From Oscillospiraceae bacterium (GTDB taxonomy: Bacteria > Bacillota > Clostridia > Oscillospirales > Oscillospiraceae): a stretch of 64,000 bases of DNA. The stretch lies in assembly GCA_034926415.1 (NCBI GenBank), contig JAYFRC010000034.1:4232-68231 (forward strand), written 5' to 3'. Shown here piece after piece: positions 1 through 64,000 of this stretch. Positions within the stretch are counted from its first letter, which is position 1; every line of letters starts with the position of its first letter. The notes under the pieces were generated by a model. The model saw nothing but the letters and a program-made list of their open reading frames with translations. It ran no database searches and was not told the DNA's origin. The position numbers were made by a program, and so were the translations under genes.

Positions 1-16
1 TGCCCTTTTCATAACT

Positions 17-838
17 TCACACCCTTTCTCTCAGCTTTTCTATTCCGGCAAACATAAAAAATGCAATAATGTCTGTGACGACAATGCACGCGCCGGTAGG
101 GACGGAACCCAAATAAGATACCGTGAGTCCCACCATAAAACAGGTAATTGACAAAACGGCGGATACCACAATGGTGCTCTTAAATCTCCTGCACACCCTC
201 ATGGCGGTAAGCGACGGAAAGACAATGAGACTTGAAATCAGCAGCGTACCCATCATACGCATGCCAAGAACCACGGTAATTGCGGTGAGAGATGCGATAA
301 CCATATTATAGAAACGCGTTCCGGTTCCTGTGGCGGACGAAAAAGTTTCATCAAAGGTAACCGCAAAAATGCGGTTATAAAAGATGATGTACAAAATGAG
401 CACCGCCGCGCTTAAAAATAAAGACAGGACAACATCGCTGTGGCTCATGGCGAGAATGCTCCCGAACATATAGTTGCACACGTCCGTGTTCATTCCCGTG
501 GTCAATGAGATAGTCATAACTCCGATCGCCAGCGCGCTGCTGCACAGCAATGCCGTAGCCGCATCCCCTTTGATTTTGGAACTGTCCTTCAGCTGAAGCA
601 GGAGAAAGGCGCACACTACGCATACCGGAATGGAAACGGCCAGCGGCGCGGCGCCCATGGCATAAGCCACGGCCAGCGCGGCGAAGCCAACGTGGGAAAG
701 GCCGTCGCCTATCATTGAATATCGCTTCAGCACGAGGCTTGCCCCGAGAAGAGAGGCGCAGAGCGAGACCAGCACACCTACAATGAGCGCGCGTACCAAA
801 AAGGGGTAGGAAAGCATTTCGTACATCGTGTTCAACAT
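17..838 (-). CDS. znuB: Metal (Zn/Mn-type) ABC transporter permease, ABC-3 family
   Basis: 273-aa polytopic ORF (..RYSMIGDGLSHVGFAALAVAY..) typical of ZnuB/MntB permeases. It overlaps the upstream ATPase gene by 7 nt and lies in an operon with a Fur-family regulator. Confidence 0.8.
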   Translation of the reverse strand: MLNTMYEMLSYPFLVRALIVGVLVSLCASLLGASLVLKRYSMIGDGLSHVGFAALAVAYAMGAAPLAVSIPVCVVCAFLLLQLKDSSKIKGDAATALLCSSALAIGVMTISLTTGMNTDVCNYMFGSILAMSHSDVVLSLFLSAAVLILYIIFYNRIFAVTFDETFSSATGTGTRFYNMVIASLTAITVVLGMRMMGTLLISSLIVFPSLTAMRVCRRFKSTIVVSAVLSITCFMVGLTVSYLGSVPTGACIVVTDIIAFFMFAGIEKLRERV

Positions 839-1539
839 GTCGTGCCTCCCAAAAAGCGCGTTCCAATCTCGCTGCGCCTGTAATCTTCCGTTTTTCCATA
901 GAACAATTGCCGGTTGCCAAGATGCAAAACATGGTCGGACTGTTCAATCGCCCCCTGCACATCATGGGAGACCATGATTACGGTAATGCCTTGTTCATCG
1001 TGCAGATTTCGGATGACGCGGTACAGATCCGCAGTCATAATGGGGTCGAGCCCCGTGACCGGTTCGTCGAGAAGCAGCAGCTTTTTTGTGGCGCAGAGCG
1101 CCCGGGCCAGCAGTATTCTCTGCTGCTGGCCGCCGGAAAGGTCGCGGTAACAGCGCCTCTCAAGATCACCCGCGCCGAGCAGTTCCAGCTTTTCCCTGGC
1201 GTCCGCCCTATCGGCGGTTTTGTAAAACGGATGCCATCCAAGACGATTCAACCTGCCCGACAGCACCACTTCCAATACGCTTGCGGGGAAATCTTTCTGC
1301 GCTGCCGTCTGTTGGGGAAGATACCCTATCTCAGCGGGCTTTAGTCCGTCGCCGGTCAATATTTTTCCGCAGGAGGGCTTCTTCAGATGCAGCAGACCTT
1401 TGAGCAGGGTGCTTTTTCCCGCACCGTTTTCACCTACGATACAAAGATAGTCTCCGGTTTCCACGGAAAAATCCAATCCTGACAGCACCGTCGTCCCCTC
1501 ATATGAAAATGCCGCATCCCGGCAGACGAGCAGGCTCAT
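832..1539 (-). CDS. znuC: Metal ABC transporter ATP-binding protein
   Basis: Walker A GENGAGKST, ABC signature LSGGQQQR, Walker B LLLLDEP. Sits between the SBP and permease genes. Confidence 0.85.
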   Translation of the reverse strand: MSLLVCRDAAFSYEGTTVLSGLDFSVETGDYLCIVGENGAGKSTLLKGLLHLKKPSCGKILTGDGLKPAEIGYLPQQTAAQKDFPASVLEVVLSGRLNRLGWHPFYKTADRADAREKLELLGAGDLERRCYRDLSGGQQQRILLARALCATKKLLLLDEPVTGLDPIMTADLYRVIRNLHDEQGITVIMVSHDVQGAIEQSDHVLHLGNRQLFYGKTEDYRRSEIGTRFLGGTTC

Positions 1540-1540
1540 G

Positions 1541-2527
1541 TCAGTTCAGCGCCTCCCTAAGCACGTCTACGTTATGTTCCATCAGGCTCAGGTAGGTCGC
1601 TCCCGCTTTGAAGTCGCTGTCGCTCACATTGTGAACGGCATTGAGAAGCTCGCTCTTTGCTCCGGTCGCTTCGCATATGGAATCGCACATCTGCTCGTTT
1701 GAAAGCTCGATATGAAATACCACGGGAATATCGTCCTCTTTGACTTTATCGATGAGAAACGCCACCGTGGACGCATCCGCTTCCGTATCCGTCGTGCAGC
1801 CGGGAAAAGCGGCATAGTAGGTCAGACCGAATTCCTCGCAGAAATAGCGGAACGGGAAACGGTCTCCGACAACGATTTCCTTTCGCTTGCCGTTTTCCAC
1901 AACATCGCGGAACTCATCGTCAAGTTTCTGAAGCTGGGCAAGATAGTCTTTTGTATTTTCCTTGAAGGTCTCCTGATCGTCGGGGTCGAGCGTGCAAAGC
2001 GTATCGCTCAGTTTCTGTACAATTTTCATGGCGTTTGCCGGCGAGGTCCAGACGTGTTCGTCCATTTCCGGCGCTTCTTCCGATTGGCTGTCGCCGTCAG
2101 ATTCTTCTTCCTCGGGCTGCATCCCCTCGACCAGCTCTTCTTCGACCAGATCAACGCAGTCCATAAGCTTGAACACGTTCATTTTGCTCTGATCCATAGA
2201 ACTGAGAACATCAGCGACCCATTCGTCGGAATCCCCGCCGACATAAATAAACAGGCTGCTGTTTTGAATTTTGATAATATCCTGCGGCGTCGGCTCGTAA
2301 CTGTGGCTCTCCGCGCCGGGTTTAAGCAGCATAGTAACATCCACCTTATCGCCAGCGATCTGACGGGCAAAATCATACTCGGGGAAATTTGTGCAAACTA
2401 CGCTGAGCTTTTCCTCGCTTTCAGTACCAGACGAAACAGCGCTGTCAGACGAGGCGGAGCTTCCGCAGGAAGACAGGGAAAACATCAGCAGAAAACATGC
2501 CACAAGGCATGCGAGCGTTTTTTTCAT
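1541..2527 (-). CDS. znuA: Metal ABC transporter substrate-binding lipoprotein (ZnuA/TroA-like) with an acidic loop
   Basis: Lipobox MKKTLACLVACFLLMFSLSSCG. GGAGG lies 8 nt upstream of the ATG at 2527 (the ORF track starts at 2575). Cluster-9 SBP-like sequence with the insert EEEESDGDSQSEEAPEMDEH. Confidence 0.8.
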   Translation of the reverse strand: MKKTLACLVACFLLMFSLSSCGSSASSDSAVSSGTESEEKLSVVCTNFPEYDFARQIAGDKVDVTMLLKPGAESHSYEPTPQDIIKIQNSSLFIYVGGDSDEWVADVLSSMDQSKMNVFKLMDCVDLVEEELVEGMQPEEEESDGDSQSEEAPEMDEHVWTSPANAMKIVQKLSDTLCTLDPDDQETFKENTKDYLAQLQKLDDEFRDVVENGKRKEIVVGDRFPFRYFCEEFGLTYYAAFPGCTTDTEADASTVAFLIDKVKEDDIPVVFHIELSNEQMCDSICEATGAKSELLNAVHNVSDSDFKAGATYLSLMEHNVDVLREALN

Positions 2528-2561
2528 AATATAATCCTCCGTTAAAAAACAATGTTGACCT

Positions 2562-2637
2562 AAAAAAGAGCGCAAAAATACAAGGGAACCTCGGCAATTC
2601 CCGAATCAGCCTGCCCTTAAGCAGACTCGTCCCTTGT
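2562..2637 (-). terminator. Hairpin plus U-tract between the small membrane-protein gene and znuA (attenuator/processing hairpin)
   Basis: ACAAGGGA (2580-2587) pairs with TCCCTTGT (2630-2637). On the minus strand it is followed by AUUUUUGCGCUCUUUUUU. There is no room for a promoter before znuA, so some read-through is required. Confidence 0.4.
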
Positions 2638-2653
2638 TATATGCGAACATTGT

Positions 2654-2956
2654 TTAATCGGAGAGTTTTACCTTAAGCGAAATGAGCGTGACGGCCACCG
2701 TCTCGCGAAGGTGAACGGCGGGAAGCGCCGTCAAAACCGCAAGCGCTGAAACGAAAACAGTCACGGCCACAACCGCCGTTCCCACTGTGCTTAAAATCTG
2801 TCTGCAAATCTGAATTTCGTGGCAGACCGGACAATTCTCGCCGGTGCAGTCATGGTCCGCTTCTTTTATTATGTAAGCGGTGGAAATGAACATGACGAAC
2901 ATCAGCGCAAAGCACATCACGGCAGCCATGATTCTGATTTTTTTCGTCATATCCAT
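2654..2956 (-). CDS. Small two-TM membrane protein with H-x-C-x4-C-x2-C-H motif, function unknown
   Basis: 100-aa ORF with two hydrophobic segments flanking EADHDCTGENCPVCHEIQIC. Lies directly between the Fur-family gene and znuA. The second ATG (2950) has the better SD spacing. Confidence 0.5.
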   Translation of the reverse strand: MDMTKKIRIMAAVMCFALMFVMFISTAYIIKEADHDCTGENCPVCHEIQICRQILSTVGTAVVAVTVFVSALAVLTALPAVHLRETVAVTLISLKVKLSD

Positions 2957-2972
2957 ACTCCCTACTTACTGA

Positions 2973-3380
2973 TTAAGCATTACCGGCGCACGACAGGCAA
3001 CTGCTGCACAAACCATATAAAACCGTTTTCTGCCGACTTATCTGAAACTCATTTGCTTTATAGACGTCGGCAAGCAGCCGGGCCGTAATCTCACCCTGCA
3101 TATGAAGCGTTTTTCCACACTTGATGCAAATCATGTGAATGCTGCTTTTGCACTGCTCCGTTTGAATATACTGATAAAAAATTTCTCTTGAGCCTTCTTT
3201 TGTGGAGCGATTGATTGCTCCGGCGCTTTCAAGCGAAATCAGGTTCCGGTAAATTGCGCTCAGGCTCATTTTAGGCTCAGGCAGGCTGTCCGCGATCTGT
3301 CTGGCCGAAAACTGCCTGTCGGGATTATGCTGCAAAAAGTCCATAAGGCGCTCACGCTGCTCTGTTTTGTAGGTTACCAT
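2973..3380 (-). CDS. zur: Fur-family transcriptional repressor (Zur-like)
   Basis: Winged-helix N-terminus (FSARQIADSL..IYRNLISLESAGAI) and two CxxC pairs (CIKCGK, CSSC). The start was moved to MVTYK, with GGAGG 7 nt upstream (ORF track starts at 3419). Confidence 0.8.
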   Translation of the reverse strand: MVTYKTEQRERLMDFLQHNPDRQFSARQIADSLPEPKMSLSAIYRNLISLESAGAINRSTKEGSREIFYQYIQTEQCKSSIHMICIKCGKTLHMQGEITARLLADVYKANEFQISRQKTVLYGLCSSCLSCAGNA

Positions 3381-3400
3381 CTCCATGCCTCCAATTCCAG

Positions 3401-3478
3401 ATTTGCGAATCATACGCAAATTATGCTATCACTCAGTCTGTTCTTTGTCAATCAAAATTGCGAACTGATTGCAAATTT
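3401..3478. promoter_or_regulatory. Candidate Fur/Zur operators in the zur / ferredoxin divergent spacer
   Basis: Inverted repeat ATTTGCG-N7-CGCAAAT at 3401-3421, about 20 bp upstream of the zur start. AAAATTGCGAACTGATTGCAAATTT lies at 3454-3478. The core TTGCGAA/TTGCAAA recurs four times in 78 bp. Confidence 0.35.
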
Positions 3479-3646
3479 ATAATTGAACAGCCCTAACTTC
3501 TGTACGTATGCCTTAATTCGGTTCTACCGCAACAGTTTGCGGCTGATTTTCCTCTTTACGACGACCGAAAAACTGTAATTCTGTTATGCTAACGATTTAC
3601 GGTAAGGTATATAATTATTTATTAAAAAGAAAGAAGGTTTTAAACA

Positions 3647-3877
3647 ATGGCTTTTGGCTTTGGACGAAAAGAAGCCGCCGATGGCAACGCGGACAAGAAA
3701 CTGGTGGTAAACAAACATCGCTGCCCGCAGAACCATCCCTGTCCCTCTGTGCGGGTATGCCCCGTCGGCGCGCTGTCCCAGAGCGGATTTTCTGCCCCTG
3801 TGGTGGATCAGGACAAATGCATCAGCTGTGGGAAATGCGTCCGTTTTTGTCCCATGAGAGCGCTCAACCTCGAATAA
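3647..3877 (+). CDS. Small 4Fe-4S ferredoxin-domain protein
   Basis: 76 aa. One canonical CISCGKCVRFCP motif plus an atypical CPQNHPCPSVRVCP motif. Confidence 0.7.
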   Translation: MAFGFGRKEAADGNADKKLVVNKHRCPQNHPCPSVRVCPVGALSQSGFSAPVVDQDKCISCGKCVRFCPMRALNLE

Positions 3878-3950
3878 CTATTAACCTGGAATAACCAGGT
3901 GGGGAAAGCGGCTCCGGCATCATTAAACGAAGCAGGTTTTTAAGTAATTT

Positions 3951-3986
3951 GCGGCATATGTCAATTTAGTTATTGACATATGCCGC
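3951..3986 (+). terminator. Perfect 14-bp inverted repeat: terminator-like hairpin after the ferredoxin gene and/or operator
   Basis: GCGGCATATGTCAA-N8-TTGACATATGCCGC followed by TTTCATTT. The right arm contains the -35 of the next promoter. Confidence 0.55.
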
Positions 3987-4001
3987 TTTCATTTGTATAA
4001 T
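3973..4001 (+). promoter_or_regulatory. Consensus sigma-A type promoter for the DUF134 operon
   Basis: TTGACA (3973-3978), 17-nt spacer, TATAAT (3996-4001), about 50 nt upstream of the DUF134 start. Confidence 0.6.
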
Positions 4002-4050
4002 CCAATATTAAATAACACATGCTAAAATAAAACAACAGGATGTGAAAACC

Positions 4051-4431
4051 ATGCCGCGTCCGAAAAAATGCAGGAAGGTCTGCTGCCTTCCGCCAATCAG
4101 CGAGTTTGTTCCCGCAGGAGAGGGCGTCCCCTGCCGCGAAACCGTCGTGATGACGGTGGACGAATATGAAACGGTTCGCCTCATCGACAACGAGGGCTTT
4201 ACACAGGAAGAATGCAGCAAATATATGAACATCGCGCGCACCACGGTACAGCAGATATACGACGGCGCGCGCAGGAAGATTGCCCAGGCGCTTGTGAAGG
4301 GACTGCCTCTCAGAATCGAGGGAGGCGACTACCATCTGTGCGACGGCAATGAACGCTATTGCGGCTGCGGAGGCTGCCGGAGACACCGGCGCGGCTGTAT
4401 GGAGCAGCTGCAGGAGGAGGAAAATCCATGA
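4051..4431 (+). CDS. DUF134/UPF0251 predicted DNA-binding protein with Cys-rich C-terminus
   Basis: MPRPKKCRKVCCLP N-terminus typical of DUF134. Sigma-70 region-4-like HTH (FTQEECSKYMNIARTTVQQIY). C-terminal HLCDGNERYCGCGGC. ATG at 4051 preferred over GTG at 4042. Confidence 0.75.
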   Translation: MPRPKKCRKVCCLPPISEFVPAGEGVPCRETVVMTVDEYETVRLIDNEGFTQEECSKYMNIARTTVQQIYDGARRKIAQALVKGLPLRIEGGDYHLCDGNERYCGCGGCRRHRRGCMEQLQEEENP

Positions 4432-4784
4432 TAATCGCAATTCCCGTTGATGAGGGAAAGGAAGCCGTATGCGTTTCCTTTGGACGCGCGCCGTATTTCC
4501 TGATTCACAATACCGAAAACGGCGAGACAAACGCAGTAGAAAACCCGGCGGCCGAGGCGCAGGGCGGCGCGGGCATTCAGGCCGCACAGTTTGTTGTGGA
4601 TACCGGCGCGGACGCGCTGATAACGGTTCGCTGCGGGCAGAACTCCGCGGATGTATTCAAAGCGGCGAATCTCAAAATTTACAGGGCGCAGGGCGAAAGC
4701 GCCTCCAAAAACCTCAAATCGCTTGCGGAGGGAAAACTTGAGGAGCTGAACAGCTTCCATGCGGGTTTTCACGGCAAGGCATGA
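4428..4784 (+). CDS. NifX/NifB-C-terminal-like (dinitrogenase FeMo-cofactor-binding fold) protein
   Basis: MIIAIPVDEGKEAVCVSFGRAPYFLI..AQFVVDTGADALIT pattern of the NifX-like family. AGGAGGAGG RBS. ATGA overlap with the DUF134 stop. Confidence 0.75.
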   Translation: MIIAIPVDEGKEAVCVSFGRAPYFLIHNTENGETNAVENPAAEAQGGAGIQAAQFVVDTGADALITVRCGQNSADVFKAANLKIYRAQGESASKNLKSLAEGKLEELNSFHAGFHGKA

Positions 4785-5617
4785 AGGTCTCGGTGCTCAG
4801 CGGAAAGGGCGGCGCGGGCAAGACCTTTGTGTCTGTGAACCTTGCCGCCGCCGCGAAAAGCGCGGTCTACATCGACTGCGATGTGGAGGAGCCGAACGGC
4901 CGCCTTTACTGGAAACCAAACGTCGAGAGCAAAACGCCGGTCGACGTTTTGGTCCCTACGTTCGACGAGGAAGAGTGCAGCGGCTGCCGGAAATGCGTGA
5001 AGTTCTGCCATTTTCACGCTCTGGCTTTTGTCAGGGATCGCCCGATGGTGTTTCACGAGGTATGTCATTCCTGCGGCGGCTGCGCGCTGGTCTGCCCGGA
5101 ACATGCCGTCTCTGAAGCCCCGCGTCAGGTGGGAGCGGTTGAAGAAGGCATGAGCGGTGACGTACGGGTTGTGACCGGAATCCTCAACAACGGCGAGGTC
5201 TCGGCTGTGCCTGTCATAAAATCCGCTCTGCGTGCGGGCGGCGAAGCCGAGTTCACGGTCATCGACTGCCCTCCCGGCAGCGGATGTCCGGTAATGGAAA
5301 GCGTGAAGGCTGCGGATTGCTGCCTGCTGGTGGCCGAACCCACCGCCTTCGGCTTCCACAATTTCAAGATGGTGCATCGGTTGGCCGTGCTGCTGCAAAA
5401 GCCCTGCGGCGTGATAATCAACAAGGCGGATACGCCCTACGCGCCGCTAGAAGAATACTGCGCGGCGCAGGGCCTTCCAATTTTGATGCGTGTCCCTTAC
5501 AGCGCGCATCTGGCCGCTCTGGGCGCGGCGGGAGAAATCACCGTGCAGTATGACGCGGACCTTGCAAAAGCATTTTGCGCTCTGCTGGATGCCGTCCGAA
5601 ATGGGGCGATCCTATGA
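4781..5617 (+). CDS. MinD/ParA-superfamily P-loop ATPase with inserted 2x[4Fe-4S] ferredoxin domain
   Basis: Deviant Walker A GKGGAGKT. CSGCRKCVKFC and CHSCGGCALVCP motifs. DCPPGSGCPV. ATGA overlap with the upstream gene. Confidence 0.8.
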   Translation: MKVSVLSGKGGAGKTFVSVNLAAAAKSAVYIDCDVEEPNGRLYWKPNVESKTPVDVLVPTFDEEECSGCRKCVKFCHFHALAFVRDRPMVFHEVCHSCGGCALVCPEHAVSEAPRQVGAVEEGMSGDVRVVTGILNNGEVSAVPVIKSALRAGGEAEFTVIDCPPGSGCPVMESVKAADCCLLVAEPTAFGFHNFKMVHRLAVLLQKPCGVIINKADTPYAPLEEYCAAQGLPILMRVPYSAHLAALGAAGEITVQYDADLAKAFCALLDAVRNGAIL

Positions 5618-6486
5618 AGAAACTGCTGATTCTAAGCGGCAAGGGCGGCACGGGCAAGACCACCACCGCCGCCGCGTTTATTCGCTTTGCCGCCGCCCGC
5701 GCCTATGCGGACTGCGATGTTGACGCGCCGAACTTGCATCTGGTATCCCCGATAAGCGGCGAGCCGGAGCGATTTGACTATCTGGGCTCGCAGAAAGCCT
5801 CCATTGATTCTCGGAAATGCATCGGCTGCGGGAAGTGCGCGGAGGCCTGCCGCTTTGATGCGATAAGCCGCACGGGAAACATTTTATCAGTCGACGAATT
5901 TTCCTGCGAGGGCTGTGGCGTGTGCGCGGAGCTCTGCCCCGAGGGCGCGGTCTCGCTTTTGGATGACGTGGCCGGAGAGGTGACGCTCTATCGTTCCCCG
6001 GCGGTGTTTGCCACGGCGGAGCTCAAAATGGGGCGCGGCAATTCCGGCAAGCTTGTGTCTGAGGTTAAGCTTGCGCTGGCGAACGCCGCGCGGGACGAGA
6101 ATCTCGCCATCATCGACGGCTCGCCCGGCATCGGCTGCCCGGTGATCGCCTCTATGGGCGGGGTGGATCTTGTGCTTATCGTGGCGGAGCCTTCGCTTTC
6201 GGGGCGCAGCGATCTTGAACGCATCCTGAAAACAGCGGAAATATTCGAGACAAAAGCGGCTGTCTGCGTCAATAAATACGACACAAGCCCTGAAAATACA
6301 GAGAAAATCTATCAATTTTGCGCCGGGCGCGGTATTCCCTTCGTTGGCCGGATTCCATACGACAAGCAGGCGTCCGCCGCCATCAACGCCGGAAAAAGCC
6401 TTGCGGATATAGACTGTGCCGCATCCCGAGCGCTGCACGAAGTGTTTGAGCGCACTATGGATCTGCTCGGAGTCGAAGCAAGTTGA
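5614..6486 (+). CDS. MinD/ParA-superfamily P-loop ATPase with inserted 2x[4Fe-4S] ferredoxin domain (paralogue)
   Basis: GKGGTGKTT, CIGCGKCAEAC, CEGCGVCAELCP, DGSPGIGCPV. The start at MKKLLIL gives an ATGA overlap with the upstream stop. Confidence 0.8.
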   Translation: MKKLLILSGKGGTGKTTTAAAFIRFAAARAYADCDVDAPNLHLVSPISGEPERFDYLGSQKASIDSRKCIGCGKCAEACRFDAISRTGNILSVDEFSCEGCGVCAELCPEGAVSLLDDVAGEVTLYRSPAVFATAELKMGRGNSGKLVSEVKLALANAARDENLAIIDGSPGIGCPVIASMGGVDLVLIVAEPSLSGRSDLERILKTAEIFETKAAVCVNKYDTSPENTEKIYQFCAGRGIPFVGRIPYDKQASAAINAGKSLADIDCAASRALHEVFERTMDLLGVEAS

Positions 6487-6584
6487 AAATCGCATGGCGC
6501 AGTATCAATCTCTGAAAACAAAAATGAAGCAGCTGCATCATCCGCCCTGCGGGCGGATGCCGGCGCTTTGAGGAGGAACACAAC

Positions 6585-7406
6585 ATGAGCGAAGAATGTT
6601 CGCACACCTGCGAAAGCTGCGGCAAGGACTGCAGCGAACGTACAAAAGAAAGCCTGCTGGAAAAGCCCCATGAGGGCTGCCATGTGAAAAAAGTCATCGG
6701 CGTGGTCAGCGGCAAGGGCGGCGTGGGCAAGAGCCTCGTCACCTCCATGCTCGCGGTTATGACCCAGAGAAAAGGCTACCAGGCGGCTATCCTGGACGCC
6801 GATATCACCGGCCCCTCCATTCCGCAGATGTTAGGCCTGCACACCCACGCCTCGGGAACGGAATCCGGCATTTACCCGGTTAAATCCAAGACCGGAATCC
6901 GAGTCATGTCCCTCAATCTGCTTATGGAACGTGAGACAGACCCGGTGGTATGGCGCGGCCCCATTATCGCGGGCACGGTCAAGCAGTTCTGGACGGACGT
7001 AATCTGGGGCGACGTGGACTATATGTTCATCGACATGCCGCCCGGCACCGGCGACGTGCCCCTGACTGTGTTCCAGTCCATCCCTGTGGACGGCCTTGTC
7101 ATCGTTGCCTCCCCGCAGGAGCTGGTGGGCATGATAGTTGAAAAGGCAGTCAACATGGCGGGCATAATGAACATTCCCGTTCTTGCTCTGGTCGAGAACA
7201 TGAGCTATATCGTCTGCCCTGACTGCGGCAGGGAGATCCGTGTGTTCGGCGAAAGCCGGATTGCCGAGATCGCGAAAAAGCATTTCATCGAGAACACCGC
7301 GCGCCTGTCTATCGATCCGAAGCTGGCGGCGGCCTGCGACGCAGGCATGATAGAGCTTTTCGACGGAAACTGGCTGAACGAGATACTCGATACCATTATA
7401 AAATAA
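6585..7406 (+). CDS. Mrp/NBP35/ApbC-family Fe-S cluster carrier ATPase
   Basis: GKGGVGKS deviant Walker A, conserved CPDC near the C-terminus, Cys-rich N-terminus CSHTCESCGKDC. AGGAGG RBS. Confidence 0.85.
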   Translation: MSEECSHTCESCGKDCSERTKESLLEKPHEGCHVKKVIGVVSGKGGVGKSLVTSMLAVMTQRKGYQAAILDADITGPSIPQMLGLHTHASGTESGIYPVKSKTGIRVMSLNLLMERETDPVVWRGPIIAGTVKQFWTDVIWGDVDYMFIDMPPGTGDVPLTVFQSIPVDGLVIVASPQELVGMIVEKAVNMAGIMNIPVLALVENMSYIVCPDCGREIRVFGESRIAEIAKKHFIENTARLSIDPKLAAACDAGMIELFDGNWLNEILDTIIK

Positions 7407-7425
7407 TTAAAAGGAGAAATTTATT

Positions 7426-7788
7426 ATGAAAATTGCGGTTGCCTGCAACGGCGAACAGATTTTTGGCCATTTTGGCCACTGCGAGAATTTTATGCTTTTT
7501 GACGTGGAAAATGGCAAGATTACCGGCGCGAAGAGCGTCCCCAATCCCGGCCACAAGCCCGGCTTCCTGCCGAACTTTCTGGCTGATCAGGGCGCCGGGG
7601 TCATCATCGCCGGAGGCATGGGCGGCGGCGCCGTGGATATTTTCAACGAACGCGGCGTGGAAGTGGTCACCGGAGCGGAGGGCGACGCCCGCCAGGCGGC
7701 GGAAGCCTACCTGCGCGGCGAGCTGAAGTCCACGGGTTCCGTCTGTCACGATCACGCGTTTGAAAGCGAGTGCGGCAGCCATAAATAA
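7426..7788 (+). CDS. NifX/NifB-C-terminal-like protein (second copy)
   Basis: MKIAVACNGEQIFGHFGHCENFMLFDVENGKI..GVIIAGGMGGGA, the typical family signature. Confidence 0.75.
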   Translation: MKIAVACNGEQIFGHFGHCENFMLFDVENGKITGAKSVPNPGHKPGFLPNFLADQGAGVIIAGGMGGGAVDIFNERGVEVVTGAEGDARQAAEAYLRGELKSTGSVCHDHAFESECGSHK

Positions 7789-7861
7789 CAGCGGGCGCAT
7801 TTATACCGATTCAGCTCGTCCGCTTTTTATCGGCTCAAGTTAGGGCGCATACGCATAAACG

Positions 7862-7899
7862 AAAAACCTCCGCGCGTTTTTAACGCACGGAGGTTTTTT
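7862..7899. terminator. Bidirectional intrinsic terminator
   Basis: AAAAA-CCTCCGCGCG-loop-CGCACGGAGG-TTTTTT between convergent genes (the + gene ends at 7788, the - gene ends at 7926). Confidence 0.7.
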
Positions 7900-7925
7900 C
7901 CGTATATGTACCGGGGCTACAGGGC

Positions 7926-9353
7926 TTATTCGCCGAGAACCTCAACGTCGATATTCATCATCTTGCAGATGGTCTTTAGCTCGTCTATATGGTCGCCGTA
8001 TACCGCGTGGGCGTGGTTGGCGTCGAAATTGTCGAGGAATACCTTATAGTCGAAGTGAAGCTTCGCGAAATTGTGCGGCCACTCCTTGTTCGTCAGGGCT
8101 TCGCGCTCCTTTGGAAGCGAGACAAGCTCCGCCGTGAACATGACCATGCGGTATCTGCGCCTGCCGTCTTCGTCCATGGAGCGGCAGAGACGCGCGATGG
8201 TGCAGAGGCCGGGCGCGGTCTGGCAGTTTACATGGCAGCCGCCGCCCGCGTATATGTCGAGGCAGGGATAGAGCGTGACGTTTTTCATGTTCTCGTCCGG
8301 GTCGTCGCTGTGCGCGGCGTACCATGTTGACTCGGAGCCGCAGTTGCAGAACTCGAGCACCTGATTCTCCTCGTCCCAGTGGCGGACGTCCATGAACACG
8401 ACGGGCTCGTGCGTCAGCAGCTTTAAAATCTGCATCGTCATGGCGGCATCGGAATCGGCCTCGCAGGCGTAGACCACGGGCTCCTTCTTTCCGTCCCAGT
8501 CGTAGGGATCGTTCATGAAGGCCGCCGCGATGCACTCCGTGCAGTAATGGCAGCTCATGTCATAATGGCACTTGACGCCGACAAAATCAAAGCCGTTCTC
8601 TTCCTGTATGCGCTTTATCGCCTCGTAATGGCGTATCTGTGTCTTTAGCTTCTCCGGCGTGAGCTTCACGCCGTCGTACTCGATGGACTTGCACTTTTCG
8701 GTCAGCCAATCGAAAGCCTTGTCGACCTGAGCCTGCGGAACCTCCGCGGCAAGGCGGACTATCTCGCTTTCGTCGCAGTGCTCGACGTCGACGCCGAATT
8801 TCTCCTGCCAGTCCTGCATATCGACCGTTGCGCTGTACATTCCGAGCGAGCGGCCGCCGATAAGACCGTATTTCTCGCCGTTGAGCGAGTGGACCACATA
8901 GGCGCATTTTGCAAATGTTATGATGCGCGCGAGGACTTCGGACGAATTGAAGTCGCCGTAGGCGCGGAAGTGGCGCACGCCCTGCTGGTTAAGCGCGCCG
9001 CCCGCGGCGAGCATGGCGACCATGCCAGGCCAGTCCGGGTTGAGCTGGGCTGCGAGAAGATATGGCCCCTGGCCGTATTTCGCCGCGACTGCGGAAAAAT
9101 TAGGCCACGCGAAAACGCCGTAGGAGAATATCGTGCCGTCGACGCCTTTCGCCTTCAGTTTTTCGGCCTCCTCTTTCGCGGATTTGACCGAGGTAACGAG
9201 ATTGTCGGCCGTGATCACGTCAACGCGGCCGTCTTTTTCAAGAGCCGCTTTTATAACGTCGAGCTGATGCTGAACTACGTCCTTGCTTTTTTCATGTACG
9301 ATGGGGTCTCCGTCGGACAGCCCCATAAGGCCGAGAAGAGGTTTTCTGAGCAT
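7926..9353 (-). CDS. L-fucose/L-arabinose isomerase-family protein (FucI-like aldose-ketose isomerase), substrate unknown
   Basis: 475-aa ORF with overall resemblance to FucI-like proteins. Last gene of the dhaK-dhaL-rpiB operon. Confidence 0.65.
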   Translation of the reverse strand: MLRKPLLGLMGLSDGDPIVHEKSKDVVQHQLDVIKAALEKDGRVDVITADNLVTSVKSAKEEAEKLKAKGVDGTIFSYGVFAWPNFSAVAAKYGQGPYLLAAQLNPDWPGMVAMLAAGGALNQQGVRHFRAYGDFNSSEVLARIITFAKCAYVVHSLNGEKYGLIGGRSLGMYSATVDMQDWQEKFGVDVEHCDESEIVRLAAEVPQAQVDKAFDWLTEKCKSIEYDGVKLTPEKLKTQIRHYEAIKRIQEENGFDFVGVKCHYDMSCHYCTECIAAAFMNDPYDWDGKKEPVVYACEADSDAAMTMQILKLLTHEPVVFMDVRHWDEENQVLEFCNCGSESTWYAAHSDDPDENMKNVTLYPCLDIYAGGGCHVNCQTAPGLCTIARLCRSMDEDGRRRYRMVMFTAELVSLPKEREALTNKEWPHNFAKLHFDYKVFLDNFDANHAHAVYGDHIDELKTICKMMNIDVEVLGE

Positions 9354-9435
9354 AACAACATCCCCTTTTTCGAAATTATTATTTATATGTATTTCCGGGA
9401 GCCCGGACGGATATTATCGGCCGAGCCAGAATTTA

Positions 9436-9873
9436 TCAGCGATTTAAGTCATATTCTTTATAACGGTCCACCTTGGGCTGGGACGGGCATCCGGCAGTGA
9501 AATCACTGCCAAGCCAAGTCTTTATAAGTTCCGCCGCCAGCTTCTCACCGATGGTGAACGCGCCGATGCAGGCGATGTTGCTGTCGTTGCTCTTCATCGC
9601 GCGCTCAGCTGAATAAACATCCGATATGAGCGCCGCGTAAGCTCCGCGAACCTTGTTCGCGGCGATGCTCATTCCTACGCCGGTGCCGCAGAGGAGTATG
9701 CCTCTGTCGTATTTTCCGGCAGCGACAGCTTCCGCCACCGCGATGGCGGTATTGGCGTATATTGGATCGTCGCTTCCCATGTCGGTTATCTCATGCCCCT
9801 GAGCCTTGCAGACCTCGATAATTGATTTTTTGAGCGCGGTCGCATTCGGATCGCAGCCTATTGCGAGCTTCAT
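9436..9873 (-). CDS. rpiB: RpiB/LacA/LacB-family sugar-phosphate isomerase
   Basis: 145 aa. MKLAIGCDPNA..LLCGTGVGMSIAANKV signature. Confidence 0.85.
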   Translation of the reverse strand: MKLAIGCDPNATALKKSIIEVCKAQGHEITDMGSDDPIYANTAIAVAEAVAAGKYDRGILLCGTGVGMSIAANKVRGAYAALISDVYSAERAMKSNDSNIACIGAFTIGEKLAAELIKTWLGSDFTAGCPSQPKVDRYKEYDLNR

Positions 9874-9926
9874 GTTTATGTCATTTCCTTTCTTTGTCTA
9901 TATCCGGATTTTCCAGTATATCAAAA

Positions 9927-10583
9927 TCACAGCAGCGGCGCTATACCGTCCGCCATGGCCTGAAGTATAAGGCAGCATGAGCAGGAGCCGGCGTCAAGCA
10001 CGCCTCTCGACCGCTCTCCAAGGCGGCTCGAGCGGCCGTATTTCGCGACCATGTCGTTAGTGCTGTCCCTGCCCTTTTCAGCCGCATCCTTCATATGCGC
10101 GAGCGCTTCCGCGAAAGACGTTCCGGCCTCAGCATCCTTTTGCAGCGACGACGACGCCGGAGCGAGCGTATCGACAAGCGTCTTGTCGCCGGGGCGCGCG
10201 TCTACTATGCCGTAAAGCTCCTCAAGCCCCGCCGAAAGCGCCTTGCTGAACGCGGCGAGGTCTATCTCATCGCTTCCGCTCTCGTCGAGCGAATCGGCGA
10301 TACCCATCATTATAGTACCGTAGATCGGGCCCATGGAGCCGCCTATCTCGTTGAGCAGTATCATCGCAAGGTTGTTCAGGCCTTCGGTGAAGGAAAAATC
10401 CTCAGCGCCGTGGCGGGTCTCAAACATGGTGAAACCCTTGTTCATGTTCGCGCCGTGGTCGCCGTCACCGATGAGACCGTCAACGTCGCCGAGATAAGTC
10501 TTGTTGTCCTGTATGCTCTTTACCATCGCAAGCAGGATTGGCTTTCCAGCTTTATTGGAAAAATATCCCTTCATATCGCTCAC
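9927..10583 (-). CDS. dhaL: Dihydroxyacetone-kinase family, nucleotide-binding subunit DhaL
   Basis: GDGDHGANMNKGF motif, all-helical 218-aa protein, directly downstream of dhaK. Confidence 0.85.
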   Translation of the reverse strand: MSDMKGYFSNKAGKPILLAMVKSIQDNKTYLGDVDGLIGDGDHGANMNKGFTMFETRHGAEDFSFTEGLNNLAMILLNEIGGSMGPIYGTIMMGIADSLDESGSDEIDLAAFSKALSAGLEELYGIVDARPGDKTLVDTLAPASSSLQKDAEAGTSFAEALAHMKDAAEKGRDSTNDMVAKYGRSSRLGERSRGVLDAGSCSCCLILQAMADGIAPLL

Positions 10584-10586
10584 CCC

Positions 10587-11582
10587 TCAGTCCTGCTTGA
10601 AGCCCATGCTGTAAGCGGGCATATCAACGAGCTTTTTAAGTTCATCGTCGAGTTTCATTACTGTCAGCGTCACGCCCATCATTTCAAGCGACGTGAAGTA
10701 GTTGCCTACATAGGCTTTGTGAATGCGTATCCCGGCAGCGGAAATTATTTTCTCTATCTCATTATAAAGCACATACTGCTCCATCACCGGCGTTGCACCG
10801 AGACCGGAAACCAGCACCACGACCTCGTCTCCGGCCGCGAACGGATAATCCGGAAGAACTATGTCGGTCATACGCTTCGCTATGCCGGCCGCGCTCTCAA
10901 GCGGGCAGACTTCGACTCCGGGTTCGCCGTGATGCCCGATTCCTACCTCCATTGTTCCTTCCTGTATCTCAAAGTTCGGATGGCCGACGGCCGGAAGCGT
11001 GCACGGCGTCAGCCCGATTCCGACGCTGCGCGTAGAATCTATGGCTTTCTGAGCCGCCCGTATGACCTCGTCGAGCGGCGCTCCCGTCGAAGCCATGGCC
11101 CCGCCGCACTTCCACATCAGCACCTCGCCCGCGACGCCGCGGCGCTTTCCGCTCTGATCCTTCGGCGCGGACGCGACGTCGTCGTTTGCGACGACGGTTT
11201 TTACCGTCACGCCCTGCTTCGCGGCCATTTTGACCGCCATCTTTACGTTCATATTGTCGCCCGAGTAATTTCCATACAGGCACGCGACGCCGTTTCCGCT
11301 GTCGGCGGCCTTGAACGCGTCCGCAAAGGCCATCGCTGTTGGCGAAGAGAATATCTCGCCGACTGTGACGGCGTCGCAGAGATTCTTTCCGCAGTAGCCG
11401 ACAAACGCGGGCTTATGCCCGGACCCGCCTCCCGTAACTATTCCCACGCGGTTTTTCGTCGGGAACACGGACTTTACAACTCTCGGGTTGGAAGTCTTTT
11501 CCACCATATCAGGGTGAGCTTTCAAAAAGCCCTCAAGCATCTCATCCACGATATTGTCCGGATCATTCATTATCCTCTGCAC
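10587..11582 (-). CDS. dhaK: Dihydroxyacetone-kinase family, substrate-binding subunit DhaK
   Basis: GGGSGHKP and GIGHHGEPG motifs. Probable GTG start at 11582 (GAAAGGA 8 nt upstream). The ORF track extends to a TTG at 11621. Confidence 0.85.
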   Translation of the reverse strand: MQRIMNDPDNIVDEMLEGFLKAHPDMVEKTSNPRVVKSVFPTKNRVGIVTGGGSGHKPAFVGYCGKNLCDAVTVGEIFSSPTAMAFADAFKAADSGNGVACLYGNYSGDNMNVKMAVKMAAKQGVTVKTVVANDDVASAPKDQSGKRRGVAGEVLMWKCGGAMASTGAPLDEVIRAAQKAIDSTRSVGIGLTPCTLPAVGHPNFEIQEGTMEVGIGHHGEPGVEVCPLESAAGIAKRMTDIVLPDYPFAAGDEVVVLVSGLGATPVMEQYVLYNEIEKIISAAGIRIHKAYVGNYFTSLEMMGVTLTVMKLDDELKKLVDMPAYSMGFKQD

Positions 11583-12107
11583 AACAATCTTCCTTTCATA
11601 TCTAAGCGTTTTTCGCTGCAAACGCGATACATTATTTAATTATAACTCTATATTACGGCCGCGGCACTGGGCGCCCTCAGCCTCCGAAATTTGGAAATAT
11701 GCACAAAAGTCACAAATATATTTAATAATGCCAGAGTTCAATTGTCAAGGATTAAATATAAGCGCCGTAATAAATCAGCAACCCCGCAAAAGCGCAGTCC
11801 GGCACAATTTATTTTAGGCCACGCACGGCGCAGCATTTAAATCCGTCATTTCAAACAATTGGCAAAATTTGATGGGAAATGGTCAAAAAGCAGGGCTATA
11901 TCGCCTCGTTTCCGTCACATTGAAGGCAATATAAAAGTGCGTCGCAGCGCCGTTTGAAGCCTTTTTTCCATGTCTATTTTGTCTTGACAGCAATATTCAA
12001 ACGTGCTACTCTTAGTCTAAAAGTTAAAAAAAGCGTCGCAATTAACCGTTTTTTGTTGAAATTACACAAAAATAACCGTACCTTTTGTAAAAGTTCAATG
12101 TTGCGCC

Positions 12108-12122
12108 TTGTAAAAGTTTCCA
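12108..12122 (+). promoter_or_regulatory. cre-like / repeated operator-like motif in the ABC-operon leader
   Basis: TTGTAAAAGTT occurs twice (12085-12095 and 12108-12118). TGTAAAAGTTTCCA (12109-12122) matches 12 of 14 positions of the CcpA cre consensus TGWAANCGNTNWCA as I recall it. Confidence 0.25.
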
Positions 12123-12175
12123 GCTGAGGCGCGGCCCACGGAAGAACGTTTTCCAGGTTTCCTTTTCTGTACAAT

Positions 12176-12196
12176 ACAGCGCTTCGCGCTGTTTTG
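12176..12196 (+). promoter_or_regulatory. Terminator-like leader hairpin immediately upstream of the SBP gene RBS
   Basis: ACAGCGC-TTC-GCGCTGT followed by TTTTGT, 14 nt before GGAGG. Confidence 0.35.
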
Positions 12197-12225
12197 TAAT
12201 AATTAAATTTGGAGGATGAGATCGA

Positions 12226-13353
12226 ATGAAGAAAATGAAGAAGTTTTTGGCATTTGCATGCGCCCTTGCAATGGTTCTCTCCCTGGCGGCCTGCGGCTCG
12301 AAGACCTCGGGCACCACTACCACTACCCCCACAGATTCCAGCAGCGACGTGAAGACGGGCTTTACCTTTGCTCTGCTCGTTCCCACTATGAACCACACCT
12401 ATTTTGAGAACGCAGTCACGTTTGCTCAGAGCGTCTGCGACACCCTCGGCTGCACCCTTACCGTTTACAACGCCGACTCCAGCGCAGATACCATGATAAA
12501 GAACGTCGAAGACGCCGTCAACTCCGGCGCCGACGCTATCATAATCGATCCTTACTATTCTTCGGGCACCAAGTGCGCCGAGGAGTGCAAGACCGCCGGT
12601 ATCCCCATGATAGCATGGGATTCCGACATCGAGGAGTTTGATCCCCAGACTACATATGATTCCTATGTCGGATTCGTCGGCCCTGACGACGAGGATGCCG
12701 GCTACAACATGGCCTGCTATCTTTTCGATCACACCACCGCTTCCGCTGACGGAACCATGTACATCGGCGTCATCCAGGGCACTCCCGGAACCGCTGTCGC
12801 TGCCAACCGTGAAAAGGGCTTCGACAAGGCTTACGACGAGTACACCGCAAAGGGCGTCAAGATAAGCGTTGTCGGCCGTGTCGACGGCGACTTCAACGCC
12901 GAGACCTCTCAGAACGTCACCGAGGACCTCGTTCAGGCTAACCCCAACATCAACGGCATCTGGGCTGCTAACGGCGGCACCGGCACCGGCGTTATGAACG
13001 CTCTTACCAACCTCGGCTACACTCCCGGCAAGGACGTCACCGTCGTTGCAATGGATATGAACCCCGAGAACGTCAAGGCTGTCCAGGACGGCACCCTCGC
13101 TTATGATATCGGCGGACACTGGCTGGTTGCCGGCGACGCTATCATCATGGCGTTCGACTATCTGAACGGCTACCAGCTCACCACTCCCAAGTGGATCATG
13201 AAGCTCCTCCCCATCACTCAGGACAACGTCCAGACCTTCTATGACGATTTCCCGAACAACGTTCCTGTCAACTTTGACATCAAGTCTGCATGCCAGGCTT
13301 ACGGCGGCAGCGCCGACTATGCTTCCTTCGACGTCAACCAGATGCTCGGCTAA
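12226..13353 (+). CDS. Sugar ABC transporter substrate-binding lipoprotein (ribose/CUT2-type)
   Basis: Lipobox LSLAACGS with an S/T-rich linker. Periplasmic-binding-protein type I-like sequence. GGAGG RBS. Confidence 0.8.
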   Translation: MKKMKKFLAFACALAMVLSLAACGSKTSGTTTTTPTDSSSDVKTGFTFALLVPTMNHTYFENAVTFAQSVCDTLGCTLTVYNADSSADTMIKNVEDAVNSGADAIIIDPYYSSGTKCAEECKTAGIPMIAWDSDIEEFDPQTTYDSYVGFVGPDDEDAGYNMACYLFDHTTASADGTMYIGVIQGTPGTAVAANREKGFDKAYDEYTAKGVKISVVGRVDGDFNAETSQNVTEDLVQANPNINGIWAANGGTGTGVMNALTNLGYTPGKDVTVVAMDMNPENVKAVQDGTLAYDIGGHWLVAGDAIIMAFDYLNGYQLTTPKWIMKLLPITQDNVQTFYDDFPNNVPVNFDIKSACQAYGGSADYASFDVNQMLG

Positions 13354-13404
13354 GCGTCCCATCGGCAGATAGTCGCCTTTCGCGACCTATATTTTAATCT
13401 GTAA

Positions 13405-13529
13405 CGAAGGGACCTGTTTAGAATTCAATGTAATTCTTTACAGGTCCCTTCGCAACTAAGGTTCATCGGGCATTACGGAGCTAGCGACATCCGGCACGGA
13501 CAACCGGCTGCGCTGCAGCCGGTTGTCCG
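13405..13529 (+). promoter_or_regulatory. Two strong hairpins in the SBP-ATPase spacer (mRNA stabiliser/attenuator)
   Basis: CGAAGGGACCTGT / ACAGGTCCCTTCG (13405-13452, 13 bp). CGGACAACCGGCTGC / GCAGCCGGTTGTCCG (13497-13529, perfect 15 bp). No clear U-tract follows either. Confidence 0.5.
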
Positions 13530-13598
13530 TATGTCCGATATTTACAGCCTCTGCAATATGTTTTTTCGGAGAATGCGATCTCCCGATTGGAGGAAACC

Positions 13599-15080
13599 AT
13601 GATATTGAGAGCCGAGAACATCTGCAAACGGTTCGGCGCGACCCTTGCGCTTGACAAAGTGACGGCTGAATTCCGCTCCGGCGAGGTCAACGCCCTCGTC
13701 GGCGAGAACGGCGCCGGACAGTCCACGCTGCTCAAGGTCGTCGCGGCCGTTCACCATGCCGACAGCGGCACGATGACGCTGGACGGCAAGCCCTATTCGG
13801 CCGTCAACCCCACCGACGCCGCGCGTCAGGGGGTTGCGATAGTGTTTCAGGAAAGCACAATCAATCCCAGCATCTCGATAGCTGAAAACGTATTTATAGA
13901 CCGTCTTCACCGTTACAGCACGCCGCTTTTCGGAATGAACTGGAAAAAGTTAAAAAAAGACGCGCAGGGCATCCTCGACCAGATGGACGCCGGAATAGAC
14001 GTCAACGGCGACCTGCACAAGCTCGATCTCGGCAAGTGGAAGCTTATAGAGGTCGCGAGAGCTCTGTCCTATAATCCGCAGGTGCTGCTGCTGGACGAAT
14101 CGACGGCGTTCCTCAGCCTGAATGAGTCCAAGGCGTTTATCAAGTCGGTCAAGAATCTCCGCGAAAGCGGACTTGCGCTCGGTTTCGTCTCCCACCATAT
14201 GTCCGAAGTCTTCGAGCTGGCCGATTACATAACAGTCATGCGCGACGGCAAGTTTATCACCGAAATGAAGCGCGAGGACGCGACCGAAGAAAAACTTGAG
14301 GACTGCATGGTCGGTCGTCAGATAGGCGATAAAATGTACCCCGCACGCCGCGCCACTCCCGCAAGCGACGAGATACTCAAGGTCGAAAACATCTCCATTG
14401 AGGGAAAGCTCAAGGACATCAGCTTCACCCTCCACCGCGGCGAGATACTCGGTATCGGCGGGCTCAACGGCTCAGGAGGCGATTCGATACTCGACGCCAT
14501 TTACGGAGCCTGCCCCGTCGAATGCGGAAAGATTACGATGAACGGCGAAACATACCACAAGACCACGCCTGAAAAGAGCATAAAGCGCGGATTGGCGCTG
14601 CTCCCCGGCGAGCGTACGCTTGAGGGGCTGATAGTCAATTTCAGTATCGCAGACAACATCGTGATGTCGGCAGGGCCGAAAAAAGGCCCGCTGCGCGACT
14701 GGAATACCGAGGGCGAGCTCGTCACCAGGTACATCAAGGAAGTCCTGATAAAGACAAATGATCCCAAAAACGCCGCGTCCTCTCTGTCCGGAGGAAATAT
14801 GCAGAAGGTCGTCATAGGCAAGTGCCTGGCTCCCCAGCCGGAAGTCCTGCTTATGAATAACCCGACACGCGGAATAGATATCAGCGCGCGTCAGGAAATA
14901 TATTCGCTGATACGCAAGCTGGCAGACAACGGTCTCGCCATAATAATGCTGACCGAGGATATGCTCGAGCTTCTCGGCATGAGCGACCGCATTATGATAA
15001 CTCGCGATAACAAAATCAGTAAGATCTTCGATGAAAATGTCAATCTGAAAGAAGAAGACCTTATAGGTTACATTGTATAA
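13599..15080 (+). CDS. Sugar ABC transporter ATP-binding protein, duplicated ATPase (RbsA/MglA-type)
   Basis: GENGAGQST Walker A, second-domain LSGGNMQK signature. ATG at 13599 lies 5 nt after GGAGG (the ORF track starts at a TTG at 13587). Confidence 0.9.
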   Translation: MILRAENICKRFGATLALDKVTAEFRSGEVNALVGENGAGQSTLLKVVAAVHHADSGTMTLDGKPYSAVNPTDAARQGVAIVFQESTINPSISIAENVFIDRLHRYSTPLFGMNWKKLKKDAQGILDQMDAGIDVNGDLHKLDLGKWKLIEVARALSYNPQVLLLDESTAFLSLNESKAFIKSVKNLRESGLALGFVSHHMSEVFELADYITVMRDGKFITEMKREDATEEKLEDCMVGRQIGDKMYPARRATPASDEILKVENISIEGKLKDISFTLHRGEILGIGGLNGSGGDSILDAIYGACPVECGKITMNGETYHKTTPEKSIKRGLALLPGERTLEGLIVNFSIADNIVMSAGPKKGPLRDWNTEGELVTRYIKEVLIKTNDPKNAASSLSGGNMQKVVIGKCLAPQPEVLLMNNPTRGIDISARQEIYSLIRKLADNGLAIIMLTEDMLELLGMSDRIMITRDNKISKIFDENVNLKEEDLIGYIV

Positions 15081-15098
15081 GAAGGGAATGAAGCGCAA

Positions 15099-16073
15099 GT
15101 GAGTCCCAGGATTAAATCGGACTGTCCGCAAACAACGGACCATTCCGCCCTGATGCGTAAGCTGTTCGCACCCGCTCTGCTGGTCGCTCTTACCATCGTT
15201 TTTACGCTCTATAACGGCAACTTCCTTACACTGAGGAACCTGCTCACCATCCTTCAGCAGATGGTCGTCACGCTAATCGCCGCATACGGCATGCTTTACG
15301 TCATAGTGGAAGGCGGAATCGACCTCTCCGTCGGCTCGGTCATCGCTCTGTCAGCTATTGCCGTCGCAAACACCGTCGGCACGCTCGGCATCTTCGCCAT
15401 AATCCCGGCCATAATAGTCGGATTGCTATGCGGACTTGTAAACGGCTTGGTCTCCACATACCTAAAGGTCCCCACATTTATCGTCACCATGGCAACGCAG
15501 ACCTCCTTCCGAGGCATAATACTTATTCTGACGGGCGGAGCGCAGATAATGATAACGCGCCAGGACTTCCTGACCGTCTACGGCGGCCGCTCGATAGGAA
15601 ATGTCCCCAACAGCATAATCTTCGGCATCATAGTAACGATAATCATTTGGTACGTTTTCAAGAACTTTGCGTTCTCCCGCGAGGTGCGCGCGGTCGGCGG
15701 CTCCGAAAAGGTCGCTACGCTTGCCGGAATCAAGGTCAACTCCGTCAAGGTCAAGGCCTTTGTTCTTGCCGGCGGACTCGCGGGTCTCGCAGGATGCCTT
15801 CAGGCGGCACGTTCCTACGCCGCCACTCCGACCATGGGCGAAGGTCTTGAGATGGATATCATCGCAGCCGTCGTCCTCGGCGGCACCCCGATGTCCGGCG
15901 GTATCGGTAGCGTCATGACCACCGTGCTCGGCGCACTCATCATCGTCGTCCTTTCAAACGGCATGAATATGATGGGGCTTCCCGCCGACGTCCAGAAGGT
16001 CGCAAAGGGCGTTATGCTTATCGTCGCCGTCTGCGCCACCATCGACAGAAGACGCATCGGAATAATCAAGTAA
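15099..16073 (+). CDS. Sugar ABC transporter permease (RbsC-type)
   Basis: About 10 TM segments with a branched-chain/ribose permease-like sequence. GTG start; the start is uncertain. Confidence 0.85.
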   Translation: MSPRIKSDCPQTTDHSALMRKLFAPALLVALTIVFTLYNGNFLTLRNLLTILQQMVVTLIAAYGMLYVIVEGGIDLSVGSVIALSAIAVANTVGTLGIFAIIPAIIVGLLCGLVNGLVSTYLKVPTFIVTMATQTSFRGIILILTGGAQIMITRQDFLTVYGGRSIGNVPNSIIFGIIVTIIIWYVFKNFAFSREVRAVGGSEKVATLAGIKVNSVKVKAFVLAGGLAGLAGCLQAARSYAATPTMGEGLEMDIIAAVVLGGTPMSGGIGSVMTTVLGALIIVVLSNGMNMMGLPADVQKVAKGVMLIVAVCATIDRRRIGIIK

Positions 16074-16142
16074 TTTTCGCAGGTCCGGCGACGTACGCCG
16101 GAGTCCGAGGGTAAGAATTTTTTATGAAAAGGAGATAAAACT

Positions 16143-16820
16143 ATGAAACGTTCTGAGATAAACCGCAATATCGAGTGGGCTATCGACACATGCAAAAAAC
16201 TTCATTTCAACCTTCCGGCGTTCGCTTTCTGGACGCCCGAGGAATGGAAAAACCGCCGCGCGGAAACGGAACACATGGTCAGCGTCGCCCAGGGCTGGGA
16301 TGTGACCGACTACGCTACCGGAACCTTCGACAAGGTCGGCGCGGTGCTCTTCACTCTGCGCAACGGCAACATATACGACAAGACAAAGGGAACTCCGTTC
16401 TGCGAGAAAATAATCGCGATGAAGGATGGCCAGCTCCTTCCCCTGCACTTCCATTACTCCAAGACCGAGGACATTATTAACCGCTGCGGCGGCATCCTCT
16501 GCGTCACCGTCTACAATTCCAAAAAGGTCGGCGACGATTATGTGATAGACAAGGAGTCGGACGTGCATCTGCGCCTCGACGGCATACCCACCACCATTTC
16601 TGCAGGCGGAACCGTAGAGATAACGAACGGCAACAGCATTACGCTGACCCCTTATATCTATCACAAGTTCTGCGCCAAGGGCGGAGACCTGATAGTCGGC
16701 GAGGTCTCGTCCATCAACGACGACGCCAAGGACAACCATTTCGAGACCGAGCTCAATCTCACCATTGAGGAAGACGAGCCGGTTCGCCACGTTCTCTGCG
16801 GCGGCTACGTCCAGAAATAA
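16143..16820 (+). CDS. D-lyxose/D-mannose-isomerase-like cupin sugar isomerase
   Basis: 225 aa. N-terminus MKRSEINRNIEWAIDTCKK..FWTPEEW and the HFHYSKTEDIINRCGG cupin motif resemble D-lyxose ketol-isomerases. Confidence 0.6.
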   Translation: MKRSEINRNIEWAIDTCKKLHFNLPAFAFWTPEEWKNRRAETEHMVSVAQGWDVTDYATGTFDKVGAVLFTLRNGNIYDKTKGTPFCEKIIAMKDGQLLPLHFHYSKTEDIINRCGGILCVTVYNSKKVGDDYVIDKESDVHLRLDGIPTTISAGGTVEITNGNSITLTPYIYHKFCAKGGDLIVGEVSSINDDAKDNHFETELNLTIEEDEPVRHVLCGGYVQK

Positions 16821-16844
16821 TCCACCGTATATCGGGAGAATGAT

Positions 16845-17486
16845 ATGAATACTCTTAATTGCGTTCAGGTGCGGGAAATGCTGCTTCACACCGCGGCGAA
16901 GATAATCGACAGCAAACCGTATCTCACTGAGGTCGACAGCAAAATAGGCGACGGCGACCACGGTATAGGTATGAGCCGCGGCATGGAAAAGGCAACCGAA
17001 AAGCTCAACTCGCTCACAGAGGCGACCGACGTCTATCAGCTCTTCAGCGAGATGGGAAAGACTCTGCTCATGTCCATGGGCGGAGCGTCAGGCGTCATCT
17101 TCGGTACGATGTTTATGGGCGGAGCAAAGGGCAAGACTCCCACGGCCGAGATAAGCGCCGCTGATTTCACAGCCATGATGAACGACAGCCTCAACGCTAT
17201 AATCGCAAGAGGCGGCGCGCACGTCGGCGACAAGACGATGATAGATGCGCTCTCGCCCGCAGTCGACGCGCTGAAGGCTAACGCTGAAGGCGGCTACGCC
17301 GTCATGCTTCACGAGGCCGAGAAAGCCGCGCGCTCCGGTATGGAAAATACCAAAAATTTCCAGGCGAAATTCGGCAGGGCCAAATCGCTGATGGAGCGCT
17401 CCATAGGCTATCAGGATGCGGGCGCCACCTCGGTATGGCTCATATTTCAGGCCATGAGCGAATATGTCGAGGGGGCGGAGAAGTGA
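16845..17486 (+). CDS. dhaL: DhaL-type nucleotide-binding subunit (second set)
   Basis: GDGDHGIGMSRGM motif, 213 aa. Confidence 0.85.
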   Translation: MNTLNCVQVREMLLHTAAKIIDSKPYLTEVDSKIGDGDHGIGMSRGMEKATEKLNSLTEATDVYQLFSEMGKTLLMSMGGASGVIFGTMFMGGAKGKTPTAEISAADFTAMMNDSLNAIIARGGAHVGDKTMIDALSPAVDALKANAEGGYAVMLHEAEKAARSGMENTKNFQAKFGRAKSLMERSIGYQDAGATSVWLIFQAMSEYVEGAEK

Positions 17487-18475
17487 AGAAGAAAATCATA
17501 AACGACCCTGAAAACTGCGTCAGCGAGACCGCGGAAGGCTTCCTGCTGGCTCATCCGAAGCTGTATGAAAAGGTTCCCGACGTCGCCGGGATAAAGGTGA
17601 AAAATGTCAAGGACAAGACGGCGCTCGTCATCGGAGGCGGCAGCGGACACGAGCCGATGTTCTCCTTTTTCGTGGGCGACAATCTGGCCGACGCCGCCGC
17701 TGCCGGAAACATCTTCGCCTCGCCCGACCCGGGAACCATAATGCAGACAGCCATGTCGGTCGACTCCGGCAAGGGCGTGCTGTTCGTCTACGGAAACTAC
17801 GCGGGAGACAACCTCAACTTCGATATGGCTGCCGAGCTGCTCGGCGACATGGGAGTCGAGAGCAAAACAGTCCGCGTGCGGGACGACATAGCGTCCGCCC
17901 CGAAAGACCGCGCCGATGACAGGAGAGGCATTGCGGGAGATCTGTTCGTAGTCAAGATAGCCGGAGCGGCCACAGCGTCAGGACTCACGCTCGACGAGGC
18001 ATGGCAAGTTACGGCGAAAGCCCGCGACAACACGTTCAGTATTGGCGTTGGCCTCGAGGGCGCAACTATTCCGGGAGAAAGCAAGCCGATATTCACCCTG
18101 CCCGAGGACGAGATAGAATTCGGGCTCGGCATACACGGCGAGCCCGGCGTCCACAGAATGAAGATGATGTCCGCCGACGCTATAGTCGACATGCTCGTCG
18201 AATTGCTGCTCAAGGATTCCGGCATCAAGGCCGGAGACCGCGTATGCACTTACGTCAACGGGCTCGGCTCCACCACGCTGATGGAGCTGCACATAATGAA
18301 CAGGCGGCTCGCTCAGATACTTCGGGAAAAACAGATATCCGTGTACGACATGGAGGTCAATTCCTACGTCACGACGCAGGAGATGGCCGGCGCGTCGATA
18401 ACGCTGTTCAAACTCGACGACGAGCTCCAGAAGTATTACGATATGCCCTGCGACTCCGTGTACTATAAGAAATAA
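17483..18475 (+). CDS. dhaK: DhaK-type substrate-binding subunit (second set)
   Basis: VKKKIINDPEN N-terminus, GGGSGHEP, GLGIHGEPG. GTG start overlapping the dhaL stop (GTGA). Confidence 0.85.
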   Translation: MKKKIINDPENCVSETAEGFLLAHPKLYEKVPDVAGIKVKNVKDKTALVIGGGSGHEPMFSFFVGDNLADAAAAGNIFASPDPGTIMQTAMSVDSGKGVLFVYGNYAGDNLNFDMAAELLGDMGVESKTVRVRDDIASAPKDRADDRRGIAGDLFVVKIAGAATASGLTLDEAWQVTAKARDNTFSIGVGLEGATIPGESKPIFTLPEDEIEFGLGIHGEPGVHRMKMMSADAIVDMLVELLLKDSGIKAGDRVCTYVNGLGSTTLMELHIMNRRLAQILREKQISVYDMEVNSYVTTQEMAGASITLFKLDDELQKYYDMPCDSVYYKK

Positions 18476-18537
18476 AATTTGCCTCTCCCTGTCTTTACGG
18501 CAGGGAGAGCTGCGCATAACCGCGAAAGGAAAGGAGC

Positions 18538-18559
18538 GGATATTGCCGTGGCAATATCC
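18538..18559 (+). promoter_or_regulatory. Perfect 10-bp hairpin inserted between the SD and the start codon of the TIM-like gene
   Basis: GGAAAGGAG (18528-18536), then GGATATTGCC-GT-GGCAATATCC, then 10 nt, then ATG at 18570. Confidence 0.5.
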
Positions 18560-18569
18560 CTGAACGCAT

Positions 18570-19367
18570 ATGGCAAAGCTTGACAAACTGTATCTCGGCA
18601 CCAACACGAAAATGTACAAGGACATAAGCCAGACCGTGGACTTCCTTACCACCCTGCGCGATTACACCGCGGGGATCAGCCGCGATGAGCTCGAACTGTT
18701 CGTAATCCCCTCGTTCACAACGCTCGACCGCGCCCGCATAAGCGTGACGTCGGAAGAGATACATCTCGGCGCGCAGAACATGGGCTGGGAAAGCGAGGGG
18801 CAGTTCAGCGGCGAGGTTTCGCCCCTGATGCTGAAGGAAGTCGGAAGCGAGATAGTGATGATAGGTCACAGTGAGCGCAGGCACGTTCTTGGCGAAACCG
18901 ACGTCATGGAAAACAAGAAAGTGCTCTGTGCGCTGAAATTCGGACTTATTCCGCTGCTCTGCATCGGCGAGACCGGCGACGAGAAGGCGATGGGAATATC
19001 AGACGAGGTGCTCAGGACTCAGCTCAAGATAGGACTGCATGGCGTCGACCTTTCCGCCGGAGGAGAGCTGTGGGTCGCCTATGAACCCGTATGGGCCATC
19101 GGCGTAAACGGCGTGCCCGCGACAAAGGAATACGCCGAAGAGAAGCACTGCGTCATAAGAAACGCTCTCACCGAGATACTCGGGGAGAAATACGGGAACA
19201 GCGTCCCCATATTGTACGGCGGAAGCGTCAACCCCGAGAACGCACCCGGACTCATACAGATGAAAAACATCGACGGCCTGTTTATCGGAAGGAGCGCGTG
19301 GCAGTCTAAGAACTTCAGCGATATCATCAACACCGTCCTCCCGCTCTGGAGAGCTAAATCTGTCTGA
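18570..19367 (+). CDS. Triose-phosphate-isomerase-family protein (paralogue; probably a sugar-phosphate isomerase)
   Basis: Catalytic-type residues are kept (NTKMY Lys, GHSERR His, YEPVWAIG Glu, YGGSV). It deviates from the canonical NWKMN and AIGTG motifs and is embedded in a sugar operon, not a glycolytic one. Confidence 0.75.
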   Translation: MAKLDKLYLGTNTKMYKDISQTVDFLTTLRDYTAGISRDELELFVIPSFTTLDRARISVTSEEIHLGAQNMGWESEGQFSGEVSPLMLKEVGSEIVMIGHSERRHVLGETDVMENKKVLCALKFGLIPLLCIGETGDEKAMGISDEVLRTQLKIGLHGVDLSAGGELWVAYEPVWAIGVNGVPATKEYAEEKHCVIRNALTEILGEKYGNSVPILYGGSVNPENAPGLIQMKNIDGLFIGRSAWQSKNFSDIINTVLPLWRAKSV

Positions 19368-19390
19368 TGTTAAAATGCTGAGCCGCACAA

Positions 19391-19421
19391 CGCGCGTGCC
19401 TTCGGGCGCGCGCGTTTTTTT
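19391..19421 (+). terminator. Intrinsic terminator of the sugar operon
   Basis: CGCGCGTGCC-TTCG-GGCGCGCGCG followed by TTTTTTT. Confidence 0.8.
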
Positions 19422-19481
19422 ACGTAGTTTTCAAAAGCGTCGGGATTGCAGCGTTTTGCCTCCCTAAACGGAGCATATTAC

Positions 19482-19510
19482 TTGACGTAATCCTATGATA
19501 AGAGTAAAAT
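19482..19510 (+). promoter_or_regulatory. Putative promoter with a long (~230-280 nt) leader before the REC-EAL gene
   Basis: TTGACG, 17-nt spacer, TAAAAT. Confidence 0.4.
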
Positions 19511-19740
19511 TAAAATGCTAAATTGTATGTAGTTTTGCGTATTGTAACCGTTTGTCAAACCGGGCGAATCTCCACCCGATTTCAGTCTCTTCAGAACGAA
19601 AAGTCTGAAAATGATGAGTCAGAGTATAAAAACGTTAAGATACCCTTTATAAAAAACCGAGAATTTCATCGCTCTAATGCGTGAATAACACGGCAGTGTA
19701 CGAAAGCGAAAAGCCGAAAAACTCCGGGCAGTAACTCCGC

Positions 19741-21885
19741 ATGAACACACGCGGCGGGACGCGCGGGAAACAGGAGTTGAGTGTTGTGGAAGATACAAAC
19801 AGAGACAGACAGACCGTGCTTATAGTCGAGGACCTCAAGACGAACCGAAAAATTCTGCATAACATACTCGACAGCGAATATAACGTCGTCGAGGCTGAAA
19901 ACGGCGACGCCGCATTTGTCAGGCTTGACGAATGCGGCGATATCACTGCGATACTGCTCGACATAATCATGCCCGTGATGGACGGATACGCCTTCCTCGA
20001 AAAGCTCAGGAACACGTCCTACTCAGCTATTCCCGTCATCGCCGTGACGGGCGATAATGACGCAGGGACCAAGCAGAAGGCGCTTCAGCTCGGAGCATGG
20101 GATTTCGTGTCCAAGCCCTATAGGGCGGACGCTCTTATGCTGTGCCTTAAAAACGTCATCATACGCAGTCAGGTCTATCTCCTAAGCGAGATGCGCCGAA
20201 CCTACGAGTATGACGCGCTGACCGGACTTTTCAACCGTTCCAAATTTTTTGAAGAAACAAAGCGCCTGCTCGAGCACAACAGCGACCTCAGTTACGCACT
20301 GATGTGTTTTGATATCGACCAGTCCCACCTTCTCAACTCCTTCTGGGGCGAGGAGGAGGTCGACAGGTTTCTTAGCTTTATTGCGGACGCGCTCCGGGAA
20401 GTCGCAAAGAGCGCCGCGCCCTGCACTTTTTCCCGCATAAGTACAGACACGTTCTGCATCTGCGAGCCCTACAACACGGATGCGATAGCGCTTCAGGTGG
20501 CCGAGCTGCGCGCAAAATTTTCCGACTACAACAAAAACTATCTCATAGAGCCGTCTTTCGGCGTCTACGTCATAACCGACAAAAACGAAAAGATACAGAC
20601 TATGTTAGAGCGCGCCACGCTCGCGGCCAAGGAATGCAAGGACAAATTCATGTCGTTTCTGCGCTACTACAATCCCGAGATGAGCCTTAAGGCCGAACAG
20701 GAGCAGATGATAGTAAGCGATATGCATAACGCGCTAGAGACGGGCCAGTTCCAGGTTTACCTCCAGCCGAAATATAATCTCAAGACCGAAAAGCCCTACG
20801 GCGCGGAAGCTCTTATACGCTGGCAGCATCCCGAATTCGGACTGCTATTGCCCGGCATGTTCATTCCGATATTTGAAAGAAACGGTTTTATCGGAAAAAT
20901 CGACTATTACATGTGGGAAAAGATCTGCGCAATGCTCCGCAAATGGCTTGACGAGGGCTTGGAACCCGCGCCGATATCGGTAAACGTATCGCGCGTCAAC
21001 ATGTATAATCCGAACCTCGTAAGCCTCATATCGAATCTCGTAAAAAAATACAACATTCCTCCGAGGCTGCTCAATCTCGAGCTTACCGAGAGCGCGTACA
21101 TGGACAACCCCGACATCATGGGCAAGACCGTACTGGCGCTGCAGAAGGCCGGATTCACGGTGATGATGGATGATTTCGGGAGCGGCTACTCCTCGCTTAA
21201 CACGCTGAAGGATATACCGATAAACGTCCTGAAAATTGATATGCAGTTCCTCTCTGGCAACGCGGAAGCTGGGCGAAAGGAATGCATAATGGCCGCCGTG
21301 GTCCACATGGCCAGCTGGCTCGGGATACCCGTTATCATGGAGGGCGTTGAGACATCCCGGCAGGTCAGCTTTCTCAAGAGCATCGGCTGCGGTTACGTCC
21401 AGGGTTATTATTTTGCAAAGCCCATGCCAGTCCCGGAATACGAGGCGCTGGTCAGCGGAGTGCGGCAGGAACCTGTGGAGTCCCTGTCCGTCAATCACGA
21501 GGAGCTCGTCTATACGATATGGTCGTCCGATCCGCACATCGACCTGTTGTTTAACAGCATCAAGCGTCCCGCGGCGGTGTACCAGTTTGAAAACGGATTT
21601 TTTCGCGCTATACGCGTAAATTCCGATTTCATCAAATTCTTTGGATACGGCGAGGAAATAGTCGACACCAGCATACATGGCCGCCATTCTCATCTTTCTC
21701 CCGCCGCGCGGGCAACCGTCGTCGACGCTTTCATGCGCGCCGTGGAAACGCGGGATGAAAGCGCCTGCGAATACGAGCTGAACGACGATTTGGGAGCGAC
21801 GCGGCGGATATCCCTCTCCCTGCGCTACTGGGGAGCGAATGAAAGCGCCAATATCCTCTTCGCTCTGTTTTTCGAGGCCGACTGA
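19741..21885 (+). CDS. Response-regulator receiver + degenerate GGDEF + EAL phosphodiesterase + C-terminal PAS-like domain
   Basis: REC domain (LIVED..LLDIIMP..SKP). GGDEF-like domain with the signature replaced by RISTDTF. Intact EAL motifs (EALIRW, ELTES, DDFGSGYSSL, KID, EGVET, QGYYFAKP). A GTG at 19786 with AGGAG 9 nt upstream is a likelier start. Confidence 0.85.
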   Translation: MNTRGGTRGKQELSVVEDTNRDRQTVLIVEDLKTNRKILHNILDSEYNVVEAENGDAAFVRLDECGDITAILLDIIMPVMDGYAFLEKLRNTSYSAIPVIAVTGDNDAGTKQKALQLGAWDFVSKPYRADALMLCLKNVIIRSQVYLLSEMRRTYEYDALTGLFNRSKFFEETKRLLEHNSDLSYALMCFDIDQSHLLNSFWGEEEVDRFLSFIADALREVAKSAAPCTFSRISTDTFCICEPYNTDAIALQVAELRAKFSDYNKNYLIEPSFGVYVITDKNEKIQTMLERATLAAKECKDKFMSFLRYYNPEMSLKAEQEQMIVSDMHNALETGQFQVYLQPKYNLKTEKPYGAEALIRWQHPEFGLLLPGMFIPIFERNGFIGKIDYYMWEKICAMLRKWLDEGLEPAPISVNVSRVNMYNPNLVSLISNLVKKYNIPPRLLNLELTESAYMDNPDIMGKTVLALQKAGFTVMMDDFGSGYSSLNTLKDIPINVLKIDMQFLSGNAEAGRKECIMAAVVHMASWLGIPVIMEGVETSRQVSFLKSIGCGYVQGYYFAKPMPVPEYEALVSGVRQEPVESLSVNHEELVYTIWSSDPHIDLLFNSIKRPAAVYQFENGFFRAIRVNSDFIKFFGYGEEIVDTSIHGRHSHLSPAARATVVDAFMRAVETRDESACEYELNDDLGATRRISLSLRYWGANESANILFALFFEAD

Positions 21886-22220
21886 GCCGTCGTCCATATA
21901 AATCCGCATACTTAACGGCGCCGCCCGCTCGGCAGCCGTATCGCAGCATCAAACTTAAAAAACAAGTCAATCAAAACCATTAACAAACAAAAATGTATCA
22001 ATGCCGGGATTGATTTTGATGACGGCGGCGCAAGTTTTTGTTTCTCTTCCGATATTATCCTGCATACGCGGAATAATCGGCGCGGCTGAACAGAATACTA
22101 AGCCTGGAGTTTTTTTCGCGGCTATCGTTTATCCCTGATTCTCAGGTGCGGCGCTGCAAAGATGATGAAAAATCCCCTCAAAACAAGCAAAAATATGTAG
22201 TATATTTTTACAAAAAACGC

Positions 22221-22248
22221 TTGATTTTATTGTTTATCATGCTAAAAT
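22221..22248 (+). promoter_or_regulatory. Putative promoter of the GT2 gene
   Basis: TTGATT, 16-nt spacer, (TGc)TAAAAT extended -10. Confidence 0.4.
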
Positions 22249-22327
22249 GACCTCTGGTTGGAAGTAGCACTTAATGAACCGTGTCAGAGGCGCGGCGCAT
22301 AGTGCGGAAAAGAGATAACGATATTAT

Positions 22328-23653
22328 ATGCTCAGAATCTTAACAGACATAAACTTTGTCATATTCGTCCTTATGTCCGCGGCTTATTTTTACCACTTTG
22401 TTTACATGGCCGTCGGTTTCGCCGGGCGACACAAAGTCGACACCACCCCTGCTTCACGCAAACATCGCTTTGCCGCGCTGATCTGCGCAAGAAATGAGAC
22501 CGCGGTCATCGGGGAGCTGGTGGAGAGTCTTAAAAATCAAAACTATCCCTCAGAGCTCCTCGACATCTACGTTCTCGCCGACAACTGCACGGACGACACC
22601 GCATCAGCCGCCGAGCGCGCCGGAGCACGCGTGTTTATACGCTACAACTCCGAAAAGGTCGGCAAGGGCTACGCGCTCGATTATCTGCTCAAAAAGATTA
22701 AAGCCGAATGCGGCTACCGCGCATACGACGGGTACTTTGTCTTCGACGCGGACAATATTGTTGACCGCAATTTTGTCTCCGAGATGAACAGGACCTATTC
22801 CAAGGGCTACGACGTCATCACCTGCTACCGCAATTCCAAGAATTTCGCGTCAAACTGGATAACTTACGGCTACTCGCTCTGGTTCCTTTACGAAGCGCGC
22901 TATATCAACGCCGCGCGCATGGCGCTCAACAACGGCTGCGCCGTATCAGGCACCGGATTCATGGTCTCCTCGCGCATAATAGAAGAAAACAACGGCTGGC
23001 CCTTCCATCTGCTCACCGAGGATATACAGTTCTCCGTCAACTGCGCCGTAAACGGCTGCAAGATAGGCTACTGCAACGGCGCGATAGTATACGACGAGCA
23101 GCCGCAGACTTTCTCACAGTCCTGGGCGCAGAGAATGCGCTGGGCTAAGGGCTTTTACCAGATAGACACCCGCTACCTCGGCAAGCTTGTGCGCGGAATG
23201 TTCATAAACCGCGGAGTACGGATGACCTGCTATGATATATTCATGACCGTCGCGCCGCTCATGCTGTTCAGCGTGATGATAATGGGAGTTAATTTCTTAG
23301 TACTCGGCGCGTGTCTGCTTACCCCCGCGATGAGCGCCGCGTATTCCATGGCGGCCATCACCGCGCGCCTTATTGCCGCCGACACAATATCATTCATTAT
23401 AACCAGTCTTTTATTCGGCTATGTCGGCGTCGTCCTTATGGGGCTAATGACCGTCATCTCCGAGTGGAATCGAATACCGGCAGAGGGCATACATAAGATA
23501 GCCCTGTTGCCCACATTCCCCGTTTTCCTCGCGACCTACGTCCCCATCGCCATCATAGCGCTTTTCGTCAAGGTCGACTGGAAGCCCATCCGCCATTTCT
23601 CTTCCTCCGAAATCCGTGAGCGCGACGCGCTCCCTGTAGGAAGGCGGAGCTGA
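22328..23653 (+). CDS. Membrane-embedded family-2 glycosyltransferase (processive synthase-like)
   Basis: N-terminal TM segment. Motifs CARNE, LADNCTDDT, FDADN and QRMRWAKG (QxxRW). Four or more C-terminal TM segments. No PilZ domain. Confidence 0.8.
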   Translation: MLRILTDINFVIFVLMSAAYFYHFVYMAVGFAGRHKVDTTPASRKHRFAALICARNETAVIGELVESLKNQNYPSELLDIYVLADNCTDDTASAAERAGARVFIRYNSEKVGKGYALDYLLKKIKAECGYRAYDGYFVFDADNIVDRNFVSEMNRTYSKGYDVITCYRNSKNFASNWITYGYSLWFLYEARYINAARMALNNGCAVSGTGFMVSSRIIEENNGWPFHLLTEDIQFSVNCAVNGCKIGYCNGAIVYDEQPQTFSQSWAQRMRWAKGFYQIDTRYLGKLVRGMFINRGVRMTCYDIFMTVAPLMLFSVMIMGVNFLVLGACLLTPAMSAAYSMAAITARLIAADTISFIITSLLFGYVGVVLMGLMTVISEWNRIPAEGIHKIALLPTFPVFLATYVPIAIIALFVKVDWKPIRHFSSSEIRERDALPVGRRS

Positions 23654-23697
23654 CTCGGCGAGTGCCGTCAGACGGCATAAAAATTTTGAAAACAAGA

Positions 23698-23737
23698 AGA
23701 GCAGGCTTTTTCAGAAAGCCTGCTCTTTTTATTTTTT
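23698..23737 (+). terminator. Intrinsic terminator
   Basis: AGAGCAGGCTTT-TTCAG-AAAGCCTGCTCT followed by TTTTATTTTTT. Confidence 0.8.
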
Positions 23738-23871
23738 ACCGACCTTTTATCGCGTCAAAGGCATATATTTTTATATTTACACATATATTGCAGGCCGTTT
23801 ATACTGCGCAATATGAAAGGATTTAACAGCCCGCTCAGAAACGAAAATCGTTGTTACGGCTCCTGCATCTG

Positions 23872-23900
23872 TTGCCACAAACGCTTTCCCGTTGTATAAT
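23872..23900 (+). promoter_or_regulatory. Promoter of the alcohol dehydrogenase gene
   Basis: TTGCCA, 17-nt spacer, TATAAT, about 40 nt upstream of the ATG. Confidence 0.5.
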
Positions 23901-23941
23901 GGATAACCAACTGAATATTCATACAGAAGGAGAGTGTTTTC

Positions 23942-25039
23942 ATGGAGCTTCATTTCTGCCTCCCGACCGACGCTTATTTCGGCAGGAACTGCGTCAAGGC
24001 GCGAGCCGCCGAACTTAAAAAGCTCGGCGGGAGGGCGCTTATAGTCACGGGTGCGCACAGCGCCGAAGCGTGCGGCGCTCTTTGCGACGTTACCTCAACC
24101 CTCTCCGCAAACGGCCAGGACTTTGCGGTGTTCAACGCAATAGCCAGCAACCCGACGATAGACAGCGTCTACGCCGGCGCGAACGCCGCACGGGATGCCG
24201 GAGCGGACTTCGTCATCGGTATAGGCGGCGGTTCGCCTATGGACGCCTCCAAAGCGATAGCCCTGCTGGCCGCGGACGATATCCCTCGCAATGAGCTGTT
24301 CTCCTGCGCGTACAAAAAGCGCATTCCTCTGTGCTGCATCCCTACCACTGCTGGTACCGGAAGCGAGGTCACGCAGTATTCGGTTCTGACAAACGACGCA
24401 GCGCAGTCCAAAACCTCTATGTCCTCTCCATTGCTGTTTCCCGACCTCGCGCTGCTCGACGGGAAGTATCTTGAGAAGCTTCCTGGACGTACGATGATAA
24501 ACACAGTCATAGACTCTCTGTCGCACTCGGTCGAAAGCTGCCTGTCCGTGCGCGCAAACGCGCTCACACGCATTCTCGCCGCCGAAGCCATAGGCACGAT
24601 AGTCCCGCTGTTCGGCTCGCTGCGCGGATGGCTCGACTATGAGTCGCGAGAAAAGCTGCTCTATACCTCAATGCTTGGCGGCATGGTTATAGCCCAGACG
24701 GGAACTACCGCCGTACACTCCATGGGCTATTCGCTTACATATTTCAAGCACATCGACCACGGGCGCGCAAACGGTCTGCTGCTTGCCGCCTACCTTTGCG
24801 TAGTGGCGCAGGAGCGCCCGGATCTCGTCTCTCTTATACTCGCGGCGGCTAAGATGTCGTCCATAGACGATTTCCGCCGCGCGCTCGACGATCTGCTCGG
24901 CGAGAAGGAGCCGCTTACGGCCGACGAGGTCGAAAAATTCACCGACATATCCGCCCATGCCAAAAACATCGCCAACTGCGCCGTCCGCCCCACGGCCTGC
25001 GAAATAGCCATGATATACAAAAAGTCCTTCGGATTATAA
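23942..25039 (+). CDS. Iron-containing (group III) alcohol dehydrogenase
   Basis: GIGGGSPMDASK motif and His-rich metal site (HSVES..HSMGY). 365 aa. Confidence 0.85.
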   Translation: MELHFCLPTDAYFGRNCVKARAAELKKLGGRALIVTGAHSAEACGALCDVTSTLSANGQDFAVFNAIASNPTIDSVYAGANAARDAGADFVIGIGGGSPMDASKAIALLAADDIPRNELFSCAYKKRIPLCCIPTTAGTGSEVTQYSVLTNDAAQSKTSMSSPLLFPDLALLDGKYLEKLPGRTMINTVIDSLSHSVESCLSVRANALTRILAAEAIGTIVPLFGSLRGWLDYESREKLLYTSMLGGMVIAQTGTTAVHSMGYSLTYFKHIDHGRANGLLLAAYLCVVAQERPDLVSLILAAAKMSSIDDFRRALDDLLGEKEPLTADEVEKFTDISAHAKNIANCAVRPTACEIAMIYKKSFGL

Positions 25040-25044
25040 AAACA

Positions 25045-25092
25045 AAAAACGACGCGCTGCAAAAAACGCAGCGCGTCATTTTTATTTTTTTG
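25045..25092. terminator. Bidirectional intrinsic terminator
   Basis: GACGCGCTGC-AAAAAAC-GCAGCGCGTC flanked by A-run and T-run, between convergent genes. Confidence 0.8.
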
Positions 25093-25945
25093 ACTTGAGC
25101 CACTGAAACATTGCTATTATAGCGACGCCAATGATGAAGAAGAGCAAAGAAAACGTATTCCACGTCATAGCGGGCTGTGCGGGACTGAGCGATTCAGGAC
25201 CAACGGTAACCGCGTACAGCGAGCCTATCATCAGGCCGAGGATGGCGTATACGGTCGCCGAGCGGTATTTTTCAAGGCAACGCTTTATGACGCGCACAAC
25301 CGTTACGGCTCCGACCACGGCGCCGAAAACGAACAGGATAAGCGCGGGGGCGGAGGACGCGTCGCCGCCGGTAAGCTGATGAACTCCGGTAATGACCGGA
25401 AGATACAGTCCGAGAATGAGCAGTATGGTCGAGCCGGAGATTCCGGGCAGGAACATTGCGGAGATGGCCGCCATGCCGGAGACGAAAATATACGCGGCCA
25501 GCGGCACGGTCAGGCGGGTTATATCCATCCCCGTCCCGGACGTTGGGTTAAAGTACGACAGTGCGGCAACGAGCGCCACGCCCGCGATGAGAAACGGGAT
25601 ATTCCTGTACTTCCCTTTTATTACATCTTTCTCCTCGATGTATATAACGGGCAGCGCGCCTATTATAAAGCCGAGAAACAGCGAGCTCACGTCGTAGATA
25701 TGCGTGCTGAAGACCCCAGCCAGTATCGTCACCGATATGAGCATGCCGATGACCCAGCCGACGCCGAGGTTAACAAGGAATTTTACGCTGCGTATCTTTC
25801 TGTCAATCTTTCCGAAAAACAGGCCCTCGATGGAGCCGATAAATTTGTCGTAAAAGCCCATTATAAAGGCTATGGTCCCGCCGGAAACGCCGGGGACGCT
25901 GTCAGCCAGCGCCATGCAGAACCCCTGTATCGCGGTAATTATCAT
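25082..25945 (-). CDS. DUF368-family polytopic membrane protein
   Basis: ALADSVPGVSGGTIAF N-terminal signature of DUF368. The start at MIITAIQ has an AAAGGAGAAGG RBS. Confidence 0.75.
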   Translation of the reverse strand: MIITAIQGFCMALADSVPGVSGGTIAFIMGFYDKFIGSIEGLFFGKIDRKIRSVKFLVNLGVGWVIGMLISVTILAGVFSTHIYDVSSLFLGFIIGALPVIYIEEKDVIKGKYRNIPFLIAGVALVAALSYFNPTSGTGMDITRLTVPLAAYIFVSGMAAISAMFLPGISGSTILLILGLYLPVITGVHQLTGGDASSAPALILFVFGAVVGAVTVVRVIKRCLEKYRSATVYAILGLMIGSLYAVTVGPESLSPAQPAMTWNTFSLLFFIIGVAIIAMFQWLKSKK

Positions 25946-26051
25946 GTCCTTCTCCTTTGTTCTCTGAAAAAGCAAGTAATAAGACAGGGTTCAGTATAAC
26001 ACAATATGAAAAATTTTTATAGAAATTATTATAAAGAATCCGTTAAATGTA

Positions 26052-26082
26052 GGGCTGCCGCGTATTGAAAGCGCGGCAGCCC
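26052..26082 (-). terminator. Hairpin downstream of phoR (weak U-tract)
   Basis: GGGCTGCCGCG / CGCGGCAGCCC, 11-bp stem, about 20 nt after the phoR stop. Confidence 0.45.
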
Positions 26083-26103
26083 CGCTGCGTTCTTGAAAAT
26101 GCG

Positions 26104-27759
26104 TCAGAATCTAACCGTGACGCTCGTGCCCTTTCCAGGCGCGCTTTCAAGCGTCACTTCAGCGCCGTGAAGCTCCGCGCCGTGCTTGACTATCGAAAGC
26201 CCCAGCCCTGTTCCGCCTATCGCCTTTGAATGGCTCTTATCCACGCGGTAGAACCTCTCAAACACGCGCTCCTGGGCTTCCTTCGGGATTCCTATTCCGG
26301 TGTCGCTCACGCGGAGCACCGTATGTCCTCCCGACGTGTCGACGCTCACGTTGACCTTTCCGCCGTCCACGTTATACTTGACGGCGTTGTCGCAGAGGTT
26401 GAACACCATTTCCTCAAGCACCGGTCGCACCCCGTACACACATCCCCCGCTGCCGCCGACGGTCATAGCGATGCCGCGCGCACCGGCCGCGTGGGAAAGG
26501 CTCTCGCATGAGGCCCTGGCCGCGGCGAGCATATCGACGTCGCTCTTCTCCATGCCCGCATCGCCGTCGTCGAGCCGGCTCAGGCGTATTATATCTTCGA
26601 CAAGAGCTATGAGGCGCTGCGCCTCGTCGTATATATTTCCGGAAAAGTGCGCCACGTCACCTGGCTTTACCATGCCGTCCTTCATTATTTCGGCTATTCC
26701 GGAGATGGCTGTCAGCGGAGTCTTGAGCTCGTGCGACACGTTGGCCGCAAACTCGCGGCGGAGCTGCTCGCGCTGCTCCTTTTCGGTGACGTCCATCAGC
26801 ACGATTATAGCGCCCTTGACGACGTTTTCGCTCATGGCCGGAGCGGCAAAAACCTGGCAGAATCTGCCGTTGCTCTTCATCATGCGCTGCGTACTCTTTC
26901 CCTTCAGCGCATCCTCGACCGCAGTGCGGAACGCCTCGCTGCGGTTGAGCGTCAGCGCCTCGCTTCCGTCGGCTCTTGAGCCGCGCGGGGCGCCGAGAAG
27001 ACGCAGGGCGCTTTTATTATGGGAAAGCACCGTCTCGTTTTTATCGACGACGATGAAGCCCTCCTCCATGTTATCCGTTATCGTCTCGAACTCCTCTCTC
27101 TGACGGCGGAGCTGAGACATCTGTTCCTCTATCTTTCTGTTCTGGGCTACTATGCGCTCAAGAAACGGCGTCAGCTCATCGTAGGCCTCGGCATTTTCAG
27201 GATGGTCGAGGTCGAGCTCGCCGAGCGGCTTGACAATGCGCTTCGACGCGCCGTAGGCCATAAACAGAGACAGCGTCAGCGCTATAAGCGTCACTCCGGC
27301 CAGCGGCGGGAGCATGCCCACCAGAAGCGCCAGCACCGACGCCCGCGTGTCCGACACGCGGAGCACCGTTCCGTCGCTCAGGCGCATGGCGTAGTTTATC
27401 GTGCGCTCGGAGAGCGTGCTTGAGTATCTTACGCTCGTTCCAGTATCGTTCGTCAGCGCCTGCTTTATCTCAGGGCGGCTGGCGTGATTTTCAAGCGTCG
27501 AGGCGTCCACCCTGCTGTCGTAAAGCACGGTGCCGTCCGCGGCTACCCAGGTTATGCGGCTTGTTCCGGCGTTGAGGCCGTCGAGATAAGTCTGTCCATC
27601 CATCTCGACGCCGCGGGCTACGTAAGCCGCCTGGTCCGCGAGCTGGTTCTCGTTTTGAGTCTCAAAGTGTTGATACAGTACTCCGACGAAAAATATGAAG
27701 CACAGGACTATCGCCGTCATCGCGACGGCCGCCGAAGCCCGGAATATCCTTCCCGTCAT
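26104..27759 (-). CDS. phoR: Phosphate-regulon sensor histidine kinase (PhoR-like)
   Basis: TM-sensor-TM architecture, PAS-like region, H-box SHELKTPLTAI, N/G boxes. ATGA overlap with the regulator gene at MTGRIF. Confidence 0.85.
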   Translation of the reverse strand: MTGRIFRASAAVAMTAIVLCFIFFVGVLYQHFETQNENQLADQAAYVARGVEMDGQTYLDGLNAGTSRITWVAADGTVLYDSRVDASTLENHASRPEIKQALTNDTGTSVRYSSTLSERTINYAMRLSDGTVLRVSDTRASVLALLVGMLPPLAGVTLIALTLSLFMAYGASKRIVKPLGELDLDHPENAEAYDELTPFLERIVAQNRKIEEQMSQLRRQREEFETITDNMEEGFIVVDKNETVLSHNKSALRLLGAPRGSRADGSEALTLNRSEAFRTAVEDALKGKSTQRMMKSNGRFCQVFAAPAMSENVVKGAIIVLMDVTEKEQREQLRREFAANVSHELKTPLTAISGIAEIMKDGMVKPGDVAHFSGNIYDEAQRLIALVEDIIRLSRLDDGDAGMEKSDVDMLAAARASCESLSHAAGARGIAMTVGGSGGCVYGVRPVLEEMVFNLCDNAVKYNVDGGKVNVSVDTSGGHTVLRVSDTGIGIPKEAQERVFERFYRVDKSHSKAIGGTGLGLSIVKHGAELHGAEVTLESAPGKGTSVTVRF

Positions 27760-28427
27760 GGCGCGTCCTCCCTCATCCTGTATCCTACGCCGCGGACAGT
27801 CTCGATATAATCGCCGCATTCACCGAGCTTTTGCCGCAGAGTCCTGACATGCACGTCGACCGTGCGGCTCTCGCCGTCAAAGGAATAACCCCAGACGCCG
27901 CTTAGCAGCTGGTCGCGGGTAAACACGCCTCCGCGGTTTTCAAGCAGGAATTTGAGAAGTTCGTATTCCTTCAGCGTCAGCGCAACTATCTTTCCGTCCG
28001 CTTCCACGCGGTGGCGCGGGGGATAAATCGTCAGCTTTCCGAAAGTGAGCGTGTCCTCCCCGCTCTCCGTGCGGCGGAGAAGCGCGCGTATGCGCGACAT
28101 CAGCTCCATCATGCTGAACGGCTTTGTCACATAATCGTCGGCTCCGCAGTCAAGACCCGTTACCTTGTCGAATTCCGTGTCCTTTGCGGTAAGCAATATG
28201 ACGGGGAGAAAACCCGTTTCGGGCGAAGCGCGAAGGCGTTTGAGCACGCTTATCCCGTCCTCTCCGGGAAGCATCAAATCCAGTACGAGCAGGTCGGGCG
28301 CGCCGGCTTTCATGCGTATCCAGAATTCCGCGGGGGTTTCAAAGCCCTCGGCATCCATGCACGCCGAGGTAAGCGCGTAAACTACGAACTCCCTTATATT
28401 GGCGTCGTCTTCAAGAACGTAAATCAT
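27756..28427 (-). CDS. phoP: OmpR/PhoB-family response regulator
   Basis: REC domain (DLLVLDLMLPG) plus winged-helix domain (TVDVHVRTLRQKL..VRGVGYR). Lies in the pst-phoU operon. Confidence 0.9.
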   Translation of the reverse strand: MIYVLEDDANIREFVVYALTSACMDAEGFETPAEFWIRMKAGAPDLLVLDLMLPGEDGISVLKRLRASPETGFLPVILLTAKDTEFDKVTGLDCGADDYVTKPFSMMELMSRIRALLRRTESGEDTLTFGKLTIYPPRHRVEADGKIVALTLKEYELLKFLLENRGGVFTRDQLLSGVWGYSFDGESRTVDVHVRTLRQKLGECGDYIETVRGVGYRMREDAP

Positions 28428-28446
28428 ATCGCGCCTCCTTTCCCTT

Positions 28447-29112
28447 TCAGATGTCTATCTCTCCGTGGCGGTGCTTTGCGTTTGTTCCAGTTATCGAGTA
28501 CTCCACCCACTCCGCGATATTGACGGCGTGGTCGCCGATGCGCTCGAGATACTTCGCTATCATCAGCATATCAAGAAATTCCTCGCCGTCGCCGGGGTTC
28601 TCGGCTATCAGAGCGATAAGCGCCGTCTTCACCTCGTCGAAAAGAGCGTCGACGCCGTCGTCCTCGGCCATGACCTCGCGGGCGAGAGCCAAGTCCTTTT
28701 TGACGAACGAATCCACGCTGTCCGCTACCATGCGGCACGCGGCCTCGGCCATGGCACGTATCGGGACTCTGTCCCGCACGACTCCGGCGCCGACTATCTT
28801 CGCTATGTCGGCTATATCCGCCGCCTGGTCGCCGATGCGCTCCATGTCGGAAATCATCTTCAGCGCCGACGAAACCGTGCGCAGATCCCGAGCGACCGGC
28901 TGTTGGCGAAGCAGCAGCTTCATGCACAGGTCGCTTATATCCGTTTCCTTCTGGTCTATCTCCCGCTCCGCCGCGTAAGCTTTTTCGCAGAGCTCCTGAT
29001 TGTTTTCGCTCAGCGCCTTTGCGGCCGAGGCTATCGCTTCCTCGCACATCGCGCCCATCGTGATGAGCTCGTTGTTGAGCCTTACAAGCTGTTCTTCAAA
29101 TTTAGTCCTCAT
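28447..29112 (-). CDS. phoU: Phosphate signalling modulator PhoU
   Basis: Two PhoU repeats (ERIGDQAADIA / ERIGDHAVNIA). ATG at 29112 preferred over the TTG at 29124. Confidence 0.9.
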   Translation of the reverse strand: MRTKFEEQLVRLNNELITMGAMCEEAIASAAKALSENNQELCEKAYAAEREIDQKETDISDLCMKLLLRQQPVARDLRTVSSALKMISDMERIGDQAADIADIAKIVGAGVVRDRVPIRAMAEAACRMVADSVDSFVKKDLALAREVMAEDDGVDALFDEVKTALIALIAENPGDGEEFLDMLMIAKYLERIGDHAVNIAEWVEYSITGTNAKHRHGEIDI

Positions 29113-29116
29113 GGCG

Positions 29117-29866
29117 TCATCCAAACCTTCCTGTTATATAGTCTTCAGTCCGTTTGTCCCTCGGCGTTGAGAACAGGTCCACCGTCTTCCCGAATTCGAC
29201 CATTTCGCCAAGCAGGAAAAATGCCGTCTTATCCGAAATGCGCGCAGCCTGCTGCATGTTGTGGGTGACCATAACAATAGTGTAATCTTTTTTAAGTTCC
29301 GTGACAAGGTCTTCTATCTTCGCCGTAGATATCGGGTCGAGCGCCGACGTGGATTCGTCCATAAGCAGGACCTCCGGGCCAACTGCCAGCGCGCGCGCTA
29401 TGCAAAGCCTCTGCTGCTGTCCGCCGGACAGTCCGAGCGCGTTTTTTTTGAGTCTGTCCTTTACCTCGTCCCATATGGCCGCCGCGCGGAGCGATTTTTC
29501 CACCGTCTCATCCAATTTTACGCGCGAGCGCACGCCGTGCGTGCGCGGGCCGTAGGCGATGTTGTCGTATATGCTCATGGGGAACGGATTGGCCTTTTGA
29601 AATACCATGCCGACGCGGCGGCGGAGGACGTTGACGTCCATATTGCCGTATATGTCCTCGCCGTCGAGACGCACGCCGCCTTCGATGCGGCAGCCCTCCA
29701 CGATGTCGTTCATGCGGTCAAGCGTTTTGAGCAGCGTGCTCTTGCCGCAGCCGGAAGGGCCTATGAATGCGGTTATTTCGTTTACCGGTATCGAAAGGTC
29801 TACGTCCTTGAGCGCGTGGAAGTCCGTGTACCACAGATTTAGTTTTTCTATCTCAAATTTATTCAT
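29117..29866 (-). CDS. pstB: Phosphate ABC transporter ATP-binding protein
   Basis: [23 protein letters not shown], and the typical PstB N-terminus. Confidence 0.95.
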
Positions 29867-29881
29867 ATTATCTCGTCCTTC

Positions 29882-30721
29882 TTACCGCGACGCGACGCGT
29901 TTTGCGACCTGCGCGGAAGCCGCATTTATTAACACCACCAAAATCAGCAGTACGACGCCCGTGGCATAGGCCGCCTCCATGTGCAGTCCCTCGTTCCACA
30001 GCGCATACATATGCACCGCGAGCGTGCGGCCGGAGGATGTGAGTCCCGCGACGCCCGTTACCGTACCGGAGGTGAATATGAGCGCGGCGGTCTCGCCGAC
30101 TATTCTGCCTATGGCCAGTATCACGCCAGCCGCTATGCCCGGCATCGCCGAGGGCACGACTATTTTGAATACCGTGCGGAGTCTTCCCGCGCCGAGGCCG
30201 AAGCTTCCCTCGCGGAACATATCCGGCACCGCGAGCAGAGCTTCCTCCGTCGTGCGCAGGATGGTCGGAAGAACCATTATCGTAAGCGTCAGCGTTCCGG
30301 AAAGCAGCGAGTAGCCGAAGCCAAGCGTTATATTGAAAACAAGATAGCCGAACAGTCCGTAGACTATCGACGGTATGCCCGCAAGCGTCTCGGTCGTAAG
30401 GCGTACGAGCTTTACGAGCCTGCTGCCGCGCTTTGCGTATTCGGCAAGGTAGATGGCCGAAAAAACGCCCAGCGGCACCGACAGCGCGAGAGCTATGAGC
30501 GTGACCGTCACCGTGTTTATTATCGCGGGAAGCATCGAGCAGTTATCCGACGTGTACTTCAGCGCAAACAGCGACGGTGTAAGGTTCGGCACGCCCTTTA
30601 TGAGTATATATATAACGAGCGAAGCGAGAACAAACACCGTGACCGCGGCCGACGCAAATACCACGATGCGTATTACAAGCGAACCAAGGTGCGCTTTTGT
30701 TTTTGTTTTTGTCCTGCTCAT
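29882..30721 (-). CDS. pstA: Phosphate ABC transporter permease PstA
   Basis: Six-TM permease with an EAA-like loop. Overlaps the pstC stop. Confidence 0.9.
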   Translation of the reverse strand: MSRTKTKTKAHLGSLVIRIVVFASAAVTVFVLASLVIYILIKGVPNLTPSLFALKYTSDNCSMLPAIINTVTVTLIALALSVPLGVFSAIYLAEYAKRGSRLVKLVRLTTETLAGIPSIVYGLFGYLVFNITLGFGYSLLSGTLTLTIMVLPTILRTTEEALLAVPDMFREGSFGLGAGRLRTVFKIVVPSAMPGIAAGVILAIGRIVGETAALIFTSGTVTGVAGLTSSGRTLAVHMYALWNEGLHMEAAYATGVVLLILVVLINAASAQVAKRVASR

Positions 30722-31572
30722 TTGCTCTCCCCCTTCCTCTTAATGCATGAAAATGAAAGGTTTATAAGCATTATGAACACAAACAGCACAACGCCGGTGG
30801 CAAACAGCGCCTCGCGGTGAAGGTCGGTCGCGTAGCCCATCTCAATGACAATATTAGCCGTCATCGTGCGGACTCCCGAAAGTATTCCCGCCGGCATCGC
30901 GGTCTGGTTTCCGGCGACCATGATTATGGCCATCGTCTCGCCTATCGCGCGGCCCATGCCGAGCACGACGCCTGCCAGCACTCCCGACTTGGCGGCCGGA
31001 AGCACGGAGAAGAAAACGCTTCTCTCTTTCGTCGCGCCGAGAGCCAGCGAGCCCTCGAAATATGCCTCCGGTACGGCGCGAAGCGACGATTCGGCCACGC
31101 CGATTATAGTGGGAAGTATCATTATGCCAAGCAGTATCGACGCGGTCAATATGCTCTTTCCGCTGCCTCCGAACAGTGTCTGCATAAGCGGAACTATGGC
31201 CATCAGTCCGAAAAATCCATAGACTATCGACGGTATGCCTGCCAGGAGATCAACCGCGGGCTTCGCAATCTTATATATTCCCTTCGGGCAAAAGCGAGCC
31301 ATGAACACGGCCGTAAGTATCCCAAGCGGAACTCCGAACACCATGGCTCCGGCCGTGACGTATATGCTTCCGACTATCATCGGGAATATGCCGTAGAGGT
31401 CGCTGTTCGGCTTCCAGACCGTGCCGAAAAGGAATTTGAGTGGACCTATCTCCACTATCGCCGGTATGCCGCTTTTGAAAAGGAAGATGCAGATAACGGC
31501 CACCGCGAATATCGATACGCACGCCGCCACCATAAATATGGCGTGCATGGCGTTTTCCTTGAATGCGTTCAT
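30718..31572 (-). CDS. pstC: Phosphate ABC transporter permease PstC
   Basis: Six-TM permease; assigned by position and sequence. Confidence 0.9.
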   Translation of the reverse strand: MNAFKENAMHAIFMVAACVSIFAVAVICIFLFKSGIPAIVEIGPLKFLFGTVWKPNSDLYGIFPMIVGSIYVTAGAMVFGVPLGILTAVFMARFCPKGIYKIAKPAVDLLAGIPSIVYGFFGLMAIVPLMQTLFGGSGKSILTASILLGIMILPTIIGVAESSLRAVPEAYFEGSLALGATKERSVFFSVLPAAKSGVLAGVVLGMGRAIGETMAIIMVAGNQTAMPAGILSGVRTMTANIVIEMGYATDLHREALFATGVVLFVFIMLINLSFSCIKRKGESK

Positions 31573-31716
31573 AGCTGTTGCCCATTCCTTTCATTTTGTT
31601 CAAGTCACAAAACGACCTCAAAAAAGGATGGTCATAGTGTGAACGTTTTGCTGCCGGCGCGAAAACAGCGTGCAAAACCACCTTGAATCAAATGAGGTTT
31701 GAACTTCTTTCAAACC
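31573..31716 (-). repeat. Copy A of a 3-copy ~140-nt three-hairpin intra-operon element (pstS|pstC spacer)
   Basis: Aligns block by block with 48048-48190 and 55477-55617 (see findings). Confidence 0.8.
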
Positions 31717-31793
31717 TTTTGCCTTGCTCGCGGAACGAGCCCGGGACTCCTGCCCCGGGCGCTCTCCGCTTATATTTACTCTGATGTTTCGCT

Positions 31794-32705
31794 TTACTGT
31801 ATCTCGCTCCAATCGGTCGTCTTGCCGGTGTAGATGTCGCAGACCTGCTCGTTCGTCAGTCCGTCTATCGTGTTGTTCTTGTTCACGATGACCGCGATGC
31901 CGTCCATGGCGATGACCGTGGCGCTGACTCCCGCGGCAGTCTCGCTGTCCTTAAGGGCGCGCGAAGCCATTCCGATGTCGCACAGGCCCTCTGACGTCGA
32001 GGTAACGCCTGTCGTCGAGTCGCTCGTCTGTATCTCGACCTGCGCGTTCTTATTGGCGGCTTCGTATGCCTCGCCAAGCTTCTCCATCACGGGAGAGACG
32101 GAAGAGGAACCCGCGACCGTTATCTTGCCGGACGCGCCGTTTGCGCTGTAAGCGCCAGTGCTGCTCTGGCTGATATAGCCGTTGTCCTCGATGACCTTCT
32201 GTCCATCGTCGCTGAGAATAAAGTTGATAAAGTCCTGCGCGACATCGCTGACGTCGCCCTTGGTCACAATATTGAAGGGGCGCGCAATTTTGTATTCGCC
32301 GCTCTTGATGTTGTCGACCGTGGCCTCGGCGCCGTCTATCTTCAGCGCCTTGACGCTGTCGTCAAGCGATCCGAGGGAGATGTATCCGATGGCCGCGTCG
32401 TTGCCGGCGACGGTTGTGAGCATGACGGCGGTGGAGTTTGTGATTTCGGCGGTATCAATGGTGTTGTCCACCTTGTTGCCGCTCGAGTCCTTCTGCTCGA
32501 CACCGAACAGTTCGATGAACGCACCGCGCGTGCCGGAGCCGTCCTCGCGGGATACTACGCTTATAGCGCCGGTCGTGCCCGAAGCAGTTCCTGAAGTCGT
32601 TCCTGAAGTGCTGCCGCTGCTGCCGCTGCTGCCGCAGCCGGCCAGAAGCCCGATGAGCATCGCGCCGGACATTGCGGCGCAGAGAATTTTTTTAGTATTT
32701 TTCAT
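31794..32705 (-). CDS. pstS: Phosphate-binding lipoprotein PstS
   Basis: Lipobox LLAGCGS, S/G/T linker, PBP-2 phosphate-binding sequence. Confidence 0.9.
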   Translation of the reverse strand: MKNTKKILCAAMSGAMLIGLLAGCGSSGSSGSTSGTTSGTASGTTGAISVVSREDGSGTRGAFIELFGVEQKDSSGNKVDNTIDTAEITNSTAVMLTTVAGNDAAIGYISLGSLDDSVKALKIDGAEATVDNIKSGEYKIARPFNIVTKGDVSDVAQDFINFILSDDGQKVIEDNGYISQSSTGAYSANGASGKITVAGSSSVSPVMEKLGEAYEAANKNAQVEIQTSDSTTGVTSTSEGLCDIGMASRALKDSETAAGVSATVIAMDGIAVIVNKNNTIDGLTNEQVCDIYTGKTTDWSEIQ

Positions 32706-32746
32706 TTTTCAAATTAACTCCTTTCACCTCTCGGTTACAGTTACAT

Positions 32747-32806
32747 TGTAAAATCCGTCTGTAAAATCCGTAACCGCGGTATTGTTAAATCTGTGTAAAA
32801 TTGTTC
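32747..32806 (-). promoter_or_regulatory. Candidate Pho boxes upstream of pstS
   Basis: On the minus strand there are four TT(T/A)ACA hexamers (plus-strand TGTAAA at 32747, 32760 and 32794; TGTTAA at 32783). The first two lie in a tandem 13-bp repeat TGTAAAATCCGTM. This matches the B. subtilis PhoP box core TT(A/T/C)ACA as I recall it. Confidence 0.45.
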
Positions 32807-32849
32807 TGCATTATACGCGCATCGGATTTTGCCAAAATATTATCTTTTC

Positions 32850-32905
32850 TTGCAAAAGAACGGCTTTTCGTCTATACTGTATCCTATTAAATATATACTG
32901 TATCC
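32850..32905 (+). promoter_or_regulatory. metF promoter with a 12-bp direct repeat
   Basis: TTGCAA (32850-55), 17-nt spacer, TATACT (32873-78). TATACTGTATCC is repeated exactly at 32873-32884 and 32894-32905 (21-bp period). Confidence 0.5.
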
Positions 32906-32937
32906 CGCTAATCTGCGAAAGTACGGAGGCGTGAGCC

Positions 32938-33807
32938 ATGAAGCTATCAGAAATACTTAACACTGACCGCATGACGATATCCTGCGAGCTGTTTCCGCCA
33001 AAGGAAGGCTCCGGCCTCGTCGGCGCGCACGACGTCGTGCGCCGTATGGCGGAGCTGCGCCCTGCATATATGAGCATAACCTACGGCGCGGGCGGCGGCA
33101 CAAGCCCGATGACCGTCGATATGGCAAATGAGATACAAAACGTCAACGGCGTTCCGGTGCTGGCGCATCTGACCTGCGCCTCCTCAACGCGCGAGCAGGT
33201 GGAAAGCGTGCTCGACCAGCTCCGCGAAAGAAAGATAGAAAATATCCTCGCCCTGCGCGGAGACATTCCGCAGGACGCGCCCTTCCCGCTGCCGAATCAG
33301 TACCGCCACGCCAGCGAGCTCATGCGCGAGATATCGGCCTCCGGAGATTTCTGCATCGGCGGAGCATGCTATCCCGAGGGGCATCCCGAGTCCGCGGCCG
33401 TGGCCGACGACATAGAAAACCTTAAATACAAGGTGGATGCCGGATGCAGCTTTCTTACAACACAGATGTTTTTTGACAACAACGTCATGTACAACTATTT
33501 GTACAAGCTGCTCAAAGCGGGAATACGCGTCCCGGTCGTCGCCGGAATCATGCCCGTGACGAACGGAGCGCAGATAAAACGAATCTGTGCGCTCTCCGCC
33601 ACAAAGCTTCCCGCGCGCTTCATCGCCATTGTCGACCGCTTCGGCGGAAACCCCGACGCAATGCGGCAGGCCGGAATCGCCTACGCGACCGAGCAGATAA
33701 TAGATCTCGTCGCGAACGGTGTGAACCACATACACATCTATTCAATGAACCGCCCGGAGATAGCCGGGGGTATAATGGATAACCTCTCGGAGATAATCGA
33801 AAGATGA
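32938..33807 (+). CDS. metF: 5,10-methylenetetrahydrofolate reductase
   Basis: ISCELFPPK..ITYGAGG..LRGD motifs. 289 aa. Confidence 0.9.
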   Translation: MKLSEILNTDRMTISCELFPPKEGSGLVGAHDVVRRMAELRPAYMSITYGAGGGTSPMTVDMANEIQNVNGVPVLAHLTCASSTREQVESVLDQLRERKIENILALRGDIPQDAPFPLPNQYRHASELMREISASGDFCIGGACYPEGHPESAAVADDIENLKYKVDAGCSFLTTQMFFDNNVMYNYLYKLLKAGIRVPVVAGIMPVTNGAQIKRICALSATKLPARFIAIVDRFGGNPDAMRQAGIAYATEQIIDLVANGVNHIHIYSMNRPEIAGGIMDNLSEIIER

Positions 33808-34451
33808 TGAAAATTCCAGAAAAGGAAGCGCTCCGCTATTTCGGTCTTTGTGGAGGCGAGGGCGGCGAAGAGGCGCTTTCACTGCTGCGCTCCGTTATCG
33901 CCGAGTACGAAAAAGGCATAGAGCCGCGCTTCGTTATGCGCGAATTCCCGTGCGATGTTTCGGACGGGCGCGTAAGCGTCGGCGGCATGAGCTTTGAAAG
34001 CCGCAGCCTTGCGAAACATTTGGCGGGCTGCGCCCGCGTCGTGCTTTTCGCGGCGACGCTCGGCGCGAAGGCCGACGTCATGGCGCGCGCGTTTTCCGTG
34101 CGCTCGGCCGCAATGGGCGCGGCGGCGCAGGCTGCCGGAGCCGCTATGGTGGAGCGTTTCTGCGACGACGAGTGCAAGGCGCTCGAGAGGAAGTATTCTG
34201 AAGAGGGGCTTCACATTACTCCGCGCTTTTCGCCGGGATACGGCGACCTCGATATAAAATATCAGAGCAATTTCTTCGCCCTGCTCGACGTGACGCGGCG
34301 CATCGGCGTGACGCTAACCGAAACGCTGATGATGGCGCCGTCGAAATCCGTGACCGCCTTTATCGGGATAACCGATTCTCCCGCGCACAGCTTTTCAAAA
34401 TGCCTCGACTGCAAAAATACCGACTGCCCATTCCGGAGGGAATCGCAATGA
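33804..34451 (+). CDS. Stand-alone methionine-synthase reactivation (AdoMet-binding activation) domain protein
   Basis: RFSPGYGDLDI..LTETLMMAPSKSVTAFIGI resembles the MetH C-terminal activation domain. ATGA overlaps with both neighbours. Confidence 0.65.
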   Translation: MMKIPEKEALRYFGLCGGEGGEEALSLLRSVIAEYEKGIEPRFVMREFPCDVSDGRVSVGGMSFESRSLAKHLAGCARVVLFAATLGAKADVMARAFSVRSAAMGAAAQAAGAAMVERFCDDECKALERKYSEEGLHITPRFSPGYGDLDIKYQSNFFALLDVTRRIGVTLTETLMMAPSKSVTAFIGITDSPAHSFSKCLDCKNTDCPFRRESQ

Positions 34452-36832
34452 AAACCGCTTTACTGGAAAAAATCGGAAAGACCGTGCTTGTGCGCGACGG
34501 AGCTGTCGGAACGATGCTGCTCGCCGCGGGGCTCGGCGCGGGCGAGACGCCCGAGAGCTGGGTGTTTTCCCATCCCGATGAGATAACGAAGCTTCACAAT
34601 TCCTATCTCGACGCCGGAGCCGACATAATAACCGCCGTCACCTTCGGCGCAAACCGCGTGAAATGCGCCGGAGCGGCGTTTCCCGCAGTCGACGCCACAA
34701 GGCGCGGCGTTGAGCTTGCACGCGCCGCCGTCGACAAATCGGGACGTGAAGCGTATGTCGGGTTCGACGTCGGGCCGACAGGAAAGCTGCTCCGGCCCTA
34801 CGGCGATCTGTCTTTCGACGAGGCGTACGACGCTTTTGCCGAGCAGATAATTGCCGGGCGAGACGGTTCCGACCTCGTGATGATTGCCACGATGAGCGAC
34901 ATATACGAGGCAAGAGCGGCTCTGCTCGCCGCAAAGGAAAACTGTACTCTTCCCGTTTACGTCACGCTGACTTTCGGCGCTGACGGCAAACTGCTTACCG
35001 GCGCCGACATTGAGACCACATGCGCCGTGCTCGGCGGGCTCGGAGCAGATCTCGTCGGCATGAATTGCGGACTCGGTCCCGACGCCATGCTCGCTCTTAT
35101 CCCGAAATTCATGTCTGCGAGCACGGTTCCGGTCGCGGTGATGCCGAACGCCGGGCTTCCGATAGTAGAAAACGGCACGACACGCTATCCAGTCGGCGCG
35201 GAGGAGTTTGCGCTTTACACCGAAAAATTTGCGGCAATGGGCGTCGGAATGGTCGGAGGCTGCTGCGGCACGACGCCTGAGCACATAAGGGCGATTGCCG
35301 ATAAATGTAAAAATATGGAAGTGACCCCGCATGTCATAAAACGCCGAACGCTCGTCTCGTCGTACACCCACACGGTCGCTTTCGGCGCATCGCCGCTCAT
35401 TATCGGCGAGCGCATCAATCCGACGGGCAAAAAGGCCGTGAAACAGGCGCTGCGAGAAAACGATATGGATTTTCTCTGCCGCGAAGCACTTTCCCAGACG
35501 GATGCGGGGGCGCATATACTCGACGTCAACGTCGGTCTTCCGGAGCTTGACGAAACGAAAACCATGGAAAGCGCGATATTCGCGATACAGTCCGTGTGCG
35601 ACACGCCGCTCCAGATAGACACCTCCGACGCAAAGGCGATGGAACGTGCGCTGCGCATATATAACGGCAAGGCGTTGATAAACTCCGTCAACGGCAAGGA
35701 GGAAACGATGAACGCCGTGTTCCCGCTGGCAAAAAAATACGGGGCGGCCGTGGTCGCGCTAACGCTTGATGAGGACGGCATATCTGAAACTGCGGCGGGA
35801 CGCATAGCCATTGCGGAAAAGATACTCGCGCGCGCTAAGGATTTTGGCCTTGGAGAAAGCGACCTTGTTTTCGACGCGCTGACAATGACGGTCAGCACCG
35901 GCGCGGACAACGCCAACATCGCCCTCGATACGACGGACTATATAAAAAACAAAATGGGCTGCAGCACCGTGCTCGGAGTTTCTAACATATCGTTCGGCCT
36001 CCCCTGCCGCGAAAAGCTCAACTCCGCTTTCTTCATTCTCGCTCTCGGGCGCGGGCTAAGCGCGGGGATAATCAACCCCATGAGCGACGCGATGATGGAC
36101 GCTTACCGCGCGTATCTCGCGCTTTCCGGAAAAGATGCCGGCTGCGCCGGCTACATCGCCTCCTGCGCCGACGGCGCGAAAGATGCGCCGGAAAAGCCAA
36201 AGGAAAACTCGTCACTGACGCTGCGCGGCGCCGTAAGACGCGGACTTTTGTCGGATGCGGCGCGGCTTGCCGAAGCCGCGCTTGAAACCGAAGAGCCGAT
36301 GACGCTCATCGACCGGGACGTTATCCCGGCGCTCGACGAGGTCGGCGCGGGTTTTGAAAACGGAACTCTTTTCCTTCCGCAGCTCCTTATGAGCGCCGAC
36401 GCGGCCAAGGCCGCGTTCGATGTTATAAAATCGCGGCTCGGCGCTGAGGGCGGACGAGAGAGCAAGGGGCGAGTAGTCCTCGCCACGGTGAAGGGCGACG
36501 TGCATGACATCGGAAAAAATATTCTCAAGGTTTTGCTGGAAAATTATGGGTTCTCCGTTATCGACCTCGGCAAGGACGTTTCTGCCGAAGCGATACGCGA
36601 TGCGGTAAAGCGTGACGGCGCGAGGCTCGTCGGGCTGTCGGCGCTGATGACGACCACGGTTTCCAATATGGCGGATGCGATAGCGCTGCTGCGTCGCGAC
36701 TGCCCGGAATGCCGGGTAATGGTCGGCGGAGCGGTACTCAACGAATCCTACTCAAAGCAAATAGGCGCGGACTTTTATTCAAATGACGCCATGGGCGCGG
36801 TAAGATATGCCGAAATGATTTTGGCAAAATAG
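34448..36832 (+). CDS. metH: Cobalamin-dependent methionine synthase lacking the activation domain
   Basis: Hcy S-methyltransferase (GGCCGTTP), pterin-binding and B12-binding domains (GDVHDIGKN, SALMTTT). Start at MKTALLEK. Confidence 0.9.
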   Translation: MKTALLEKIGKTVLVRDGAVGTMLLAAGLGAGETPESWVFSHPDEITKLHNSYLDAGADIITAVTFGANRVKCAGAAFPAVDATRRGVELARAAVDKSGREAYVGFDVGPTGKLLRPYGDLSFDEAYDAFAEQIIAGRDGSDLVMIATMSDIYEARAALLAAKENCTLPVYVTLTFGADGKLLTGADIETTCAVLGGLGADLVGMNCGLGPDAMLALIPKFMSASTVPVAVMPNAGLPIVENGTTRYPVGAEEFALYTEKFAAMGVGMVGGCCGTTPEHIRAIADKCKNMEVTPHVIKRRTLVSSYTHTVAFGASPLIIGERINPTGKKAVKQALRENDMDFLCREALSQTDAGAHILDVNVGLPELDETKTMESAIFAIQSVCDTPLQIDTSDAKAMERALRIYNGKALINSVNGKEETMNAVFPLAKKYGAAVVALTLDEDGISETAAGRIAIAEKILARAKDFGLGESDLVFDALTMTVSTGADNANIALDTTDYIKNKMGCSTVLGVSNISFGLPCREKLNSAFFILALGRGLSAGIINPMSDAMMDAYRAYLALSGKDAGCAGYIASCADGAKDAPEKPKENSSLTLRGAVRRGLLSDAARLAEAALETEEPMTLIDRDVIPALDEVGAGFENGTLFLPQLLMSADAAKAAFDVIKSRLGAEGGRESKGRVVLATVKGDVHDIGKNILKVLLENYGFSVIDLGKDVSAEAIRDAVKRDGARLVGLSALMTTTVSNMADAIALLRRDCPECRVMVGGAVLNESYSKQIGADFYSNDAMGAVRYAEMILAK

Positions 36833-36843
36833 CAAATATGAAA

Positions 36844-36885
36844 ATACCCGACGGAGAAAAATCTCCGTCGGGTATTTTTGTTTTT
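36844..36885. terminator. Bidirectional intrinsic terminator
   Basis: ATACCCGACGGAG-AAAAAT-CTCCGTCGGGTAT followed by TTTTGTTTTT and preceded by AAAA. Confidence 0.85.
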
Positions 36886-36889
36886 ATCC

Positions 36890-37429
36890 TTATTTTCCAA
36901 GCTTGCGTTCGAGCCGTCGTATGGCCGCCGTCAGGCGGGTCAGGCCAACGGTATAGATGAGCGCGGCGAGAGCCGTTATCGCCATAGACACAATGTCGCC
37001 CGCGCCCGTGCATCCCTTGTGCAAAAGCATTTCAAGCGCAAAGGCGGCATATACCGCTATGCCCACAAAAGCATATAATCGCGCGACGCCCCTGACATAG
37101 CGCAGCTTCGATTCCTCGCTCTTGTAAATCGCAAAATCCCCGTCGCGCTGGGATTTGCGGTAGTACGCCCACTGTCCTCCCTCGGCCACCTTAACGGCAC
37201 CGCCAGCCTCGAGCCGACGCAGATACTGCTTCTGGCTTTCGTCACGGCCGGTCTTTTTCATCAGCTCAAGCCTGTAAATATACTCGCGCGGAACTCCAGA
37301 GACAAACGTATACCGGCCTGGGCCGACGCTCTCGAGCTGCCAGCCCTTCTCCGACAAGCGGTTTATCCATTTCTCCTCCCTGTCGAAATCCCATGCGAAA
37401 TACAGGCGGAATCTCGTTATCCGCTTCAT
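36890..37429 (-). CDS. DUF2812-family membrane protein
   Basis: [27 protein letters not shown]-terminal domain plus two C-terminal TM segments. ATGA overlap with the uvrB stop. Confidence 0.6.
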
Positions 37430-39396
37430 TGCTTGTTCTCTCCCCGAAGCTCTATTATGCGGTCGCGAAGTATCGCGGCGTACTCGAACTCGAGCATTTT
37501 GCTCGCCTCGCGCATCTCCTTTTCGAGCTTCGCAATCTCCGCGCGGCGTTCGCTGTCGTTCAGCTTTTTTCTGCGCCCGCCGGACTTTTTGTCCTCGCTC
37601 TCGGTTATCTCGAGTATATCGTGGACAGGCTTGACTATGGTCTTCGGCACTATGCCGTGGGCCTTGTTGAACTTGTCCTGTATATCGCGGCGGCGGTTGG
37701 TTTCATCTATCGCCGCCTTCATCGACGGTGTTGTCGTATCGGCGTACATTATAACCTTGCCGTCGGCATTTCGCGCCGCGCGGCCTATGGTCTGTATCAG
37801 AGACGTCTCGCTGCGAAGGAAGCCTTCCTTATCCGCGTCGAGTATCGCCACGAGCGAGACCTCCGGCATATCCAGTCCCTCGCGCAGAAGGTTGATGCCG
37901 ACAAGCACGTCGAACTCGCCTAGGCGCAGGTCGCGCACTATCTCCATGCGCTCTATGGTATTGACGCCGGAGTGCATATAGCGCACGCGTATGCCGACGC
38001 CGCGCAGATACTCGGTAAGGTCTTCGGCCATCTTCTTCGTTAGCGTCGTCACAAGCACGCGCTCGTTTATCTTCGCGCGCGCGTTTATTTCGCCGATGAG
38101 GTCGTCTATCTGGCCCGCGACCGGCCGCACATCTATCTTCGGATCGAGCAGTCCCGTCGGGCGTATGACCTGCTCGACTATCTGTCCCGAGCGCGAACGC
38201 TCGTACTCCGCGGGCGTGGCGCTTACATACACCACCTGATTTATATGCTTTTCAAATTCGTCGAACGTTAGCGGCCTGTTGTCGAAAGCACAGGGAAGGC
38301 GGAATCCATAATTTATCAGGCTCTCCTTGCGGGCGCGGTCGCCCGCGTACATGGCGCGGACCTGCGGTATCGTCACATGCGATTCGTCGATGAACATCAT
38401 AAAATCCTTCGGCATGAAATCCATCAGCGTCATCGGCGCGCTGCCCTTCGGCCTTCCCGAGATTATGCGGCTGTAATTCTCTATGCCGCTGCAGTGGCCT
38501 ATCTCCTGCATCATCTCCATGTCGTAAAGCGTGCGCTGCTTCAGCCGCTGGGCTTCGACAAGCTTGCCCTGCTCCTCGAACACCCTGAGCTGTTCGCCGA
38601 GCTCTATATTTATCTCGGATATGGCGCGCTTGAGCTTTTCCGGTGTCGTGACGTAGAGCGACGCCGGGTAGATGTTTACATGGCTGCGGCGGCTGAGGAT
38701 CTCGCCCGTCAGCGGGCGTATCTCGCATATTCTGTCTATCTCGTCGCCGAAGTATTCAACGCGCACCGCCCAGTCGCTGGCGTAGGCGGGGTAGATGTCA
38801 AGCGTGTCGCCGCGGACCCTGAACATATTGCGCTCGAACGCGACGTCGTTGCGCTCGTACTTTATCTCGGTCAGGCGGCGCAGCAGCTCCTCGCGCGGAA
38901 ATTCGTTCCCCTCGCGAAGAGATACGACCATGTTGGCGTAGTCCACGGGGTCGCCAAGGCCGTATATGCATGAGACTGACGCGACGACGATAACATCCCG
39001 CCGCTCAAACAGCGACGACGTGGCAGAGTTTCTGAGCCGGTCTATCTCGTCGTTCGTGGACGCGTCCTTGGCGATATATGTGTCGGTATGCGGAATATAC
39101 GCCTCGGGCTGGTAATAGTCGTAATACGACACGAAATATTCCACGGCGTTGTCGGGGAAAAATTCCTTGAACTCGGCGCAAAGCTGCGCCGCGAGAGTTT
39201 TGTTATGAGCCAGGACAAGCGTCGGCCGCTGAAGCTTTTCGATAACCTTGGCCATCGTGAAGGTCTTGCCGCTGCCGGTGACGCCGAGCAGCGTCTGCTC
39301 CGAGAGGCCGAGCCCGACGCCTTGTATGAGCTTTTCAATGGCCTCAGGCTGATCGCCCTTGGCGTCGTAAGGACTTACAAGTCTGAATTCTCCCAT
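37426..39396 (-). CDS. uvrB: Excinuclease ABC subunit B
   Basis: [10 protein letters not shown] Walker A, DESH box, C-terminal UVR domain ([11 protein letters not shown]). Start at [10 protein letters not shown] with an AAAGGAGAGG RBS (the ORF track extends to 39606). Confidence 0.95.
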
Positions 39397-39428
39397 CGTT
39401 CCGTCCTCTCCTTTAATATGGTACCGAT

Positions 39429-39457
39429 ATAATACCCGTTTTGAGCGCAAATTGCAA
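39429..39457 (-). promoter_or_regulatory. Putative uvrB promoter
   Basis: Minus strand: TTGCAA, 17-nt spacer, TATTAT, about 33 nt upstream of the start. Confidence 0.4.
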
Positions 39458-39460
39458 CAT

Positions 39461-39504
39461 ACGGCTGAAGCCGCCGCGCTATGCGCGGCGGCTTCAGCCG
39501 TTTT
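39461..39504. terminator. 19-bp perfect hairpin between the BKACE operon end and the uvrB promoter
   Basis: ACGGCTGAAGCCGCCGCGC-TAT-GCGCGGCGGCTTCAGCCGT. A T-run (TTTT) is present only on the plus strand. Confidence 0.5.
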
Positions 39505-39536
39505 ACAAATCTTTCGAAAGAGGGGTGATACTAAAT

Positions 39537-40385
39537 TCAGCGGTCTATGCCGAGTATCTCGCGGGCCTGAGCCGCGGTCGCGACTTCGCGCCCGGCTACG
39601 GCGCACAATTTCGCCGCACGCTCTACAAGCTGCGGGTTCGTCGCGAGAACGCCCTTGCTGTACATGATGTTGTCCTCGAGCCCCACTCTGACACCGTCCG
39701 CGCCCATGGCCATAGCCGCAAACAGCATCGGAAGATGCGTCTTTCCGATTCCGGTGACGCTCCAGGTCGAGCCCTCGGGAAGCATGTCGTGAAGGAAGCT
39801 GAGGTTTCGGACGCTGCCATCGAGGCCGCCGGAAACGCCCATCACGAACTGATAATGTATTGGAGCTTTGAGCATACCCTTTTTGACATAGTATTCCGTG
39901 TTGCCGATAAAGCCGCCGTCAAAAACCTCAACCTCGGGCTTGATGTCGAGCTCGTTTACGGCCTTGCAGAGCTTTTCGAGAAATCTTGGGTGGTTTTCAA
40001 AAACAAAGCTGTTGCTCCAGTTGAGCGTTCCGGCGTCGAACGAGCACATCTCGGGACGAAGAGCGTAGAGATGCTGAAGGCGCTCGTCGTCGACATAGGA
40101 GCCGCCTGAAGTCGTGAGATTCAAAAGTATGTCTATATTCTCTTCCTTGCAGCGCTTGCGCGTGAGCTCCACTGCGTCCCTGAACTTTTCAAGGGCCATG
40201 GTCTTTTTGCCCTCGTCGTCGCGGACATGGATATGCGCGACGGAAGCGCCGGCTCTCGCGCAGGCTACGATGTCCTCAGCTATCTCCGCCGCGGTCAGCG
40301 GAACCGCGGGGTTCTGGGCTTTCTGGGTCCCCGCGCCGGTAAGCGCGACGGAAATTATAACGGGTTTGTTCGACATGGTGGTCAT
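39537..40385 (-). CDS. Beta-keto acid cleavage enzyme (BKACE/DUF849; 3-keto-5-aminohexanoate-cleavage-enzyme family)
   Basis: [36 protein letters not shown] signature of the family. 282 aa. Confidence 0.8.
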
Positions 40386-40429
40386 AATATGTATTTTCCT
40401 TTCAAGTTTTGATTATAGTCTTACGCGTT

Positions 40430-41626
40430 TCAGCACAGCTCTATAACCGCCGCCATTCCGAGACCTCCGGCGACGCAGAGCGTGGCCGCGCCGAGCTTTT
40501 CGTTCCGCTTAATCATCTCGTGCAAAAGCGTAACGACTATCCGCGCGCCACTGTTGCCGACGGGATGGCCGAGCGCTATCGCCCCGCCGTTGACGTTCGT
40601 TTTCGCCATGTCATCGTCATCGTAGCCGAGAAGCCGCATGCAGCCTATGCACTGGCCCGCAAACGCCTCGTTCATCTCGATGAGTCCAAAATCCTTAAGC
40701 GTCAGGTTCTGGTCGCGCATAACCTTTTGCATCGCGGGGACGGGGCCGAGAAACCACTTCCTCGGGTCGAGCGCTGCGGACGCGACTTCCTTTATAACGG
40801 CCAGGGGCCTGAGCCCCAACTCCGACGCCTTTTCGCGCGTCATTATGAACAGCGCCGACGCGCCGTCGTTTCTGCCGCTGGCGTTTCCGGCCGTAACCGT
40901 ACCGTCGCTGTGGAACGCCGGCTTAAGCTTTGCGAGCTTCTCGGCGTTCGTGGCCTTGGGATATTCGTCGGTATCGAAAACGACGTCCTCTTTTTTCATG
41001 TGCACGGTGACGGGAACTATCTCGTCTTTGAAGCGGCCCGAGGCTATGGCTTTCGCAGCCTTCTCCTGGCTCGCTAGCGCAAAATCGTCCTGCTCCTCGC
41101 GCGAGATCCCTACCTCTCTGCAATAATCGTCGACGGACTGTCCCATATTAAAGCGTCCGTAAACATCCTCGGGCTGTGACTTAAACTGCACCTCGGTCAG
41201 CGAATCGAGGAGCTGAGTGCTGCCTGTGCCGAGTCCGAAGCGGGCACCTCGGATATAGAACGGGGCTGTGCTCATGCTCTCCACTCCGCCGACTATCGCC
41301 GCGTCATAAACGCCTGATGCTATGTCCGACACGCCGCAGCCGAGCGCAGTCATACCGGACGCGCACTGGCGCATCACGGTAAACGCCGGAACGCTCTCGT
41401 CTATCCCGGCCTTGAGCGCCGCTATGCGCGCTATATTGGGATTATCTGACGACTGACGGCAATGGCCGAGTATGACCTGGCCTATACTTTTCGTGTCAAT
41501 TCCCGTCTCTTCAACTATCGCGCGGATGACCGGCGCGGCCAGATCCTCCGGCTGCACGCTCTTCAGCGTGCCACCGAGCTTTCCTACTGCCGTCCTTTTC
41601 GCACTTACTATTACAACCTCACGCAT
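40430..41626 (-). CDS. Acetyl-CoA acetyltransferase (thiolase II)
   Basis: Active-site context [26 protein letters not shown]. Confidence 0.9.
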
Positions 41627-41666
41627 TTTCCGAAGCCTCCGAATTTTTGATTATGATTATGTATTT

Positions 41667-42620
41667 TCAAACCGGGTCGTCCATGAATTTCTTTTCAAGA
41701 GCGAACGCCGAAAAAAGCTGTTTATCGCGCTTGGCCTTAAGCTCCTCAATGTTTTTTCCCGTGTAATCATAAAAGCCCTTGCCCGTCTTAATGCCGAGAT
41801 TGCCTGCGTCGACGAGTTTTCCGAGGGTTTTCGGCATATCGGTCGGAGCGGGCATGGTATAGCTGCGGTTGCGGAAATTGTTCGCTGTCATGTCGACGCC
41901 GCCGAAGTCCATTCTCTTGCAGAGTCCAAGCACCATGGCGCGCGGGATGAACGACGTCTTTACCGCGAGGTCTATATCCTCGGGCGTGCAGTAATCGTTG
42001 TCAAGCAAGTAGAAGACCTCCTGGTTCAGACACTGCTGGAGACGATTCACGATATAGCCGCGGATAAACTTGTGCATGCGGACCGGGGTCTTTCCGCCGC
42101 GGCGCAGAAGCTCCATTACAGAGTCGACGGCTTCCGGACGCGTCTTGTCGTTTCCGACGACCTCGACGAGAGGTATGACGTTGGCCGGCGCGTACCAGTG
42201 CGCGATGAGCGTATCGGGAAGCCGGCGCTCCGGCATTATCTCGAATATGTTGAGCGCAGAGGTATTCGACGCGATTATCACGCCCTCCGGCAGAAGCCTG
42301 TCGAGTTCGGCGTAAACGTTCTCCTTGACCGGCTTCTTCTCAACGACCGCCTCGACGACCATATCGGCGCCCGCGAGGGCTTTTTCAAGGTCGGCCTCGT
42401 ACGAGACCTTTCCGAAAAGCCCCTGTATCCGGTCTTGCGTTATAAGTCCCTCGTCCGCAAACGTATCAAGATTGTTGCGGTAGGTTATCTTCGCTCTGTC
42501 GAGCGCCTCGGCAGCAATGTCGTACATAACGACGTCGGCTCCCGACATCGCCATTATCTGCGCTATACCCGGGCCCATCACGCCCGCCCCTATAAGGGTT
42601 ATCTTTTGAATATCTTTCAT
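41667..42620 (-). CDS. 3-hydroxyacyl-CoA-dehydrogenase-family NAD-binding oxidoreductase
   Basis: IGAGVMGPGIA Rossmann motif and HADH N- and C-terminal domain pattern. 317 aa. Confidence 0.85.
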   Translation of the reverse strand: MKDIQKITLIGAGVMGPGIAQIMAMSGADVVMYDIAAEALDRAKITYRNNLDTFADEGLITQDRIQGLFGKVSYEADLEKALAGADMVVEAVVEKKPVKENVYAELDRLLPEGVIIASNTSALNIFEIMPERRLPDTLIAHWYAPANVIPLVEVVGNDKTRPEAVDSVMELLRRGGKTPVRMHKFIRGYIVNRLQQCLNQEVFYLLDNDYCTPEDIDLAVKTSFIPRAMVLGLCKRMDFGGVDMTANNFRNRSYTMPAPTDMPKTLGKLVDAGNLGIKTGKGFYDYTGKNIEELKAKRDKQLFSAFALEKKFMDDPV

Positions 42621-44032
42621 GATTGCACTCCCTCTTGTTTTGCTGCTAAAGCGGGCGTAAGCATATAGCCCGCAAACATTATTACAACGTCCGCTATTAT
42701 ACCCGCGAACAATGAATCGAATGGAAGGATACCGTCCAGAACGGTTCCGAATATAAGCACAAGCATCGGCCCGATTATTATCGACGCCACGGCGAAGCGG
42801 CGGTCGACTTTACCAGGCGCCCGGAGCAAAAAGCACAGCGGCACAAAAACCACCGCGCCTCGAAGCCCCATAGACATAAACGCAAAGTTAAGTATCGTAT
42901 CGCCGAGCGAGCCTGTCGACATGCAGCAGCCGAAAGCCAGCACCGCGACGATTATCGCTTTCGACAGCGCGCCGTTTTTGCGGGGCTCGTCAAATTTTCG
43001 CGTGAATTTCTGGATTATATCCCTGTTTACTATCGTGGATATGCCGAGCGCGAGTCCAGCGCCCGTACCGACGCTCGCGACGAACAGCGTGCCGAGAACT
43101 ATGCCTCCGAGCAGCGGCGGAAGGTTGTCGAGCGTAAACTGCGTCAGCGCCGTCTTTGCGACAAAGGTCGCGGTATCGGTCACGGAGCGCATGTAAAGTC
43201 CGACGATTATTCCGAACGCGCCTATAGGCGGTATCAGGAACGCGCTTATCAGCGCGCCGTTCCTCGCGGCCTTCTCCGTCTTCCCCGAGATGACGGCCTG
43301 AGCGTAGGTCTGCGTCGTCAAAACGCCAAGTATGAGCGAAAAACACGAGCCGAGGTCCTTGCCCGCTCCGCGGCAGAGCAGGCTGAAAAAATCAGTCCCG
43401 GTCGCAGCCTTCATGCTCTCGACCATCGCTATGAAGCTTCCGCAGCCTCCGGCTTTCGAAAGAGCTATCATGCCGCACGCGGCCATCGATATGTAAAGCA
43501 GGACAAGCTTGAGAACGCCGACTATACCCGCGCCCTTCGTCCCTCCGAACACGACGTAGAGGATCATGAAGGCCGCGGCTATCGCCACCGTCCACAGCGT
43601 GCCCATGGACGGCCACACGACAAGCACGACCGCGCTCGCAGCGAGGAGCTGTGATATTATATTTATGAACGTTCCGACGGCGTTGAGCACCGATGCGGTA
43701 AGCCCGGCCGCCGGCCCGTACTCCCTCCTTATCATACCGACAAGCGTTGGGCACTCCTGTGCCTTGAACGGCTTCACATACACGAGCGCGAGAACGAGAC
43801 ACGCAAGCCCTCCGCCAAGCGTGAACCACCACGCCGACATGCCGTAGTTATACGCCAGCTGCGCCGTTCCGACAGTCGACGAGCCTCCGACGATGGTGCC
43901 CATGATCACTCCGGCTATTATCGCCGAACCGTTCTTCTCGCTTCCGCCTTTTACGCGCATTCCGGAATATATCGCGAGCCCGGCAATAAGCGCGACGGCT
44001 ATCGCCATTCCGACGATTTGAAGCGTATCCAT
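42617..44032 (-). CDS. Sodium:solute symporter-like transporter
   Basis: 471 aa, about 12-13 TM segments, SSS-like N-terminus. Overlaps both neighbours. Confidence 0.55.
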   Translation of the reverse strand: MDTLQIVGMAIAVALIAGLAIYSGMRVKGGSEKNGSAIIAGVIMGTIVGGSSTVGTAQLAYNYGMSAWWFTLGGGLACLVLALVYVKPFKAQECPTLVGMIRREYGPAAGLTASVLNAVGTFINIISQLLAASAVVLVVWPSMGTLWTVAIAAAFMILYVVFGGTKGAGIVGVLKLVLLYISMAACGMIALSKAGGCGSFIAMVESMKAATGTDFFSLLCRGAGKDLGSCFSLILGVLTTQTYAQAVISGKTEKAARNGALISAFLIPPIGAFGIIVGLYMRSVTDTATFVAKTALTQFTLDNLPPLLGGIVLGTLFVASVGTGAGLALGISTIVNRDIIQKFTRKFDEPRKNGALSKAIIVAVLAFGCCMSTGSLGDTILNFAFMSMGLRGAVVFVPLCFLLRAPGKVDRRFAVASIIIGPMLVLIFGTVLDGILPFDSLFAGIIADVVIMFAGYMLTPALAAKQEGVQS

Positions 44033-44688
44033 CAGCCGACCATGCTCCCTATCTTCCCTGGTATGATTATGTCGGCTTCGGTCTTGGCGATAACTTCCTC
44101 GGCCGTGACTCCGGGCGCGAGCTCCTCTAGCACAAGGCCGGTTTCGGTCCTATGCAGGACGCACAGCTCTGTCACTATATAATCAGCCTCGCTCGCGGCC
44201 GTCAGCGGCAGTGTACATTTTTTGAGTATCTTGGGCTCGCCTGATTTCGTGCAGTGCTCCATGGTAATTATTACCAGCTTCGCACCTGCGACGAGATCCA
44301 TCGCGCCGCCCATTCCGGGCACCATCTTTCCAGGGACCATCCAGTTGGCGATATTTCCCTCCTGGTCCACCTCGAGCGAGCCGAGCACCGTCGCATCGAC
44401 GTGTCCGCCGCGGATAAGACCGAAGGACATGCAGCTGTCGAAGCACATTCCTCCCGGCACTATGCTTACCGGCATGCCGCCGGCGTTCACGACGTCCTTT
44501 TCCTCTTTGCCTTTTTCCGGGGCGGGGCCGAGGCCGATGAAACCGTTTTCAGACTGGAGCATGACGTCGACGCCGTCGGGAATATAATTCGCTATTTTGG
44601 TCGGCATGCCTATGCCGAGATTAACAAGGTCGCCGTCGTGAAAAAATCTCGCCGCGCGCGAGACGATAAGTTCTCTTCCGTCCATCAT
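44032..44688 (-). CDS. 3-oxoacid/acetate CoA-transferase subunit B
   Basis: LQSENGFIGLGP with the catalytic Glu motif. Confidence 0.85.
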   Translation of the reverse strand: MMDGRELIVSRAARFFHDGDLVNLGIGMPTKIANYIPDGVDVMLQSENGFIGLGPAPEKGKEEKDVVNAGGMPVSIVPGGMCFDSCMSFGLIRGGHVDATVLGSLEVDQEGNIANWMVPGKMVPGMGGAMDLVAGAKLVIITMEHCTKSGEPKILKKCTLPLTAASEADYIVTELCVLHRTETGLVLEELAPGVTAEEVIAKTEADIIIPGKIGSMVG

Positions 44689-45356
44689 TCCGTCTCCTTT
44701 ACGACCATGTCGACGCAGACTCCCGGCGTCATAACCTCATCCGGGTCGAGCTGTCCGACCTCGACTATTTCCTCGGCCTCCGCTATGACGAAATCCGCGG
44801 CCATGGCCATGACGGGGTTGAAGTTTCGGGCGCAGCGGTGATATACGAGGTTGCCGGACGTGTCCGCCTTCCACGCGTGTATGAGCGCGACCTCGGCGCG
44901 GAGCGGAGTCTCGAGCAGATAATCTTTTTCTCCGACGCTTATCGTTTTTTTGCCGTCCGCTACCACGGTGCCTATGCCGGTAGGAGTCAGCACTCCGCCA
45001 AGCCCCGTTCCGCCGCAGCGTATGCGCTCTGCGAGAGTACCCTGCGGCACGAGCGTCACCTGAAGCTCGCCGCTGTTCATCTGGCGCCCCACCTCCGGAT
45101 TGAGGCCTATGTGCGAAGCCGTGAGCGAATACACTCGCTTTTGGCATATAAGCGTTCCGATGCCGTCCGCATGGTCGTTGCCCGCGTCGTTCGATATGAG
45201 GCGTAATCCGCTGACACCCTTTTCCGTCATCTTTATTATGAAATTATTAGGCGAACCGACGTTGGTGAATCCCGCGATCATTATCGTCATTCCATCATGT
45301 ATCTTTTCAAGCGCTTTATCTGCGCTGACTACTTTCGAACGCACGGCTGCTGTCAC
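44685..45356 (-). CDS. 3-oxoacid/acetate CoA-transferase subunit A
   Basis: IMIAGF..GSP..LISNDAG..GGVLTPTG pattern. Confidence 0.85.
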   Translation of the reverse strand: MTAAVRSKVVSADKALEKIHDGMTIMIAGFTNVGSPNNFIIKMTEKGVSGLRLISNDAGNDHADGIGTLICQKRVYSLTASHIGLNPEVGRQMNSGELQVTLVPQGTLAERIRCGGTGLGGVLTPTGIGTVVADGKKTISVGEKDYLLETPLRAEVALIHAWKADTSGNLVYHRCARNFNPVMAMAADFVIAEAEEIVEVGQLDPDEVMTPGVCVDMVVKETE

Positions 45357-45394
45357 ATCCTCTCGTTTTTTTCGTTTCTTTTTTATTTTTAATA

Positions 45395-45451
45395 GTTTCC
45401 GAAATGGGGGCTCCCCACTGCGGTTTCCGCCCGGGGAAGCCCCTTTCGGAA
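45395..45451 (-). promoter_or_regulatory. Long GC-rich hairpin in the tctC-CoA-transferase spacer
   Basis: Minus strand: UUUCCGAAAGGGGCU..AGCCCC(CA)UUUCGGAAA, about 15 bp outer stem around a CCCC..GGGG inner stem, followed by an A-rich tract up to the RBS. Confidence 0.45.
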
Positions 45452-45485
45452 ATCTTATGCGTAATCCTTTGGTGAGGTAAGGGTA

Positions 45486-46463
45486 TTACTTCATCAGCTC
45501 GCCGTACTCGGCGTACTTGTCTTTTACGATCTGCTCGTAATCGTCGCCGGAGAGATACGCCCATGTCAGATTGCAGTTTTCAAGAGTAGTCTTGTAGGTG
45601 TCGTCATTCGCGGCGGTCTCGAAAGCCGTGCGGAGCTTTTCGACTATCGCGTCGTCCGTGTCTGCGGGAACGCAGATGCCCATGTAGGACAGAAGCTCTA
45701 TGTCGTAGCCCATCTCGCTGAGAGTCTCAACGTCGGGCGCGCTGTCCCAGCGCTGGTCGGTCGCGGAAGCGAGCAGACGCATTTCGCCGGACTCGACATA
45801 GGCGGTGAACGACGCCTGGTCGCACATCGCGCAGGGCAGGAAGCCGCCGAGGATATCGGTTATCATATCAGTCGTGGAGGAATAGTTGACGTAGTTGAAG
45901 CTCGCTCCGGTAGCCTTGGCAAGGTCGTCCATGGCAAAAGGCTGCGGATAGCCCGTCGCGCCGTAGTTTACCGCGCCCGTCTTGGCGGCGGTGATAAGGT
46001 CGTCGAGCGTCTGATAGGGCGAATTGGCGGCGACGATTATGCCGTAGCCGTACTGGCCAAACGCGCAGATATACTTAAAGCTGTCGGGAGTGTAGGTGAC
46101 ATCGAGCTGATAGGGAACGAGCGAGAGCGGAGAGAGCGTCGCAACGCCGATGGTGTATCCGTCGGCCTTGGAGTTTGCAAGCTCGGTGACGCCGACAGTG
46201 CCGCTGCCGCCGGTCAGGTTGGTGATGGTAATGGTGCCGTTGAGCGCCTTGCCCGCCGCGTCAGCGAGAGCGCGGGCCGCGAGGTCGGTGCCGCCGCCGG
46301 CGGAGTAGTTGACGATCATGTTGATGGCCTGATTCGGATAATCGGAAGCAGCATCGGTGCTCGTGCTTCCGCCCGTGCTTGAGCCGTTCGAGCCGCAGCC
46401 CACCAGCGAGAACGCCATTGACGCCGCCAGAACAAATCCGGCGATTGCTCTGATTCTTTTCAT
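45486..46463 (-). CDS. tctC: Tripartite tricarboxylate transporter substrate-binding lipoprotein (TctC/Bug family)
   Basis: Lipobox FSLVGCGS and Bug-family-like sequence. Adjacent to tctA/tctB. Confidence 0.8.
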   Translation of the reverse strand: MKRIRAIAGFVLAASMAFSLVGCGSNGSSTGGSTSTDAASDYPNQAINMIVNYSAGGGTDLAARALADAAGKALNGTITITNLTGGSGTVGVTELANSKADGYTIGVATLSPLSLVPYQLDVTYTPDSFKYICAFGQYGYGIIVAANSPYQTLDDLITAAKTGAVNYGATGYPQPFAMDDLAKATGASFNYVNYSSTTDMITDILGGFLPCAMCDQASFTAYVESGEMRLLASATDQRWDSAPDVETLSEMGYDIELLSYMGICVPADTDDAIVEKLRTAFETAANDDTYKTTLENCNLTWAYLSGDDYEQIVKDKYAEYGELMK

Positions 46464-46535
46464 TTTTTATCCTCCTGTTTTTTTGATTTTTTAATCCGTG
46501 TTCCGCAATTCGCCTGTCGGAACGCAAATTTTTAA

Positions 46536-48047
46536 TTAAAGTCCGTCCTGAAGCTGCTTGTCCTTGCGCTTTCCGCGAAGTATGAGCACCACGGAGATTA
46601 TCGTCGCCGCCCAGAATATCCAGCAAAGCGGCGAGGAGAAGAACGTTCCGACATCTCCGCCCGACAGAACAAGCGCGCGGCGGAAATTCTTTTCAAACAA
46701 AGGCGAGAGTATGAAGCCGATAAGAACACAGGCCATGGGGAATTTGAACTTCGAGAGGATATAGCCGATGACAGCGAACACGAGCATTATCCACACGTCG
46801 GTGAGGTTGGAGTTAAGCGCGTACACGCCGATGATGCAGAACATGACGACGGCCGGGAAAATTATCGTCGTTTCAAGCGAGCATATCTTCTTGAATGCCT
46901 TCCATGTGAGAAGCACTATCGCGACGAGCACGACGTTGCAGAGTATGAGGCCGGCGTAGACATTGTAAACCGTTGCCGGAGACTCCTGGAACACCAGCGG
47001 GCCGGGGGTAAGGCCCTGAACGATGAACGCAGACATGAGCAAAGCCGCGCCGGTGTCGCCGGGAACGCCGATAGAGAGCAGAGGTATCATGTTCGCGCCG
47101 CAGACCGCGTTGTTCGCGCACTCCGCGCCCGCGACGCCCTCTATCGCGCCGTGGCCGAACTCCTCGGGATGCTTCGCGTTCTTGTGCGCGACATCGTAGC
47201 CTATGTAGCACGCAAGCGCGGGCCCGAGGCCCGGAAGCGATCCGATACCGCAGCCGAGGAACGCGGAGGTTATCCAGTGGCGGAGGCAGGTCTTTGCGTC
47301 AGCAAGAGTAAATTTGTTGTCATCCTTGCAGGTCGGCGGAGGAAGCTGAGCCTTGGTATTGCCGAGGGCGACGCTTTCGACCTGCTTGAGAACCTCGGAC
47401 AGGGCGAGGAAGCCGATGAGCATTACCACGAGGTCGATGCCGGACGAGAGCTTCAGCACGCCGAAGGTCAGACGCGGAATGGTAAACGACATGTCCATTC
47501 CGACGCAGCCGAACATCAGTCCGACACAGCCGGCGAGCAGTCCCTTTATCATGGACTTTCCGGCGGCGGAGGCAATTATCGTCAGCGCAAATATCATAAG
47601 CACCGCATACTCCGCGGGGCCGAAGTTCAGGGCGTACTTCGCTATCGGCTGAGCTACGACTATAAGGACTATGCAGCTGAACAGGCAGCCGAACGCCGAG
47701 CTGAACAGCGCCGTCTTAATAGCCTTTCCGGCTTTGCCCTGCCGAGCCAGCGCGTAGCCGTCGGCCACTGTCGCAGCGGCTGCTGGCGTGCCGGGCGTGC
47801 CGATAAGTATGGCCGCGAGCGAGCCGCCAAAGGTCCCCGCGTTATACGCGGCGAGCAGCATTACGAGCGACTGCGTGGGCGTGAGGTAATACGTCATCGG
47901 TATGACGAGCGCTATCGCCATCGTAGCGGTCAGTCCGGGTATCGCGCCGAGGACAAGTCCAAGCGCGACGCCGCCGAACAGGAAAAGGATGTTCATCGGC
48001 ATCAGCACAGCCTCGAAACCGCTGAACAGCATTGAAAGTGCTTCCAT
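46536..48047 (-). CDS. tctA: Tripartite tricarboxylate transporter large permease TctA
   Basis: About 500-aa polytopic protein with the GxxxG-rich TctA pattern. ATG at 48047 preferred (ORF track: 48059). Confidence 0.85.
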   Translation of the reverse strand: MEALSMLFSGFEAVLMPMNILFLFGGVALGLVLGAIPGLTATMAIALVIPMTYYLTPTQSLVMLLAAYNAGTFGGSLAAILIGTPGTPAAAATVADGYALARQGKAGKAIKTALFSSAFGCLFSCIVLIVVAQPIAKYALNFGPAEYAVLMIFALTIIASAAGKSMIKGLLAGCVGLMFGCVGMDMSFTIPRLTFGVLKLSSGIDLVVMLIGFLALSEVLKQVESVALGNTKAQLPPPTCKDDNKFTLADAKTCLRHWITSAFLGCGIGSLPGLGPALACYIGYDVAHKNAKHPEEFGHGAIEGVAGAECANNAVCGANMIPLLSIGVPGDTGAALLMSAFIVQGLTPGPLVFQESPATVYNVYAGLILCNVVLVAIVLLTWKAFKKICSLETTIIFPAVVMFCIIGVYALNSNLTDVWIMLVFAVIGYILSKFKFPMACVLIGFILSPLFEKNFRRALVLSGGDVGTFFSSPLCWIFWAATIISVVLILRGKRKDKQLQDGL

Positions 48048-48190
48048 TTTTATGACCATTCCTTTCTCTTTGGCAGAGTCACAAAATGACCATGAAAAGG
48101 AATGGCCATAATGTGCGTTTTTTTCGGTTGCCGCCCATGCGGCGAGAAAAATGCACTTAAATCAATTAAAGTTTGAGTTTGTTTCAAACT
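48048..48190 (-). repeat. Copy B of the three-hairpin intra-operon element (tctB|tctA spacer)
   Basis: Same block order as copies A and C. The H1 5' arm plus loop can form 15 consecutive pairs with the tctA SD region. Confidence 0.8.
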
Positions 48191-48205
48191 TTTTCTCCTT
48201 CTTTC

Positions 48206-48670
48206 TTACGGCATCCGCAGCGACAGTCCGTAGTGGAAGCTGACATAGATCAGTATCGGCAATACGACGGCCGCAATGACAATCTTTTTCCAGCTCTTCT
48301 GTCCGTAAGCCCATATCAAGAATCCGAGGGTCACGATTGTCACTGGGATGTAGGGAAGGAAGTAAAGCATTATTGTGTAAGCGACCATTACAGCCAATGT
48401 CAAAAGCACAAGTTTTGCTTCCTTCTTACCAAGCGAATACGTTTCCTGATCTGCTCTGTCCTTTTTCTTTCTTCCAAAAACGAACATGCACGCGCCTAAA
48501 ATGATGAACAATACCGCTATCGCTTCCGGGAAAAATCTCGGGGAGTTGAACAGCAGATCGCACTGGACCGCTTTTATCTGCCAAGGTATTATAACCGCCG
48601 CAAACAGCACGCCCAACACAGCAAACACGATACCGATAATCTGTTCCGCCTTGCTCTCTTTCAAGCTCAT
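48206..48670 (-). CDS. tctB: Tripartite tricarboxylate transporter small permease TctB
   Basis: 154 aa, 4 TM segments, positioned upstream of tctA. Confidence 0.65.
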   Translation of the reverse strand: MSLKESKAEQIIGIVFAVLGVLFAAVIIPWQIKAVQCDLLFNSPRFFPEAIAVLFIILGACMFVFGRKKKDRADQETYSLGKKEAKLVLLTLAVMVAYTIMLYFLPYIPVTIVTLGFLIWAYGQKSWKKIVIAAVVLPILIYVSFHYGLSLRMP

Positions 48671-48794
48671 GGAATCACCCTTTCTCTTCAGTCTTTGTTA
48701 GCATTTTTGATGTGTCCAAATACTAATCTCAAAAGATTTATTTATCAATTCGCGGAATAAACAAAGAATTTATTTTATTTTGTTTACAAAACAG

Positions 48795-48809
48795 ATAAAA
48801 TCTATTTAT
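48795..48809. promoter_or_regulatory. Candidate LysR-type T-N11-A box in the AT-rich divergent spacer
   Basis: ATAAA-ATCTA-TTTAT palindrome within the 380-bp AT-rich region between tctB and the LysR gene. Confidence 0.3.
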
Positions 48810-49049
48810 GTTTATGATTTGCAGCTCTTATATTGGCTCTGCAGCGCGGTTTGAGGCTCTTTTTTAACAATTTTTTACCACAATTTTCTATAAATTAAGT
48901 TATTCTTTAAGCAAGTTATTGTTCTAATCTTCTAAAAAAGTTGGAATTTTGATGCTTTTCATTTTCGTTAAATATAAAACAAATAAAATTCACTTGAATT
49001 TAATATAAATTTTTATTATTATCACTTTTAGCATAAGGAGGTACTTTTT

Positions 49050-49970
49050 ATGGGATTCAGAGAACTTGAATATGTATGTGCGCTGGCGGAAAACAAGAGC
49101 ATAACGAAAACGGCAAAGGCGCTCGGGCTCACCCAGCCGGCGCTCAGCATATTTCTTAAAAATCTCGAGGCGGAGACGGGAACCCCGCTCTTTGAGCATG
49201 TCGGGAAGTCGCTTGTGCTCACGTACGCCGGTGAGCGTTATCTCCATTACGCGCGGGAGATACTCATAATGGAAAAAACGATGGATCACGAGCTTTCGGA
49301 ACTCCAGCTCGAGGACAAAGGCTGCCTGAGCCTGACGTGCATGCTGCCGAGAAGCACGTTTATGATCCCCGAGACGATACCCGCGTTCAAGCAGCTTTAT
49401 CCGAACGTGTCGATACAGCTTTACGAGGAGGTTGCATACGACGCGATAGAGCGCAACATACTTGACGGACGCGCGTCTTTAGGAATCGTCAACTATCAGC
49501 CGAAGGATCCTCACATAACGGCGATACCGCTTCATGAGGAGGAGCTGCTGCTGACCGTAAGCGACAACCATCCGATAGCCAAAAGGATGAACGCGCATCA
49601 TGGGGACAAGCCGCGAATCATCGACCTGAACGATTTCAAAAACGATCCGCTCATAATTCCGAAAAATACGCGCACTGCTGAACAGATACAGGCGATAACG
49701 CAAAAGCGCAGGCTCGACCAGCCCGTTTTTCTTGAGACGCGGAACATCGAAATTGCGCTTCGCCTCGCCTCCGAAGGGCTTGGAATCACCTTTCTCTGTG
49801 ACAGTCACATAAATTTCAAATACCTGCCCGACAACCTCGTATTCTTTTCGACCGCCGACCCCGACGCCAAAATGATGCTCTATCTCCTGTACCGCACTAA
49901 TTCCTACATGCCTTCGTATATCCAGAAATACATCGAAATGCTCAAGGATTACGCCTGCGGAAACCTGTAA
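49050..49970 (+). CDS. LysR-family transcriptional regulator
   Basis: N-terminal HTH (LEYVCALAENKSITKTAKALGLTQPALS), 306 aa. Divergent from the tct/BKACE operon. Confidence 0.9.
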   Translation: MGFRELEYVCALAENKSITKTAKALGLTQPALSIFLKNLEAETGTPLFEHVGKSLVLTYAGERYLHYAREILIMEKTMDHELSELQLEDKGCLSLTCMLPRSTFMIPETIPAFKQLYPNVSIQLYEEVAYDAIERNILDGRASLGIVNYQPKDPHITAIPLHEEELLLTVSDNHPIAKRMNAHHGDKPRIIDLNDFKNDPLIIPKNTRTAEQIQAITQKRRLDQPVFLETRNIEIALRLASEGLGITFLCDSHINFKYLPDNLVFFSTADPDAKMMLYLLYRTNSYMPSYIQKYIEMLKDYACGNL

Positions 49971-49974
49971 CAAA

Positions 49975-50015
49975 CCGCCCCTCAAACGTCCTTTACGGTT
50001 GCGTTTGAGGGGCGG
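49975..50015 (+). terminator. Hairpin after the LysR gene (no U-tract)
   Basis: CCGCCCCTCAAACG / CGTTTGAGGGGCGG, 14-bp stem. Confidence 0.4.
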
Positions 50016-50059
50016 ATGCGTTATCATATATCTATCAATTATGCAGGAGGCGTTTTCAT

Positions 50060-50563
50060 GTGACGAGGGACGACTTGCTCTCCGCGCTCGCCGCGCACTA
50101 TGGCGAAAACTATTCAGCGGAAGAGACGGACGCCGGAGCGCTGCCGCTTTCCGCCTTTTACGTCATGCACAGCGTGGATGACAGATACACCCTTTTCCGC
50201 CAGTTCGTTACCGGCAAGGCCGAGTCGAACGACTTCGTGTACGTGTTCACTCCCGACGTCCTGACTCCGGAGCTTGCAAAAAGCTGCGCCCGTTTCGCGC
50301 TCGGCGACGCCTCCGCGCGCATAGACCCCACCGGCGACCATATGTTCTCGCTCATAACCGTTTTGTTTTTCAGCGGCAGCATCGACGCATCAGCCGCATC
50401 CGCGATAAAGAAGGCAAAAATGCACAGGGACTACAAGTCTCCCCAGACCGGATGGGCCGAGCTCCGCACCGCCGCGTTCGACGCAAGCGGAGCGTTAATC
50501 GCCGCCAACTCGATGGGGCGGGACGTGGCCGTCATGTTAAAAAAGGCTATCGCGGCAAAATAA
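50060..50563 (+). CDS. Hypothetical protein
   Basis: 167-aa ORF. GTG start 10 nt after AGGAGG. No recognisable motif. Confidence 0.45.
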   Translation: MTRDDLLSALAAHYGENYSAEETDAGALPLSAFYVMHSVDDRYTLFRQFVTGKAESNDFVYVFTPDVLTPELAKSCARFALGDASARIDPTGDHMFSLITVLFFSGSIDASAASAIKKAKMHRDYKSPQTGWAELRTAAFDASGALIAANSMGRDVAVMLKKAIAAK

Positions 50564-50600
50564 GGCTGCCGCGCGTATTTTCGCATTTGGAGGAAAACCT

Positions 50601-51332
50601 ATGAAAGCAGTTATACTCGCCGCGGGCAAAGGCACGCGGCTTAAGACCAGCGGCGTAAATCTTCCGAAGGTGCTCCGCACCGCCGACGGGAAGCCTCTTC
50701 TCCACTATGTTCTGTCAGCTCTGTCGTTTTTGCCAAAGGACGACGTCATAATCGTCGTCGGCTATAAGCGCGAGATGGTAGAGGAGGCCTTTCCCGGTTA
50801 TAGCTTCGCCGTGCAGGAAAAGCAGCTCGGAACCGGACATGCCGTTGCCTGCGCCAAAAGCCTGCTTCGGGATTACAACGGGCCTCTGCTCGTATGCTGC
50901 GGCGACATGCCGCTGATGACCGAGAAGACCTACCGCGCCATACTCAATACTCACGAGTCAGAGGGCAACGTATGCACGATACTTGCCGCCGTCTGCTCCG
51001 AGGACCTTCCCTACGGCCGTGTCCTGCGCCGCGCGGACGGCACGTTTGACCGCGTCGTCGAGGACAAGGACTGCACGCCGGAGCAAAAAAAGATACGCGA
51101 GCTAAACGCGGGCGTATACGTATTCGACTGTCAGAGGCTCCTTTCGGTGCTTGACCGGCTCGACTGCGACAACGCGCAGGGCGAGTATTATCTAACCGAC
51201 GCGCCCGTGCTTATGCGCGAGGCGGGCGGGAGGATAGGCGTCTGCGCCGCCTGCACCGCCGACGAAATGCTCGGCGTCAACACGCCAGATCAGCTCGAGC
51301 AGGTAGAAAAATATCTGAAGGAGAAAAAATGA
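50601..51332 (+). CDS. Sugar-1-phosphate nucleotidyltransferase (GlmU N-terminal-domain-like, no acetyltransferase domain)
   Basis: MKAVILAAGKGTRL..LPKVL, QLGTGHAV, CGDMPL motifs. 243 aa. Confidence 0.8.
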   Translation: MKAVILAAGKGTRLKTSGVNLPKVLRTADGKPLLHYVLSALSFLPKDDVIIVVGYKREMVEEAFPGYSFAVQEKQLGTGHAVACAKSLLRDYNGPLLVCCGDMPLMTEKTYRAILNTHESEGNVCTILAAVCSEDLPYGRVLRRADGTFDRVVEDKDCTPEQKKIRELNAGVYVFDCQRLLSVLDRLDCDNAQGEYYLTDAPVLMREAGGRIGVCAACTADEMLGVNTPDQLEQVEKYLKEKK

Positions 51333-51333
51333 T

Positions 51334-52155
51334 ATGTCCTTTATCATAGGCATCGACGCGGGCTCGTCCGCCACTAAAATAATCGGCATGAACGCCGAAA
51401 AGCACCTATATCTTCCTCCGCTGCGCATGGATGCGGTCGACGGCGCGGGATTTTTCGGCGCCGCGCTCGACAAATATCTCGACCGCTCGGGCGTTTTAAA
51501 AGACGAAGTCTCTCTCATCTCGATGACCGGCGGGCGCGCCGACGGCGCGGGCGCGGAAATCGATGGCAAACCCGTAAAACGCGTAAAGGAGTTCGACGCG
51601 CTGGCCGCCGGAGCGCTTGAGTTCAGCGGGCAGGAGCGCGGCGTCGTCGCAAACATAGGCACGGGAGCATGCTTCGTTTACGCCGAGAAGGGCAAGAGCG
51701 CCGTGCACATCGGCGGAAGCGGCATAGGCGGCGGAACGCTCGTAGGGCTCTGCTCGCGGCTCGCGTTTGTCGACCGCATAGACGATATAACCTCCATGGC
51801 CGAGAGCGGCGACCTCGCAAATGTCGACATCTCGATCGCGGACATGTCACTCGGTGACCTTAAATCCCTCGACCCCAAAATGACGCTGTCAAATTTTGGA
51901 AAAACAGGCGACGGCGCCACGAGCGCCGACCTCGTGCTCGGCGCGATAAACCTCGTGCTTCAGAGCGTCGGCACGTTGGCGCTGTTCGCGTGCCGCTCCG
52001 TCAACTGCGAAACAGTTATAGTCACCGGCGGCCTCGCGGAGCTTCCGCAGGCTAAGGACAATTTTGAAAACTTTGAAAAGATATACGGAAAGAAATTTAT
52101 CCGCTGCGGGCTTCCGGCGTTTGTCACCGCCGCAGGGACAATACTCTGCAATTGA
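51334..52155 (+). CDS. ASKHA-fold kinase, type II pantothenate-kinase (CoaW)-like
   Basis: IGIDAGSSATKI, EFDA, NIGTGA, GGSGIGGGTLVGL and LSNFG follow the order of Staphylococcus CoaW motifs as I recall that sequence. Starts 2 nt after the previous stop. Confidence 0.6.
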   Translation: MSFIIGIDAGSSATKIIGMNAEKHLYLPPLRMDAVDGAGFFGAALDKYLDRSGVLKDEVSLISMTGGRADGAGAEIDGKPVKRVKEFDALAAGALEFSGQERGVVANIGTGACFVYAEKGKSAVHIGGSGIGGGTLVGLCSRLAFVDRIDDITSMAESGDLANVDISIADMSLGDLKSLDPKMTLSNFGKTGDGATSADLVLGAINLVLQSVGTLALFACRSVNCETVIVTGGLAELPQAKDNFENFEKIYGKKFIRCGLPAFVTAAGTILCN

Positions 52156-52268
52156 CGATAAAGCGCGGCATAAATCAAACCCCCTTTCCAAGGCAGACGT
52201 CCGGGAAAGGGGGTTGATGCCGTAGTAATAACACGGCTTACATGCCATCACCATTCTGACACAGAAAA

Positions 52269-52306
52269 GCAAACGGGAGTGCCTGGCAGCGCTCCCGTTT
52301 GCTTTT
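52269..52306. terminator. Bidirectional intrinsic terminator
   Basis: AAAA-GCAAACGGGAG-loop-CTCCCGTTTGC-TTTT between convergent genes. Confidence 0.75.
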
Positions 52307-52357
52307 ATAAAAAATTGGAAAAAAAATGAAAAAGCGTTAATTCATATCCGGCGTAAA

Positions 52358-53929
52358 TTATGCGCCGTAGCCGCTTGAGTAGCTTCCGCTGTACGAACTG
52401 CCGCTGCCGGTTCCGTTATTGAAGTAATAGCTGTAGCCGTTGCTTCCGTTGCTGCTGCCGCCGTTCTGGGTGGCGCCGCTGGACGTGTCTGGAACCGTGG
52501 TCGTGCTGCTGCTCGTCGTCGAAGCGGGCTCGGCGCCGAAGGTAAAGTTTATGGTAGTTTCCTTGCCGCTGCGGTAAACCGTAAGCGTGCAGCTGTCCCC
52601 GGCCTTATAGGATTTCTTCGCGGTGGTCAGGTCGTCCATTGAGGTAATAGTCGTATCGTCTATCTTTGTTATGATGTCTCCGGCCTGGAGTCCGCATTTC
52701 TCGCCCGCTCCGCCTTCCTCGATGCTGTAAACGTATACGCCTTCAACGAGGTTGTACTGTTTGGCCATGTCGGAGGTCACGGTCTGGGCGGTAATGCCCA
52801 TGTAGGGCTTATTGGTAACATAGCCGTTTTCCATGATGTCCTTTATCATGCTCCAGACAGTACTGATTGGAATAGCGAAGCCCACGCCCTCGACCGTGGT
52901 AGTCGAATAGGAGCTGTACTTGGCGGAAACGATACCGACAACCTCGCCATAGGAATTAAGCAGCGGGCCGCCGGAGTTGCCGGGATTGATGGCGCAGTCA
53001 ATCTGGATCATGTCAAAGGACTGGCCTTCGACCTCTATCGCGCGGTCACAGCTCGAGACGACTCCGGTCGTCAGGCTGAAGGTAAGCTCGCCAAGCGGGT
53101 TGCCGATGGCGTTGGCCTGGTCGCCGACGTTGAGAGCGGTGCTGTCGCCTATAACAACGGTGCTGAGACCCGTGGCGGCTATCTTCACCACGGCAATGTC
53201 GTTTTCTTCGTCGCCGCCGACATAGGAGGCGGTATAGCTCGTGCCGTCATAGGTCGTCACGTTTATGGACGTGGCACCCTCTACAACGTGGTAGTTGGTG
53301 ACTATATATCCGTCGGAGGTGATTATGAAACCGCTTCCGGAGGCCGCGTTCTGAACAGTCTGTCCGAAAATGTTGGTGGAGTTTTCGGAAACGTTGATGC
53401 TGACGACAGCGTTGACGTTGGCAGCATAGACCTCTGCCGGAGTCATCTCGGTCTGTCCATCGACGGAGACCTGATTTACCGTTCCGACCGTGCGGCTGCT
53501 GACCGCCACGCTCGTAGAGTCCCCGCTGCCGTTTATGGCGTACATCGCGCCCGCTCCGACTCCTCCGCCTATAAGCGAGCAGACGAGCATGGCCGCTACC
53601 ATCTGTTTACCAAAGCCAGCGCCGCCTTTCTTTTTGGGCTTTTCATCGGCGCTGCGGGGCGTGCTGTCCTCAAATCGGTGATAACCGGTGTCGGCGTTTC
53701 CGCCCTCCGCGCTTTTCCCGCTTTCCGCATTGCTTTCGGCGGTGCTTCGGCTCTCGCCGGCCTTGGGGGCTTCATAGACGGGCTCCGGCTGGCTGTCGCG
53801 GGTCGAGTGATAGGACGCGCTCTCGGGAGCCGGCTCCCTCCAGCGGTAGCTTTCGTCCCTGTTCGGCGTTTCGCCGCCCGCGTTGTTTATATTTTCATTG
53901 TTCATGTTGTTTTCATTGTTCTCATTCAT
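52358..53929 (-). CDS. HtrA/DegP-family membrane-anchored serine protease with PDZ domain and low-complexity termini
   Basis: Catalytic triad contexts TNYHVV, DIAVVKI, GNSGGPL. PDZ domain. AGGAGG RBS before MNENNENN (ORF track: 54007). S/G/Y-rich C-terminal tail. Confidence 0.85.
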   Translation of the reverse strand: MNENNENNMNNENINNAGGETPNRDESYRWREPAPESASYHSTRDSQPEPVYEAPKAGESRSTAESNAESGKSAEGGNADTGYHRFEDSTPRSADEKPKKKGGAGFGKQMVAAMLVCSLIGGGVGAGAMYAINGSGDSTSVAVSSRTVGTVNQVSVDGQTEMTPAEVYAANVNAVVSINVSENSTNIFGQTVQNAASGSGFIITSDGYIVTNYHVVEGATSINVTTYDGTSYTASYVGGDEENDIAVVKIAATGLSTVVIGDSTALNVGDQANAIGNPLGELTFSLTTGVVSSCDRAIEVEGQSFDMIQIDCAINPGNSGGPLLNSYGEVVGIVSAKYSSYSTTTVEGVGFAIPISTVWSMIKDIMENGYVTNKPYMGITAQTVTSDMAKQYNLVEGVYVYSIEEGGAGEKCGLQAGDIITKIDDTTITSMDDLTTAKKSYKAGDSCTLTVYRSGKETTINFTFGAEPASTTSSSTTTVPDTSSGATQNGGSSNGSNGYSYYFNNGTGSGSSYSGSYSSGYGA

Positions 53930-54074
53930 GGCAAAGTTCCTCCTTGAAAACATATGTGAAGCAAACACGCGGATACATTTCCGCTTCCTGTTTACAATGC
54001 GTATCATAAACTGCCATACTTAATTTAATCTTAAAAATTACAAAATATTTTTTACTTTTTGTAAGCATACTGGC

Positions 54075-54116
54075 AAAGACGCCGTCCCGCGGCGGCAAGC
54101 CCGGGACGGCGTCTTT
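54075..54116 (-). terminator. Hairpin between the two htrA genes
   Basis: AAAGACGCCGTCCCG / CGGGACGGCGTCTTT, 15-bp stem. Confidence 0.55.
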
Positions 54117-54141
54117 ATCATATTAAAATCAGTCCGCAGCC

Positions 54142-55476
54142 TTATGAATAACTTGACTCCGCGTCGAGCACAACGGGAAATTCCATCGTCTCGCCGTCTC
54201 TTAAAACTGTGAGCGTCATAGTTTCGCCGGGGGCGTGCGTGCGGCGCACCTCAAGCAGGTCCTTTGTCGAAGACACTTCCGTTCCGTCGGCCGCGGTTAT
54301 GACGTCTCCCTGACGAAGTCCCGCCGCCTTGGAACAACTGCCTGACTCGACAGAGTAGACGATAAGTCCTGTTTTCCCGCCGTCAAGCGCCACGGGCATC
54401 ACGGTTATGCCGAGTCTGCATTCCGGCAGCACGTAGCCGTATTCAAGTATCTGATTCACCTCATACAAAAATTCCGACGAGGGTATCGCAAAGCCCAGGC
54501 CTTCCACAGTATAGCTGCTCGAGCCCATTTTTATCGTGTTTATGCCGACGACCTGGCCTCTCGAGTTTATGAGCGGACCGCCGGAGTTGCCGGGGTTCAG
54601 CGCGGCGTTTGTCTGTATCAGCGTCATTGAGCGGCCGTTCACGTCCACGTTGCGGTTTATGGCGGAGATTATTCCGTCCGTCAGCGTCCCTCGAAGCTCG
54701 AGTCCGAGCGGGTTTCCTATGGCGTATGCCGTTTCGCCGACTATAAGGTCGTCGCTGTCGCCTATTTCGGCGGGCTCAAGGTCGTCCGCATCGACCTTCA
54801 GCACCGCAATGTCGCGGTCTGTATCGTAGCCGATGAGCGAAGCGTCGAGTTTTTCGCCGGTATAGAGAATGACGGCGCAGCTAGTACCACCATCTATAAC
54901 GTGGGCGTTCGTAAGTATATATCCGCTCTCGGTCAATATAACTCCCGTACCTATGGACGCCGTGGTACTGTCCTGCATGGCGGCTACCGTCACGACCGAG
55001 GGAAGCACCTTGGCGTAGACCTCTGAGGCTGAAAGCTCCTTCGCGCTCTTGTTTTCGCTCATGCCTATACTTACGCCGAGCCCGTGCGCAGCAGCCGCGA
55101 TATGCACCTTGGACGAATCGCCGTTCTCGTCTTCGTTGTACCAGAGTATATCGCCGTCGCCGTGACCGCCGCCGTGCACGACGGAGTAAAAGGGAACGAA
55201 CTTCGCGACCAGCGCGAGTCCTACCGCCGCGGCGCAGAGCGCCGCGAATATGACGACGCCGCGCTTTCCGTGCTTCGGTTTTTTCGGCTCTCTTCGCTCC
55301 TTCTGCTTTGCCTTCTTTACATACATCGGAAGCTTCTCGCCCTCTTGTTTCTTTCTCTCGGCTTCAGAAACAAAATCGCGTTCGTATGTCAGAACTACTT
55401 CCAACGGCAAATACGGACGTTCGTAACTCTCCTGTATCTCGCGCTGGGGCTCCGCATCGTTTCCAATTTTTTCCAT
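54142..55476 (-). CDS. HtrA/DegP-family membrane-anchored serine protease with PDZ domain
   Basis: TNAHVI, DIAVLKV, GNSGGPL. One TM segment. ATG at 55476 preferred over the TTG at 55506. Confidence 0.85.
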   Translation of the reverse strand: MEKIGNDAEPQREIQESYERPYLPLEVVLTYERDFVSEAERKKQEGEKLPMYVKKAKQKERREPKKPKHGKRGVVIFAALCAAAVGLALVAKFVPFYSVVHGGGHGDGDILWYNEDENGDSSKVHIAAAAHGLGVSIGMSENKSAKELSASEVYAKVLPSVVTVAAMQDSTTASIGTGVILTESGYILTNAHVIDGGTSCAVILYTGEKLDASLIGYDTDRDIAVLKVDADDLEPAEIGDSDDLIVGETAYAIGNPLGLELRGTLTDGIISAINRNVDVNGRSMTLIQTNAALNPGNSGGPLINSRGQVVGINTIKMGSSSYTVEGLGFAIPSSEFLYEVNQILEYGYVLPECRLGITVMPVALDGGKTGLIVYSVESGSCSKAAGLRQGDVITAADGTEVSSTKDLLEVRRTHAPGETMTLTVLRDGETMEFPVVLDAESSYS

Positions 55477-55617
55477 AAATATGACCGTGCCTTTCGCTTC
55501 GCTCAAGGTTCAAAATGACCATTAAAAGGGATGGTCATAATGTGTATATTTTCTGTCGCCGCGCAAGCGGCAAAAATGCGTAATTGAATCAAATAAAGTC
55601 TGAACCTGTTTCAAACT
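55477..55617 (-). repeat. Copy C of the three-hairpin intra-operon element (sensor kinase|htrA spacer)
   Basis: Same block order as copies A and B. Perfect 8-bp H1 (AUGACCAU/AUGGUCAU). Confidence 0.8.
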
Positions 55618-55634
55618 TCTCCGTCTTCGCGGTT

Positions 55635-57059
55635 TCAGATCGCGAGCGTCAGTGTGAAGGCGAAGGTCGTGAGTCCGTTTTCGCTCGTGACCTTTATGTC
55701 TTCCCTGTGCTGCCGCAAAATCGTCTTTACAATATAGAGGCCGAGGCCGACGCCGTCCTTGTCCTCGCTGCGGGATTTGTCGCTCTTGTGGAATCTCTCA
55801 AAAAGCAGAGGTATCTCCTCGGGCGATATCGTCTCTCCCCTGTTCTGGATAAAGACGAGCGCCTTGCCGTTTTTGATGCCGATGCCCATCTTCAGCGTCG
55901 AGCCGCGCTCGGCAAACTTGGCGGCGTTTTCCATGAGATTGTATATGACCTGCTGGATAAGATCCGGGTCGCCCATGACGAACACCGAGTCCTCCGGGAT
56001 ATCGGCCTCGACATCGAGGCCGCGGTCGGTTATTTTCATCTCCATCGATATTATCGTGCGGCGCATGCTCTCGCACACGTCGAAACGGCGCTTTTCCTGT
56101 ATGACGTCAGTCGCCTGGAGACGCGATATGTCCAGCATCCTGCGCACGAGGCGCGACATTCTGCGGCTCTCATCCGAGATTATCTGGAGATACTTCTTCT
56201 CCTTTTCGCGCGGTATCGTCCCATCGAGAATTCCGTCGGTATAGCCGGCTATGCTCGTCATCGGGGTTTTCAGCTCGTGCGAGACGTTGGCTATGAACTC
56301 GCGGCGGCGAAGCTCCGTCTGCTGGAGCGAATCGGCCATAAGGTTGAAAGCGTCCGCGAGCTCGCCCATTTCGTCGCTCTGGCCGTTGGGATTAACTCGA
56401 ACATCAAGGTTGCCCGCCGCGAAGCTTCGTACGGCCCTGACCATGTCCTGTATGGGTTTTGTCTGGCGCACGGTGGTGACCGAACAGAGCACTACGGCGA
56501 TGAGCATGACGGTTATCATCGTAAAAAAGAAAATACCGAAAAACGCGCGCCACATCTGCGTGAACGAGCTCATATCGCTCGTCACCAGTATCATGCCGAC
56601 GAGATTTCCGGTATACGGGCTCATCACGCTTTCGCCCACGATATACTGCTTGTGTTCGTATATTCCGCCGAGATTATTCACTCCGGAATATTTCTCACCG
56701 CCGCGTATTTCGGCCGCCGTCGCCTCGGGAATCGAGAGCGAACGGCCCTGAATATCCGAATCGGAAGCCATTATGACGCTTCCGTCGTTATCGCATACAA
56801 GAAGCTGAACGTCCGCTATCTCCGCCGCAAAGGACGCGAGAGTGCGGAACGAGGTGCTGTCTGCAAGGCTTTCGCCGGTGTAATACTGCGTGGCAAGCTG
56901 TGTGACGAGCTCCACGTCCTTTTCCATTCCGGCGCGTTTTTCCGTCGTCACATAGTTGTAGCTCAGTCCCATGAACGCCACGGCGAGCACCACCATGGTA
57001 AGTATTATCATTCCCGCGGTCAGCAGGAACTGTCTCCAATAAAGGCTCTGCGTTTTCAC
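55635..57059 (-). CDS. Sensor histidine kinase (CssS/VicK-like; HAMP-HisKA-HATPase)
   Basis: Two TM segments flanking an extracytoplasmic domain. H-box SHELKTPMTSIAGY, N/G boxes. Confidence 0.9.
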   Translation of the reverse strand: MKTQSLYWRQFLLTAGMIILTMVVLAVAFMGLSYNYVTTEKRAGMEKDVELVTQLATQYYTGESLADSTSFRTLASFAAEIADVQLLVCDNDGSVIMASDSDIQGRSLSIPEATAAEIRGGEKYSGVNNLGGIYEHKQYIVGESVMSPYTGNLVGMILVTSDMSSFTQMWRAFFGIFFFTMITVMLIAVVLCSVTTVRQTKPIQDMVRAVRSFAAGNLDVRVNPNGQSDEMGELADAFNLMADSLQQTELRRREFIANVSHELKTPMTSIAGYTDGILDGTIPREKEKKYLQIISDESRRMSRLVRRMLDISRLQATDVIQEKRRFDVCESMRRTIISMEMKITDRGLDVEADIPEDSVFVMGDPDLIQQVIYNLMENAAKFAERGSTLKMGIGIKNGKALVFIQNRGETISPEEIPLLFERFHKSDKSRSEDKDGVGLGLYIVKTILRQHREDIKVTSENGLTTFAFTLTLAI

Positions 57060-57112
57060 AGGTCAGACGGCCCCTTTTCGTTTACCCCGCGCAGCTATAT
57101 GGCAGGGCGGAT

Positions 57113-57826
57113 TTATTTTGTATTGTCCTGCGCTCCGTCGGTAAGCTCAAATTTATAGCCCACGCCCCAGACCGTCTTCAGCGCCCATTTGTCGCTGACG
57201 TTCTCGAGCTTTTCGCGGAGGCGTTTTATGTGGACGTCAACCGTGCGCGAGTCGCCGAAATAGTCGAATCCCCACACCTCGTCGAGAAGCTGATTGCGAG
57301 TGTAGACTCGGTTAGGCGTCGCCGCCAGGTGGTAGAGAAGCTCGAGCTCCTTGGGCGGCGTATCTATCTTCTGCCCGTCGACGATTAGCTCGTAGGAATC
57401 AAGATTTATCACGAGCTTGTCAAACGTCAGGCGCTTTTTCGTGTCCTCGGGAAGCTCCGTACGGCGGAGCACCGCGTTTATCCTCGCGAGAAGTTCTTTC
57501 ATCTCGAAAGGCTTTATAATATAATCGTCCGCGCCCATCTCGAGGCCCTGTATGCGGTCGAACACTTCGCCCTTGGCCGTGAGCATTATTATCGGAACCT
57601 TCGACGTCTCTCTTATCTTGGCACAGACGCCCCAGCCGTCCAGAACGGGCAGCATGATGTCGAGAAGTATGAGGTCGGGAGCTTCCTTTCTGAACTCCTC
57701 CAGCGCCTTTCCGCCGTCGGCGGCGCGTCGGACGACAAAGCCCTCCTTTTCAAGATACAGACGAAGCAGGTCGGCTATGTTTCCGTCGTCCTCGACCACA
57801 AGTACGTTTCGTGCCAAAATCTCCAC
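57113..57826 (-). CDS. OmpR-family response regulator (CssR-like)
   Basis: VLVVEDD..LILLDIMLP..TAKG REC domain plus winged-helix domain (TVDVHIKRLREKL..VWGVGYK). Non-ATG start; the exact start is uncertain. Confidence 0.9.
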   Translation of the reverse strand: MEILARNVLVVEDDGNIADLLRLYLEKEGFVVRRAADGGKALEEFRKEAPDLILLDIMLPVLDGWGVCAKIRETSKVPIIMLTAKGEVFDRIQGLEMGADDYIIKPFEMKELLARINAVLRRTELPEDTKKRLTFDKLVINLDSYELIVDGQKIDTPPKELELLYHLAATPNRVYTRNQLLDEVWGFDYFGDSRTVDVHIKRLREKLENVSDKWALKTVWGVGYKFELTDGAQDNTK

Positions 57827-57936
57827 ATCCTTCCATGGCGGACATTCCGCCGCCGGCTCTTCGGGGCGGCCGAAAGCCGGTCATTCTTCCCCGATTATAC
57901 TTATATAATGCATTTCATGCTTGAACATTCTGTAAA

Positions 57937-59085
57937 CTATATGTTGACCTCGTTCACCGCGCGAACGCTGTACTTATCATCGCGAAGTCTGGGAAGAAGC
58001 GTCGTCAGCGCCGAGGCGGAAATGTCGTCTCCGGTCATAAGCACGCGGGCATAGGACGTTTTCGCGGCTATGCGCTTTATAACCGCCGCGGCGCGCGAGA
58101 TGCCCGCCGTACCGAGAGTCTGCGCGTCCACGTTCGCCGTAAAGACACAGTAGCCGTCCGAAACGAGCGCGCTCTTGGGATACGTTCCGCCGCTGAGCAG
58201 GATTATGCGCGTCGCGGCTCCGGTATAGGTGCGAAGCAGCGCGTTTGCGCGCTCTATCTCGCGCTCGGCGCGAGCCGCCGAGATCGTGCCGTCCACTGTT
58301 ATGCCGACGGTATGTCCCTCCGCCGCGATACGGCGGAGCAGGTCGTCGGAACCCTCCATTTCGTCGGCGGTAAAGAAAAACGCGGCCTTGAATCCGTAGC
58401 CGGAAAGCCTGTCGAGTATCGCGGAGACCGAGTCGCCCGCCGTGAACGCCATGCACACCGTCACGCTGTTCTTGTTAGTCTCCTCGGGCGTATCATCGGA
58501 ATCGTCCGTCGTCTGCCCGGAATCGGAGCTCGGCGTCTGCTTGCTCTGTATATACTTGTTGTAGCGTGAGGACAGGAACACGTCGGCCTTACTTACAAAG
58601 GCGCTGTCCTGAAACGTCGCATCTGAATTCTTGATGCGTACGAGCGGGATATAGTCCGTTTCAACTATGGTGAAGGACATCGTGAAATACGCGCAGACAA
58701 AGGCGCCGGGGAAAAACACATATCCGTTTTTCGTTATGGCGCTGAACGCGTACGAAACGCCGTTCTGCGTCAGCACGCCGCCGTTTGCGAGATCAAACAG
58801 CAGCGCCGTATTATCGCGGTAGAGCATGGCCTTCTGCTCGCCCGCGCCGTAAGCGTAGGACACGCCGATATTGGAGGATGAGAAGACCGTGCTCGGAACA
58901 TAGAGGTTGCCGCCCGACCAGAAAGGCATCGTCGCGTCGGAAAGCTCGAAGAGGGTATCGTTGACGGCGGTGAAATAGGCCGTTTCCGTTTCCGCTCCCG
59001 CGCGCTCGGTCGAAATAGGCGCCGCGAGGACGAACGTCACCGCGGCCGTGAGCAATATGCAGCATATGCGCTTTATCGGCTTCAC
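57937..59085 (-). CDS. Secreted protein with C-terminal NodB (polysaccharide deacetylase)-like domain lacking catalytic motifs
   Basis: Signal peptide. C-terminal CMAFTAGDS..ILDRL..KAAFFF..EGHTVGI aligns to the TFDDG..ATFF..GHExGxH pattern, but the Asp pair and the second His are missing. Confidence 0.4.
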   Translation of the reverse strand: MKPIKRICCILLTAAVTFVLAAPISTERAGAETETAYFTAVNDTLFELSDATMPFWSGGNLYVPSTVFSSSNIGVSYAYGAGEQKAMLYRDNTALLFDLANGGVLTQNGVSYAFSAITKNGYVFFPGAFVCAYFTMSFTIVETDYIPLVRIKNSDATFQDSAFVSKADVFLSSRYNKYIQSKQTPSSDSGQTTDDSDDTPEETNKNSVTVCMAFTAGDSVSAILDRLSGYGFKAAFFFTADEMEGSDDLLRRIAAEGHTVGITVDGTISAARAEREIERANALLRTYTGAATRIILLSGGTYPKSALVSDGYCVFTANVDAQTLGTAGISRAAAVIKRIAAKTSYARVLMTGDDISASALTTLLPRLRDDKYSVRAVNEVNI

Positions 59086-59173
59086 GGTCCTTTTCCCTCC
59101 TCTTTGCAGCAGATGTTATTACAATTTTTTATTTTATCCGATTCTGTGCCTTTTTGCAAGATGGGCAGCCAGC

Positions 59174-59206
59174 AAAACGGCCGCTCCGGTTTGCGGAGCG
59201 GCCGTT
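59174..59206 (-). terminator. Intrinsic terminator after degV
   Basis: Minus strand: AACGGCCGCTCCG-CAAAC-CGGAGCGGCCGTT followed by TTTG. Confidence 0.65.
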
Positions 59207-59211
59207 CAAGC

Positions 59212-60081
59212 TTATTTTTTCTTTCTGTAGACGAGCGCCACAACGTTCGGTCCGCAGTTTATCGCGATTATGCAGCCGAGATAATAGCTGAGTACCGGCA
59301 GATAGCCAAGCTTTTCCCTGCACTCGGCGTTAAGCTCGTCATTCCTGTCCTCAAGCGCGCCGTGGATGCAGAGATACTCGCTTCCGGGCTCCATCTCATC
59401 TTTCATCATATCGACTATTGCGGGGACGACCGCCTTATCCCCGCGCACCTTGCCGAGGATTTTCGCGCCGCCGTCCTCGAAGCCTATAAGCGGGCGCAGT
59501 CCCAGAGCGTCTCCGATAAACGCTGCGGCGGCGCTGACGCGGCCTGATTTTTTGACGAACTGGAGATTATAGGGCACGAAAAGCACACGCTGATGGTCTA
59601 TCCAATCCCGTATGACGGTGAGCACTTCTTCAACGCTCTTTCCCTCGGCCGCAGCGCGCGCGCCGAGAACGGCCGCATAGCCGTAACCCATGGTGTAAGT
59701 CGTACCGTCGACTACATGGACGGAAAATTTGCCCCCGGCTTCCGGATGGTCTCTGAAAAACGCGTCTCTTGCAATCATCGCGTTCTGGTTCGTGGCCGAG
59801 CCTCCGGCGTTTATAGAAACGTATATCAGATCCGTGCAGCCTTCCGCGAAAGCCCTTTCATAACACTCCAAAAACGTGAATGGCGTGAGCTGCGAATGCG
59901 TAGGCACGGTGGCCGAAGCCTCGAGTTTTCTGTAAAACTCAACCGGTGTAAAATCCACGTTGTCCCTGTACTCCCTGTCGTCCATCGCTATGATGAACGG
60001 AAGAACCTCTATGCCGCAGCTCTTCTGGAGCTCCGCAGGGATATCCGAAGCCGAGTCCGTCATTATTCTGATTTTTGCCAT
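59212..60081 (-). CDS. DegV-family fatty-acid-binding protein
   Basis: MAKIRIMTDSASDIP N-terminus and DegV fold pattern. 289 aa. Confidence 0.85.
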   Translation of the reverse strand: MAKIRIMTDSASDIPAELQKSCGIEVLPFIIAMDDREYRDNVDFTPVEFYRKLEASATVPTHSQLTPFTFLECYERAFAEGCTDLIYVSINAGGSATNQNAMIARDAFFRDHPEAGGKFSVHVVDGTTYTMGYGYAAVLGARAAAEGKSVEEVLTVIRDWIDHQRVLFVPYNLQFVKKSGRVSAAAAFIGDALGLRPLIGFEDGGAKILGKVRGDKAVVPAIVDMMKDEMEPGSEYLCIHGALEDRNDELNAECREKLGYLPVLSYYLGCIIAINCGPNVVALVYRKKK

Positions 60082-60222
60082 ATGTTCCTCCTGCGTCTGC
60101 TTCAGCGGACGTATCGCATATTACGAATTGCTAAATCTCAATTCCATATTATATCATTTATCCGGCATATATGGCAAGTGGAACGAACCCCGTTTTTATT
60201 AAATGCCAAAATGGCGCGGTTT

Positions 60223-61218
60223 CTACTTTTTCGGCGTATATCTGGCTATTTTTACGTCGGTATAGTACCACGTGAGTATCTGCCTGTAATTTTTTCCCTG
60301 CTCGGCCATAACATTGGCTCCGTACTGGCTCATTCCGACGCCGTGGCCGTATCCTGTCACATGAAAAATGATGCTGTCCGCCTCCGTTTCGACAGTGAAG
60401 CACGCGGAGCGAAGGCCGAATATCGTGCGCATCTTTCCTCCGCTGACGCTCACGCCGCCGACGTCCATTGAAGAAACAAGCCCGGAATCGCTGGTTTCCA
60501 CGTTTTTCATCCATTCCGCCTCGTCGTCACCGAAAACCGCGTCGGGATACTCGGCGAGAAACTTCTCCCTGAACTCGTCCGCCTCGACCGTCACGACGCT
60601 GTAATAATTCGGCACCTCGGCGTCGTCCTCCGGGCTGCTGACGCTCTTGAGATACGGGAGCTGCGAGACCCAGACGTCGCCCGAGTTCTGCGTCTTTCCG
60701 GGCGCGGACGAAAAGAAAGCCGCAAATATGGGATCTCCGTCGTAAAGTATCGTCATTCCGTCGGTCCCGCGCACCGCCGTGGCTATCTTAGCGGCGTATT
60801 CATCCGCGTTCTTTCCCCAGTTTTCTTCCGCGCTCTCCGCGGAAAGCCACGCCTGACAGCAGTTTATATCGTCGCATACGTCGGCGTCCGGATGGTTTGC
60901 GGACGGCCCGTTTTCCATCTTGTAGCATGTCTCGGTGCGCGCCGCAACGGCCTGAGCTTTCAGCGCCTCTATTTCAAACGACGCAGGCATCTCCGCTCTC
61001 AGCACGCCCTGAAGATACTCGTCCATCGTCATCTCGCGCACCTCTCCGCCTATGAGAGCTCTCACGGTAACGGAGCTGTCGGTCTTTCCCGGATCCGGTA
61101 TGGAATAACCCGTCTCCCCGCCCTGCGATACTATGTTTTTCACCGCGGGAACGCCTATCCACGCCGCCGCAAAGACTATTATTATAAGAACGATCGCCGC
61201 CGCCGCGCTCTGCTTCAT
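60223..61218 (-). CDS. spoIID: SpoIID/LytB-domain protein (stage II sporulation protein D-like)
   Basis: GYGHGVGMSQYGA signature and an N-terminal TM segment. Start at MKQSAAAA (ORF track: 61317). Confidence 0.8.
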   Translation of the reverse strand: MKQSAAAAIVLIIIVFAAAWIGVPAVKNIVSQGGETGYSIPDPGKTDSSVTVRALIGGEVREMTMDEYLQGVLRAEMPASFEIEALKAQAVAARTETCYKMENGPSANHPDADVCDDINCCQAWLSAESAEENWGKNADEYAAKIATAVRGTDGMTILYDGDPIFAAFFSSAPGKTQNSGDVWVSQLPYLKSVSSPEDDAEVPNYYSVVTVEADEFREKFLAEYPDAVFGDDEAEWMKNVETSDSGLVSSMDVGGVSVSGGKMRTIFGLRSACFTVETEADSIIFHVTGYGHGVGMSQYGANVMAEQGKNYRQILTWYYTDVKIARYTPKK

Positions 61219-61440
61219 GCCCGTCCCACCTTTTTTGCGTTTTCGGGCTATTCTATTTCCGAGCAGAGCCAAATATGACTTCGCCTGCTTCAAAAAACGT
61301 TTCGCGCGCATGGACAAAAAATCTCCCCCGTGTTAATATAAGAATATATATCAGAACTTTATATCGCTTCCCGGCGCGCTCTCCGCTCCGGGCGCTTTTA
61401 ATAATAACATATAAAACATATAATAAGAGGTTTTTCTTAA

Positions 61441-62199
61441 ATGCCCGACAGATTTTCGCTTATTTTCACCTCTGTGTTTACCGGCGCCGCCTGCGCCGCG
61501 CTCCGTGCGCTTCAGTCGGTCTACGGTTTTGACGGAGCGGGGCTTCCCGCCGTCTCTCCCTTCGGCCCGGCCTCCGCCGCATGCGCCGCAGCCTCAGCCG
61601 CTGCTCTCCTCGCGCTGTCACGGCGCGTAAAGCCAGCCACAGGCTTCTTTTCCCCCATGTCCAGGCCATGGGTCATCGTCTCAGCGCTCGGCTCGCTGTG
61701 CCTTGCTCTGTCCGGGATCGGATACATGTTTTCATCTTTAGGCGGCGCGGTCTCGGCCGCGGAGTTCCTTCTCGGCGCGTTCGCCGTGTTCGCAGCCGTA
61801 CTCTCTCCGCTTGCCCGGCGCACCAATCACGACGGAACCCCGGCGCGCGGAAGGCTTTTGTTCGCCCTCATTCCCACATGCTTCTGCGTGGCGTGGATAG
61901 TCGTTTTTTACCGCGACCATGCAGCCGACCCGCTGCTGTGGCACTACTGGTGCCCGCTGCTCGCGATAGCGGCCCTTACCATTTCCTTTTACTATTCCGC
62001 AGGGCTTTACTGCGGACGCATGTTTTTTCGACGGGCCGCGTTTTTCTCGGCTCTTGCCGTCATGCTGTCAATATCCGCGCTGCCCGGAAACGGCGTGACT
62101 CCCGTCTTCTTCTGCATTGCGGGCTGCGCACTGATGCGGCTTGCCGAGCTGCGCATGCTGCTCGCAACGGAAAACAGTCTGTCTTATACACAAGGATAA
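61441..62199 (+). CDS. Hypothetical polytopic membrane protein
   Basis: 252 aa, about 6 hydrophobic segments, weak RBS. No recognisable motif. Confidence 0.4.
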   Translation: MPDRFSLIFTSVFTGAACAALRALQSVYGFDGAGLPAVSPFGPASAACAAASAAALLALSRRVKPATGFFSPMSRPWVIVSALGSLCLALSGIGYMFSSLGGAVSAAEFLLGAFAVFAAVLSPLARRTNHDGTPARGRLLFALIPTCFCVAWIVVFYRDHAADPLLWHYWCPLLAIAALTISFYYSAGLYCGRMFFRRAAFFSALAVMLSISALPGNGVTPVFFCIAGCALMRLAELRMLLATENSLSYTQG

Positions 62200-62346
62200 A
62201 AAACTTTGTATTTTTAATACTTTTTTAATAATTACCCCTATTTTTATTAACATAACGCCTGTATTATCATAATCACAGGGAACGACCAGAACGTCGTTGC
62301 TGCAAGGTACAAATAACTTCTTTTCATCCAATCTTCCAACCCAACG

Positions 62347-62379
62347 GCAAAAGCGGGAACGTAAGTTCCCGCTTTTGTC
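62347..62379. terminator. Bidirectional intrinsic terminator (tadA / membrane-protein gene)
   Basis: AAAGCGGGAAC-GTAA-GTTCCCGCTTT with T-runs on both strands. Confidence 0.8.
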
Positions 62380-62407
62380 GTTTTTGTCTTATCTGCGGGC
62401 GAAATAT

Positions 62408-62851
62408 CTATCTCAACCCTCCGAAAAAATCCGCCAGAAGCGCGGCGCACTCGCCCTCGCACACTCCGCCGACCACCTCTGGCGTATTTGAAAAATCTTC
62501 CATATACATGTTCCACACTCCGCCGACCGCGCCCATGGCACGGTCGCGCGCACCGTAGACCAATCGCTCTATCCTCGCGTTAAGTATGGCTCCGGCGCAC
62601 ATCGGGCAGGGCTCGAGCGTGACGTACATCGTCGCGCCTGAGAGCCGCCAGGAGCCGGTGTTCCCGTTGGCCTGAACGATCGCCTCCATCTCCGCATGGG
62701 ACGCGGCGCTCTGTTTTTCCTCGCGCATATTGCGCCCTCTGCCTATTACCTCGCCGCCGGCAACTATAATGCAGCCGACCGGGACCTCCCCAGCCGCCGC
62801 AGCTTCCCGCGCAAGTGCAATGGCCATGCGCATATATTTTTCGTCGTCCAT
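62408..62851 (-). CDS. tadA: tRNA adenosine(34) deaminase
   Basis: HAEMEAI and PCPMCAGAI zinc motifs. Start at MDDEKYM with a GAAAGGA RBS. Confidence 0.9.
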   Translation of the reverse strand: MDDEKYMRMAIALAREAAAAGEVPVGCIIVAGGEVIGRGRNMREEKQSAASHAEMEAIVQANGNTGSWRLSGATMYVTLEPCPMCAGAILNARIERLVYGARDRAMGAVGGVWNMYMEDFSNTPEVVGGVCEGECAALLADFFGGLR

Positions 62852-62977
62852 ATTCGTTACCGTTCCTTTCGCCTCGCCGCACAAATTAAAATTCGTTTTC
62901 TTGCGCCGAGCGTATAGACAATGGAATATTTGCCCAAAATAGGAATAACGTTAGTAATACAAGGAGTGGAATGTTCC

Positions 62978-63247
62978 ATGGGTGAAAATTCGTCTTTCTT
63001 CAGAAAATCCGCCCGCGAAAGCGAGGAAATGCGCGACCTGCGTATGTCGCTCGAGGAAACCAAACAGCAGATAGCGCGGGTTTACGGCTGGTTCAACTAT
63101 GCCGACGACCCCGACCTTATAGACTCATACGTATATGAAATAAACGCGCTCAGGGCGCGCTACAACTACCTGCTGCGCCGCGTCAAAGACGCCGGGGGCG
63201 AGGCTGTCGCGTGCGGGCGGGGAGGAGATGACAAGCAATGGACCTGA
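62978..63247 (+). CDS. yaaL: DUF2508 (YaaL-like) protein
   Basis: FNYADDPDLIDSYVYEINALRARYNYLL matches the DUF2508 pattern. Immediately upstream of bofA, as in Bacillus. Confidence 0.65.
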   Translation: MGENSSFFRKSARESEEMRDLRMSLEETKQQIARVYGWFNYADDPDLIDSYVYEINALRARYNYLLRRVKDAGGEAVACGRGGDDKQWT

Positions 63248-63504
63248 CTCAGGAGATACTTCTCGCAATAGCCGCGGTGCTCGCCGTGCTGCTTGTACTG
63301 CGGCTGTTCGCGGCCCCGCTGCGGCTTGCGCTAAAGGTGCTCGTCAACACCGCGGTCGGCTTTCTCGCCCTTATCGTCGTCAATCTGACGGCGGCGATAA
63401 CCGGCGTGGCCGTAGGCGTAAACCTGATAAACGCCGTCGTCATAGGCGTGCTCGGCCTTCCAGGGTTTGTTTTGCTGCTTCTCATGCAGTGGATGTTTAC
63501 ATAA
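63238..63504 (+). CDS. bofA: Pro-sigma-K processing inhibitor BofA
   Basis: 88 aa, two TM segments. ..VNLINAVVIGVLGLPGFVLLLL resembles the BofA C-terminal half. Confidence 0.7.
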   Translation: MDLTQEILLAIAAVLAVLLVLRLFAAPLRLALKVLVNTAVGFLALIVVNLTAAITGVAVGVNLINAVVIGVLGLPGFVLLLLMQWMFT

Positions 63505-63521
63505 ATGGCGGTTCGCGCTCC

Positions 63522-64000
63522 CTAAATATTTGTTCCCCAGCCTTGGAGCGGATACCGCTGCATCGCGCCGAATATCTTCTGTTTCAAATCCGGATATTTC
63601 TTCTCGAGTTCGGCCACGAGCTCCTTTATCTCCTGCCTGCGCGTATAACCGTCCGCCGGGCAGGTGTTTTTTACGACCGGCAGCCCAAGCTCCGCCGCCT
63701 GCGCGATTATCTCGCTTTCGCGGATATACAGCATCGGCCGTATCTGCGTTACCTCCATGCGGCTGAGATAAGTCACTGGCGTGAAGCCGCCGAGCCTGCC
63801 CTCGAACACGAGACTCATCAGCATCGTTTCCACAGCGTCGTCGAAATGATGACCGAGCGCCATTTTGTTGTAGCCCCGCTCCTTCATCGCGCCGTTCAGC
63901 GCGCCCTTGCGCATCTTGGCGCACAGAGAGCAGGGGTTTTGTTCCTTTCTGACATTGAAAACGATATCATATATATCCGTGCGGATAATCTCATATGGCA
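63522..64000 (-). CDS. PP-loop ATPase, TtcA-like tRNA thiolation enzyme (N-terminus outside the window)
   Basis: The reading frame stays open to position 64000 (..NPCSLCAKMRKGAL..ALGHHFDD..). The ORF track shows only the part from the internal Met. Confidence 0.7.
   Translation of the reverse strand, partial: PYEIIRTDIYDIVFNVRKEQNPCSLCAKMRKGALNGAMKERGYNKMALGHHFDDAVETMLMSLVFEGRLGGFTPVTYLSRMEVTQIRPMLYIRESEIIAQAAELGLPVVKNTCPADGYTRRQEIKELVAELEKKYPDLKQKIFGAMQRYPLQGWGTNI

Follow-up and report, generated by a model that had tools for sequence, protein, structure and literature searches.

Judged from its sequence, the locus described here, part of the 64,000-nucleotide stretch of DNA that was analysed (hereafter the window), represents in gut Clostridia the ORP ("orange protein complex") gene cluster known from strict anaerobes. 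We propose, with a probability of roughly 60%, that this Firmicute-type ORP operon encodes a self-contained, ATP-dependent Fe-S (possibly heterometal-sulfide) cluster module of strict anaerobes that is repressed by its DUF134 protein. In addition, comparison with related loci revealed a strongly conserved putative DNA operator, which points to DUF134 as the repressor and looks to be a new feature; no description of its palindromic box as an operator of these clusters was found in the literature searched.

The ORP gene cluster and its conserved unit

An ORF check combined with Pfam and NCBIfam profiles indicated that all seven ORFs of the cluster are real and lie on the plus strand (Table 1). 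The initial annotation had described a seven-gene cluster consisting of a ferredoxin, a DUF134 protein, two NifX-like (Di-Nase) proteins, two MinD-type ATPases and an Mrp/NBP35 ATPase. This roster and its domains were all recovered, as were the ATGA start/stop overlaps at 4428, 4781 and 5614 and the cysteine motifs CSHTCESCGKDC, CPDC and CGCGGC. However, the Mrp gene and the second NifX-like gene had not been recognised as a split MrpORP, and the ferredoxin gene is not a member of the cluster. The conserved unit comprises six genes, since a sigma-70 promoter stands between fdx and the rest of the operon and fdx is missing from almost all related loci: a small ferredoxin akin to it accompanies the cluster in just 4 of 84 loci, and the order fdx-operator-DUF134 is confined to very closely related loci, for example L087. 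The cluster had also been placed divergently next to a zur-znu operon. A Fur-family gene and ZnuA/ABC-3/ABC_tran genes do lie to the left on the minus strand, but the direct divergent neighbour of the Fur-family gene is fdx, not the operon. At the other end, an inverted repeat is likely a bidirectional terminator between the operon and a convergent sugar-isomerase gene.

Table 1. Features of the ORP locus, in window coordinates
Feature	Position	Strand	Profile or remark
fdx, small 7-Cys ferredoxin, 76 aa; lineage-specific upstream neighbour	3647..3877	+	Fer4
Candidate operator box 0 (GGCATATGTC)	3953..3962		22 bp upstream of box 1
Sigma-70 promoter (TTGACA 3973-3978, 17-nt spacer, TATAAT 3996-4001)	3973..4001	+	12/12 consensus
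Candidate operator box 1 (GACATATGCC)	3975-3984		overlaps -35 element and spacer
Degenerate operator box 2 (AACACATGCT)	4014..4023		7/10 match; inferred only
DUF134/UPF0251 protein, 126 aa; proposed autorepressor	4051..4431	+	PF02001, 74.9 bits
Di-Nase/NifX-like carrier A, 118 aa; ORP/MTH1175-type single domain	4428..4784	+	PF02579, 74.8 bits
MinD-type ATPase A, inserted 2x[4Fe-4S] ferredoxin domain, 278 aa; Orp3/Orp4 type	4781..5617	+	MinD/CbiA-type + Fer4
MinD-type ATPase B, inserted 2x[4Fe-4S] ferredoxin domain, 290 aa; Orp3/Orp4 type	5614..6486	+	MinD/CbiA-type + Fer4
Mrp/NBP35 P-loop Fe-S carrier, 273 aa; counterpart of the N-terminal half of MrpORP	6585..7406	+	PF10609, 283 bits
Di-Nase/NifX-like protein B, 120 aa; counterpart of the C-terminal half of MrpORP	7426..7788	+	PF02579, 78.7 bits
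Inverted repeat with A-run and T-run flanks	7862..7898		17-nt arms, 94% complementary; terminator-like match on minus strand

Anaerobes from many phyla repeat the order DUF134-DiNase-ATPase-ATPase-(Mrp)-DiNase, in 80 genome loci altogether, and the arrangement is far beyond chance. Gene for gene, the operon matches the ORP system of sulfate reducers, with its paired Orp3/Orp4-type ATPases, small Di-Nase carriers and MrpORP. Orthology to Desulfovibrio ORP was traced through a proxy locus, that of D. alkanexedens, and the NCBIfam model. This delta-proteobacterial orp locus, which carries an NCBI-named MrpORP, a PAS/sigma-54 EBP and a -24/-12-like element, gave one-to-one best matches with the window genes. 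ATPases A and B are paralogues (32% identity); A shares 39% identity with the first and 32% with the second D. alkanexedens ATPase, while B shares 42% with the second and 33% with the first, and Di-Nase A is 32% identical to the Di-Nase of that locus.

The Mrp/NBP35 protein, which has a Cys cluster at its N-terminus and a CPDC motif, scored 322.8 bits against the NCBIfam MrpORP model NF041136 (model positions 3-235), and Di-Nase B scored 112.6 bits (positions 265-365). Their identities with residues 1-275 and 286-403 of the fused Anaerovirgula MrpORP are 67% and 63%, respectively, and fused MrpORP orthologues scoring above the NCBIfam equivalog cutoff (470.8 versus 450) are collinear with the two window genes. 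Di-Nase B also retains the FGHFGHCE, PNPGHKPGFLP and CHDH motifs described for MrpORP (PMC6345978). On these alignments the Mrp gene and the adjacent Di-Nase B gene are a split MrpORP, encoded by two genes in this operon and by one fused gene in other genomes (e.g. Anaerovirgula).

Cluster handling and competing roles

The combination had been said to lack an experimentally assigned function. "Unknown function" is a fair description of its physiological role, but an experimental history exists for Desulfovibrio ORP, whose proteins were pulled down as a complex and in which Orp3, Orp4 and Orp8 co-purify (PMC6345978, PMC8359166); MrpORP binds Fe-S clusters and passes them to Orp3/Orp4/Orp8 in Desulfovibrio (PMC6345978). 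The gene content fits the previously suggested ATP-driven Fe-S or heterometal cluster system on NifX-like carriers. Such a module would assemble, hold or hand over clusters. An Mrp/NBP35 dimer would form around a bridging [4Fe-4S] cluster on CPDC and donate clusters to both ferredoxin-ATPases, dimerisation and donation having been shown for the Desulfovibrio homologues and being presumed for this operon. ATPases A and B would in turn form an ATP-dependent heterodimer with four [4Fe-4S] clusters. Each ATPase has eight ferredoxin cysteines, and these are nearly invariant together with the DCD (switch-I) and GCP (switch-II) cysteines (80 and 83 ATPase homologues); the latter two could form an inter-subunit site in the heterodimer. 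ATP binding and hydrolysis would gate electron or cluster transfer to a bound Di-Nase carrier, in line with the co-purification seen in Desulfovibrio, and Di-Nase A and B would both be holders of a labile inorganic cluster.

Both ATPases carry the deviant Walker A motif of MinD/ParA, which raises the alternative that they serve in positioning, placing the septum or segregating DNA with the Di-Nase proteins as accessories. The Desulfovibrio publications themselves favour a cell-division role: in D. vulgaris, cells that lose orp expression are reported to show morphological defects, and MrpORP is reported to have a polar location (PMC6345978, PMC8359166, PMC4672049). We nevertheless consider this improbable for the present operon. 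Scores against the NCBIfam MinD models are only 35-40 bits, with cutoffs of 201-213, and positioning alone accounts poorly for the 10-12 conserved cysteines of each ATPase and for the presence of two proteins that carry clusters. No minC/minE/fts-like family was found among the annotated recurrent neighbours of the 80 loci; besides Mrp, these neighbours include MBL-fold (22 loci), DUF5320 (19) and NifU/IscU-like (15) proteins, and more rarely radical SAM proteins (8), DUF364 (5), CDF-DiNase fusions (4) and a Fur-family gene (5 loci by clustering, 4 by phmmer).

A second alternative assigns the operon to a known metalloenzyme encoded elsewhere, such as a nitrogenase-like enzyme, hydrogenase or CODH/ACS, for which it would be a dedicated maturase acting like NifX/NafY, NifH or CooC. 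PF02579 is indeed the NifX/NafY/NifB-C domain, the ATPases share the SIMIBI class with NifH and CooC, and their switch-II cysteine appears to align by motif with NifH Cys132. Yet the window had already been said to lack nitrogenase, hydrogenase and CODH structural genes, and none turned up among its 20 largest other ORFs; likewise, no client enzyme was detected among the annotated recurrent neighbour families within 8 kb on either side in the 80 related loci. The cluster is moreover spread over diverse anaerobes with differing metalloenzyme sets, and since the operator (see below) is confined to these orp-type operons, no co-regulated client is visible. A dedicated maturase is therefore very improbable.

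Somewhat less remote, though still doubtful, is the handling of thiomolybdate or thiotungstate and copper. Mo(W)-S-Cu clusters would then reside on the Di-Nase proteins, electrons or sulfide would come from the ATPases, and the system would keep Mo/W/Cu in balance or detoxify them where the habitat is sulfidic. The founding orange protein, ORP of D. gigas, is described as holding a Mo-Cu cluster, [S2MoS2CuS2MoS2] (as cited in PMC6345978), and its structure, 2wfb, is among the matches of Di-Nase A; this match is weak, however (E=5.6e-5, 26.8 bits), compared with 68-79 bits for MTH1175/TM1290-type proteins (PDB matches 1eo1, 79 bits, and 1rdu). Among related loci whose flanks could be read, the closest (L001, Oscillibacter) has its operon divergent to genes for a ModA-type ABC transporter (TIGR01256, 63.7 versus a cutoff of 62.5) and DUF364 "heavy-metal chelation" proteins, and in locus L182 a DUF134-DiNase fusion adjoins a ChrA-like oxyanion transporter, as judged by eye. 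Against this, of the 80 loci one has an adjacent ModA gene and five have DUF364, a Moco or Wco riboswitch is absent, and plain Fe-S clusters have been published for the MrpORP Di-Nase domain and for a small ORP-operon protein of Desulfovibrio, which carries [2Fe-2S] (PMC6345978, PMC8359166).

The candidate operator and the DUF134 protein

The palindromic box GRCATATGYC, in its extended form GTTATTGACATATGTCAnWAAC, amounts to two inverted TTGACA hexamers and recurs ahead of these clusters in many phyla. In 37 related loci TTGACATATGYC stands at the position that the promoter and box 1 have in the window, with conserved -35/-10/box geometry. Exact boxes number 84 in 1.1 Mb, where about 4 are expected; with two duplicate loci removed, 70 of 80 boxes stand immediately ahead of the gene that opens the cluster. 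Loci that begin with DUF134 have an exact box in 32 of 39 cases versus 7 of 41 others (Fisher p=6.5e-9, kinship of loci ignored); about 10-15% of box-bearing loci are without an adjacent DUF134. When metagenomes were scanned for the two-box layout on DNA alone, 120 loci were obtained, of which at least 102 hold orp-like operons. Box 0 corresponds to the upstream box typical of Oscillospiraceae-type promoters, and the three-box layout recurs in L001, L006, L007, L013, L023 and L087. Box 2 covers the predicted transcription start and 5' UTR; in most relatives an exact box with flanks TAAAT...AAAAC occupies this site, which follows box 1 at a distance of about 39 bp.

The palindrome at 3951-3986 might instead be a mere intrinsic terminator of the ferredoxin gene, DUF134 being, for example, a structural or nucleic-acid-binding subunit rather than the operon regulator. 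It forms a hairpin of 15 pairs with a TTTCATTTGT tail behind it, which was scored as terminator-like. This explanation is unlikely, because box sequence, beyond mere pairing, is kept across phyla in loci without a ferredoxin gene, in fixed register to the -35/-10 elements, and because the boxes are some 39 bp apart in most loci, which makes a compact hairpin impossible. All ten core positions are specific (an ATAT centre occurs in 80 of 1144 GRC-N4-GYC sites), and the operons found by the DNA-only scan are led by DUF134 or DUF5320.

Strong comparative support was obtained for the earlier idea that DUF134 is a Cys-based regulator: the operator is conserved, and the protein has an HTH resembling sigma region 4, keeps its cysteines among homologues and occurs fused to Di-Nase. 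Translation is taken to start at ATG 4051 rather than GTG 4042, since homologues begin MPRP. The core of the AF2 model (pLDDT 75, core >86) superimposes on sigma region 4 with an rmsd of 0.6-0.8 A over about 48 aa (Foldseek; the probability is good, the E values of 0.08-0.5 not significant). DUF134 would act as a dimer, with its sigma-region-4-like HTH and a Cys4-type site; the 4-5 conserved cysteines (C11, C55, C97, C104/106, C109) could equally bind structural zinc. Comparative genomics suggests that the dimer binds the boxes over the -35 element, and usually also over the transcription start, to repress its own operon, and that its activity is set by cluster or redox state through its own cysteines and/or Di-Nase A. 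In Desulfovibrio, ORP genes are activated by the redox-sensing OrpR (PMC6345978, PMC8359166); DUF134 and a Di-Nase sensor would stand in place of this Fe-S-containing sigma-54 activator of delta-proteobacteria. Di-Nase A, whose gene is translationally coupled to that of DUF134, is proposed to be both sensor partner and cluster carrier. Fusion ORFs joining DUF134 to Di-Nase, of either Di-Nase subtype, were found 24 times independently.

Gene content and relationship to the ORP system

ORF calling combined with Pfam and NCBIfam assignment placed seven ORFs on the + strand between 3647 and 7788. The initial annotation had read them as a seven-gene Fe-S/metallocluster cluster of unknown function with a DUF134 regulator; the ATGA start/stop overlaps that it placed at 4428, 4781 and 5614 proved genuine on inspection of the sequence, and the cysteine motifs that it quoted were found in the window proteins. 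Its observation was correct and its interpretation right in spirit, but it overlooked the identity of the locus as a member of the ORP ("orange protein complex") system of Desulfovibrio and the splitting of MrpORP, the fusion of an Mrp/NBP35 ATPase with a NifX-like Di-Nase domain (PF02579). The DUF134 gene was taken to start at ATG 4051 and not at GTG 4042 because every DUF134 homologue opens with MPRP. ATPases A and B are 32% identical, and each carries two CxxCxxCxxxC motifs and the deviant Walker A motif GKGGxGKT. An inverted repeat with 17-nt arms, likely a bidirectional terminator, separates the operon from a convergent sugar-isomerase-like gene. The best protein matches were from Oscillospiraceae, close to Oscillibacter and Lawsonibacter. 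The 20 largest other ORFs of the window have unrelated functions (c-di-GMP turnover, MetH, UvrB, HtrA, transporters, thiolase, Dak and others), with no nitrogenase, hydrogenase or CODH among them.

Features of the operon, its promoter and its flanks (window coordinates)
Feature	Position	Strand	Evidence or remark
Fur-family gene; ZnuA, ABC_tran and ABC-3 genes	left of operon	-	Pfam
Membrane protein (predicted), 100 aa, CPVC motif	2654-2956	-	between Fur-family gene and znuA; no match in Pfam or NCBIfam
TTGCGAA-N5-YGCAAAT, first copy	3401-3421		palindrome with 10-nt arms
Promoter-like site TTGACA-17-TAGCAT	3451-3423	-	upstream of Fur-family gene
TTGCGAA-N5-YGCAAAT, second copy	3455-3478
Ferredoxin (fdx), 76 aa	3647-3877	+	Pfam/NCBIfam
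Upstream box, GRCATATGYC	3953-3962
-35 element, TTGACA	3973-3978	+
Box 1, GRCATATGYC	3975-3984
-10 element, TATAAT	3996-4001	+
Downstream box, degenerate, AACACATGCT	4014-4023
DUF134 protein	4051-4431	+	PF02001, 74.9 bits (gathering score 27)
Di-Nase A, NifX-like	4428-4784	+	PF02579, 74.8 bits
ATPase A, CbiA/MinD-type P-loop, inserted Fer4 domains	4781-5617	+	Pfam/NCBIfam
ATPase B, CbiA/MinD-type P-loop, inserted Fer4 domains	5614-6486	+	Pfam/NCBIfam
Bare spacer, 98 nt	6487-6584		position of MBL-fold gene in relatives
Mrp/NBP35 (split MrpORP, first part)	6585-7406	+	PF10609, 283 bits
Di-Nase B (split MrpORP, second part)	7426-7788	+	second PF02579 protein; Pfam/NCBIfam
Sugar-isomerase-like gene	right of operon	-	Pfam; convergent
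Sugar-catabolism block	7926-11621	-	convergent; includes fucose/sulfoquinovose-isomerase-like gene
ORF in this block	9436-9873		RpiB-like by eye
Further ORFs in this block	9927-10583; 10587-11621
Dak1-domain gene	17435-18475		Pfam-confirmed

The ORP complex of D. vulgaris comprises Orp3 and Orp4, MinD-like paralogues with two [4Fe-4S] ferredoxin motifs each, the orange protein Orp8, a Di-Nase with a homologue that carries a Mo-Cu-S cluster, and Orp5, which has a [2Fe-2S]-binding homologue; the Desulfovibrio orp genes form two divergent sigma-54 operons under the activator OrpR (PMC6345978, PMC8359166). MrpORP, whose domain association has several independent origins, holds a bridging [4Fe-4S] cluster on its CXXC motif and a [3Fe-4S] cluster on its Di-Nase domain, and in D. 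vulgaris, the one species to which this finding applies, it delivers Fe-S to a co-purifying Orp3-Orp4-Orp8 complex (PMC6345978).

The window shares with the Desulfovibrio system (D. vulgaris Hildenborough, D. alaskensis G20; Orp3, Orp4, Orp5, Orp8 and Orp9, the last being MrpORP) a pair of paralogous MinD-like ATPases with two [4Fe-4S] ferredoxin motifs each, as in Orp3/Orp4, as well as single-domain Di-Nase proteins, an Mrp/NBP35 plus Di-Nase module and occurrence in anaerobes only; as best matches, its proteins also pair one to one with those of a delta-proteobacterial orp locus. Against the NCBIfam MrpORP model NF041136, the window Mrp scored 322.8 bits (model positions 3-235) and Di-Nase B 112.6 bits (positions 265-365); as these are two genes 19 nt apart, neither product reaches the cutoff of 450, whereas fused Mrp-DiNase proteins of related Clostridial loci score 470.8, 460.7, 451.2 and 466.9. 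A fused MrpORP from Anaerovirgula aligns collinearly with both genes (67% identity over residues 1-275 with Mrp, 63% over residues 286-403 with Di-Nase B), and we therefore conclude that the window encodes a split MrpORP, where Desulfovibrio has a fused one. The pair keeps the CXXC motif, the N-terminal cysteines and the CxHFGHCE, proline-rich and C(H)DH motifs; in Di-Nase B the motifs highlighted for MrpORP in PMC6345978 read FGHFGHCE, proline-rich and C(H)DH.

For orthology comparisons, the orp locus of Desulfoglaeba alkanexedens, a cultivated sulfate reducer, served as proxy for the D. vulgaris Orp proteins. Its gene order is ATPase-ATPase-PAS/sigma-54 EBP-MrpORP (the NCBI name)-DiNase, and it contains a TGGCAC-N5-TTGC element. 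ATPase A is 39% identical to the first and 32% to the second ATPase of this locus, and ATPase B 42% to the second and 33% to the first, so that the paralogues are older than the split of these phyla. Mrp matches the N-terminal half of MrpORP (38%), Di-Nase B its C-terminal half (42%) and Di-Nase A the Di-Nase (32%). PF02579 membership of Di-Nase A is clear, and against 2wfb, the orange protein of D. gigas, it scores a weak 26.8 bits (E=5.6e-5); its closest relatives are MTH1175 and TM1290. The same small PF02579/IPR003731 fold, which accommodates inorganic Fe-S(-Mo) clusters in the absence of classical motifs, is found in NifX, NafY, the C-terminal domain of NifB and IssA (PMC5524996). Unlike NifX and NafY, the window proteins are not associated with nif genes (nifHDK/nifEN/nifB), none of which occurs among the 20 largest window ORFs or recurs in related loci, and the NifB model reached only 16 bits against them; unlike the thioferrate storage protein IssA, they have no Gly-rich cationic tail, and a separate DUF5320 gene leads the operon in many relatives.

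Regulation also departs from that of Desulfovibrio. There, two divergent operons have sigma-54 promoters, IHF and the PAS-[4Fe-4S] activator OrpR, which is restricted to delta-proteobacteria (PMC8359166), whereas the window has a single operon with a consensus sigma-70 promoter, GRCATATGYC boxes and DUF134, and no EBP gene in its flanks. Two unrelated sensors, OrpR/sigma-54 and DUF134/sigma-70, would act on one machinery in different phyla. ORP loci of this kind are very common in gut Clostridia and the window holds an ordinary one, which ties gut Firmicutes to Desulfovibrio biochemistry.

Distribution, neighbours and possible working of the system

Relatives of the ATPases number more than 8000, at which the protein search was saturated. 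When species-representative genomes were searched with an alignment of the ATPases, 80 loci emerged, and their six-frame ORFs were in turn searched with the window proteins; neighbour and box scans covered flanks of +/-8-10 kb. As with ORP genes, the hosts are anaerobes, including Clostridia, Synergistota, Spirochaetota, Chloroflexota, Thermodesulfobacteriota, Bathyarchaeia and Methanothrix, with one record carrying the name Bacillus marasmi. The system is among the most widespread conserved "anaerobe-only" clusters and is abundant in human-gut Clostridia. Its conserved order is DUF134 - Di-Nase A - ATPase A - ATPase B - (MBL-fold) - (Mrp) - Di-Nase B. Hardly any locus lacks the ATPase pair, 39 loci start with DUF134, and Mrp and Di-Nase B occur as one fused gene or as two separate genes.

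Accessory genes encode an MBL-fold protein (22 loci), DUF5320, often first in the operon (19/80), a NifU/IscU-like scaffold (15), a radical SAM protein (8), DUF364/DUF4213 (5), a Fur-family protein (5 by clustering, 4 by phmmer), CDF-transporter-DiNase fusions (4, archaeal) and sigma-54 EBPs (5, of the delta/Thermodesulfobacteriota type only). The MBL-fold gene lies between ATPase B and Mrp (L032 8807-9670, L019 2186-3010 and others). DUF5320, absent from the window, is small, rich in Gly and Arg (MPRxDGTGPxGxGPMTGRGxGxC...) and ends in a coiled coil (L010 6056-6316, L012, L014, L020, L031 and others), and its cationic Gly-rich region recalls the thioferrate-binding tail of IssA. At the archaeal locus L066 (11349-12614) and three more, a cation-diffusion-facilitator transporter with a C-terminal Di-Nase domain (PF02579) stands beside the ATPase pair.

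Counting the ferredoxin gene as a seventh member was rejected, as any small ferredoxin lies nearby in just 4 of 84 loci; the fdx-operon order of the window recurs only in very close relatives (L087). The neighbouring zur-znu operon noted in the initial annotation is indeed present on the left, but its functional meaning is weak, given that ZnuA adjoins the cluster in one other locus only and a Fur-family gene in 4-5. Of the related loci whose flanks are readable, the closest (Oscillibacter sp. L001/L002, 2721-5790) has its operon divergent to a ModA-type ABC transporter (passing TIGR01256) and a DUF364 'heavy-metal chelation' gene where the window has Zur/Znu, so the flanks are not conserved. 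In the window, the two TTGCGAA-N5-YGCAAAT motifs that flank the promoter-like site upstream of the Fur-family gene are probably a Zur/Fur operator of the znu operon.

The eight ferredoxin cysteines of the ATPases are near-invariant among 80 and 83 homologues, as are a switch-I (DCD) and a switch-II (GxGCP) cysteine; by motif alignment, the latter would fall in the register of the NifH cluster ligand Cys132. The SIMIBI ATPases NifH, CooC and MinD share with them GKGGxGKT with its signature lysine and a dimer-type architecture; the window ATPases differ in their inserted 2x[4Fe-4S] ferredoxin domain and have no equivalent of NifH Cys97. No solved structure of the ferredoxin-ATPase subfamily was found. 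Fe-S binding by Mrp-type proteins and transfer to ferredoxin-ATPases are established in homologues (PMC6345978), and an ATP-gated ATPase heterodimer may hand electrons or clusters to the Di-Nase carriers.

A role in cell division has been proposed for the ORP complex (PMC8359166). The ATPases scored 35-40 bits against the MinD models TIGR01968/TIGR01969 (cutoffs 201-213), and neither MinC/MinE partners nor any cell-division gene occurred among the annotated recurrent neighbour families of the 80 loci; we favour metal/Fe-S trafficking because IscU, Mrp, Fur, CDF-DiNase and DUF364 neighbours recur. The same neighbour families include no client metalloenzyme, which leaves a maturase for a known enzyme without any linked client. 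Handling of Mo/W-Cu, the other alternative to Fe-S trafficking, draws on the original orange protein and on one ModA neighbour, an adjacency seen in L001 only.

A palindromic operator at the operon promoter

The interval between fdx and the DUF134 gene contains a sigma-70 promoter that agrees with the consensus at 12/12 positions (17-nt spacer), overlapped by a perfect 15-bp inverted repeat that corresponds to two copies of the palindrome GRCATATGYC, here called box. In 1.1 Mb of sequence (the window and 84 loci) the box occurs 84 times against about 4 expected, and, with two duplicate loci dropped, 70 of 80 fall in the interval from -80 to +460 relative to the first cluster gene. The hosts comprise Clostridia, Erysipelotrichaceae, Veillonella, Synergistaceae, Sphaerochaeta, Izemoplasmatales, Dehalococcoidia and Sumerlaeota. 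Extended to 22 bp, the consensus reads GTTATTGACATATGTCAnWAAC, a palindrome made of two inverted TTGACA hexamers 2 bp apart. Its layout is fixed: box 1 covers the -35 element and spacer, the -10 element follows 17 nt later, and box 2 lies ~39 bp downstream, on the start site; the Oscillospiraceae group has an extra box 22-23 bp upstream.

Two other readings of the palindrome were rejected. A CRP/FNR-type operator (TTGAT-N4-ATCAA-like) is at odds with the specificity of all ten core positions, the central ATAT included (80 of 1144 GRC-N4-GYC sites, the runner-up having 16), and with a box centre at about -28 and not at -41.5. A terminator-only function does not account for the recurrence of the box upstream of related loci with fixed -35/-10 geometry. 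Rfam revealed no riboswitch or leader.

The exact box is present in 32 of 39 loci that begin with DUF134 and in 7 of 41 others (p=6.5e-9, uncorrected for phylogeny); it is absent from the D. alkanexedens reference locus. A scan of metagenome contigs with a DNA-only pattern, TGACATATGYC-N24-32-TGRCATATGYC, returned 120 loci, in 102 of which a core gene starts within 700 nt downstream (first core gene DUF5320 in 45, DUF134 in 44, Di-Nase in 12 and Mrp in 1). By inspection, the other 18 comprise 3-4 orp-like loci, ~9 satellite repeats with chance TGACATATGTCA and 3 that are unexplained. The operator is therefore essentially private to these operons. The tandem satellite-like repeats (L107, L114, L132, L139, L091, L128, L100) match the pattern by chance and are unrelated to the operon.

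Two loci show unusual arrangements. In L035 (5516-6795), a pair of DUF134 genes diverges from one intergenic region that holds four boxes (6225, 6264, 6321, 6359), as though two promoters of the two-box kind stood back to back. In L181 (186-1239), a three-box promoter near-identical to that of L006 precedes, in place of DUF134, an ORF of 306 aa with no Pfam match; either a rearrangement or a further regulon member may explain this.

DUF134 as a candidate repressor

Database relatives of the protein are all named merely 'DUF134 domain-containing protein'; we found no work on DUF134 in the literature searched and no solved structure of a relative. Matches to Pfam Sigma70_r4 are weak. In an AlphaFold2 model (pLDDT 75 overall, 86-96 for residues 31-90), ~48 residues superimpose at 0.6-0.8 A on sigma region 4, the domain that binds the -35 element, with Foldseek E-values of just 0.08-0.5. 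Of 41 sequences, 40-41 keep cysteines C11, C55, C97 and C109, and 34 keep C104; the N-terminal strand is paired in the model with C-terminal ones, and C11 would therefore come near the C-terminal cysteines. One-ORF DUF134-DiNase fusions, of A or B subtype, stand directly behind the operator in 6 genome and 18 metagenome loci; in the window, the DUF134 and Di-Nase A genes share an ATGA overlap.

Because a perfect promoter needs no activator, and because operators over the -35 element and transcription start are a repressor arrangement, the sequence evidence supports DUF134 as a putative autorepressor, whose sensor might be its own cysteine site, its Di-Nase partner or both. We propose, at a probability of roughly 0.45, that DUF134/UPF0251 constitutes a widespread, uncharacterised repressor class in which a sigma-region-4-like HTH binds inverted -35 hexamers (TTGACA-TA-TGTCAA) in direct competition with sigma-A, and in which a fused or coupled Di-Nase and a Cys4 site sense the load of inorganic Fe-S/metal-sulfide clusters. 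DUF134 and Di-Nase A would then exert negative feedback on the operon. The proposed logic resembles that of IscR, SufR, RirA and OrpR, in which a Cys-liganded sensor autoregulates a cluster-handling operon via promoter-overlapping palindromes; DUF134 differs in its unrelated fold (sigma-region-4-like HTH, PF02001) and in that a NifX-like domain, on its own chain or fused, may act as the sensor.

If this proposal is true, DUF134 would be the first known regulator with a NifX-type cluster carrier as sensor, and the long-unexplained ORP system would acquire a definite input signal, along with a reporter assay for gut Clostridia. Regulation through DUF134 and this operator, like the DUF134-DiNase link, appears undescribed in the literature searched; with the operator and the fusions, what was a gap in annotation (DUF134, COG1149) becomes a testable regulatory circuit, and the controlling signal (iron, sulfide, redox or Mo/W/Cu) should in turn reveal the purpose of the system. 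In D. alaskensis transcriptomes, the orp genes Dde_3197-3199 co-vary with feoA and flavodoxin (PMC10533852), at most a hint at iron status. At locus L182 (5680-7590), a two-box operator precedes a DUF134-DiNase fusion and, after it, two ORFs that carry FGGGxAxIPLI-type motifs and by eye look like a split ChrA (chromate/oxyanion) transporter.

Follow-up and report, generated by a model that had tools for sequence, protein, structure and literature searches.

The locus lies within a 64-kb stretch of DNA (here, the window) and consists of two divergent operons. An earlier note had described 11 genes in this region, and both open reading frames and family profile matches placed all 11 at the same coordinates and in the same families. 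The features, with the profile scores or motifs that identify them, are the following.

7926-9353, minus strand: FucI-like isomerase, short form, 475 aa (Fucose_iso Pfam domains)
9436-9873, minus strand: RpiB-family sugar-phosphate isomerase (PF02502)
9927-10583, minus strand: DhaL1, nucleotide-binding subunit of the K1-type Dak kinase (Dak2, 165 bits; GDGDHG)
10587-11570, minus strand: DhaK1, substrate-binding subunit, K1 clade (Dak1, 369 bits)
11571-12225, no strand: putative divergent promoter/operator region, ca. 655 bp, AT-rich (intergenic between the operons)
12226-13353, plus strand: lipoprotein substrate-binding protein (SBP) of a CUT2-type sugar ABC importer (Peripla_BP_4, 154 bits; LAAC lipobox)
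13587-15080, plus strand: ABC transporter ATPase with two ABC domains (ABC_tran, twice)
15099-16073, plus strand: ABC transporter permease, RbsC-like (BPD_transp_2, 129 bits)
16143-16820, plus strand: cupin of the D-lyxose isomerase family, Lyx_isomer (PF07385, 269 bits)
16845-17486, plus strand: DhaL2, nucleotide-binding subunit of the K2-type Dak kinase (Dak2, 175 bits)
17483-18475, plus strand: DhaK2, substrate-binding subunit, K2 clade (Dak1, 361 bits; GGGSGHEP)
18570-19367, plus strand: TIM-family isomerase, LerI/EryH-like (loop signatures; NF000722 score)
19389-19416, plus strand: strong predicted intrinsic terminator closing the operon (12-bp stem, 9 of its pairs GC; T-run downstream)

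The minus strand is transcribed in the order DhaK, DhaL, RpiB, and FucI-like isomerase, and the plus strand in the order SBP, ABC ATPase, permease, Lyx_isomer cupin, DhaL, DhaK, and TIM. The open reading frame of DhaK1 extends to position 11621, the likely start being the ATG at 11570 with the ribosome-binding site AGAGGA, and the GTG start of DhaK2 overlaps the stop of DhaL2. Within the divergent region, where Rfam gave no match (11571-12225), TTGTAAAAGTT was found twice (12085-12095 and 12108-12118), and a hairpin with 13-nt arms (12170-12198) directly precedes the ribosome-binding site of the SBP. Among the scanned open reading frames of the window, there were no PTS/DhaM, aldolase, transketolase, IclR, or FGGY kinase genes and no glycerol dehydrogenase or glycerol facilitator; a window-wide motif search and tblastn for DhaM were also empty. 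The absence of dhaM/PTS, aldolase, transketolase, and regulator genes remarked on previously was thus borne out, given that the regulators other than IclR found elsewhere in the window do not adjoin the cluster. The corresponding modules of relatives usually carry an IclR regulator.

Comparison loci were those retrieved with the FucI-like gene or the cupin as bait, and proximity to these two genes is therefore built into the sample. All seven enzymes were colinear in a single operon at one locus (L006), the layout cupin-K2-L2-TIM-like-RpiB was found in L098 to L105, L109, L114, and L129, and the layout IclR-SBP-ABC-FucI-like-K1-L1-RpiB appeared across six phyla. The FucI-like gene is widespread, being carried by 392 species genomes. 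As the earlier note had proposed, we examined the gene neighborhoods of both families: a K1-type DhaK lay at most 6 kb from the FucI-like gene in 45 of 64 unique loci, and a Dak neighbor accompanied the cupin in 15 of 19 loci with homologues of at least 58% identity, compared with 0 of 17 below that value. Chance does not account for the arrangement, as many unrelated genomes contain this set of enzymes. The gene content, the operon layout, the family or subfamily of each protein, and the conserved grouping of these genes elsewhere can be considered established.

Both DhaK copies carry the GGGSGH(K/E)P and HGEPG motifs noticed earlier, and both DhaL copies carry GDGDHG, but DhaK2 is only 42% identical to DhaK1 (35 to 37% for DhaL2 versus DhaL1), and the two fall into separate clades with different partners. 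The K1 clade, characterized by GGGSGHKP (60/60 members), co-occurs with the FucI-like gene (54/59) and RpiB (48/59) but rarely with a TIM-like gene (2/59); the K2 clade, with GGGSGHEP, co-occurs with the cupin (17/22), a TIM-like gene (14/22), and RpiB (16/22). This division is consistent with the idea, put forward in the earlier note, that erythrulose is phosphorylated by the Dak enzymes, and by analogy and gene context, we propose DhaK1 as a DerK-like D-erythrulose 4-kinase and DhaK2 as a LerK-like L-erythrulose 1-kinase.

The solved DhaK structures most similar to both copies are the PTS-dependent subunits of Lactococcus and E. coli (233 to 242 bits, versus 142 to 150 bits for the ATP-dependent Citrobacter enzyme). 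The two-subunit DhaK/DhaL architecture and the catalytic His and Asp motifs are shared with PTS-dependent DhaKLM, and DhaL passes the TIGR02365 cutoff. Such similarities would suit a duplicated, ordinary PTS-dependent dihydroxyacetone/glycerol metabolism next to which unrelated isomerase genes happen to lie. We consider this highly improbable, since dhaM and the glycerol dehydrogenase and facilitator genes are missing from the scanned open reading frames, a crude search for the DhaM N-terminal motif was empty for the window and all fetched loci, and neither DhaK copy reaches the dhaK equivalog cutoff of 406 (343 and 342). Moreover, fused K-L orthologues occur among relatives, a Lys replaces the Glu after the active-site His in the K1 clade, and the clade-specific, tight synteny across phyla is with sugar isomerases, not with glycerol dehydrogenase. 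The phosphoryl donor is probably ATP.

The pairing of TIM and RpiB paralogues had been taken in the earlier note as a sign of conversion to erythrose-4-phosphate, and the residues of both proteins argue for it. The RpiB paralogue keeps the catalytic Cys (CGTG), but carries Ser (SND) instead of His99 and DP instead of DH and has no C-terminal RHxxR, so that it lacks the His with which ribose-5-phosphate isomerases open the furanose ring as well as their phosphate-binding Arg/His. The identical pattern was found in all module-linked RpiBs of relatives and in PDB 5ifz, a chain that scores above the cutoff of the DerI model NF051858 (247.7 versus 240); the sole canonical RpiB of the sample (L078) lies 6 kb from its module. 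For the window protein, the scores were 123.8 with the DerI model and 104.8 with the rpiB equivalog model (cutoff, 138.65). Along similar lines, the TIM paralogue has WAIGVNGVP, with a one-residue insertion in loop 6, and DGLFIGRSAW in loop 8, where canonical TIM has WAIGTG and DGxLVGGASL. Both signatures are present in 12/12 Dak-linked TIM-like genes of relatives and in PDB 11ef, named “L-erythrulose-1-phosphate isomerase” (EryH/LerI), the N terminus of which equals the translation of the Brucella eryH primer, MTKFWIG (PMC5468441). The TIM paralogue fails the canonical model TIGR00419 (121.5 versus 130.6) and reaches 283.2 on NF000722 (cutoff, 293), which 11ef passes at 435, and a 77% identical protein (P0242) is an RpiB-TIM fusion. 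From these sequence features, we propose a LerI/EryH-like isomerase converting L-erythrulose-1-phosphate to D-erythrulose-4-phosphate and a DerI/EryI-like isomerase converting the latter to D-erythrose-4-phosphate.

We infer that the lower half of the route is the one already described for tetritol/erythritol breakdown in Mycobacterium smegmatis and Brucella. Mycobacterial erythrulose kinases are single chains, whereas those of the window are two-subunit DhaK/DhaL pairs, and the host here is an anaerobic, Clostridia-type bacterium without a regulator inside the cluster. The mycobacterial account, which gives the functions of LerK, LerI, and DerI (Huang et al. 2015, via PMC10733421), describes the same Dak-family erythrulose kinase, TIM-family (L-erythrulose-1-phosphate to D-erythrulose-4-phosphate) and RpiB-family (D-erythrulose-4-phosphate to erythrose-4-phosphate) isomerases, converging D and L branches (DerK, LerK, LerI, and DerI), and a CUT2 ABC importer within the cluster; entry there is through polyol dehydrogenases, in contrast to the FucI-like and cupin aldose-ketose isomerases found here. 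In Brucella (EryA-B-C, EryH, and EryI), TIM and RpiB paralogues, EryH (TpiA2) and EryI (RpiB), perform the last two steps (Barbier et al. 2014, via PMC5992420 and PMC5468441), and their window counterparts carry the diagnostic loop and active-site changes of the solved 11ef (EryH-type) and 5ifz (DerI-type). However, erythritol in the Brucella pathway is first phosphorylated by the FGGY kinase EryA and then oxidized and racemized, with neither a Dak kinase nor a free-sugar isomerase.

The same enzymes could also be read as a salvage system for triose-level aldehydes, in which the isomerases would turn L- or D-glyceraldehyde from aldolases elsewhere into dihydroxyacetone, Dak would produce DHAP, and the TIM paralogue would interconvert DHAP and GAP. 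Dihydroxyacetone and glyceraldehyde are the classical substrates of Dak enzymes. About a quarter of the FucI-like/K1 loci (ca. 12/45) have no adjacent RpiB, and in several loci a class II aldolase immediately precedes the FucI-like gene, with aldo-keto reductases nearby. In L001, a sugar-acid cluster (TRAP/dehydratase/HpcH-aldolase) that includes an archaeal-type TIM is followed by a Dak pair and a cupin 81% identical to that of the window. Nevertheless, we regard triose salvage as unlikely. It has no role for an RpiB paralogue that accompanies both modules and has lost the ribose-5-phosphate residues, it leaves unexplained the EryH/LerI loops, the failure on the canonical TIM model, and the dedicated SBP-dependent importer of the operon, and the scanned open reading frames of the window include no aldolase as the source of the aldehyde.

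The two isomerases acting on free sugars are both divergent members of their families. The FucI-like protein matched 3/3 Fucose_iso Pfam domains above the cutoff but reached only 91 bits against the FucI equivalog cutoff of 775. Its AF2 model (pLDDT, 82) was closest to D-arabinose and L-fucose isomerases (TM, 0.81 to 0.83; 0.83 for D-arabinose isomerase 3a9r), followed by AraA (ca. 0.80), and the family alignment shows no variation at the putative catalytic Glu, Asp, and His. Unlike FucI and AraA, which are partnered by FGGY kinases and class II aldolases, proteins of the window type are partnered by a Dak kinase and RpiB; the window protein is ca. 115 residues shorter than FucI and 13 to 22% identical to solved members. 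The cupin matches PF07385 over its full length, and its closest solved structure is D-lyxose isomerase 3kmh (148 bits), with which it shares the motifs HFHxxKxED...YH...GEVS. The metal site (HxH...E...H) and GEVS are conserved as in the D-lyxose/D-mannose isomerase cupins (e.g., E. coli O157 Z5688; PDB 3kmh and 3mpb), although the window cupin scores 192 against the NF051472 cutoff of 350, and its subfamily (at least 58% mutual identity) is the only one in the family found to adjoin Dak kinases.

These structural relatives, together with a weak likeness of the SBP to furanose and pentose binders, raise the question of rare pentose or hexose catabolism, with D-arabinose/L-fucose-type and D-lyxose/D-mannose isomerases, Dak as a ketopentose or ketohexose kinase, and RpiB and TIM as ordinary helpers; RpiB would indeed be needed from D-arabinose via D-ribulose and Ru5P to R5P. 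This seems improbable given the scores far below the equivalog cutoffs of both isomerases and the fact that cupins below 58% identity, which include the ordinary family members, never adjoin Dak genes. To our knowledge, no Dak-family enzyme phosphorylates C5 or C6 ketoses. The substitutions in RpiB and the EryH/LerI loops of TIM also speak against helpers of the ordinary kind, and ketose-1-phosphates would require an aldolase, which is missing from the scanned open reading frames of the window.

The restriction of Dak neighbors to one cupin subfamily agrees instead with the two entry points via free-sugar isomerases that the earlier note had suggested. By analogy, we propose that the FucI-like enzyme isomerizes a free aldotetrose to D-erythrulose and that the Dak-associated cupin isomerizes an aldotetrose to L-erythrulose. 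A strict assignment of the cupin to L-erythrulose conflicts with several loci (L003, L008, L055, L072, and L092) in which it is paired with a K1-type kinase only and the TIM-like gene is absent; an epimerase, or kinases of broader specificity, would be needed to reconcile the two. We found no dedicated natural tetrose isomerase in the literature, and L-rhamnose isomerase has been borrowed by engineers for tetroses (PMC12012885; bioRxiv 10.64898/2026.03.04.709640).

The nearest named relatives of the SBP were YtfQ and RbsB, at only ca. 84 bits, and the ATPase is RbsA/AraG/XylG-like but below every equivalog cutoff; SBP orthologues (40 to 66% identity) adjoin FucI-like/DhaK1/DhaL1/RpiB operons. 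Apiose, an aldotetrose with a hydroxymethyl branch that is common in plant cell walls, deserves consideration on account of this structural kinship and abundance. Either apiose would be isomerized to apulose, phosphorylated by Dak, and then cleaved or rearranged, or the cluster would be the LerI and DerI tail of an apiose pathway. RpiB and a TIM-like gene (73% identical) do lie beside a RuBisCO-like-protein (RLP)/lactonase/GntR/SBP cluster in L172 and L173, split transketolase genes adjoin some FucI-like modules, and NCBIfam has a model for 3-oxo-isoapionate-4-phosphate decarboxylase. Yet we judge apiose very unlikely, as the scanned open reading frames of the window contain no RLP, lactonase, oxidoisomerase, or transketolase, the RLP of L172 reached 129 against the OiaX cutoff of 700, the window SBP is distant (ca. 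40 bits) from those of 4ry0 and 5ibq, which we take to be apiose binders, and an RpiB step on apulose-4-phosphate yields no central metabolite.

Without an aldolase, transketolase, or FGGY kinase among the scanned open reading frames of the window, kinase and isomerase steps must reach a central metabolite unaided. We favor, as slightly more likely than not, a self-contained catabolism of free four-carbon sugars with two branches converging on D-erythrose-4-phosphate; the tetrulose-type interpretation of the earlier note is, at the level of sequence, supported by the comparative evidence. Most likely, this gut-type anaerobe imports erythrose, threose, or erythrulose for conversion by two parallel routes. 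The lipoprotein SBP and its ABC transporter would take up an aldotetrose, erythrulose, or both. In the D branch (minus-strand operon), the FucI-like isomerase would convert an aldotetrose, by analogy with D-arabinose/L-fucose isomerase stereochemistry most likely D-threose and possibly D-erythrose, to D-erythrulose, which DhaK1/DhaL1 would phosphorylate at C4. In the L branch (plus-strand operon), the cupin would convert L-erythrose or L-threose to L-erythrulose, DhaK2/DhaL2 would form L-erythrulose-1-phosphate, and the TIM paralogue would move the carbonyl to give D-erythrulose-4-phosphate, from which the RpiB paralogue would produce D-erythrose-4-phosphate in the shared last step.

Several observations count against the four-carbon reading. 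Free aldotetroses are rare in nature, which is hard to square with the wide spread of the modules. The DhaK copies are close to PTS-dependent subunits without any DhaM having been found, the window RpiB and TIM paralogues stay below the DerI and NF000722 cutoffs, and both the FucI-like/K1 loci that lack an adjacent RpiB or have an upstream class II aldolase and the setting of the L001 cupin are compatible with a role in glyceraldehyde metabolism. If the reading is true, its novelty would be an upper half free of dehydrogenases, in which two aldose-ketose isomerases replace the polyol dehydrogenases. The lower RpiB/TIM-like pair, for its part, sits in other contexts, not only next to the RLP clusters but also with a fused Dak, RbsD, and AP_endonuc_2 as neighbors, which shows it to be a module that various entry enzymes supply.

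The earlier note had placed two divergent operons of eleven genes between positions 7926 and 19367 of the window, and ORF listing together with Pfam and NCBIfam scans found all eleven at those places and in the families named. The motifs that it had reported, GGGSGH(K/E)P and HGEPG, were found in the window proteins, as was GDGDHG, and its remark that no PTS component, aldolase, or transketolase accompanies the cluster was borne out when the remaining large ORFs of the window were scanned with Pfam.

Features of the cluster (window positions; genes from ORF listing and Pfam/NCBIfam scans)
7926-9353, minus strand: FucI-like protein, 475 aa
9436-9873, minus strand: RpiB
9927-10583, minus strand: DhaL1
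10587-11570, minus strand: DhaK1; ORF open to 11621, likely start ATG at 11570, preceded by AGAGGA
12226-13353, plus strand: lipoprotein solute-binding protein (SBP)
13587-15080, plus strand: two-domain ABC ATPase
15099-16073, plus strand: permease
16143-16820, plus strand: Lyx_isomer cupin
16845-17486, plus strand: DhaL2
17483-18475, plus strand: DhaK2; GTG start at 17483 overlapping the DhaL2 stop
18570-19367, plus strand: TIM-family protein
19389-19416, plus strand: terminator of the plus operon, 12-bp stem

The 655-bp divergent region (11571-12225) contained two exact copies of TTGTAAAAGTT, at 12085 and 12108 (23 bp apart), and a hairpin with 13-nt arms at 12170-12198, followed by T-rich sequence and lying directly 5' of the SBP ribosome-binding site. 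These elements could be an operator or an attenuator; no riboswitch or other RNA element was matched in this region in Rfam at an E value of ≤1. Relatives use an IclR regulator, of which the window has none, and the usual neighbors in relatives (IclR, FGGY, FbaII, SDR, transketolase, and DHDPS) had no tblastn match within the 64 kb.

As summarized in two publications (PMC10733421; PMC5992420), Dak-family kinases phosphorylate erythrulose, the TIM-family enzyme LerI/EryH converts L-erythrulose-1-P to D-erythrulose-4-P, and the RpiB-family enzyme DerI/EryI converts D-erythrulose-4-P to erythrose-4-P. Precisely these three types of enzyme occur in the window, each in the expected subfamily. The lower pathway matches the tetritol pathways of Mycobacterium smegmatis and the erythritol pathway of Brucella in kind, at the level of members. 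To the three enzyme types the window adds two free-sugar isomerases and an importer, with no dehydrogenase, aldolase, or further kinase. In the scheme that we propose as the most parsimonious, a C4 sugar would be imported and aldotetroses would be isomerized to D- or L-erythrulose. DhaK1/DhaL1 (K1/L1) would then form D-erythrulose-4-P, the direct substrate of the RpiB paralog, while DhaK2/DhaL2 (K2/L2) would form L-erythrulose-1-P, to be passed through the TIM paralog and then the RpiB paralog. Such a two-branch scheme accounts for three observations, namely that K1 modules need RpiB and not TIM, that K2 modules need both, and that a single RpiB suffices in the window, where both branches are present. 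We consider it moderately probable that the cluster imports free four-carbon sugars and directs them through two branches to erythrose-4-P.

The TIM paralog belongs to the TIM family (PF00121, 235 bits), and its catalytic Asn/Lys, His, and Glu positions (NTK, GHSERR, and YEPVWAIG) align with those of the solved chains 11ef and 1b9b. The first of these was deposited in the PDB as “L-erythrulose-1-phosphate isomerase,” and its start, KFWIGTSWKMNK, matches MTKFWIG, the translation of a Brucella eryH cloning primer (PMC5468441), which identifies it as an EryH-type enzyme. Overall similarity was nearly the same for both comparisons (193 bits to the Thermotoga TIM and 191 to 11ef), and the window protein is therefore told from canonical TIM only by loop motifs and curated-model scores. 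Loop 6 carries a one-residue insertion (IGxNGxP), with WAIGVNGVP in the window, WDIGENGIP in 11ef, and WAIGTG-R in the Thermotoga TIM. The phosphate-gripping loop 8 reads DGLFIGRSAW in both the window protein and 11ef and DGGLVGGASL in the Thermotoga TIM, the subfamily signature being DGLF(I/V)GR(S/A)AW where canonical TIM has GGAS. Both signatures were present in all 12 TIM-like genes adjoining Dak genes in other genomes. The window protein scored 121.5 with the canonical TIM equivalog TIGR00419, below its cutoff of 130.6, and 283.2 with NF000722 (cutoff, 293), which the 11ef fragment passed with 434.7.

The RpiB paralog has the RpiB/LacAB fold (PF02502, 144 bits) and retains the catalytic Cys (CGTGVG). 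The Asp-His at positions 9 and 10, canonically GSDHGG, is replaced in the window (GCDPNA) and in the solved chain 5ifz (AGDSAG); His99 of the canonical HND motif, which opens the furanose ring in RpiB, is Ser in the window (KSNDSN; LSNNAQ in 5ifz); and the C-terminal RHxxR, canonically GGRH(xxR), is absent from both. Every module-adjoining RpiB of other genomes had identical substitutions, and the lone canonical RpiB in the sample, in locus L078, lay 6 kb away from its module. With the D-erythrulose-4-phosphate isomerase equivalog NF051858 (cutoff, 240), a model built for Rhizobiales, the 5ifz fragment passed at 247.7 and the window RpiB reached 123.8; with the rpiB equivalog TIGR01120, the latter scored 104.8, below the cutoff of 138.65. 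Judged by residues and scores, the window RpiB appears to lie nearer DerI, outside curated membership. Since the curated cutoffs were missed narrowly by the TIM paralog and clearly by the RpiB paralog, both are best regarded as subfamily relatives of the curated enzymes and not as members. That the two isomerases act together is suggested by a Rosetta-stone fusion, a homologous protein of 409 aa (P0242) in which an RpiB domain is joined to a TIM-like domain that has 77% identity with its counterpart in the window. Assigning the cluster to pentoses or hexoses, to D-apiose, or to plain dihydroxyacetone metabolism leaves in each case the modified RpiB, a TIM of EryH type, or the absence of an aldolase unexplained, and we ranked all of these low.

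Both DhaK and both DhaL proteins are complete, with Dak1/Dak2 domains, the active-site His/Asp, and GDGDHG. At 42% identity between DhaK1 and DhaK2 and 35 to 37% between DhaL1 and DhaL2, the two pairs are apparently old paralogs and not a recent duplication. Their closest solved DhaK structures were the PTS-type subunits 3ct4 and 1oi2 (233 to 242 bits), with the ATP-dependent Citrobacter kinase at 142 to 150 bits. Nevertheless, Pfam found no PTS domain that could represent DhaM in the scanned window ORFs, a crude motif scan found no DhaM-like N-terminal motif in the window or any fetched locus, and close K1/L1 orthologs exist as fused single chains. Together these favor ATP as the probable phosphoryl donor, although the DhaK sequences resemble PTS-type subunits.

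Clustering of all DhaK sequences from the fetched loci at ≥60% identity gave two clades. In the K1 clade (n = 59), GGGSGHKP was conserved in 60 of 60 sequences including that of the window, and neighbors were FucI-like in 54 cases, RpiB in 48, cupin in 13, and TIM-like in 2. The K2 clade (n = 22) had GGGSGHEP in 22 of 23 sequences, the window again included, beside FucI-like genes in 5 cases, RpiB in 16, cupin in 17, and TIM-like genes in 14. Part of the adjacency to the baits follows from the way in which the loci were chosen, whereas the clade-specific pairing with TIM-like genes and the near-universal RpiB are free of that effect. The genomic coupling to LerI- and DerI-type isomerases that is expected of erythrulose kinases (LerK/DerK) was observed for K1 with RpiB (48/59) and for K2 with both TIM-like (14/22) and RpiB (16/22) genes.

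The entry steps are without a described counterpart. The FucI-like protein has three Fucose_iso Pfam domains, all above cutoffs, and scored far below the FucI equivalogs (91 bits with a cutoff of 775, and 77 with a cutoff of 850), with a length of 475 aa compared to ca. 590 aa for FucI. Its AlphaFold model (pLDDT, 82; pTM, 0.86) resembled D-arabinose isomerase (Foldseek TM score, 0.83), L-fucose isomerases (0.81 to 0.82), and L-arabinose isomerases (about 0.80) at 13 to 22% identity, with scores from 0.79 to 0.83 over these enzymes. The protein shares the three-domain fold of the FucI/AraA superfamily and is a third, shorter branch of it. The cupin is covered over its full length by PF07385 (269 bits) and has the motifs HFHxxKxEDIINR, YHxF, and GEVSSxNDD in common with the D-lyxose isomerase structure from E. 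coli; its score with the D-lyxose/D-mannose equivalog NF051472 was 192.5 bits, below the cutoff of 350. From the archetype enzymes and from rare-sugar work, D-threose would be the substrate of the FucI-like protein and L-erythrose that of the cupin; the model is weakest in these stereochemical assignments. The transporter is of the CUT2 type: a single operon encodes its Peripla_BP_4 SBP, an ATPase with two fused domains, and a permease of the BPD_transp_2 family. Similarity of the SBP to characterized binders was weak (best, YtfQ/RbsB at ca. 84 bits), and its sequence gave no ligand.

FucI-like relatives were encoded in 392 species-representative genomes. For 80 loci, the window proteins served as tblastn queries and all neighboring ORFs were clustered. 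The commonest layout was a divergent IclR gene, often SBP-ATPase-permease (orthologous to those of the window, 40 to 68% identity), and then FucI-like, DhaK1-type, DhaL1-type, and RpiB genes, found across Lachnospiraceae, Oscillospiraceae, Christensenellaceae, Spirochaetota, Anaerolineae, Acidobacteriota, and Planctomycetota. A K1-type DhaK lay within 6 kb in 45 of 64 unique FucI-like loci, and 35 had an RpiB. Among 80 metagenome loci sampled with the cupin, homologs at ≥58% identity to the window cupin had a Dak neighbor in 15 of 19 informative loci and those below 58% in none of 17, showing a sharp subfamily boundary for Dak association. A cupin-DhaK2-DhaL2-TIM-like-RpiB order, in the company of FGGY, ABC, and class II aldolase genes, recurred in L098 to L105, L109, L114, and L129. 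All seven enzymes stood in a single colinear operon in L006, and a Lawsonibacter MAG (L015) had the gene order of the window at 73 to 90% identity.

The RpiB/TIM-like pair was also found with other upstream enzymes and thus behaves as a portable lower module. In L172 (5462-10792) and likewise in L173, an RpiB gene and a TIM-like gene with 73% identity to that of the window are divergent from a RuBisCO-like-protein/lactonase-type cluster (RuBisCO-like protein, UPF0261, metallo-beta-lactamase-fold protein, GntR, and SBP), which may be another, oxidative route ending in erythrulose phosphate. In L171, the neighbors of the pair are a fused Dak, a mutarotase of the RbsD/FucU type, and AP_endonuc_2 proteins.

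The closest FucI-like homologs (90 to 91% identical; L011 to L014, L016 to L020, and L022 to L024) came from Paralachnospira, Lachnotalea, Fusibacillus, and other Lachnospiraceae, where the gene is solitary and in most cases adjoins BioY and a GlgB/MscS/BipA block. No Dak or RpiB gene was found near them in the fetched 20-kb loci, suggesting a recent transfer or a second role of the enzyme. In another group (L033, L034, L042, L045, L052, L062, and L085), the FucI-like gene follows an ABC transporter, a class II FBP-type aldolase, an FGGY kinase, and a split transketolase (N and C), which suggests that the isomerase also takes part in longer-chain sugar pathways releasing short aldoses.

Some loci fit the proposed scheme poorly, namely those with a cupin, a K1-type kinase only, and RpiB (L003, L008, L055, L072, and L092). 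L003 also has a psicose-3-epimerase-like protein (181 bits) that could interconvert D- and L-erythrulose, whereas the other four loci call for another explanation. Besides, about a quarter of the FucI-like/K1 loci had no adjacent RpiB, and some FucI-like/K1 loci had a class II aldolase directly upstream or an aldo-keto reductase nearby; in L001, an 81%-identical cupin comes after a cluster of TRAP, dehydratase, and HpcH-aldolase genes that has an archaeal-type TIM. Both observations leave room for a C3 role, from glyceraldehyde through dihydroxyacetone to DHAP, which we keep as a live alternative, at least as a side activity. Salvage of trioses only was ranked low.

Free aldotetroses are scarce in nature, which fits poorly with how widespread the modules are; a plausible source would be the L-erythrulose and L-threose that derive from ascorbate. 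In the literature searched, we found no natural dedicated isomerase for erythrose, threose, or tetrose, nothing that links either the lyxose-isomerase cupins or the FucI-like proteins to erythrulose or to Dak kinases, and no account of an erythrulose and Dak system in gut organisms. Public annotations of the homologs were generic. Recent synthetic biology has made use of the L-rhamnose isomerase of Pseudomonas stutzeri, which acts on D-erythrose and D-threose as a side activity. It is quite possible, though short of probable, that the cluster represents the first dedicated free-aldotetrose pathway, widespread in gut Clostridia, spirochetes, Planctomycetota, and Acidobacteriota, in which two unrelated stereocomplementary isomerases (the short FucI/AraA-superfamily protein and the cupin) supply Dak-type erythrulose kinases of two clades. 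Such a pathway might plausibly scavenge C4 products of ascorbate breakdown (L-erythrulose and L-threose) or D-tetroses from sugar degradation.

If this is true, two large misnamed families would receive a function, the ca. 470-aa “L-fucose/L-arabinose isomerase family protein” and a subfamily of “D-lyxose/D-mannose isomerase,” and hundreds of anaerobe genes labeled “triose-phosphate isomerase” or “ribose-5-phosphate isomerase B” would become erythrulose-phosphate isomerases. It would explain C4 sugar use by common gut commensals (carriers include Blautia, Dorea, Clostridium leptum, and Christensenellaceae), and the DhaK/DhaL kinase family would gain substrate range and a partner logic. It would also provide dedicated tetrose isomerases and erythrulose kinases from nature for steps at which synthetic glycolaldehyde, formaldehyde, and C4 pathways now rely on weak L-rhamnose isomerase side activities.

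The genes on both sides of the cluster are unrelated, with Fe-S/MrpORP-type genes upstream and a response-regulator-GGDEF-EAL protein, a GT2, and an Fe-ADH downstream. Upstream, two CbiA/4Fe-4S P-loop proteins precede an MrpORP-like Fe-S carrier (4781-7788), the latter in two ORFs, 6585-7406 (model positions 3 to 235) and 7426-7788 (265 to 365). The response-regulator-GGDEF-EAL gene (19741-21885) lies directly past the cluster terminator and showed no association with the cluster in relatives. Further away, the window encodes a Zn/Mn-type ABC importer (ABC-3 permease, ATPase, and ZnuA-like SBP) with a Fur-family regulator (17-3419). A putative acyl or keto-acid catabolic unit occupies the minus strand at 39537-49970 (BKACE [beta-keto-acid cleavage enzyme], thiolase, SSF symporter, CoA-transferase A/B, TctC, and TctA, with a divergent LysR), and the GC content at 48001-50000 was 0.445, compared to about 0.55 to 0.59 in the adjoining sequence.

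Follow-up and report, generated by a model that had tools for sequence, protein, structure and literature searches.

The usual description of small bacterial dispersed repeats has them insert into 'safe' intergenic DNA, and several families offer points of comparison for the ~140-nt element analyzed here. The enterobacterial ERIC/IRU repeats resemble it as ~130-nt non-coding dispersed sequences of transcribed intergenic regions, operons included, whose RNA hairpins can mask a neighboring ribosome-binding site (RBS) or alter mRNA fate, and Yersinia copies reportedly adjoin ribosome-binding sites. In contrast to our element, however, ERIC/IRU are palindromes with terminal inverted repeats (TIRs) that duplicate TA and occur in either orientation; they supply no Shine-Dalgarno (SD) sequence and are not restricted to the SD-ATG spacer. 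The Correia elements (CREE/NEMIS) of Neisseria are likewise small, non-autonomous, co-transcribed insertions near gene starts that carry expression signals, yet they have 26-bp TIRs, duplicate a TA target, occur in both orientations and carry promoters together with IHF and RNase III sites, whereas the present element brings an SD. The REP/BIME/REPIN sequences, which are moved by RAYT, are abundant intergenic palindromic repeats that often lie between co-directional genes and, like our element, are presumably mobilized in trans; unlike it, REPs are 20-40 nt long, form inverted doublets after stop codons, keep no fixed distance to a start codon and carry no SD.

Closer in internal organization, the BOX, RUP and SPRITE repeats of S. 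pneumoniae are modular multi-hairpin sequences that lie within transcription units and are expressed in mRNAs (Croucher et al. 2011, PMC3049150), with SPRITE resembling a terminator hairpin and BOX-derived ORFs lacking good SD sequences (PMC3049150). They share with our element the modular hairpins and the location inside transcription units, but neither a fixed relation to the start codon nor a replacement SD. RNA thermometers (ROSE/fourU) and riboswitch expression platforms, in which an anti-SD strand likewise pairs either within a local hairpin or with the SD, are vertically inherited and specific to a gene class, whereas our element is a multi-copy insertion before arbitrary genes with no identified signal. 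Finally, the left end of IS200 is said to carry a hairpin that terminates incoming expression, followed by an SD-sequestering stem-loop before the ATG. The order of parts in this 5' UTR is that of our element, but the IS200 ATG belongs to its own transposase gene, while the element precedes unrelated host genes and has no transposase attached.

The window, a 64,000-nt stretch of an Oscillospiraceae bacterium contig (JAYFRC010000034.1), had been described in an earlier note as containing three composite copies of one sequence, in a shared orientation and between co-directional cistrons. Alignment, pattern, covariance-model and Pfam evidence bears this out: the ~140-nt copies occupy the indicated minus-strand junctions pstS|pstC, tctB|tctA and kinase|htrA (copies A, B and C; flanking genes by Pfam PstS/PstC, TctB/TctA and histidine kinase/HtrA), show a mean column identity of 76% in the three-copy alignment (A1), and were recovered by repeat detection as families D1 and D3. 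The patterns for the hairpins H1 and H3 each have exactly three matches in the window, with 0.00 expected from shuffles. The copy limits had to be corrected to the span from WAGTTTG to GGTCATW, and the GC hairpin reported ahead of copy A, although real, is part of the native pstS-distal spacer rather than of the element. The resulting features, with scores of the wider-family covariance model, are as follows.

31577..31717, minus strand: copy A, whole element (AGGTTTG...GGGCAAC), flanked by the pstS-distal spacer and pstC; 119 bits
31695..31717, minus strand: copy A, H3, AU-rich 9-bp hairpin with GTT-TGA / TTG inside
31645..31679, minus strand: copy A, H2 hairpin (GGTTTTGC...GCAAAAC)
31605..31642, minus strand: copy A, H1 hairpin with outer stem
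31621-31636, minus strand: copy A, anti-SD arm, i.e. H1 5' arm plus loop
31577..31592, minus strand: copy A, SD box (GAAAGGAATGGGCAAC), putative replacement ribosome-binding site, 3' end degenerate
31570..31572, minus strand: pstC start codon; the element ends 4 nt before it
31730..31769, minus strand: native GC-rich hairpin 3' of pstS, outside the repeat; -32.8 kcal/mol, z = -4.0
48051..48191, minus strand: copy B, whole element; 142 bits
48169-48191, minus strand: copy B, H3
48113-48156, minus strand: copy B, H2
48080-48116, minus strand: copy B, H1
48095-48110, minus strand: copy B, anti-SD arm
48051-48066, minus strand: copy B, SD box
48195..48200, minus strand: native SD of tctA (AAGGAG), its start codon now ~150 nt away (by comparison with empty relatives)
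48045..48047, minus strand: tctA start codon; the element ends 3 nt before it
55480..55618, minus strand: copy C, whole element; 113 bits
55596-55618, minus strand: copy C, H3
55547-55576, minus strand: copy C, H2
55511-55544, minus strand: copy C, H1
55524-55539, minus strand: copy C, anti-SD arm
55480-55495, minus strand: copy C, SD box
55619..55622, minus strand: native SD remnant (GGAG) just upstream of copy C
55474..55476, minus strand: htrA start codon; the element ends 3 nt before it

These copies belong to a much larger family. Of the 58 loci that a single pattern scan returned, 56 come from 15 Oscillospiraceae/Clostridia metagenome-assembled genomes (MAGs), and a covariance model gave 65 hits across those loci and the window; at least 60 occurrences in the 15 MAGs are in the sense orientation without exception, and all relatives are MAGs or metagenome contigs. 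As the family was collected via a pattern inside H1, ascertainment accounts in part for how conserved H1 and a portion of the anti-SD loop look. Two 'Leptospirales' matches have only an H1-like palindrome in common with the family and are not members. The element starts with WAGTTTGAAA and ends in GAAAGGAATGGTCATW, with an ATG 0-4 nt past GGTCATW in 52 of the 53 copies that have an SD box and at exactly 3 nt in 41 of the 53. On the other side, a GGAG/GAGG core stands no more than 14 nt upstream of the element in 29/45 cases, compared with 10% of background 14-mers. The genes downstream of more than 50 copies are housekeeping genes that have no functional relation to one another (def, topA, era, murB, plsX, lon and others), and many copies stand before the first gene of a unit and not within an operon, so that neither the membrane-protein class of target genes nor the intra-operon module proposed from the window survives the wider count.

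Three independent comparisons of filled and empty sites, at plsX, tkt and the window's own tctB|tctA, reveal what these junctions look like in close relatives, namely a plain stop-GGAGG-N7-10-ATG spacer. The plsX site is filled in one locus (L051) and empty in relatives at 91, 86, 85 and 75% PlsX identity, with the native junction reading GGGAGGactgagTTT|ATG and the filled one GAGAGAtgcgtg[element]TTT|ATG; the tkt site is filled in another (L011) and lacks the element at 90 and 87% identity; and the tctB|tctA site is filled in the window and in a 95% relative (L148) but empty at 85, 84 and 79%, where the sequence is TAA-AGGAGG-N7-12-ATG. At pstC, none of the 45 relatives examined has the composite element; neither PstC nor PstB of the window, looked up as a route to the site orthologous to copy A in the sister genome, has a protein entry. 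Several observations speak for recent spread: copies are 77% identical within a genome (96% in WQTE01) versus 63.5% between genomes, nine contigs end inside the element, and in two loci (L026 and L052) one start codon has received two insertions, the back-to-back copies having a single W in common. The empty sites, the within-genome likeness and the contig breaks together point to an insertion element for the spacer between SD and start codon: it behaves as a dispersed insertion element, though not an already described one, and not as a regulon-specific attenuator. We consider it probable, at about three chances in four, that it is a mobile, non-autonomous and non-coding element of ~135-145 nt that lies within translation-initiation regions and has so far been seen only in uncultured (gut) Oscillospiraceae.

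The 5' end of the element lies a few bases past the native SD and its 3' end ~3 nt ahead of the start codon, and the insertion shifts the native SD by ~140 nt. The element compensates with an SD of its own (GAAAGGA, aligned spacing ~10 nt), which would now drive translation of the downstream gene, and GTT-TGA among its first codons closes one frame arriving from the upstream cistron. The transcript is predicted to adopt either of two folds, one with H1 formed and the SD free, the other with a ~16-bp anti-SD:SD helix and the SD buried, and downstream-gene translation may thereby become fold-dependent. H1 would probably form first during transcription and keep young copies permissive, and spread would occur via transposition-like events with an enzyme acting in trans.

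The composite hairpin architecture is real, and the pairing of H2 is kept despite sequence change throughout the family, as the window copies had suggested. Both sides have changed in 10 of the 11 H2 pairs, including 45:78 (UA20/AU14/CG4), 46:77 (UA25/GC10), 51:74 (GC17/UA16) and 58:65 (GC20/CG13), and the structure as a whole is 93.9% paired versus 85.2% in shuffles, none of 500 reaching that value. The complementarity of the anti-SD arm to the downstream SD region also stands, with 16/16 standard pairs in copy B, 14/16 in C and 12/16 in A, and since H1 and the anti-SD:SD helix use the same 5' arm, the two are mutually exclusive. The anti-SD fold is the more stable of the two in 28/42 copies (mean -2.8 kcal/mol); burial of the SD is favored by 7 kcal/mol in copy B, and the open fold is favored in A and C. 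An excess of G.U over A.C in H1, both at column 109 (13 U.G, 0 A.C) and in the outer stem (18 vs 5), upholds the argument for an RNA of the gene-sense strand, and H2 and H3 are without such RNA-specific bias (8 vs 5 and 11 vs 7). Of the 16 copies with variation at 101:144, the middle pair of the anti-SD:SD helix, 12 have a mismatch there, and there is therefore no demonstrated selection for SD sequestration.

Copies B and C are kept at orthologous sites in the L148 genome, at 83.7% identity at 4-fold sites, and their 3' halves differ between window and L148 by only 3 changes in 153 nt. The 3' halves alone stand out: whole elements, at 92-94%, are merely above the 4-fold sites, and a reading of purifying selection on the entire element fails against the 82-98% identity of other intergenic regions. 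The retention of both copies with near-invariant 3' halves points to constraint at the level of the host, in the sense of an acquired function of some sort, rather than to a purely selfish passenger. Gene calling in L148 stretched HtrA by 10 codons into the element.

Such a function could be that of a mobile riboregulator, in which a shared trans factor or physical signal acts at the H2 internal loop or H1 loop and each insertion wires a gene into one host-beneficial circuit of translational control. In addition to the retained copies, this would accommodate the unpaired CTC / CAACCG conserved within the otherwise covarying H2, the pairing of GCAC with either an upstream or a downstream GTGC, each with some compensatory change, and the perfect 16-bp SD trap that copy B presents in both the window and L148. 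We nevertheless regard it as unlikely: no ligand, protein or sRNA partner was identified, the other intergenic regions of the two genomes are similarly conserved, and copies A and C, both old, have drifted toward the open fold. Furthermore, the window contains two decayed relics that the first reading had not listed, the second only a possible one:

62852..62885, minus strand: relic of the element's 3' part (TTTGTGC-N10-GAAAGGAACGGTAACG, 3 nt, ATG), before a tadA-like deaminase gene; 16 bits, E 0.21
9877..9892, minus strand: possible SD-box-only relic (GAAAGGAAATGACATA, 3 nt, ATG of ORF 9436-9873); weak

Relics in the decay series retain the SD box only and thereby show that the other parts can be dispensed with.

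With regard to the mode of insertion, the element is MITE-like in being small, non-coding, multi-copy (65 hits) and present or absent at orthologous sites. Terminal inverted repeats are absent, as WAGTTTGAAA and GGTCATW are not complementary, and a 16-bp inverted repeat joins the 3' end not to the other end but to an internal site ~45 nt off. No convincing target-site duplication was detected in 42 copies; the best candidate, a 2-nt WA on both sides (26/42 vs 17.9 in shuffles), tracks lineage. BLAST and pattern scans of plasmids, phages and viral contigs found no match to the element, and those sequences together with ~0.5 Mb of loci yielded no related autonomous IS that shares the element's ends; neither a transposase nor a recombinase turned up. 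In agreement with the earlier note, no Rfam family matches: Rfam 15 gave 0 hits in the whole window at gathering thresholds, a permissive scan of copy B peaked at 16 bits against a threshold of 87, and no Rfam ribozyme match suggests a self-cleaving ribozyme or insulator. Full-text literature searches on MITEs, repeats and SD/start codons turned up nothing equivalent. With respect to the REP/MITE-like repeat the note had weighed against its own proposal, the dispersed-insertion behavior holds but identity with an already described element does not; we know of no mechanism for targeting 3 nt ahead of start codons. Integron attC sites, imperfect R''-L''/L'-R' palindromes with a GTTRRRY core 3' of promoterless cassette ORFs in an array, do not accommodate GTTTGAA, and the genes next to the element (pstSC, tctBA, plsX) belong to core operons whose synteny is conserved; Xer/dif core motifs do not fit either.

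The hairpins near both ends, the strictly uniform orientation and the lack of a convincing target-site duplication would fit a single-stranded DNA (HUH) transposon derivative, either an IS200/IS605-type PATE or a RAYT-moved REP/REPIN, with H3, H2 and H1 as DNA hairpins recognized by the transposase. The conserved extra-helical bases in H2, the lack of RNA-specific G.U bias in H2 and H3 and the likeness of the layout to the IS200 left end point the same way. A PATE, however, should have like subterminal hairpins at both ends and a conserved 4-5-nt target directly 5', whereas H3 and H1 are unrelated in sequence and the left flanks have nothing in common beyond SD-like purines, whose distance varies; no Y1 transposase gene was seen beside any copy; and a ~140-nt unit with three different hairpins in a single orientation is unlike both the short REPs and the inverted doublets of REPINs. 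We therefore find this origin improbable.

More doubtful still is the original proposal of a host-evolved cis-regulatory leader, in which H3 and a U-tract attenuate transcription and the H1/anti-SD switch gates distal membrane-protein cistrons. The alternative pairing, the stable SD-sequestering fold, the gene-sense G.U excess of H1 and the near-invariant 3' halves are all compatible with it, and covariation-backed structure, here in H2, is what a riboswitch would show. But a gene-specific leader should serve a coherent gene set and be vertically conserved, whereas the downstream genes have no common function, copies within genomes are near-identical and orthologous junctions in relatives at 75-91% are plain spacers. 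Moreover, while the H3 hairpin is present in all three window copies, the U-tract is not a conserved feature: an intrinsic terminator requires a G+C-rich stem and a direct U-tract, only copy A passes a permissive terminator scan, B and C fail it, and in a termite-gut sublineage H3 is followed by AACGGGGG, a tail that is not U-rich. H3 as an intrinsic terminator and a host-evolved module for membrane-protein cistrons are accordingly rejected.

It is very improbable that the element encodes a small protein, although the native SD lies 4-10 nt ahead of a TTG in H3, the copy B frame from this TTG is open for 45 codons to a stop 5 nt ahead of the ATG, and several copies contain an antisense frame MTIPF...QNDHEKEW. 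Sense stops fall anywhere between codons 1 and 64 and the lengths of the elements are not divisible by three, the antisense frame shifts with spacer length (8 to >40 codons), changes in H2 preserve pairs and not codons, and the ~140-nt element contains no conserved ORF. A DNA-level device, whether a segment inverting between the 16-bp inverted repeats (TATGACCATTCCTTTY / GAAAGGAATGGTCATA) around ~45 bp or a set of operators for a DNA-binding protein formed by the three palindromes, has next to no probability, as none of ~60 copies is flipped relative to H2 and gene, the palindromes differ from one another and 45 bp would be very short for an invertase substrate.

A translation-initiation-specific insertion element leaves room for a bolder version, which we put forward only tentatively, as possible if on balance unlikely: a mobile riboregulator that homes to ribosome-binding sites, recognizing translation-initiation regions and swapping private RBSs for a standard self-sequestering one. 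Recognition would involve, for instance, pairing of the 16S-like pyrimidine loop (CCUUUU) with the native SD, with the 3 nt to the ATG measured off, in either DNA or RNA. A single translational switch, sensitive to upstream translation, temperature or a trans factor, would then be shared in each genome by dozens of housekeeping genes that are otherwise unrelated.

The element is found almost only between SD and start codon, among the most constrained spots of a gene, and survives there, even before the essential era, topA, murB and plsX, presumably by virtue of the replacement SD that comes with it. In practice the element causes breaks in MAG assemblies and may lead to wrong start codons and operons in Oscillospiraceae annotations. 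If confirmed, it would point to a hitherto unknown targeting mechanism that reads translation-start regions and would be a natural portable RBS-plus-insulator module of interest to synthetic biology, and translation of many unrelated genes could come to hinge on one RNA fold. Should homing to ribosome-binding sites prove true, these bacteria would possess a post-transcriptional regulon built by transposition.

The composite sequence of about 140 nt that the earlier note described, comprising hairpins H3, H2 and H1 followed by a Shine-Dalgarno (SD) box, is present in the minus-strand reading at all three of its proposed sites, and Pfam assigns the flanking genes as PstS and PstC, TctB and TctA, and histidine kinase and HtrA. 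These genes all lie on the minus strand, so that each copy reads in the same direction as its genes. The pertinent features of the window are as follows.

31577-31717, minus strand: copy A, between pstS and pstC
48051-48191, minus strand: copy B, between tctB and tctA
55480-55618, minus strand: copy C, between the kinase gene and htrA
31730-31769, minus strand: long GC-rich hairpin directly 3' of pstS, without a U-tract (-32.8 kcal/mol, z = -4.0)
62852-62885, minus strand: decayed 3' relic, TTTGTGC-N10-GAAAGGAACGGTAACG, 3 nt, ATG, before a tadA-like deaminase gene
9877-9892, minus strand: possible SD-box-only relic, GAAAGGAAATGACATA, 3 nt, ATG of ORF 9436-9873 (13.9 bits, E = 0.59)

The three copies align with a mean column identity of 76% (alignment A1), emerge as families D1 and D3 from an unbiased repeat search of the window, and account for the only matches in 64 kb to two degenerate patterns, one for H1 and one for H3 with the block after it (exactly three each, versus 0.00 expected from shuffles). 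The claimed complementarity between the SD region and the anti-SD arm, i.e. the 5' arm and loop of H1, likewise holds, with 16/16 standard pairs in copy B, 14/16 in copy C and 12/16 in copy A. The GC hairpin noted upstream of copy A is also real, lies outside the repeat and is probably a native pstS-distal stabiliser or attenuator independent of it. That no known RNA family had been recognised agrees with Rfam, which gave no match at threshold anywhere in the 64-kb window and only noise in a permissive scan of copy B. Elsewhere in the window, two tandem HtrA-type (trypsin-PDZ) paralogues (52358-54007 and 54142-55476, minus strand) lie downstream of a two-component system, and the element precedes the first only; three successive ORFs (4793-6739, plus strand) share P-loop (GKGGxGKT) and Cys-rich (GCGxCxxxC) repeats (families D6, D11 and D12) and, judging by these motifs, probably encode paralogous MinD/Mrp-like Fe-S ATPases.

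When 185,579 species-representative genomes were scanned for the H1 core pattern, an ascertainment anchored on H1 that yields relatives as MAG contigs, 58 loci were returned, 56 of them from 15 Oscillospiraceae/Clostridia MAGs of termite gut, animal gut and digester origin, with up to 13 copies in a single fragmented MAG. The two 'Leptospirales' MAG loci (L036 3561-3703; L054 5791-5828) share nothing with the element beyond an H1-like palindrome (AAATGGCCATACTTTTTTATGGTCATTTTCTGA), set in AT-rich DNA, and were rejected as members. Nothing similar was found in the plasmids, phages, viral contigs or literature searched. The order of parts is identical in all true copies.

H3: WAGTTTGAAA-loop-TTCAAACTW, first part, followed by a linker
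H2: long stem, after the linker
H1: CACA-ATGRCCAT-loop-ATGGTCRT-TGTG, after H2
Spacer: 12-17 variable bases after H1
SD box: GAAAGGAATGGTCATW, after the variable bases, followed by about 3 nt and the ATG

MAG CAYQMY01 also carries another repeat family, unrelated to this one (TTTTGGACGATTTGGCG...AGCAAGCAAG...GTGCTTA; L015 about 1585-1760; L058 about 3340-3410), which in one case lies nested inside a copy of the element, between its H1 and its SD box.

Across the family, the ATG lies 0-4 nt past GGTCATW in 52 of the 53 distinct SD-box copies and exactly 3 nt past it in 41. On the other side, a strict GGAG/GAGG core is found within the 14 nt before the element in 29/45 copies, compared with 10% of 14-mers drawn at random from these loci, and copies without it mostly have weaker purine runs upstream. 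In several loci the upstream ORF stops 1-3 nt before the element, and in five (L011, L012, L018, L050 and L056) its stop is the TGA of the element's own GTT-TGA. With an SD just upstream and the ATG at about 3 nt, the element sits in the normal SD-to-start position, filling the place where the start codon would normally follow its SD. The left flanks share no common motif; targets have in common only an ATG at fixed distance and an SD at variable distance, including targets made by an earlier copy, and simple sequence specificity combined with selection does not account for the lack of copies in other intergenic DNA.

The ATG that follows the element opens genes for unrelated proteins, among them peptide deformylase, topoisomerase I, PstB, transketolase, 6-phosphogluconate dehydrogenase, Era, MurB, Lon, PlsX, RfbB, PyrF, HisB, RlmH, ArgR, UppP, a small acid-soluble spore protein, a TRAP permease and an antitoxin. 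The proposed link to membrane proteins, drawn from the window, thus does not extend to the family. Nor does the intra-operon setting, as many copies lie before the leading gene of a unit, some directly behind sigma-70-like promoters (e.g. TTGACA-17-TATACT in L006).

Empty orthologous sites demonstrate that the element is an insertion. The plsX site is filled in L051 (MAG WQTE01; ...ctgctatactatactGAGAGAtgcgtg[TAGTTTG...GGTCATT]TTT|ATGAAG) and empty in PlsX relatives at 91, 86, 85 and 75% identity (native junction ...ctgctatactttaccGGGAGGactgagTTT|ATGAAA). The transketolase C-subunit site is filled in L011 (GGGAGcatgaa[GTTTG...GGTCATA]aac|ATG), with native junctions GGAGGtgcagtg|ATG in a 90% and GGAGGctgcgttaa|ATG in an 87% relative. 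Copies B and C are both present at the same sites in the Logan contig L148 (SRR24756484_13545; TctA 95%), which is syntenic with window 36.5-58 kb at 93-94% nucleotide identity over 21.5 kb; the tctB|tctA site is empty in relatives at 85, 84 and 79% (TAAAGGAGGggaacgcaaaca|ATG, ...gaaagaaaggtgggtaaccc|ATG and TAAGGAGGagaatgt|ATG), where the covariance model finds no match. In all three cases the left spacer and the right ~3 nt together make up a normal SD-ATG spacing. The composite element is also absent from 45/45 pstC relatives examined (66-74% identity), whose pstS|pstC junction reads stop-AGGAGG-N5-8-ATG. The window falls in an uncultured Oscillospiraceae lineage, since its nearest named TctA, at 79%, is that of Intestinimonas butyriciproducens.

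With the columns that the search pattern fixes left aside, copies are on average 77% identical within one genome versus 63.5% between genomes, reaching 96% in WQTE01 and 84-87% in CAYSFK01 and JAZLGK01; the window's three copies, at only 64-70%, are older. Nine contigs end inside the element, and contig ends within a repeat are the usual assembly signature of near-identical repeats. Two start codons have been targeted twice: in L026 (7878-7902, minus strand) 25 nt identical to the element's 3' end, and in L052 (354-386, minus strand) an internally deleted copy of another subfamily, lie immediately 5' of a full copy, each with one shared W at the junction GGTCAT-W-AGTTTG. In a decay series H3, H2 or H1 is gone and the SD box with its 3-nt gap to the ATG is kept, as expected if the gene now depends on the element's SD. 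The relic at 62852-62885 precedes a gene identified by Pfam MafB19-deam / dCMP_cyt_deam_1; that at 9877-9892 may be an SD-box-only remnant or else just an ordinary ribosome-binding site.

In A2, the alignment of 42 distinct full copies, pairing in the H3+H2+H1 model is 93.9% versus 85.2% in column shuffles and drops to 36-40% when partners are slid by 1-3 columns. The real covariation is carried by H2, which keeps its pairing as its sequence changes, as the earlier note had proposed (45:78, UA20/AU14/CG4; 46:77, UA25/GC10/AU3; 51:74, GC17/UA16; 58:65, GC20/CG13), and which contains conserved unpaired bases, CTC opposite CAACCG. The H1 core is fixed by the search pattern, so its invariance is not evidence; its free positions behave as sense-strand pairs (column 109, opposite U, is A in 29 copies, G in 13 and never a pyrimidine), and its outer stem has 18 G.U versus 5 A.C, while L037, L050 and copy A show compensatory changes. 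The suggested G.U asymmetry in favour of a gene-sense RNA thus stands for H1 and not for H2 and H3, which show no strand bias; as RNA from either DNA strand folds about as well, the strand call rests on G.U counts and SD logic. GCAC between H2 and H1 could pair with GTGC on either side, with a few double changes for each option, and 16-bp inverted repeats bound a segment of which no flipped variant was seen among family copies.

The SD box, which lies outside the search pattern, is 95.7% complementary to the anti-SD arm, and the central pair 101:144 varies in 16 copies and is a mismatch in 12 of them. Of the two proposed alternative folds, RNAalifold prefers the anti-SD:SD helix over H1, and with each fold enforced in turn the SD-burying one is more stable in 28/42 copies (mean 2.8 kcal/mol), the mean unpaired probability of AAAGGA being <=0.05 in most young copies. 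The SD of copy B is predicted to be buried by 7 kcal/mol (P = 0.02), and H1 with an open SD to be favoured in copies C and A (about 0.5 unpaired probability). Identity of the window to L148 is 83.7% at 4-fold degenerate sites (2237/2672), 135/144 in copy B and 131/143 in copy C; other intergenic regions reach 82-98%, so that the elements as wholes are not exceptional. Their 3' halves (H1 to ATG) differ by 3 changes in 153 nt versus 18 in 134 nt for the 5' halves, which suggests that the new translation-initiation part is constrained while H3 and H2 drift.

Among other readings, a classical MITE is contradicted by ends that are not inverted repeats, and no clear target duplication was seen. The earlier proposal of H3 plus U-tract as an attenuator is not supported, as a permissive terminator pattern is matched by copy A only and a whole sublineage has no U-rich tail. 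A sense uORF opening at the H3 TTG has its stop anywhere from codon 1 to codon 64, an antisense 'MTIPF' peptide shifts frame with spacer length, and the element does not pass the tests that define PATE/REP, a riboswitch-type leader or any Rfam family.

The element is instead an insertion element with specificity for the spacer between SD and start codon; it is always in sense and carries an SD at the right distance together with an internal complement of that SD. The host gene would then be translated from the element's SD. Local H1 may form first during transcription and hold the anti-SD arm, leaving fresh transcripts translatable; translation would fall if the RNA then refolded into the more stable anti-SD:SD helix, or if upstream ribosomes did not keep it open, and the 5'-end GTT-TGA would close one incoming reading frame. 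In such action it would resemble SD-sequestering riboregulators; as a small dispersed repeat within bacterial transcription units it is like ERIC, Correia, BOX/RUP/SPRITE and REP, and in layout like the IS200 left end. The element is real, without earlier description as far as the databases and literature searched show, and its target preference is unusual. It can also mislead start-codon annotation: in L148 (2649-2678) the called HtrA begins at a TTG within the element, 10 codons before the conserved ATG.
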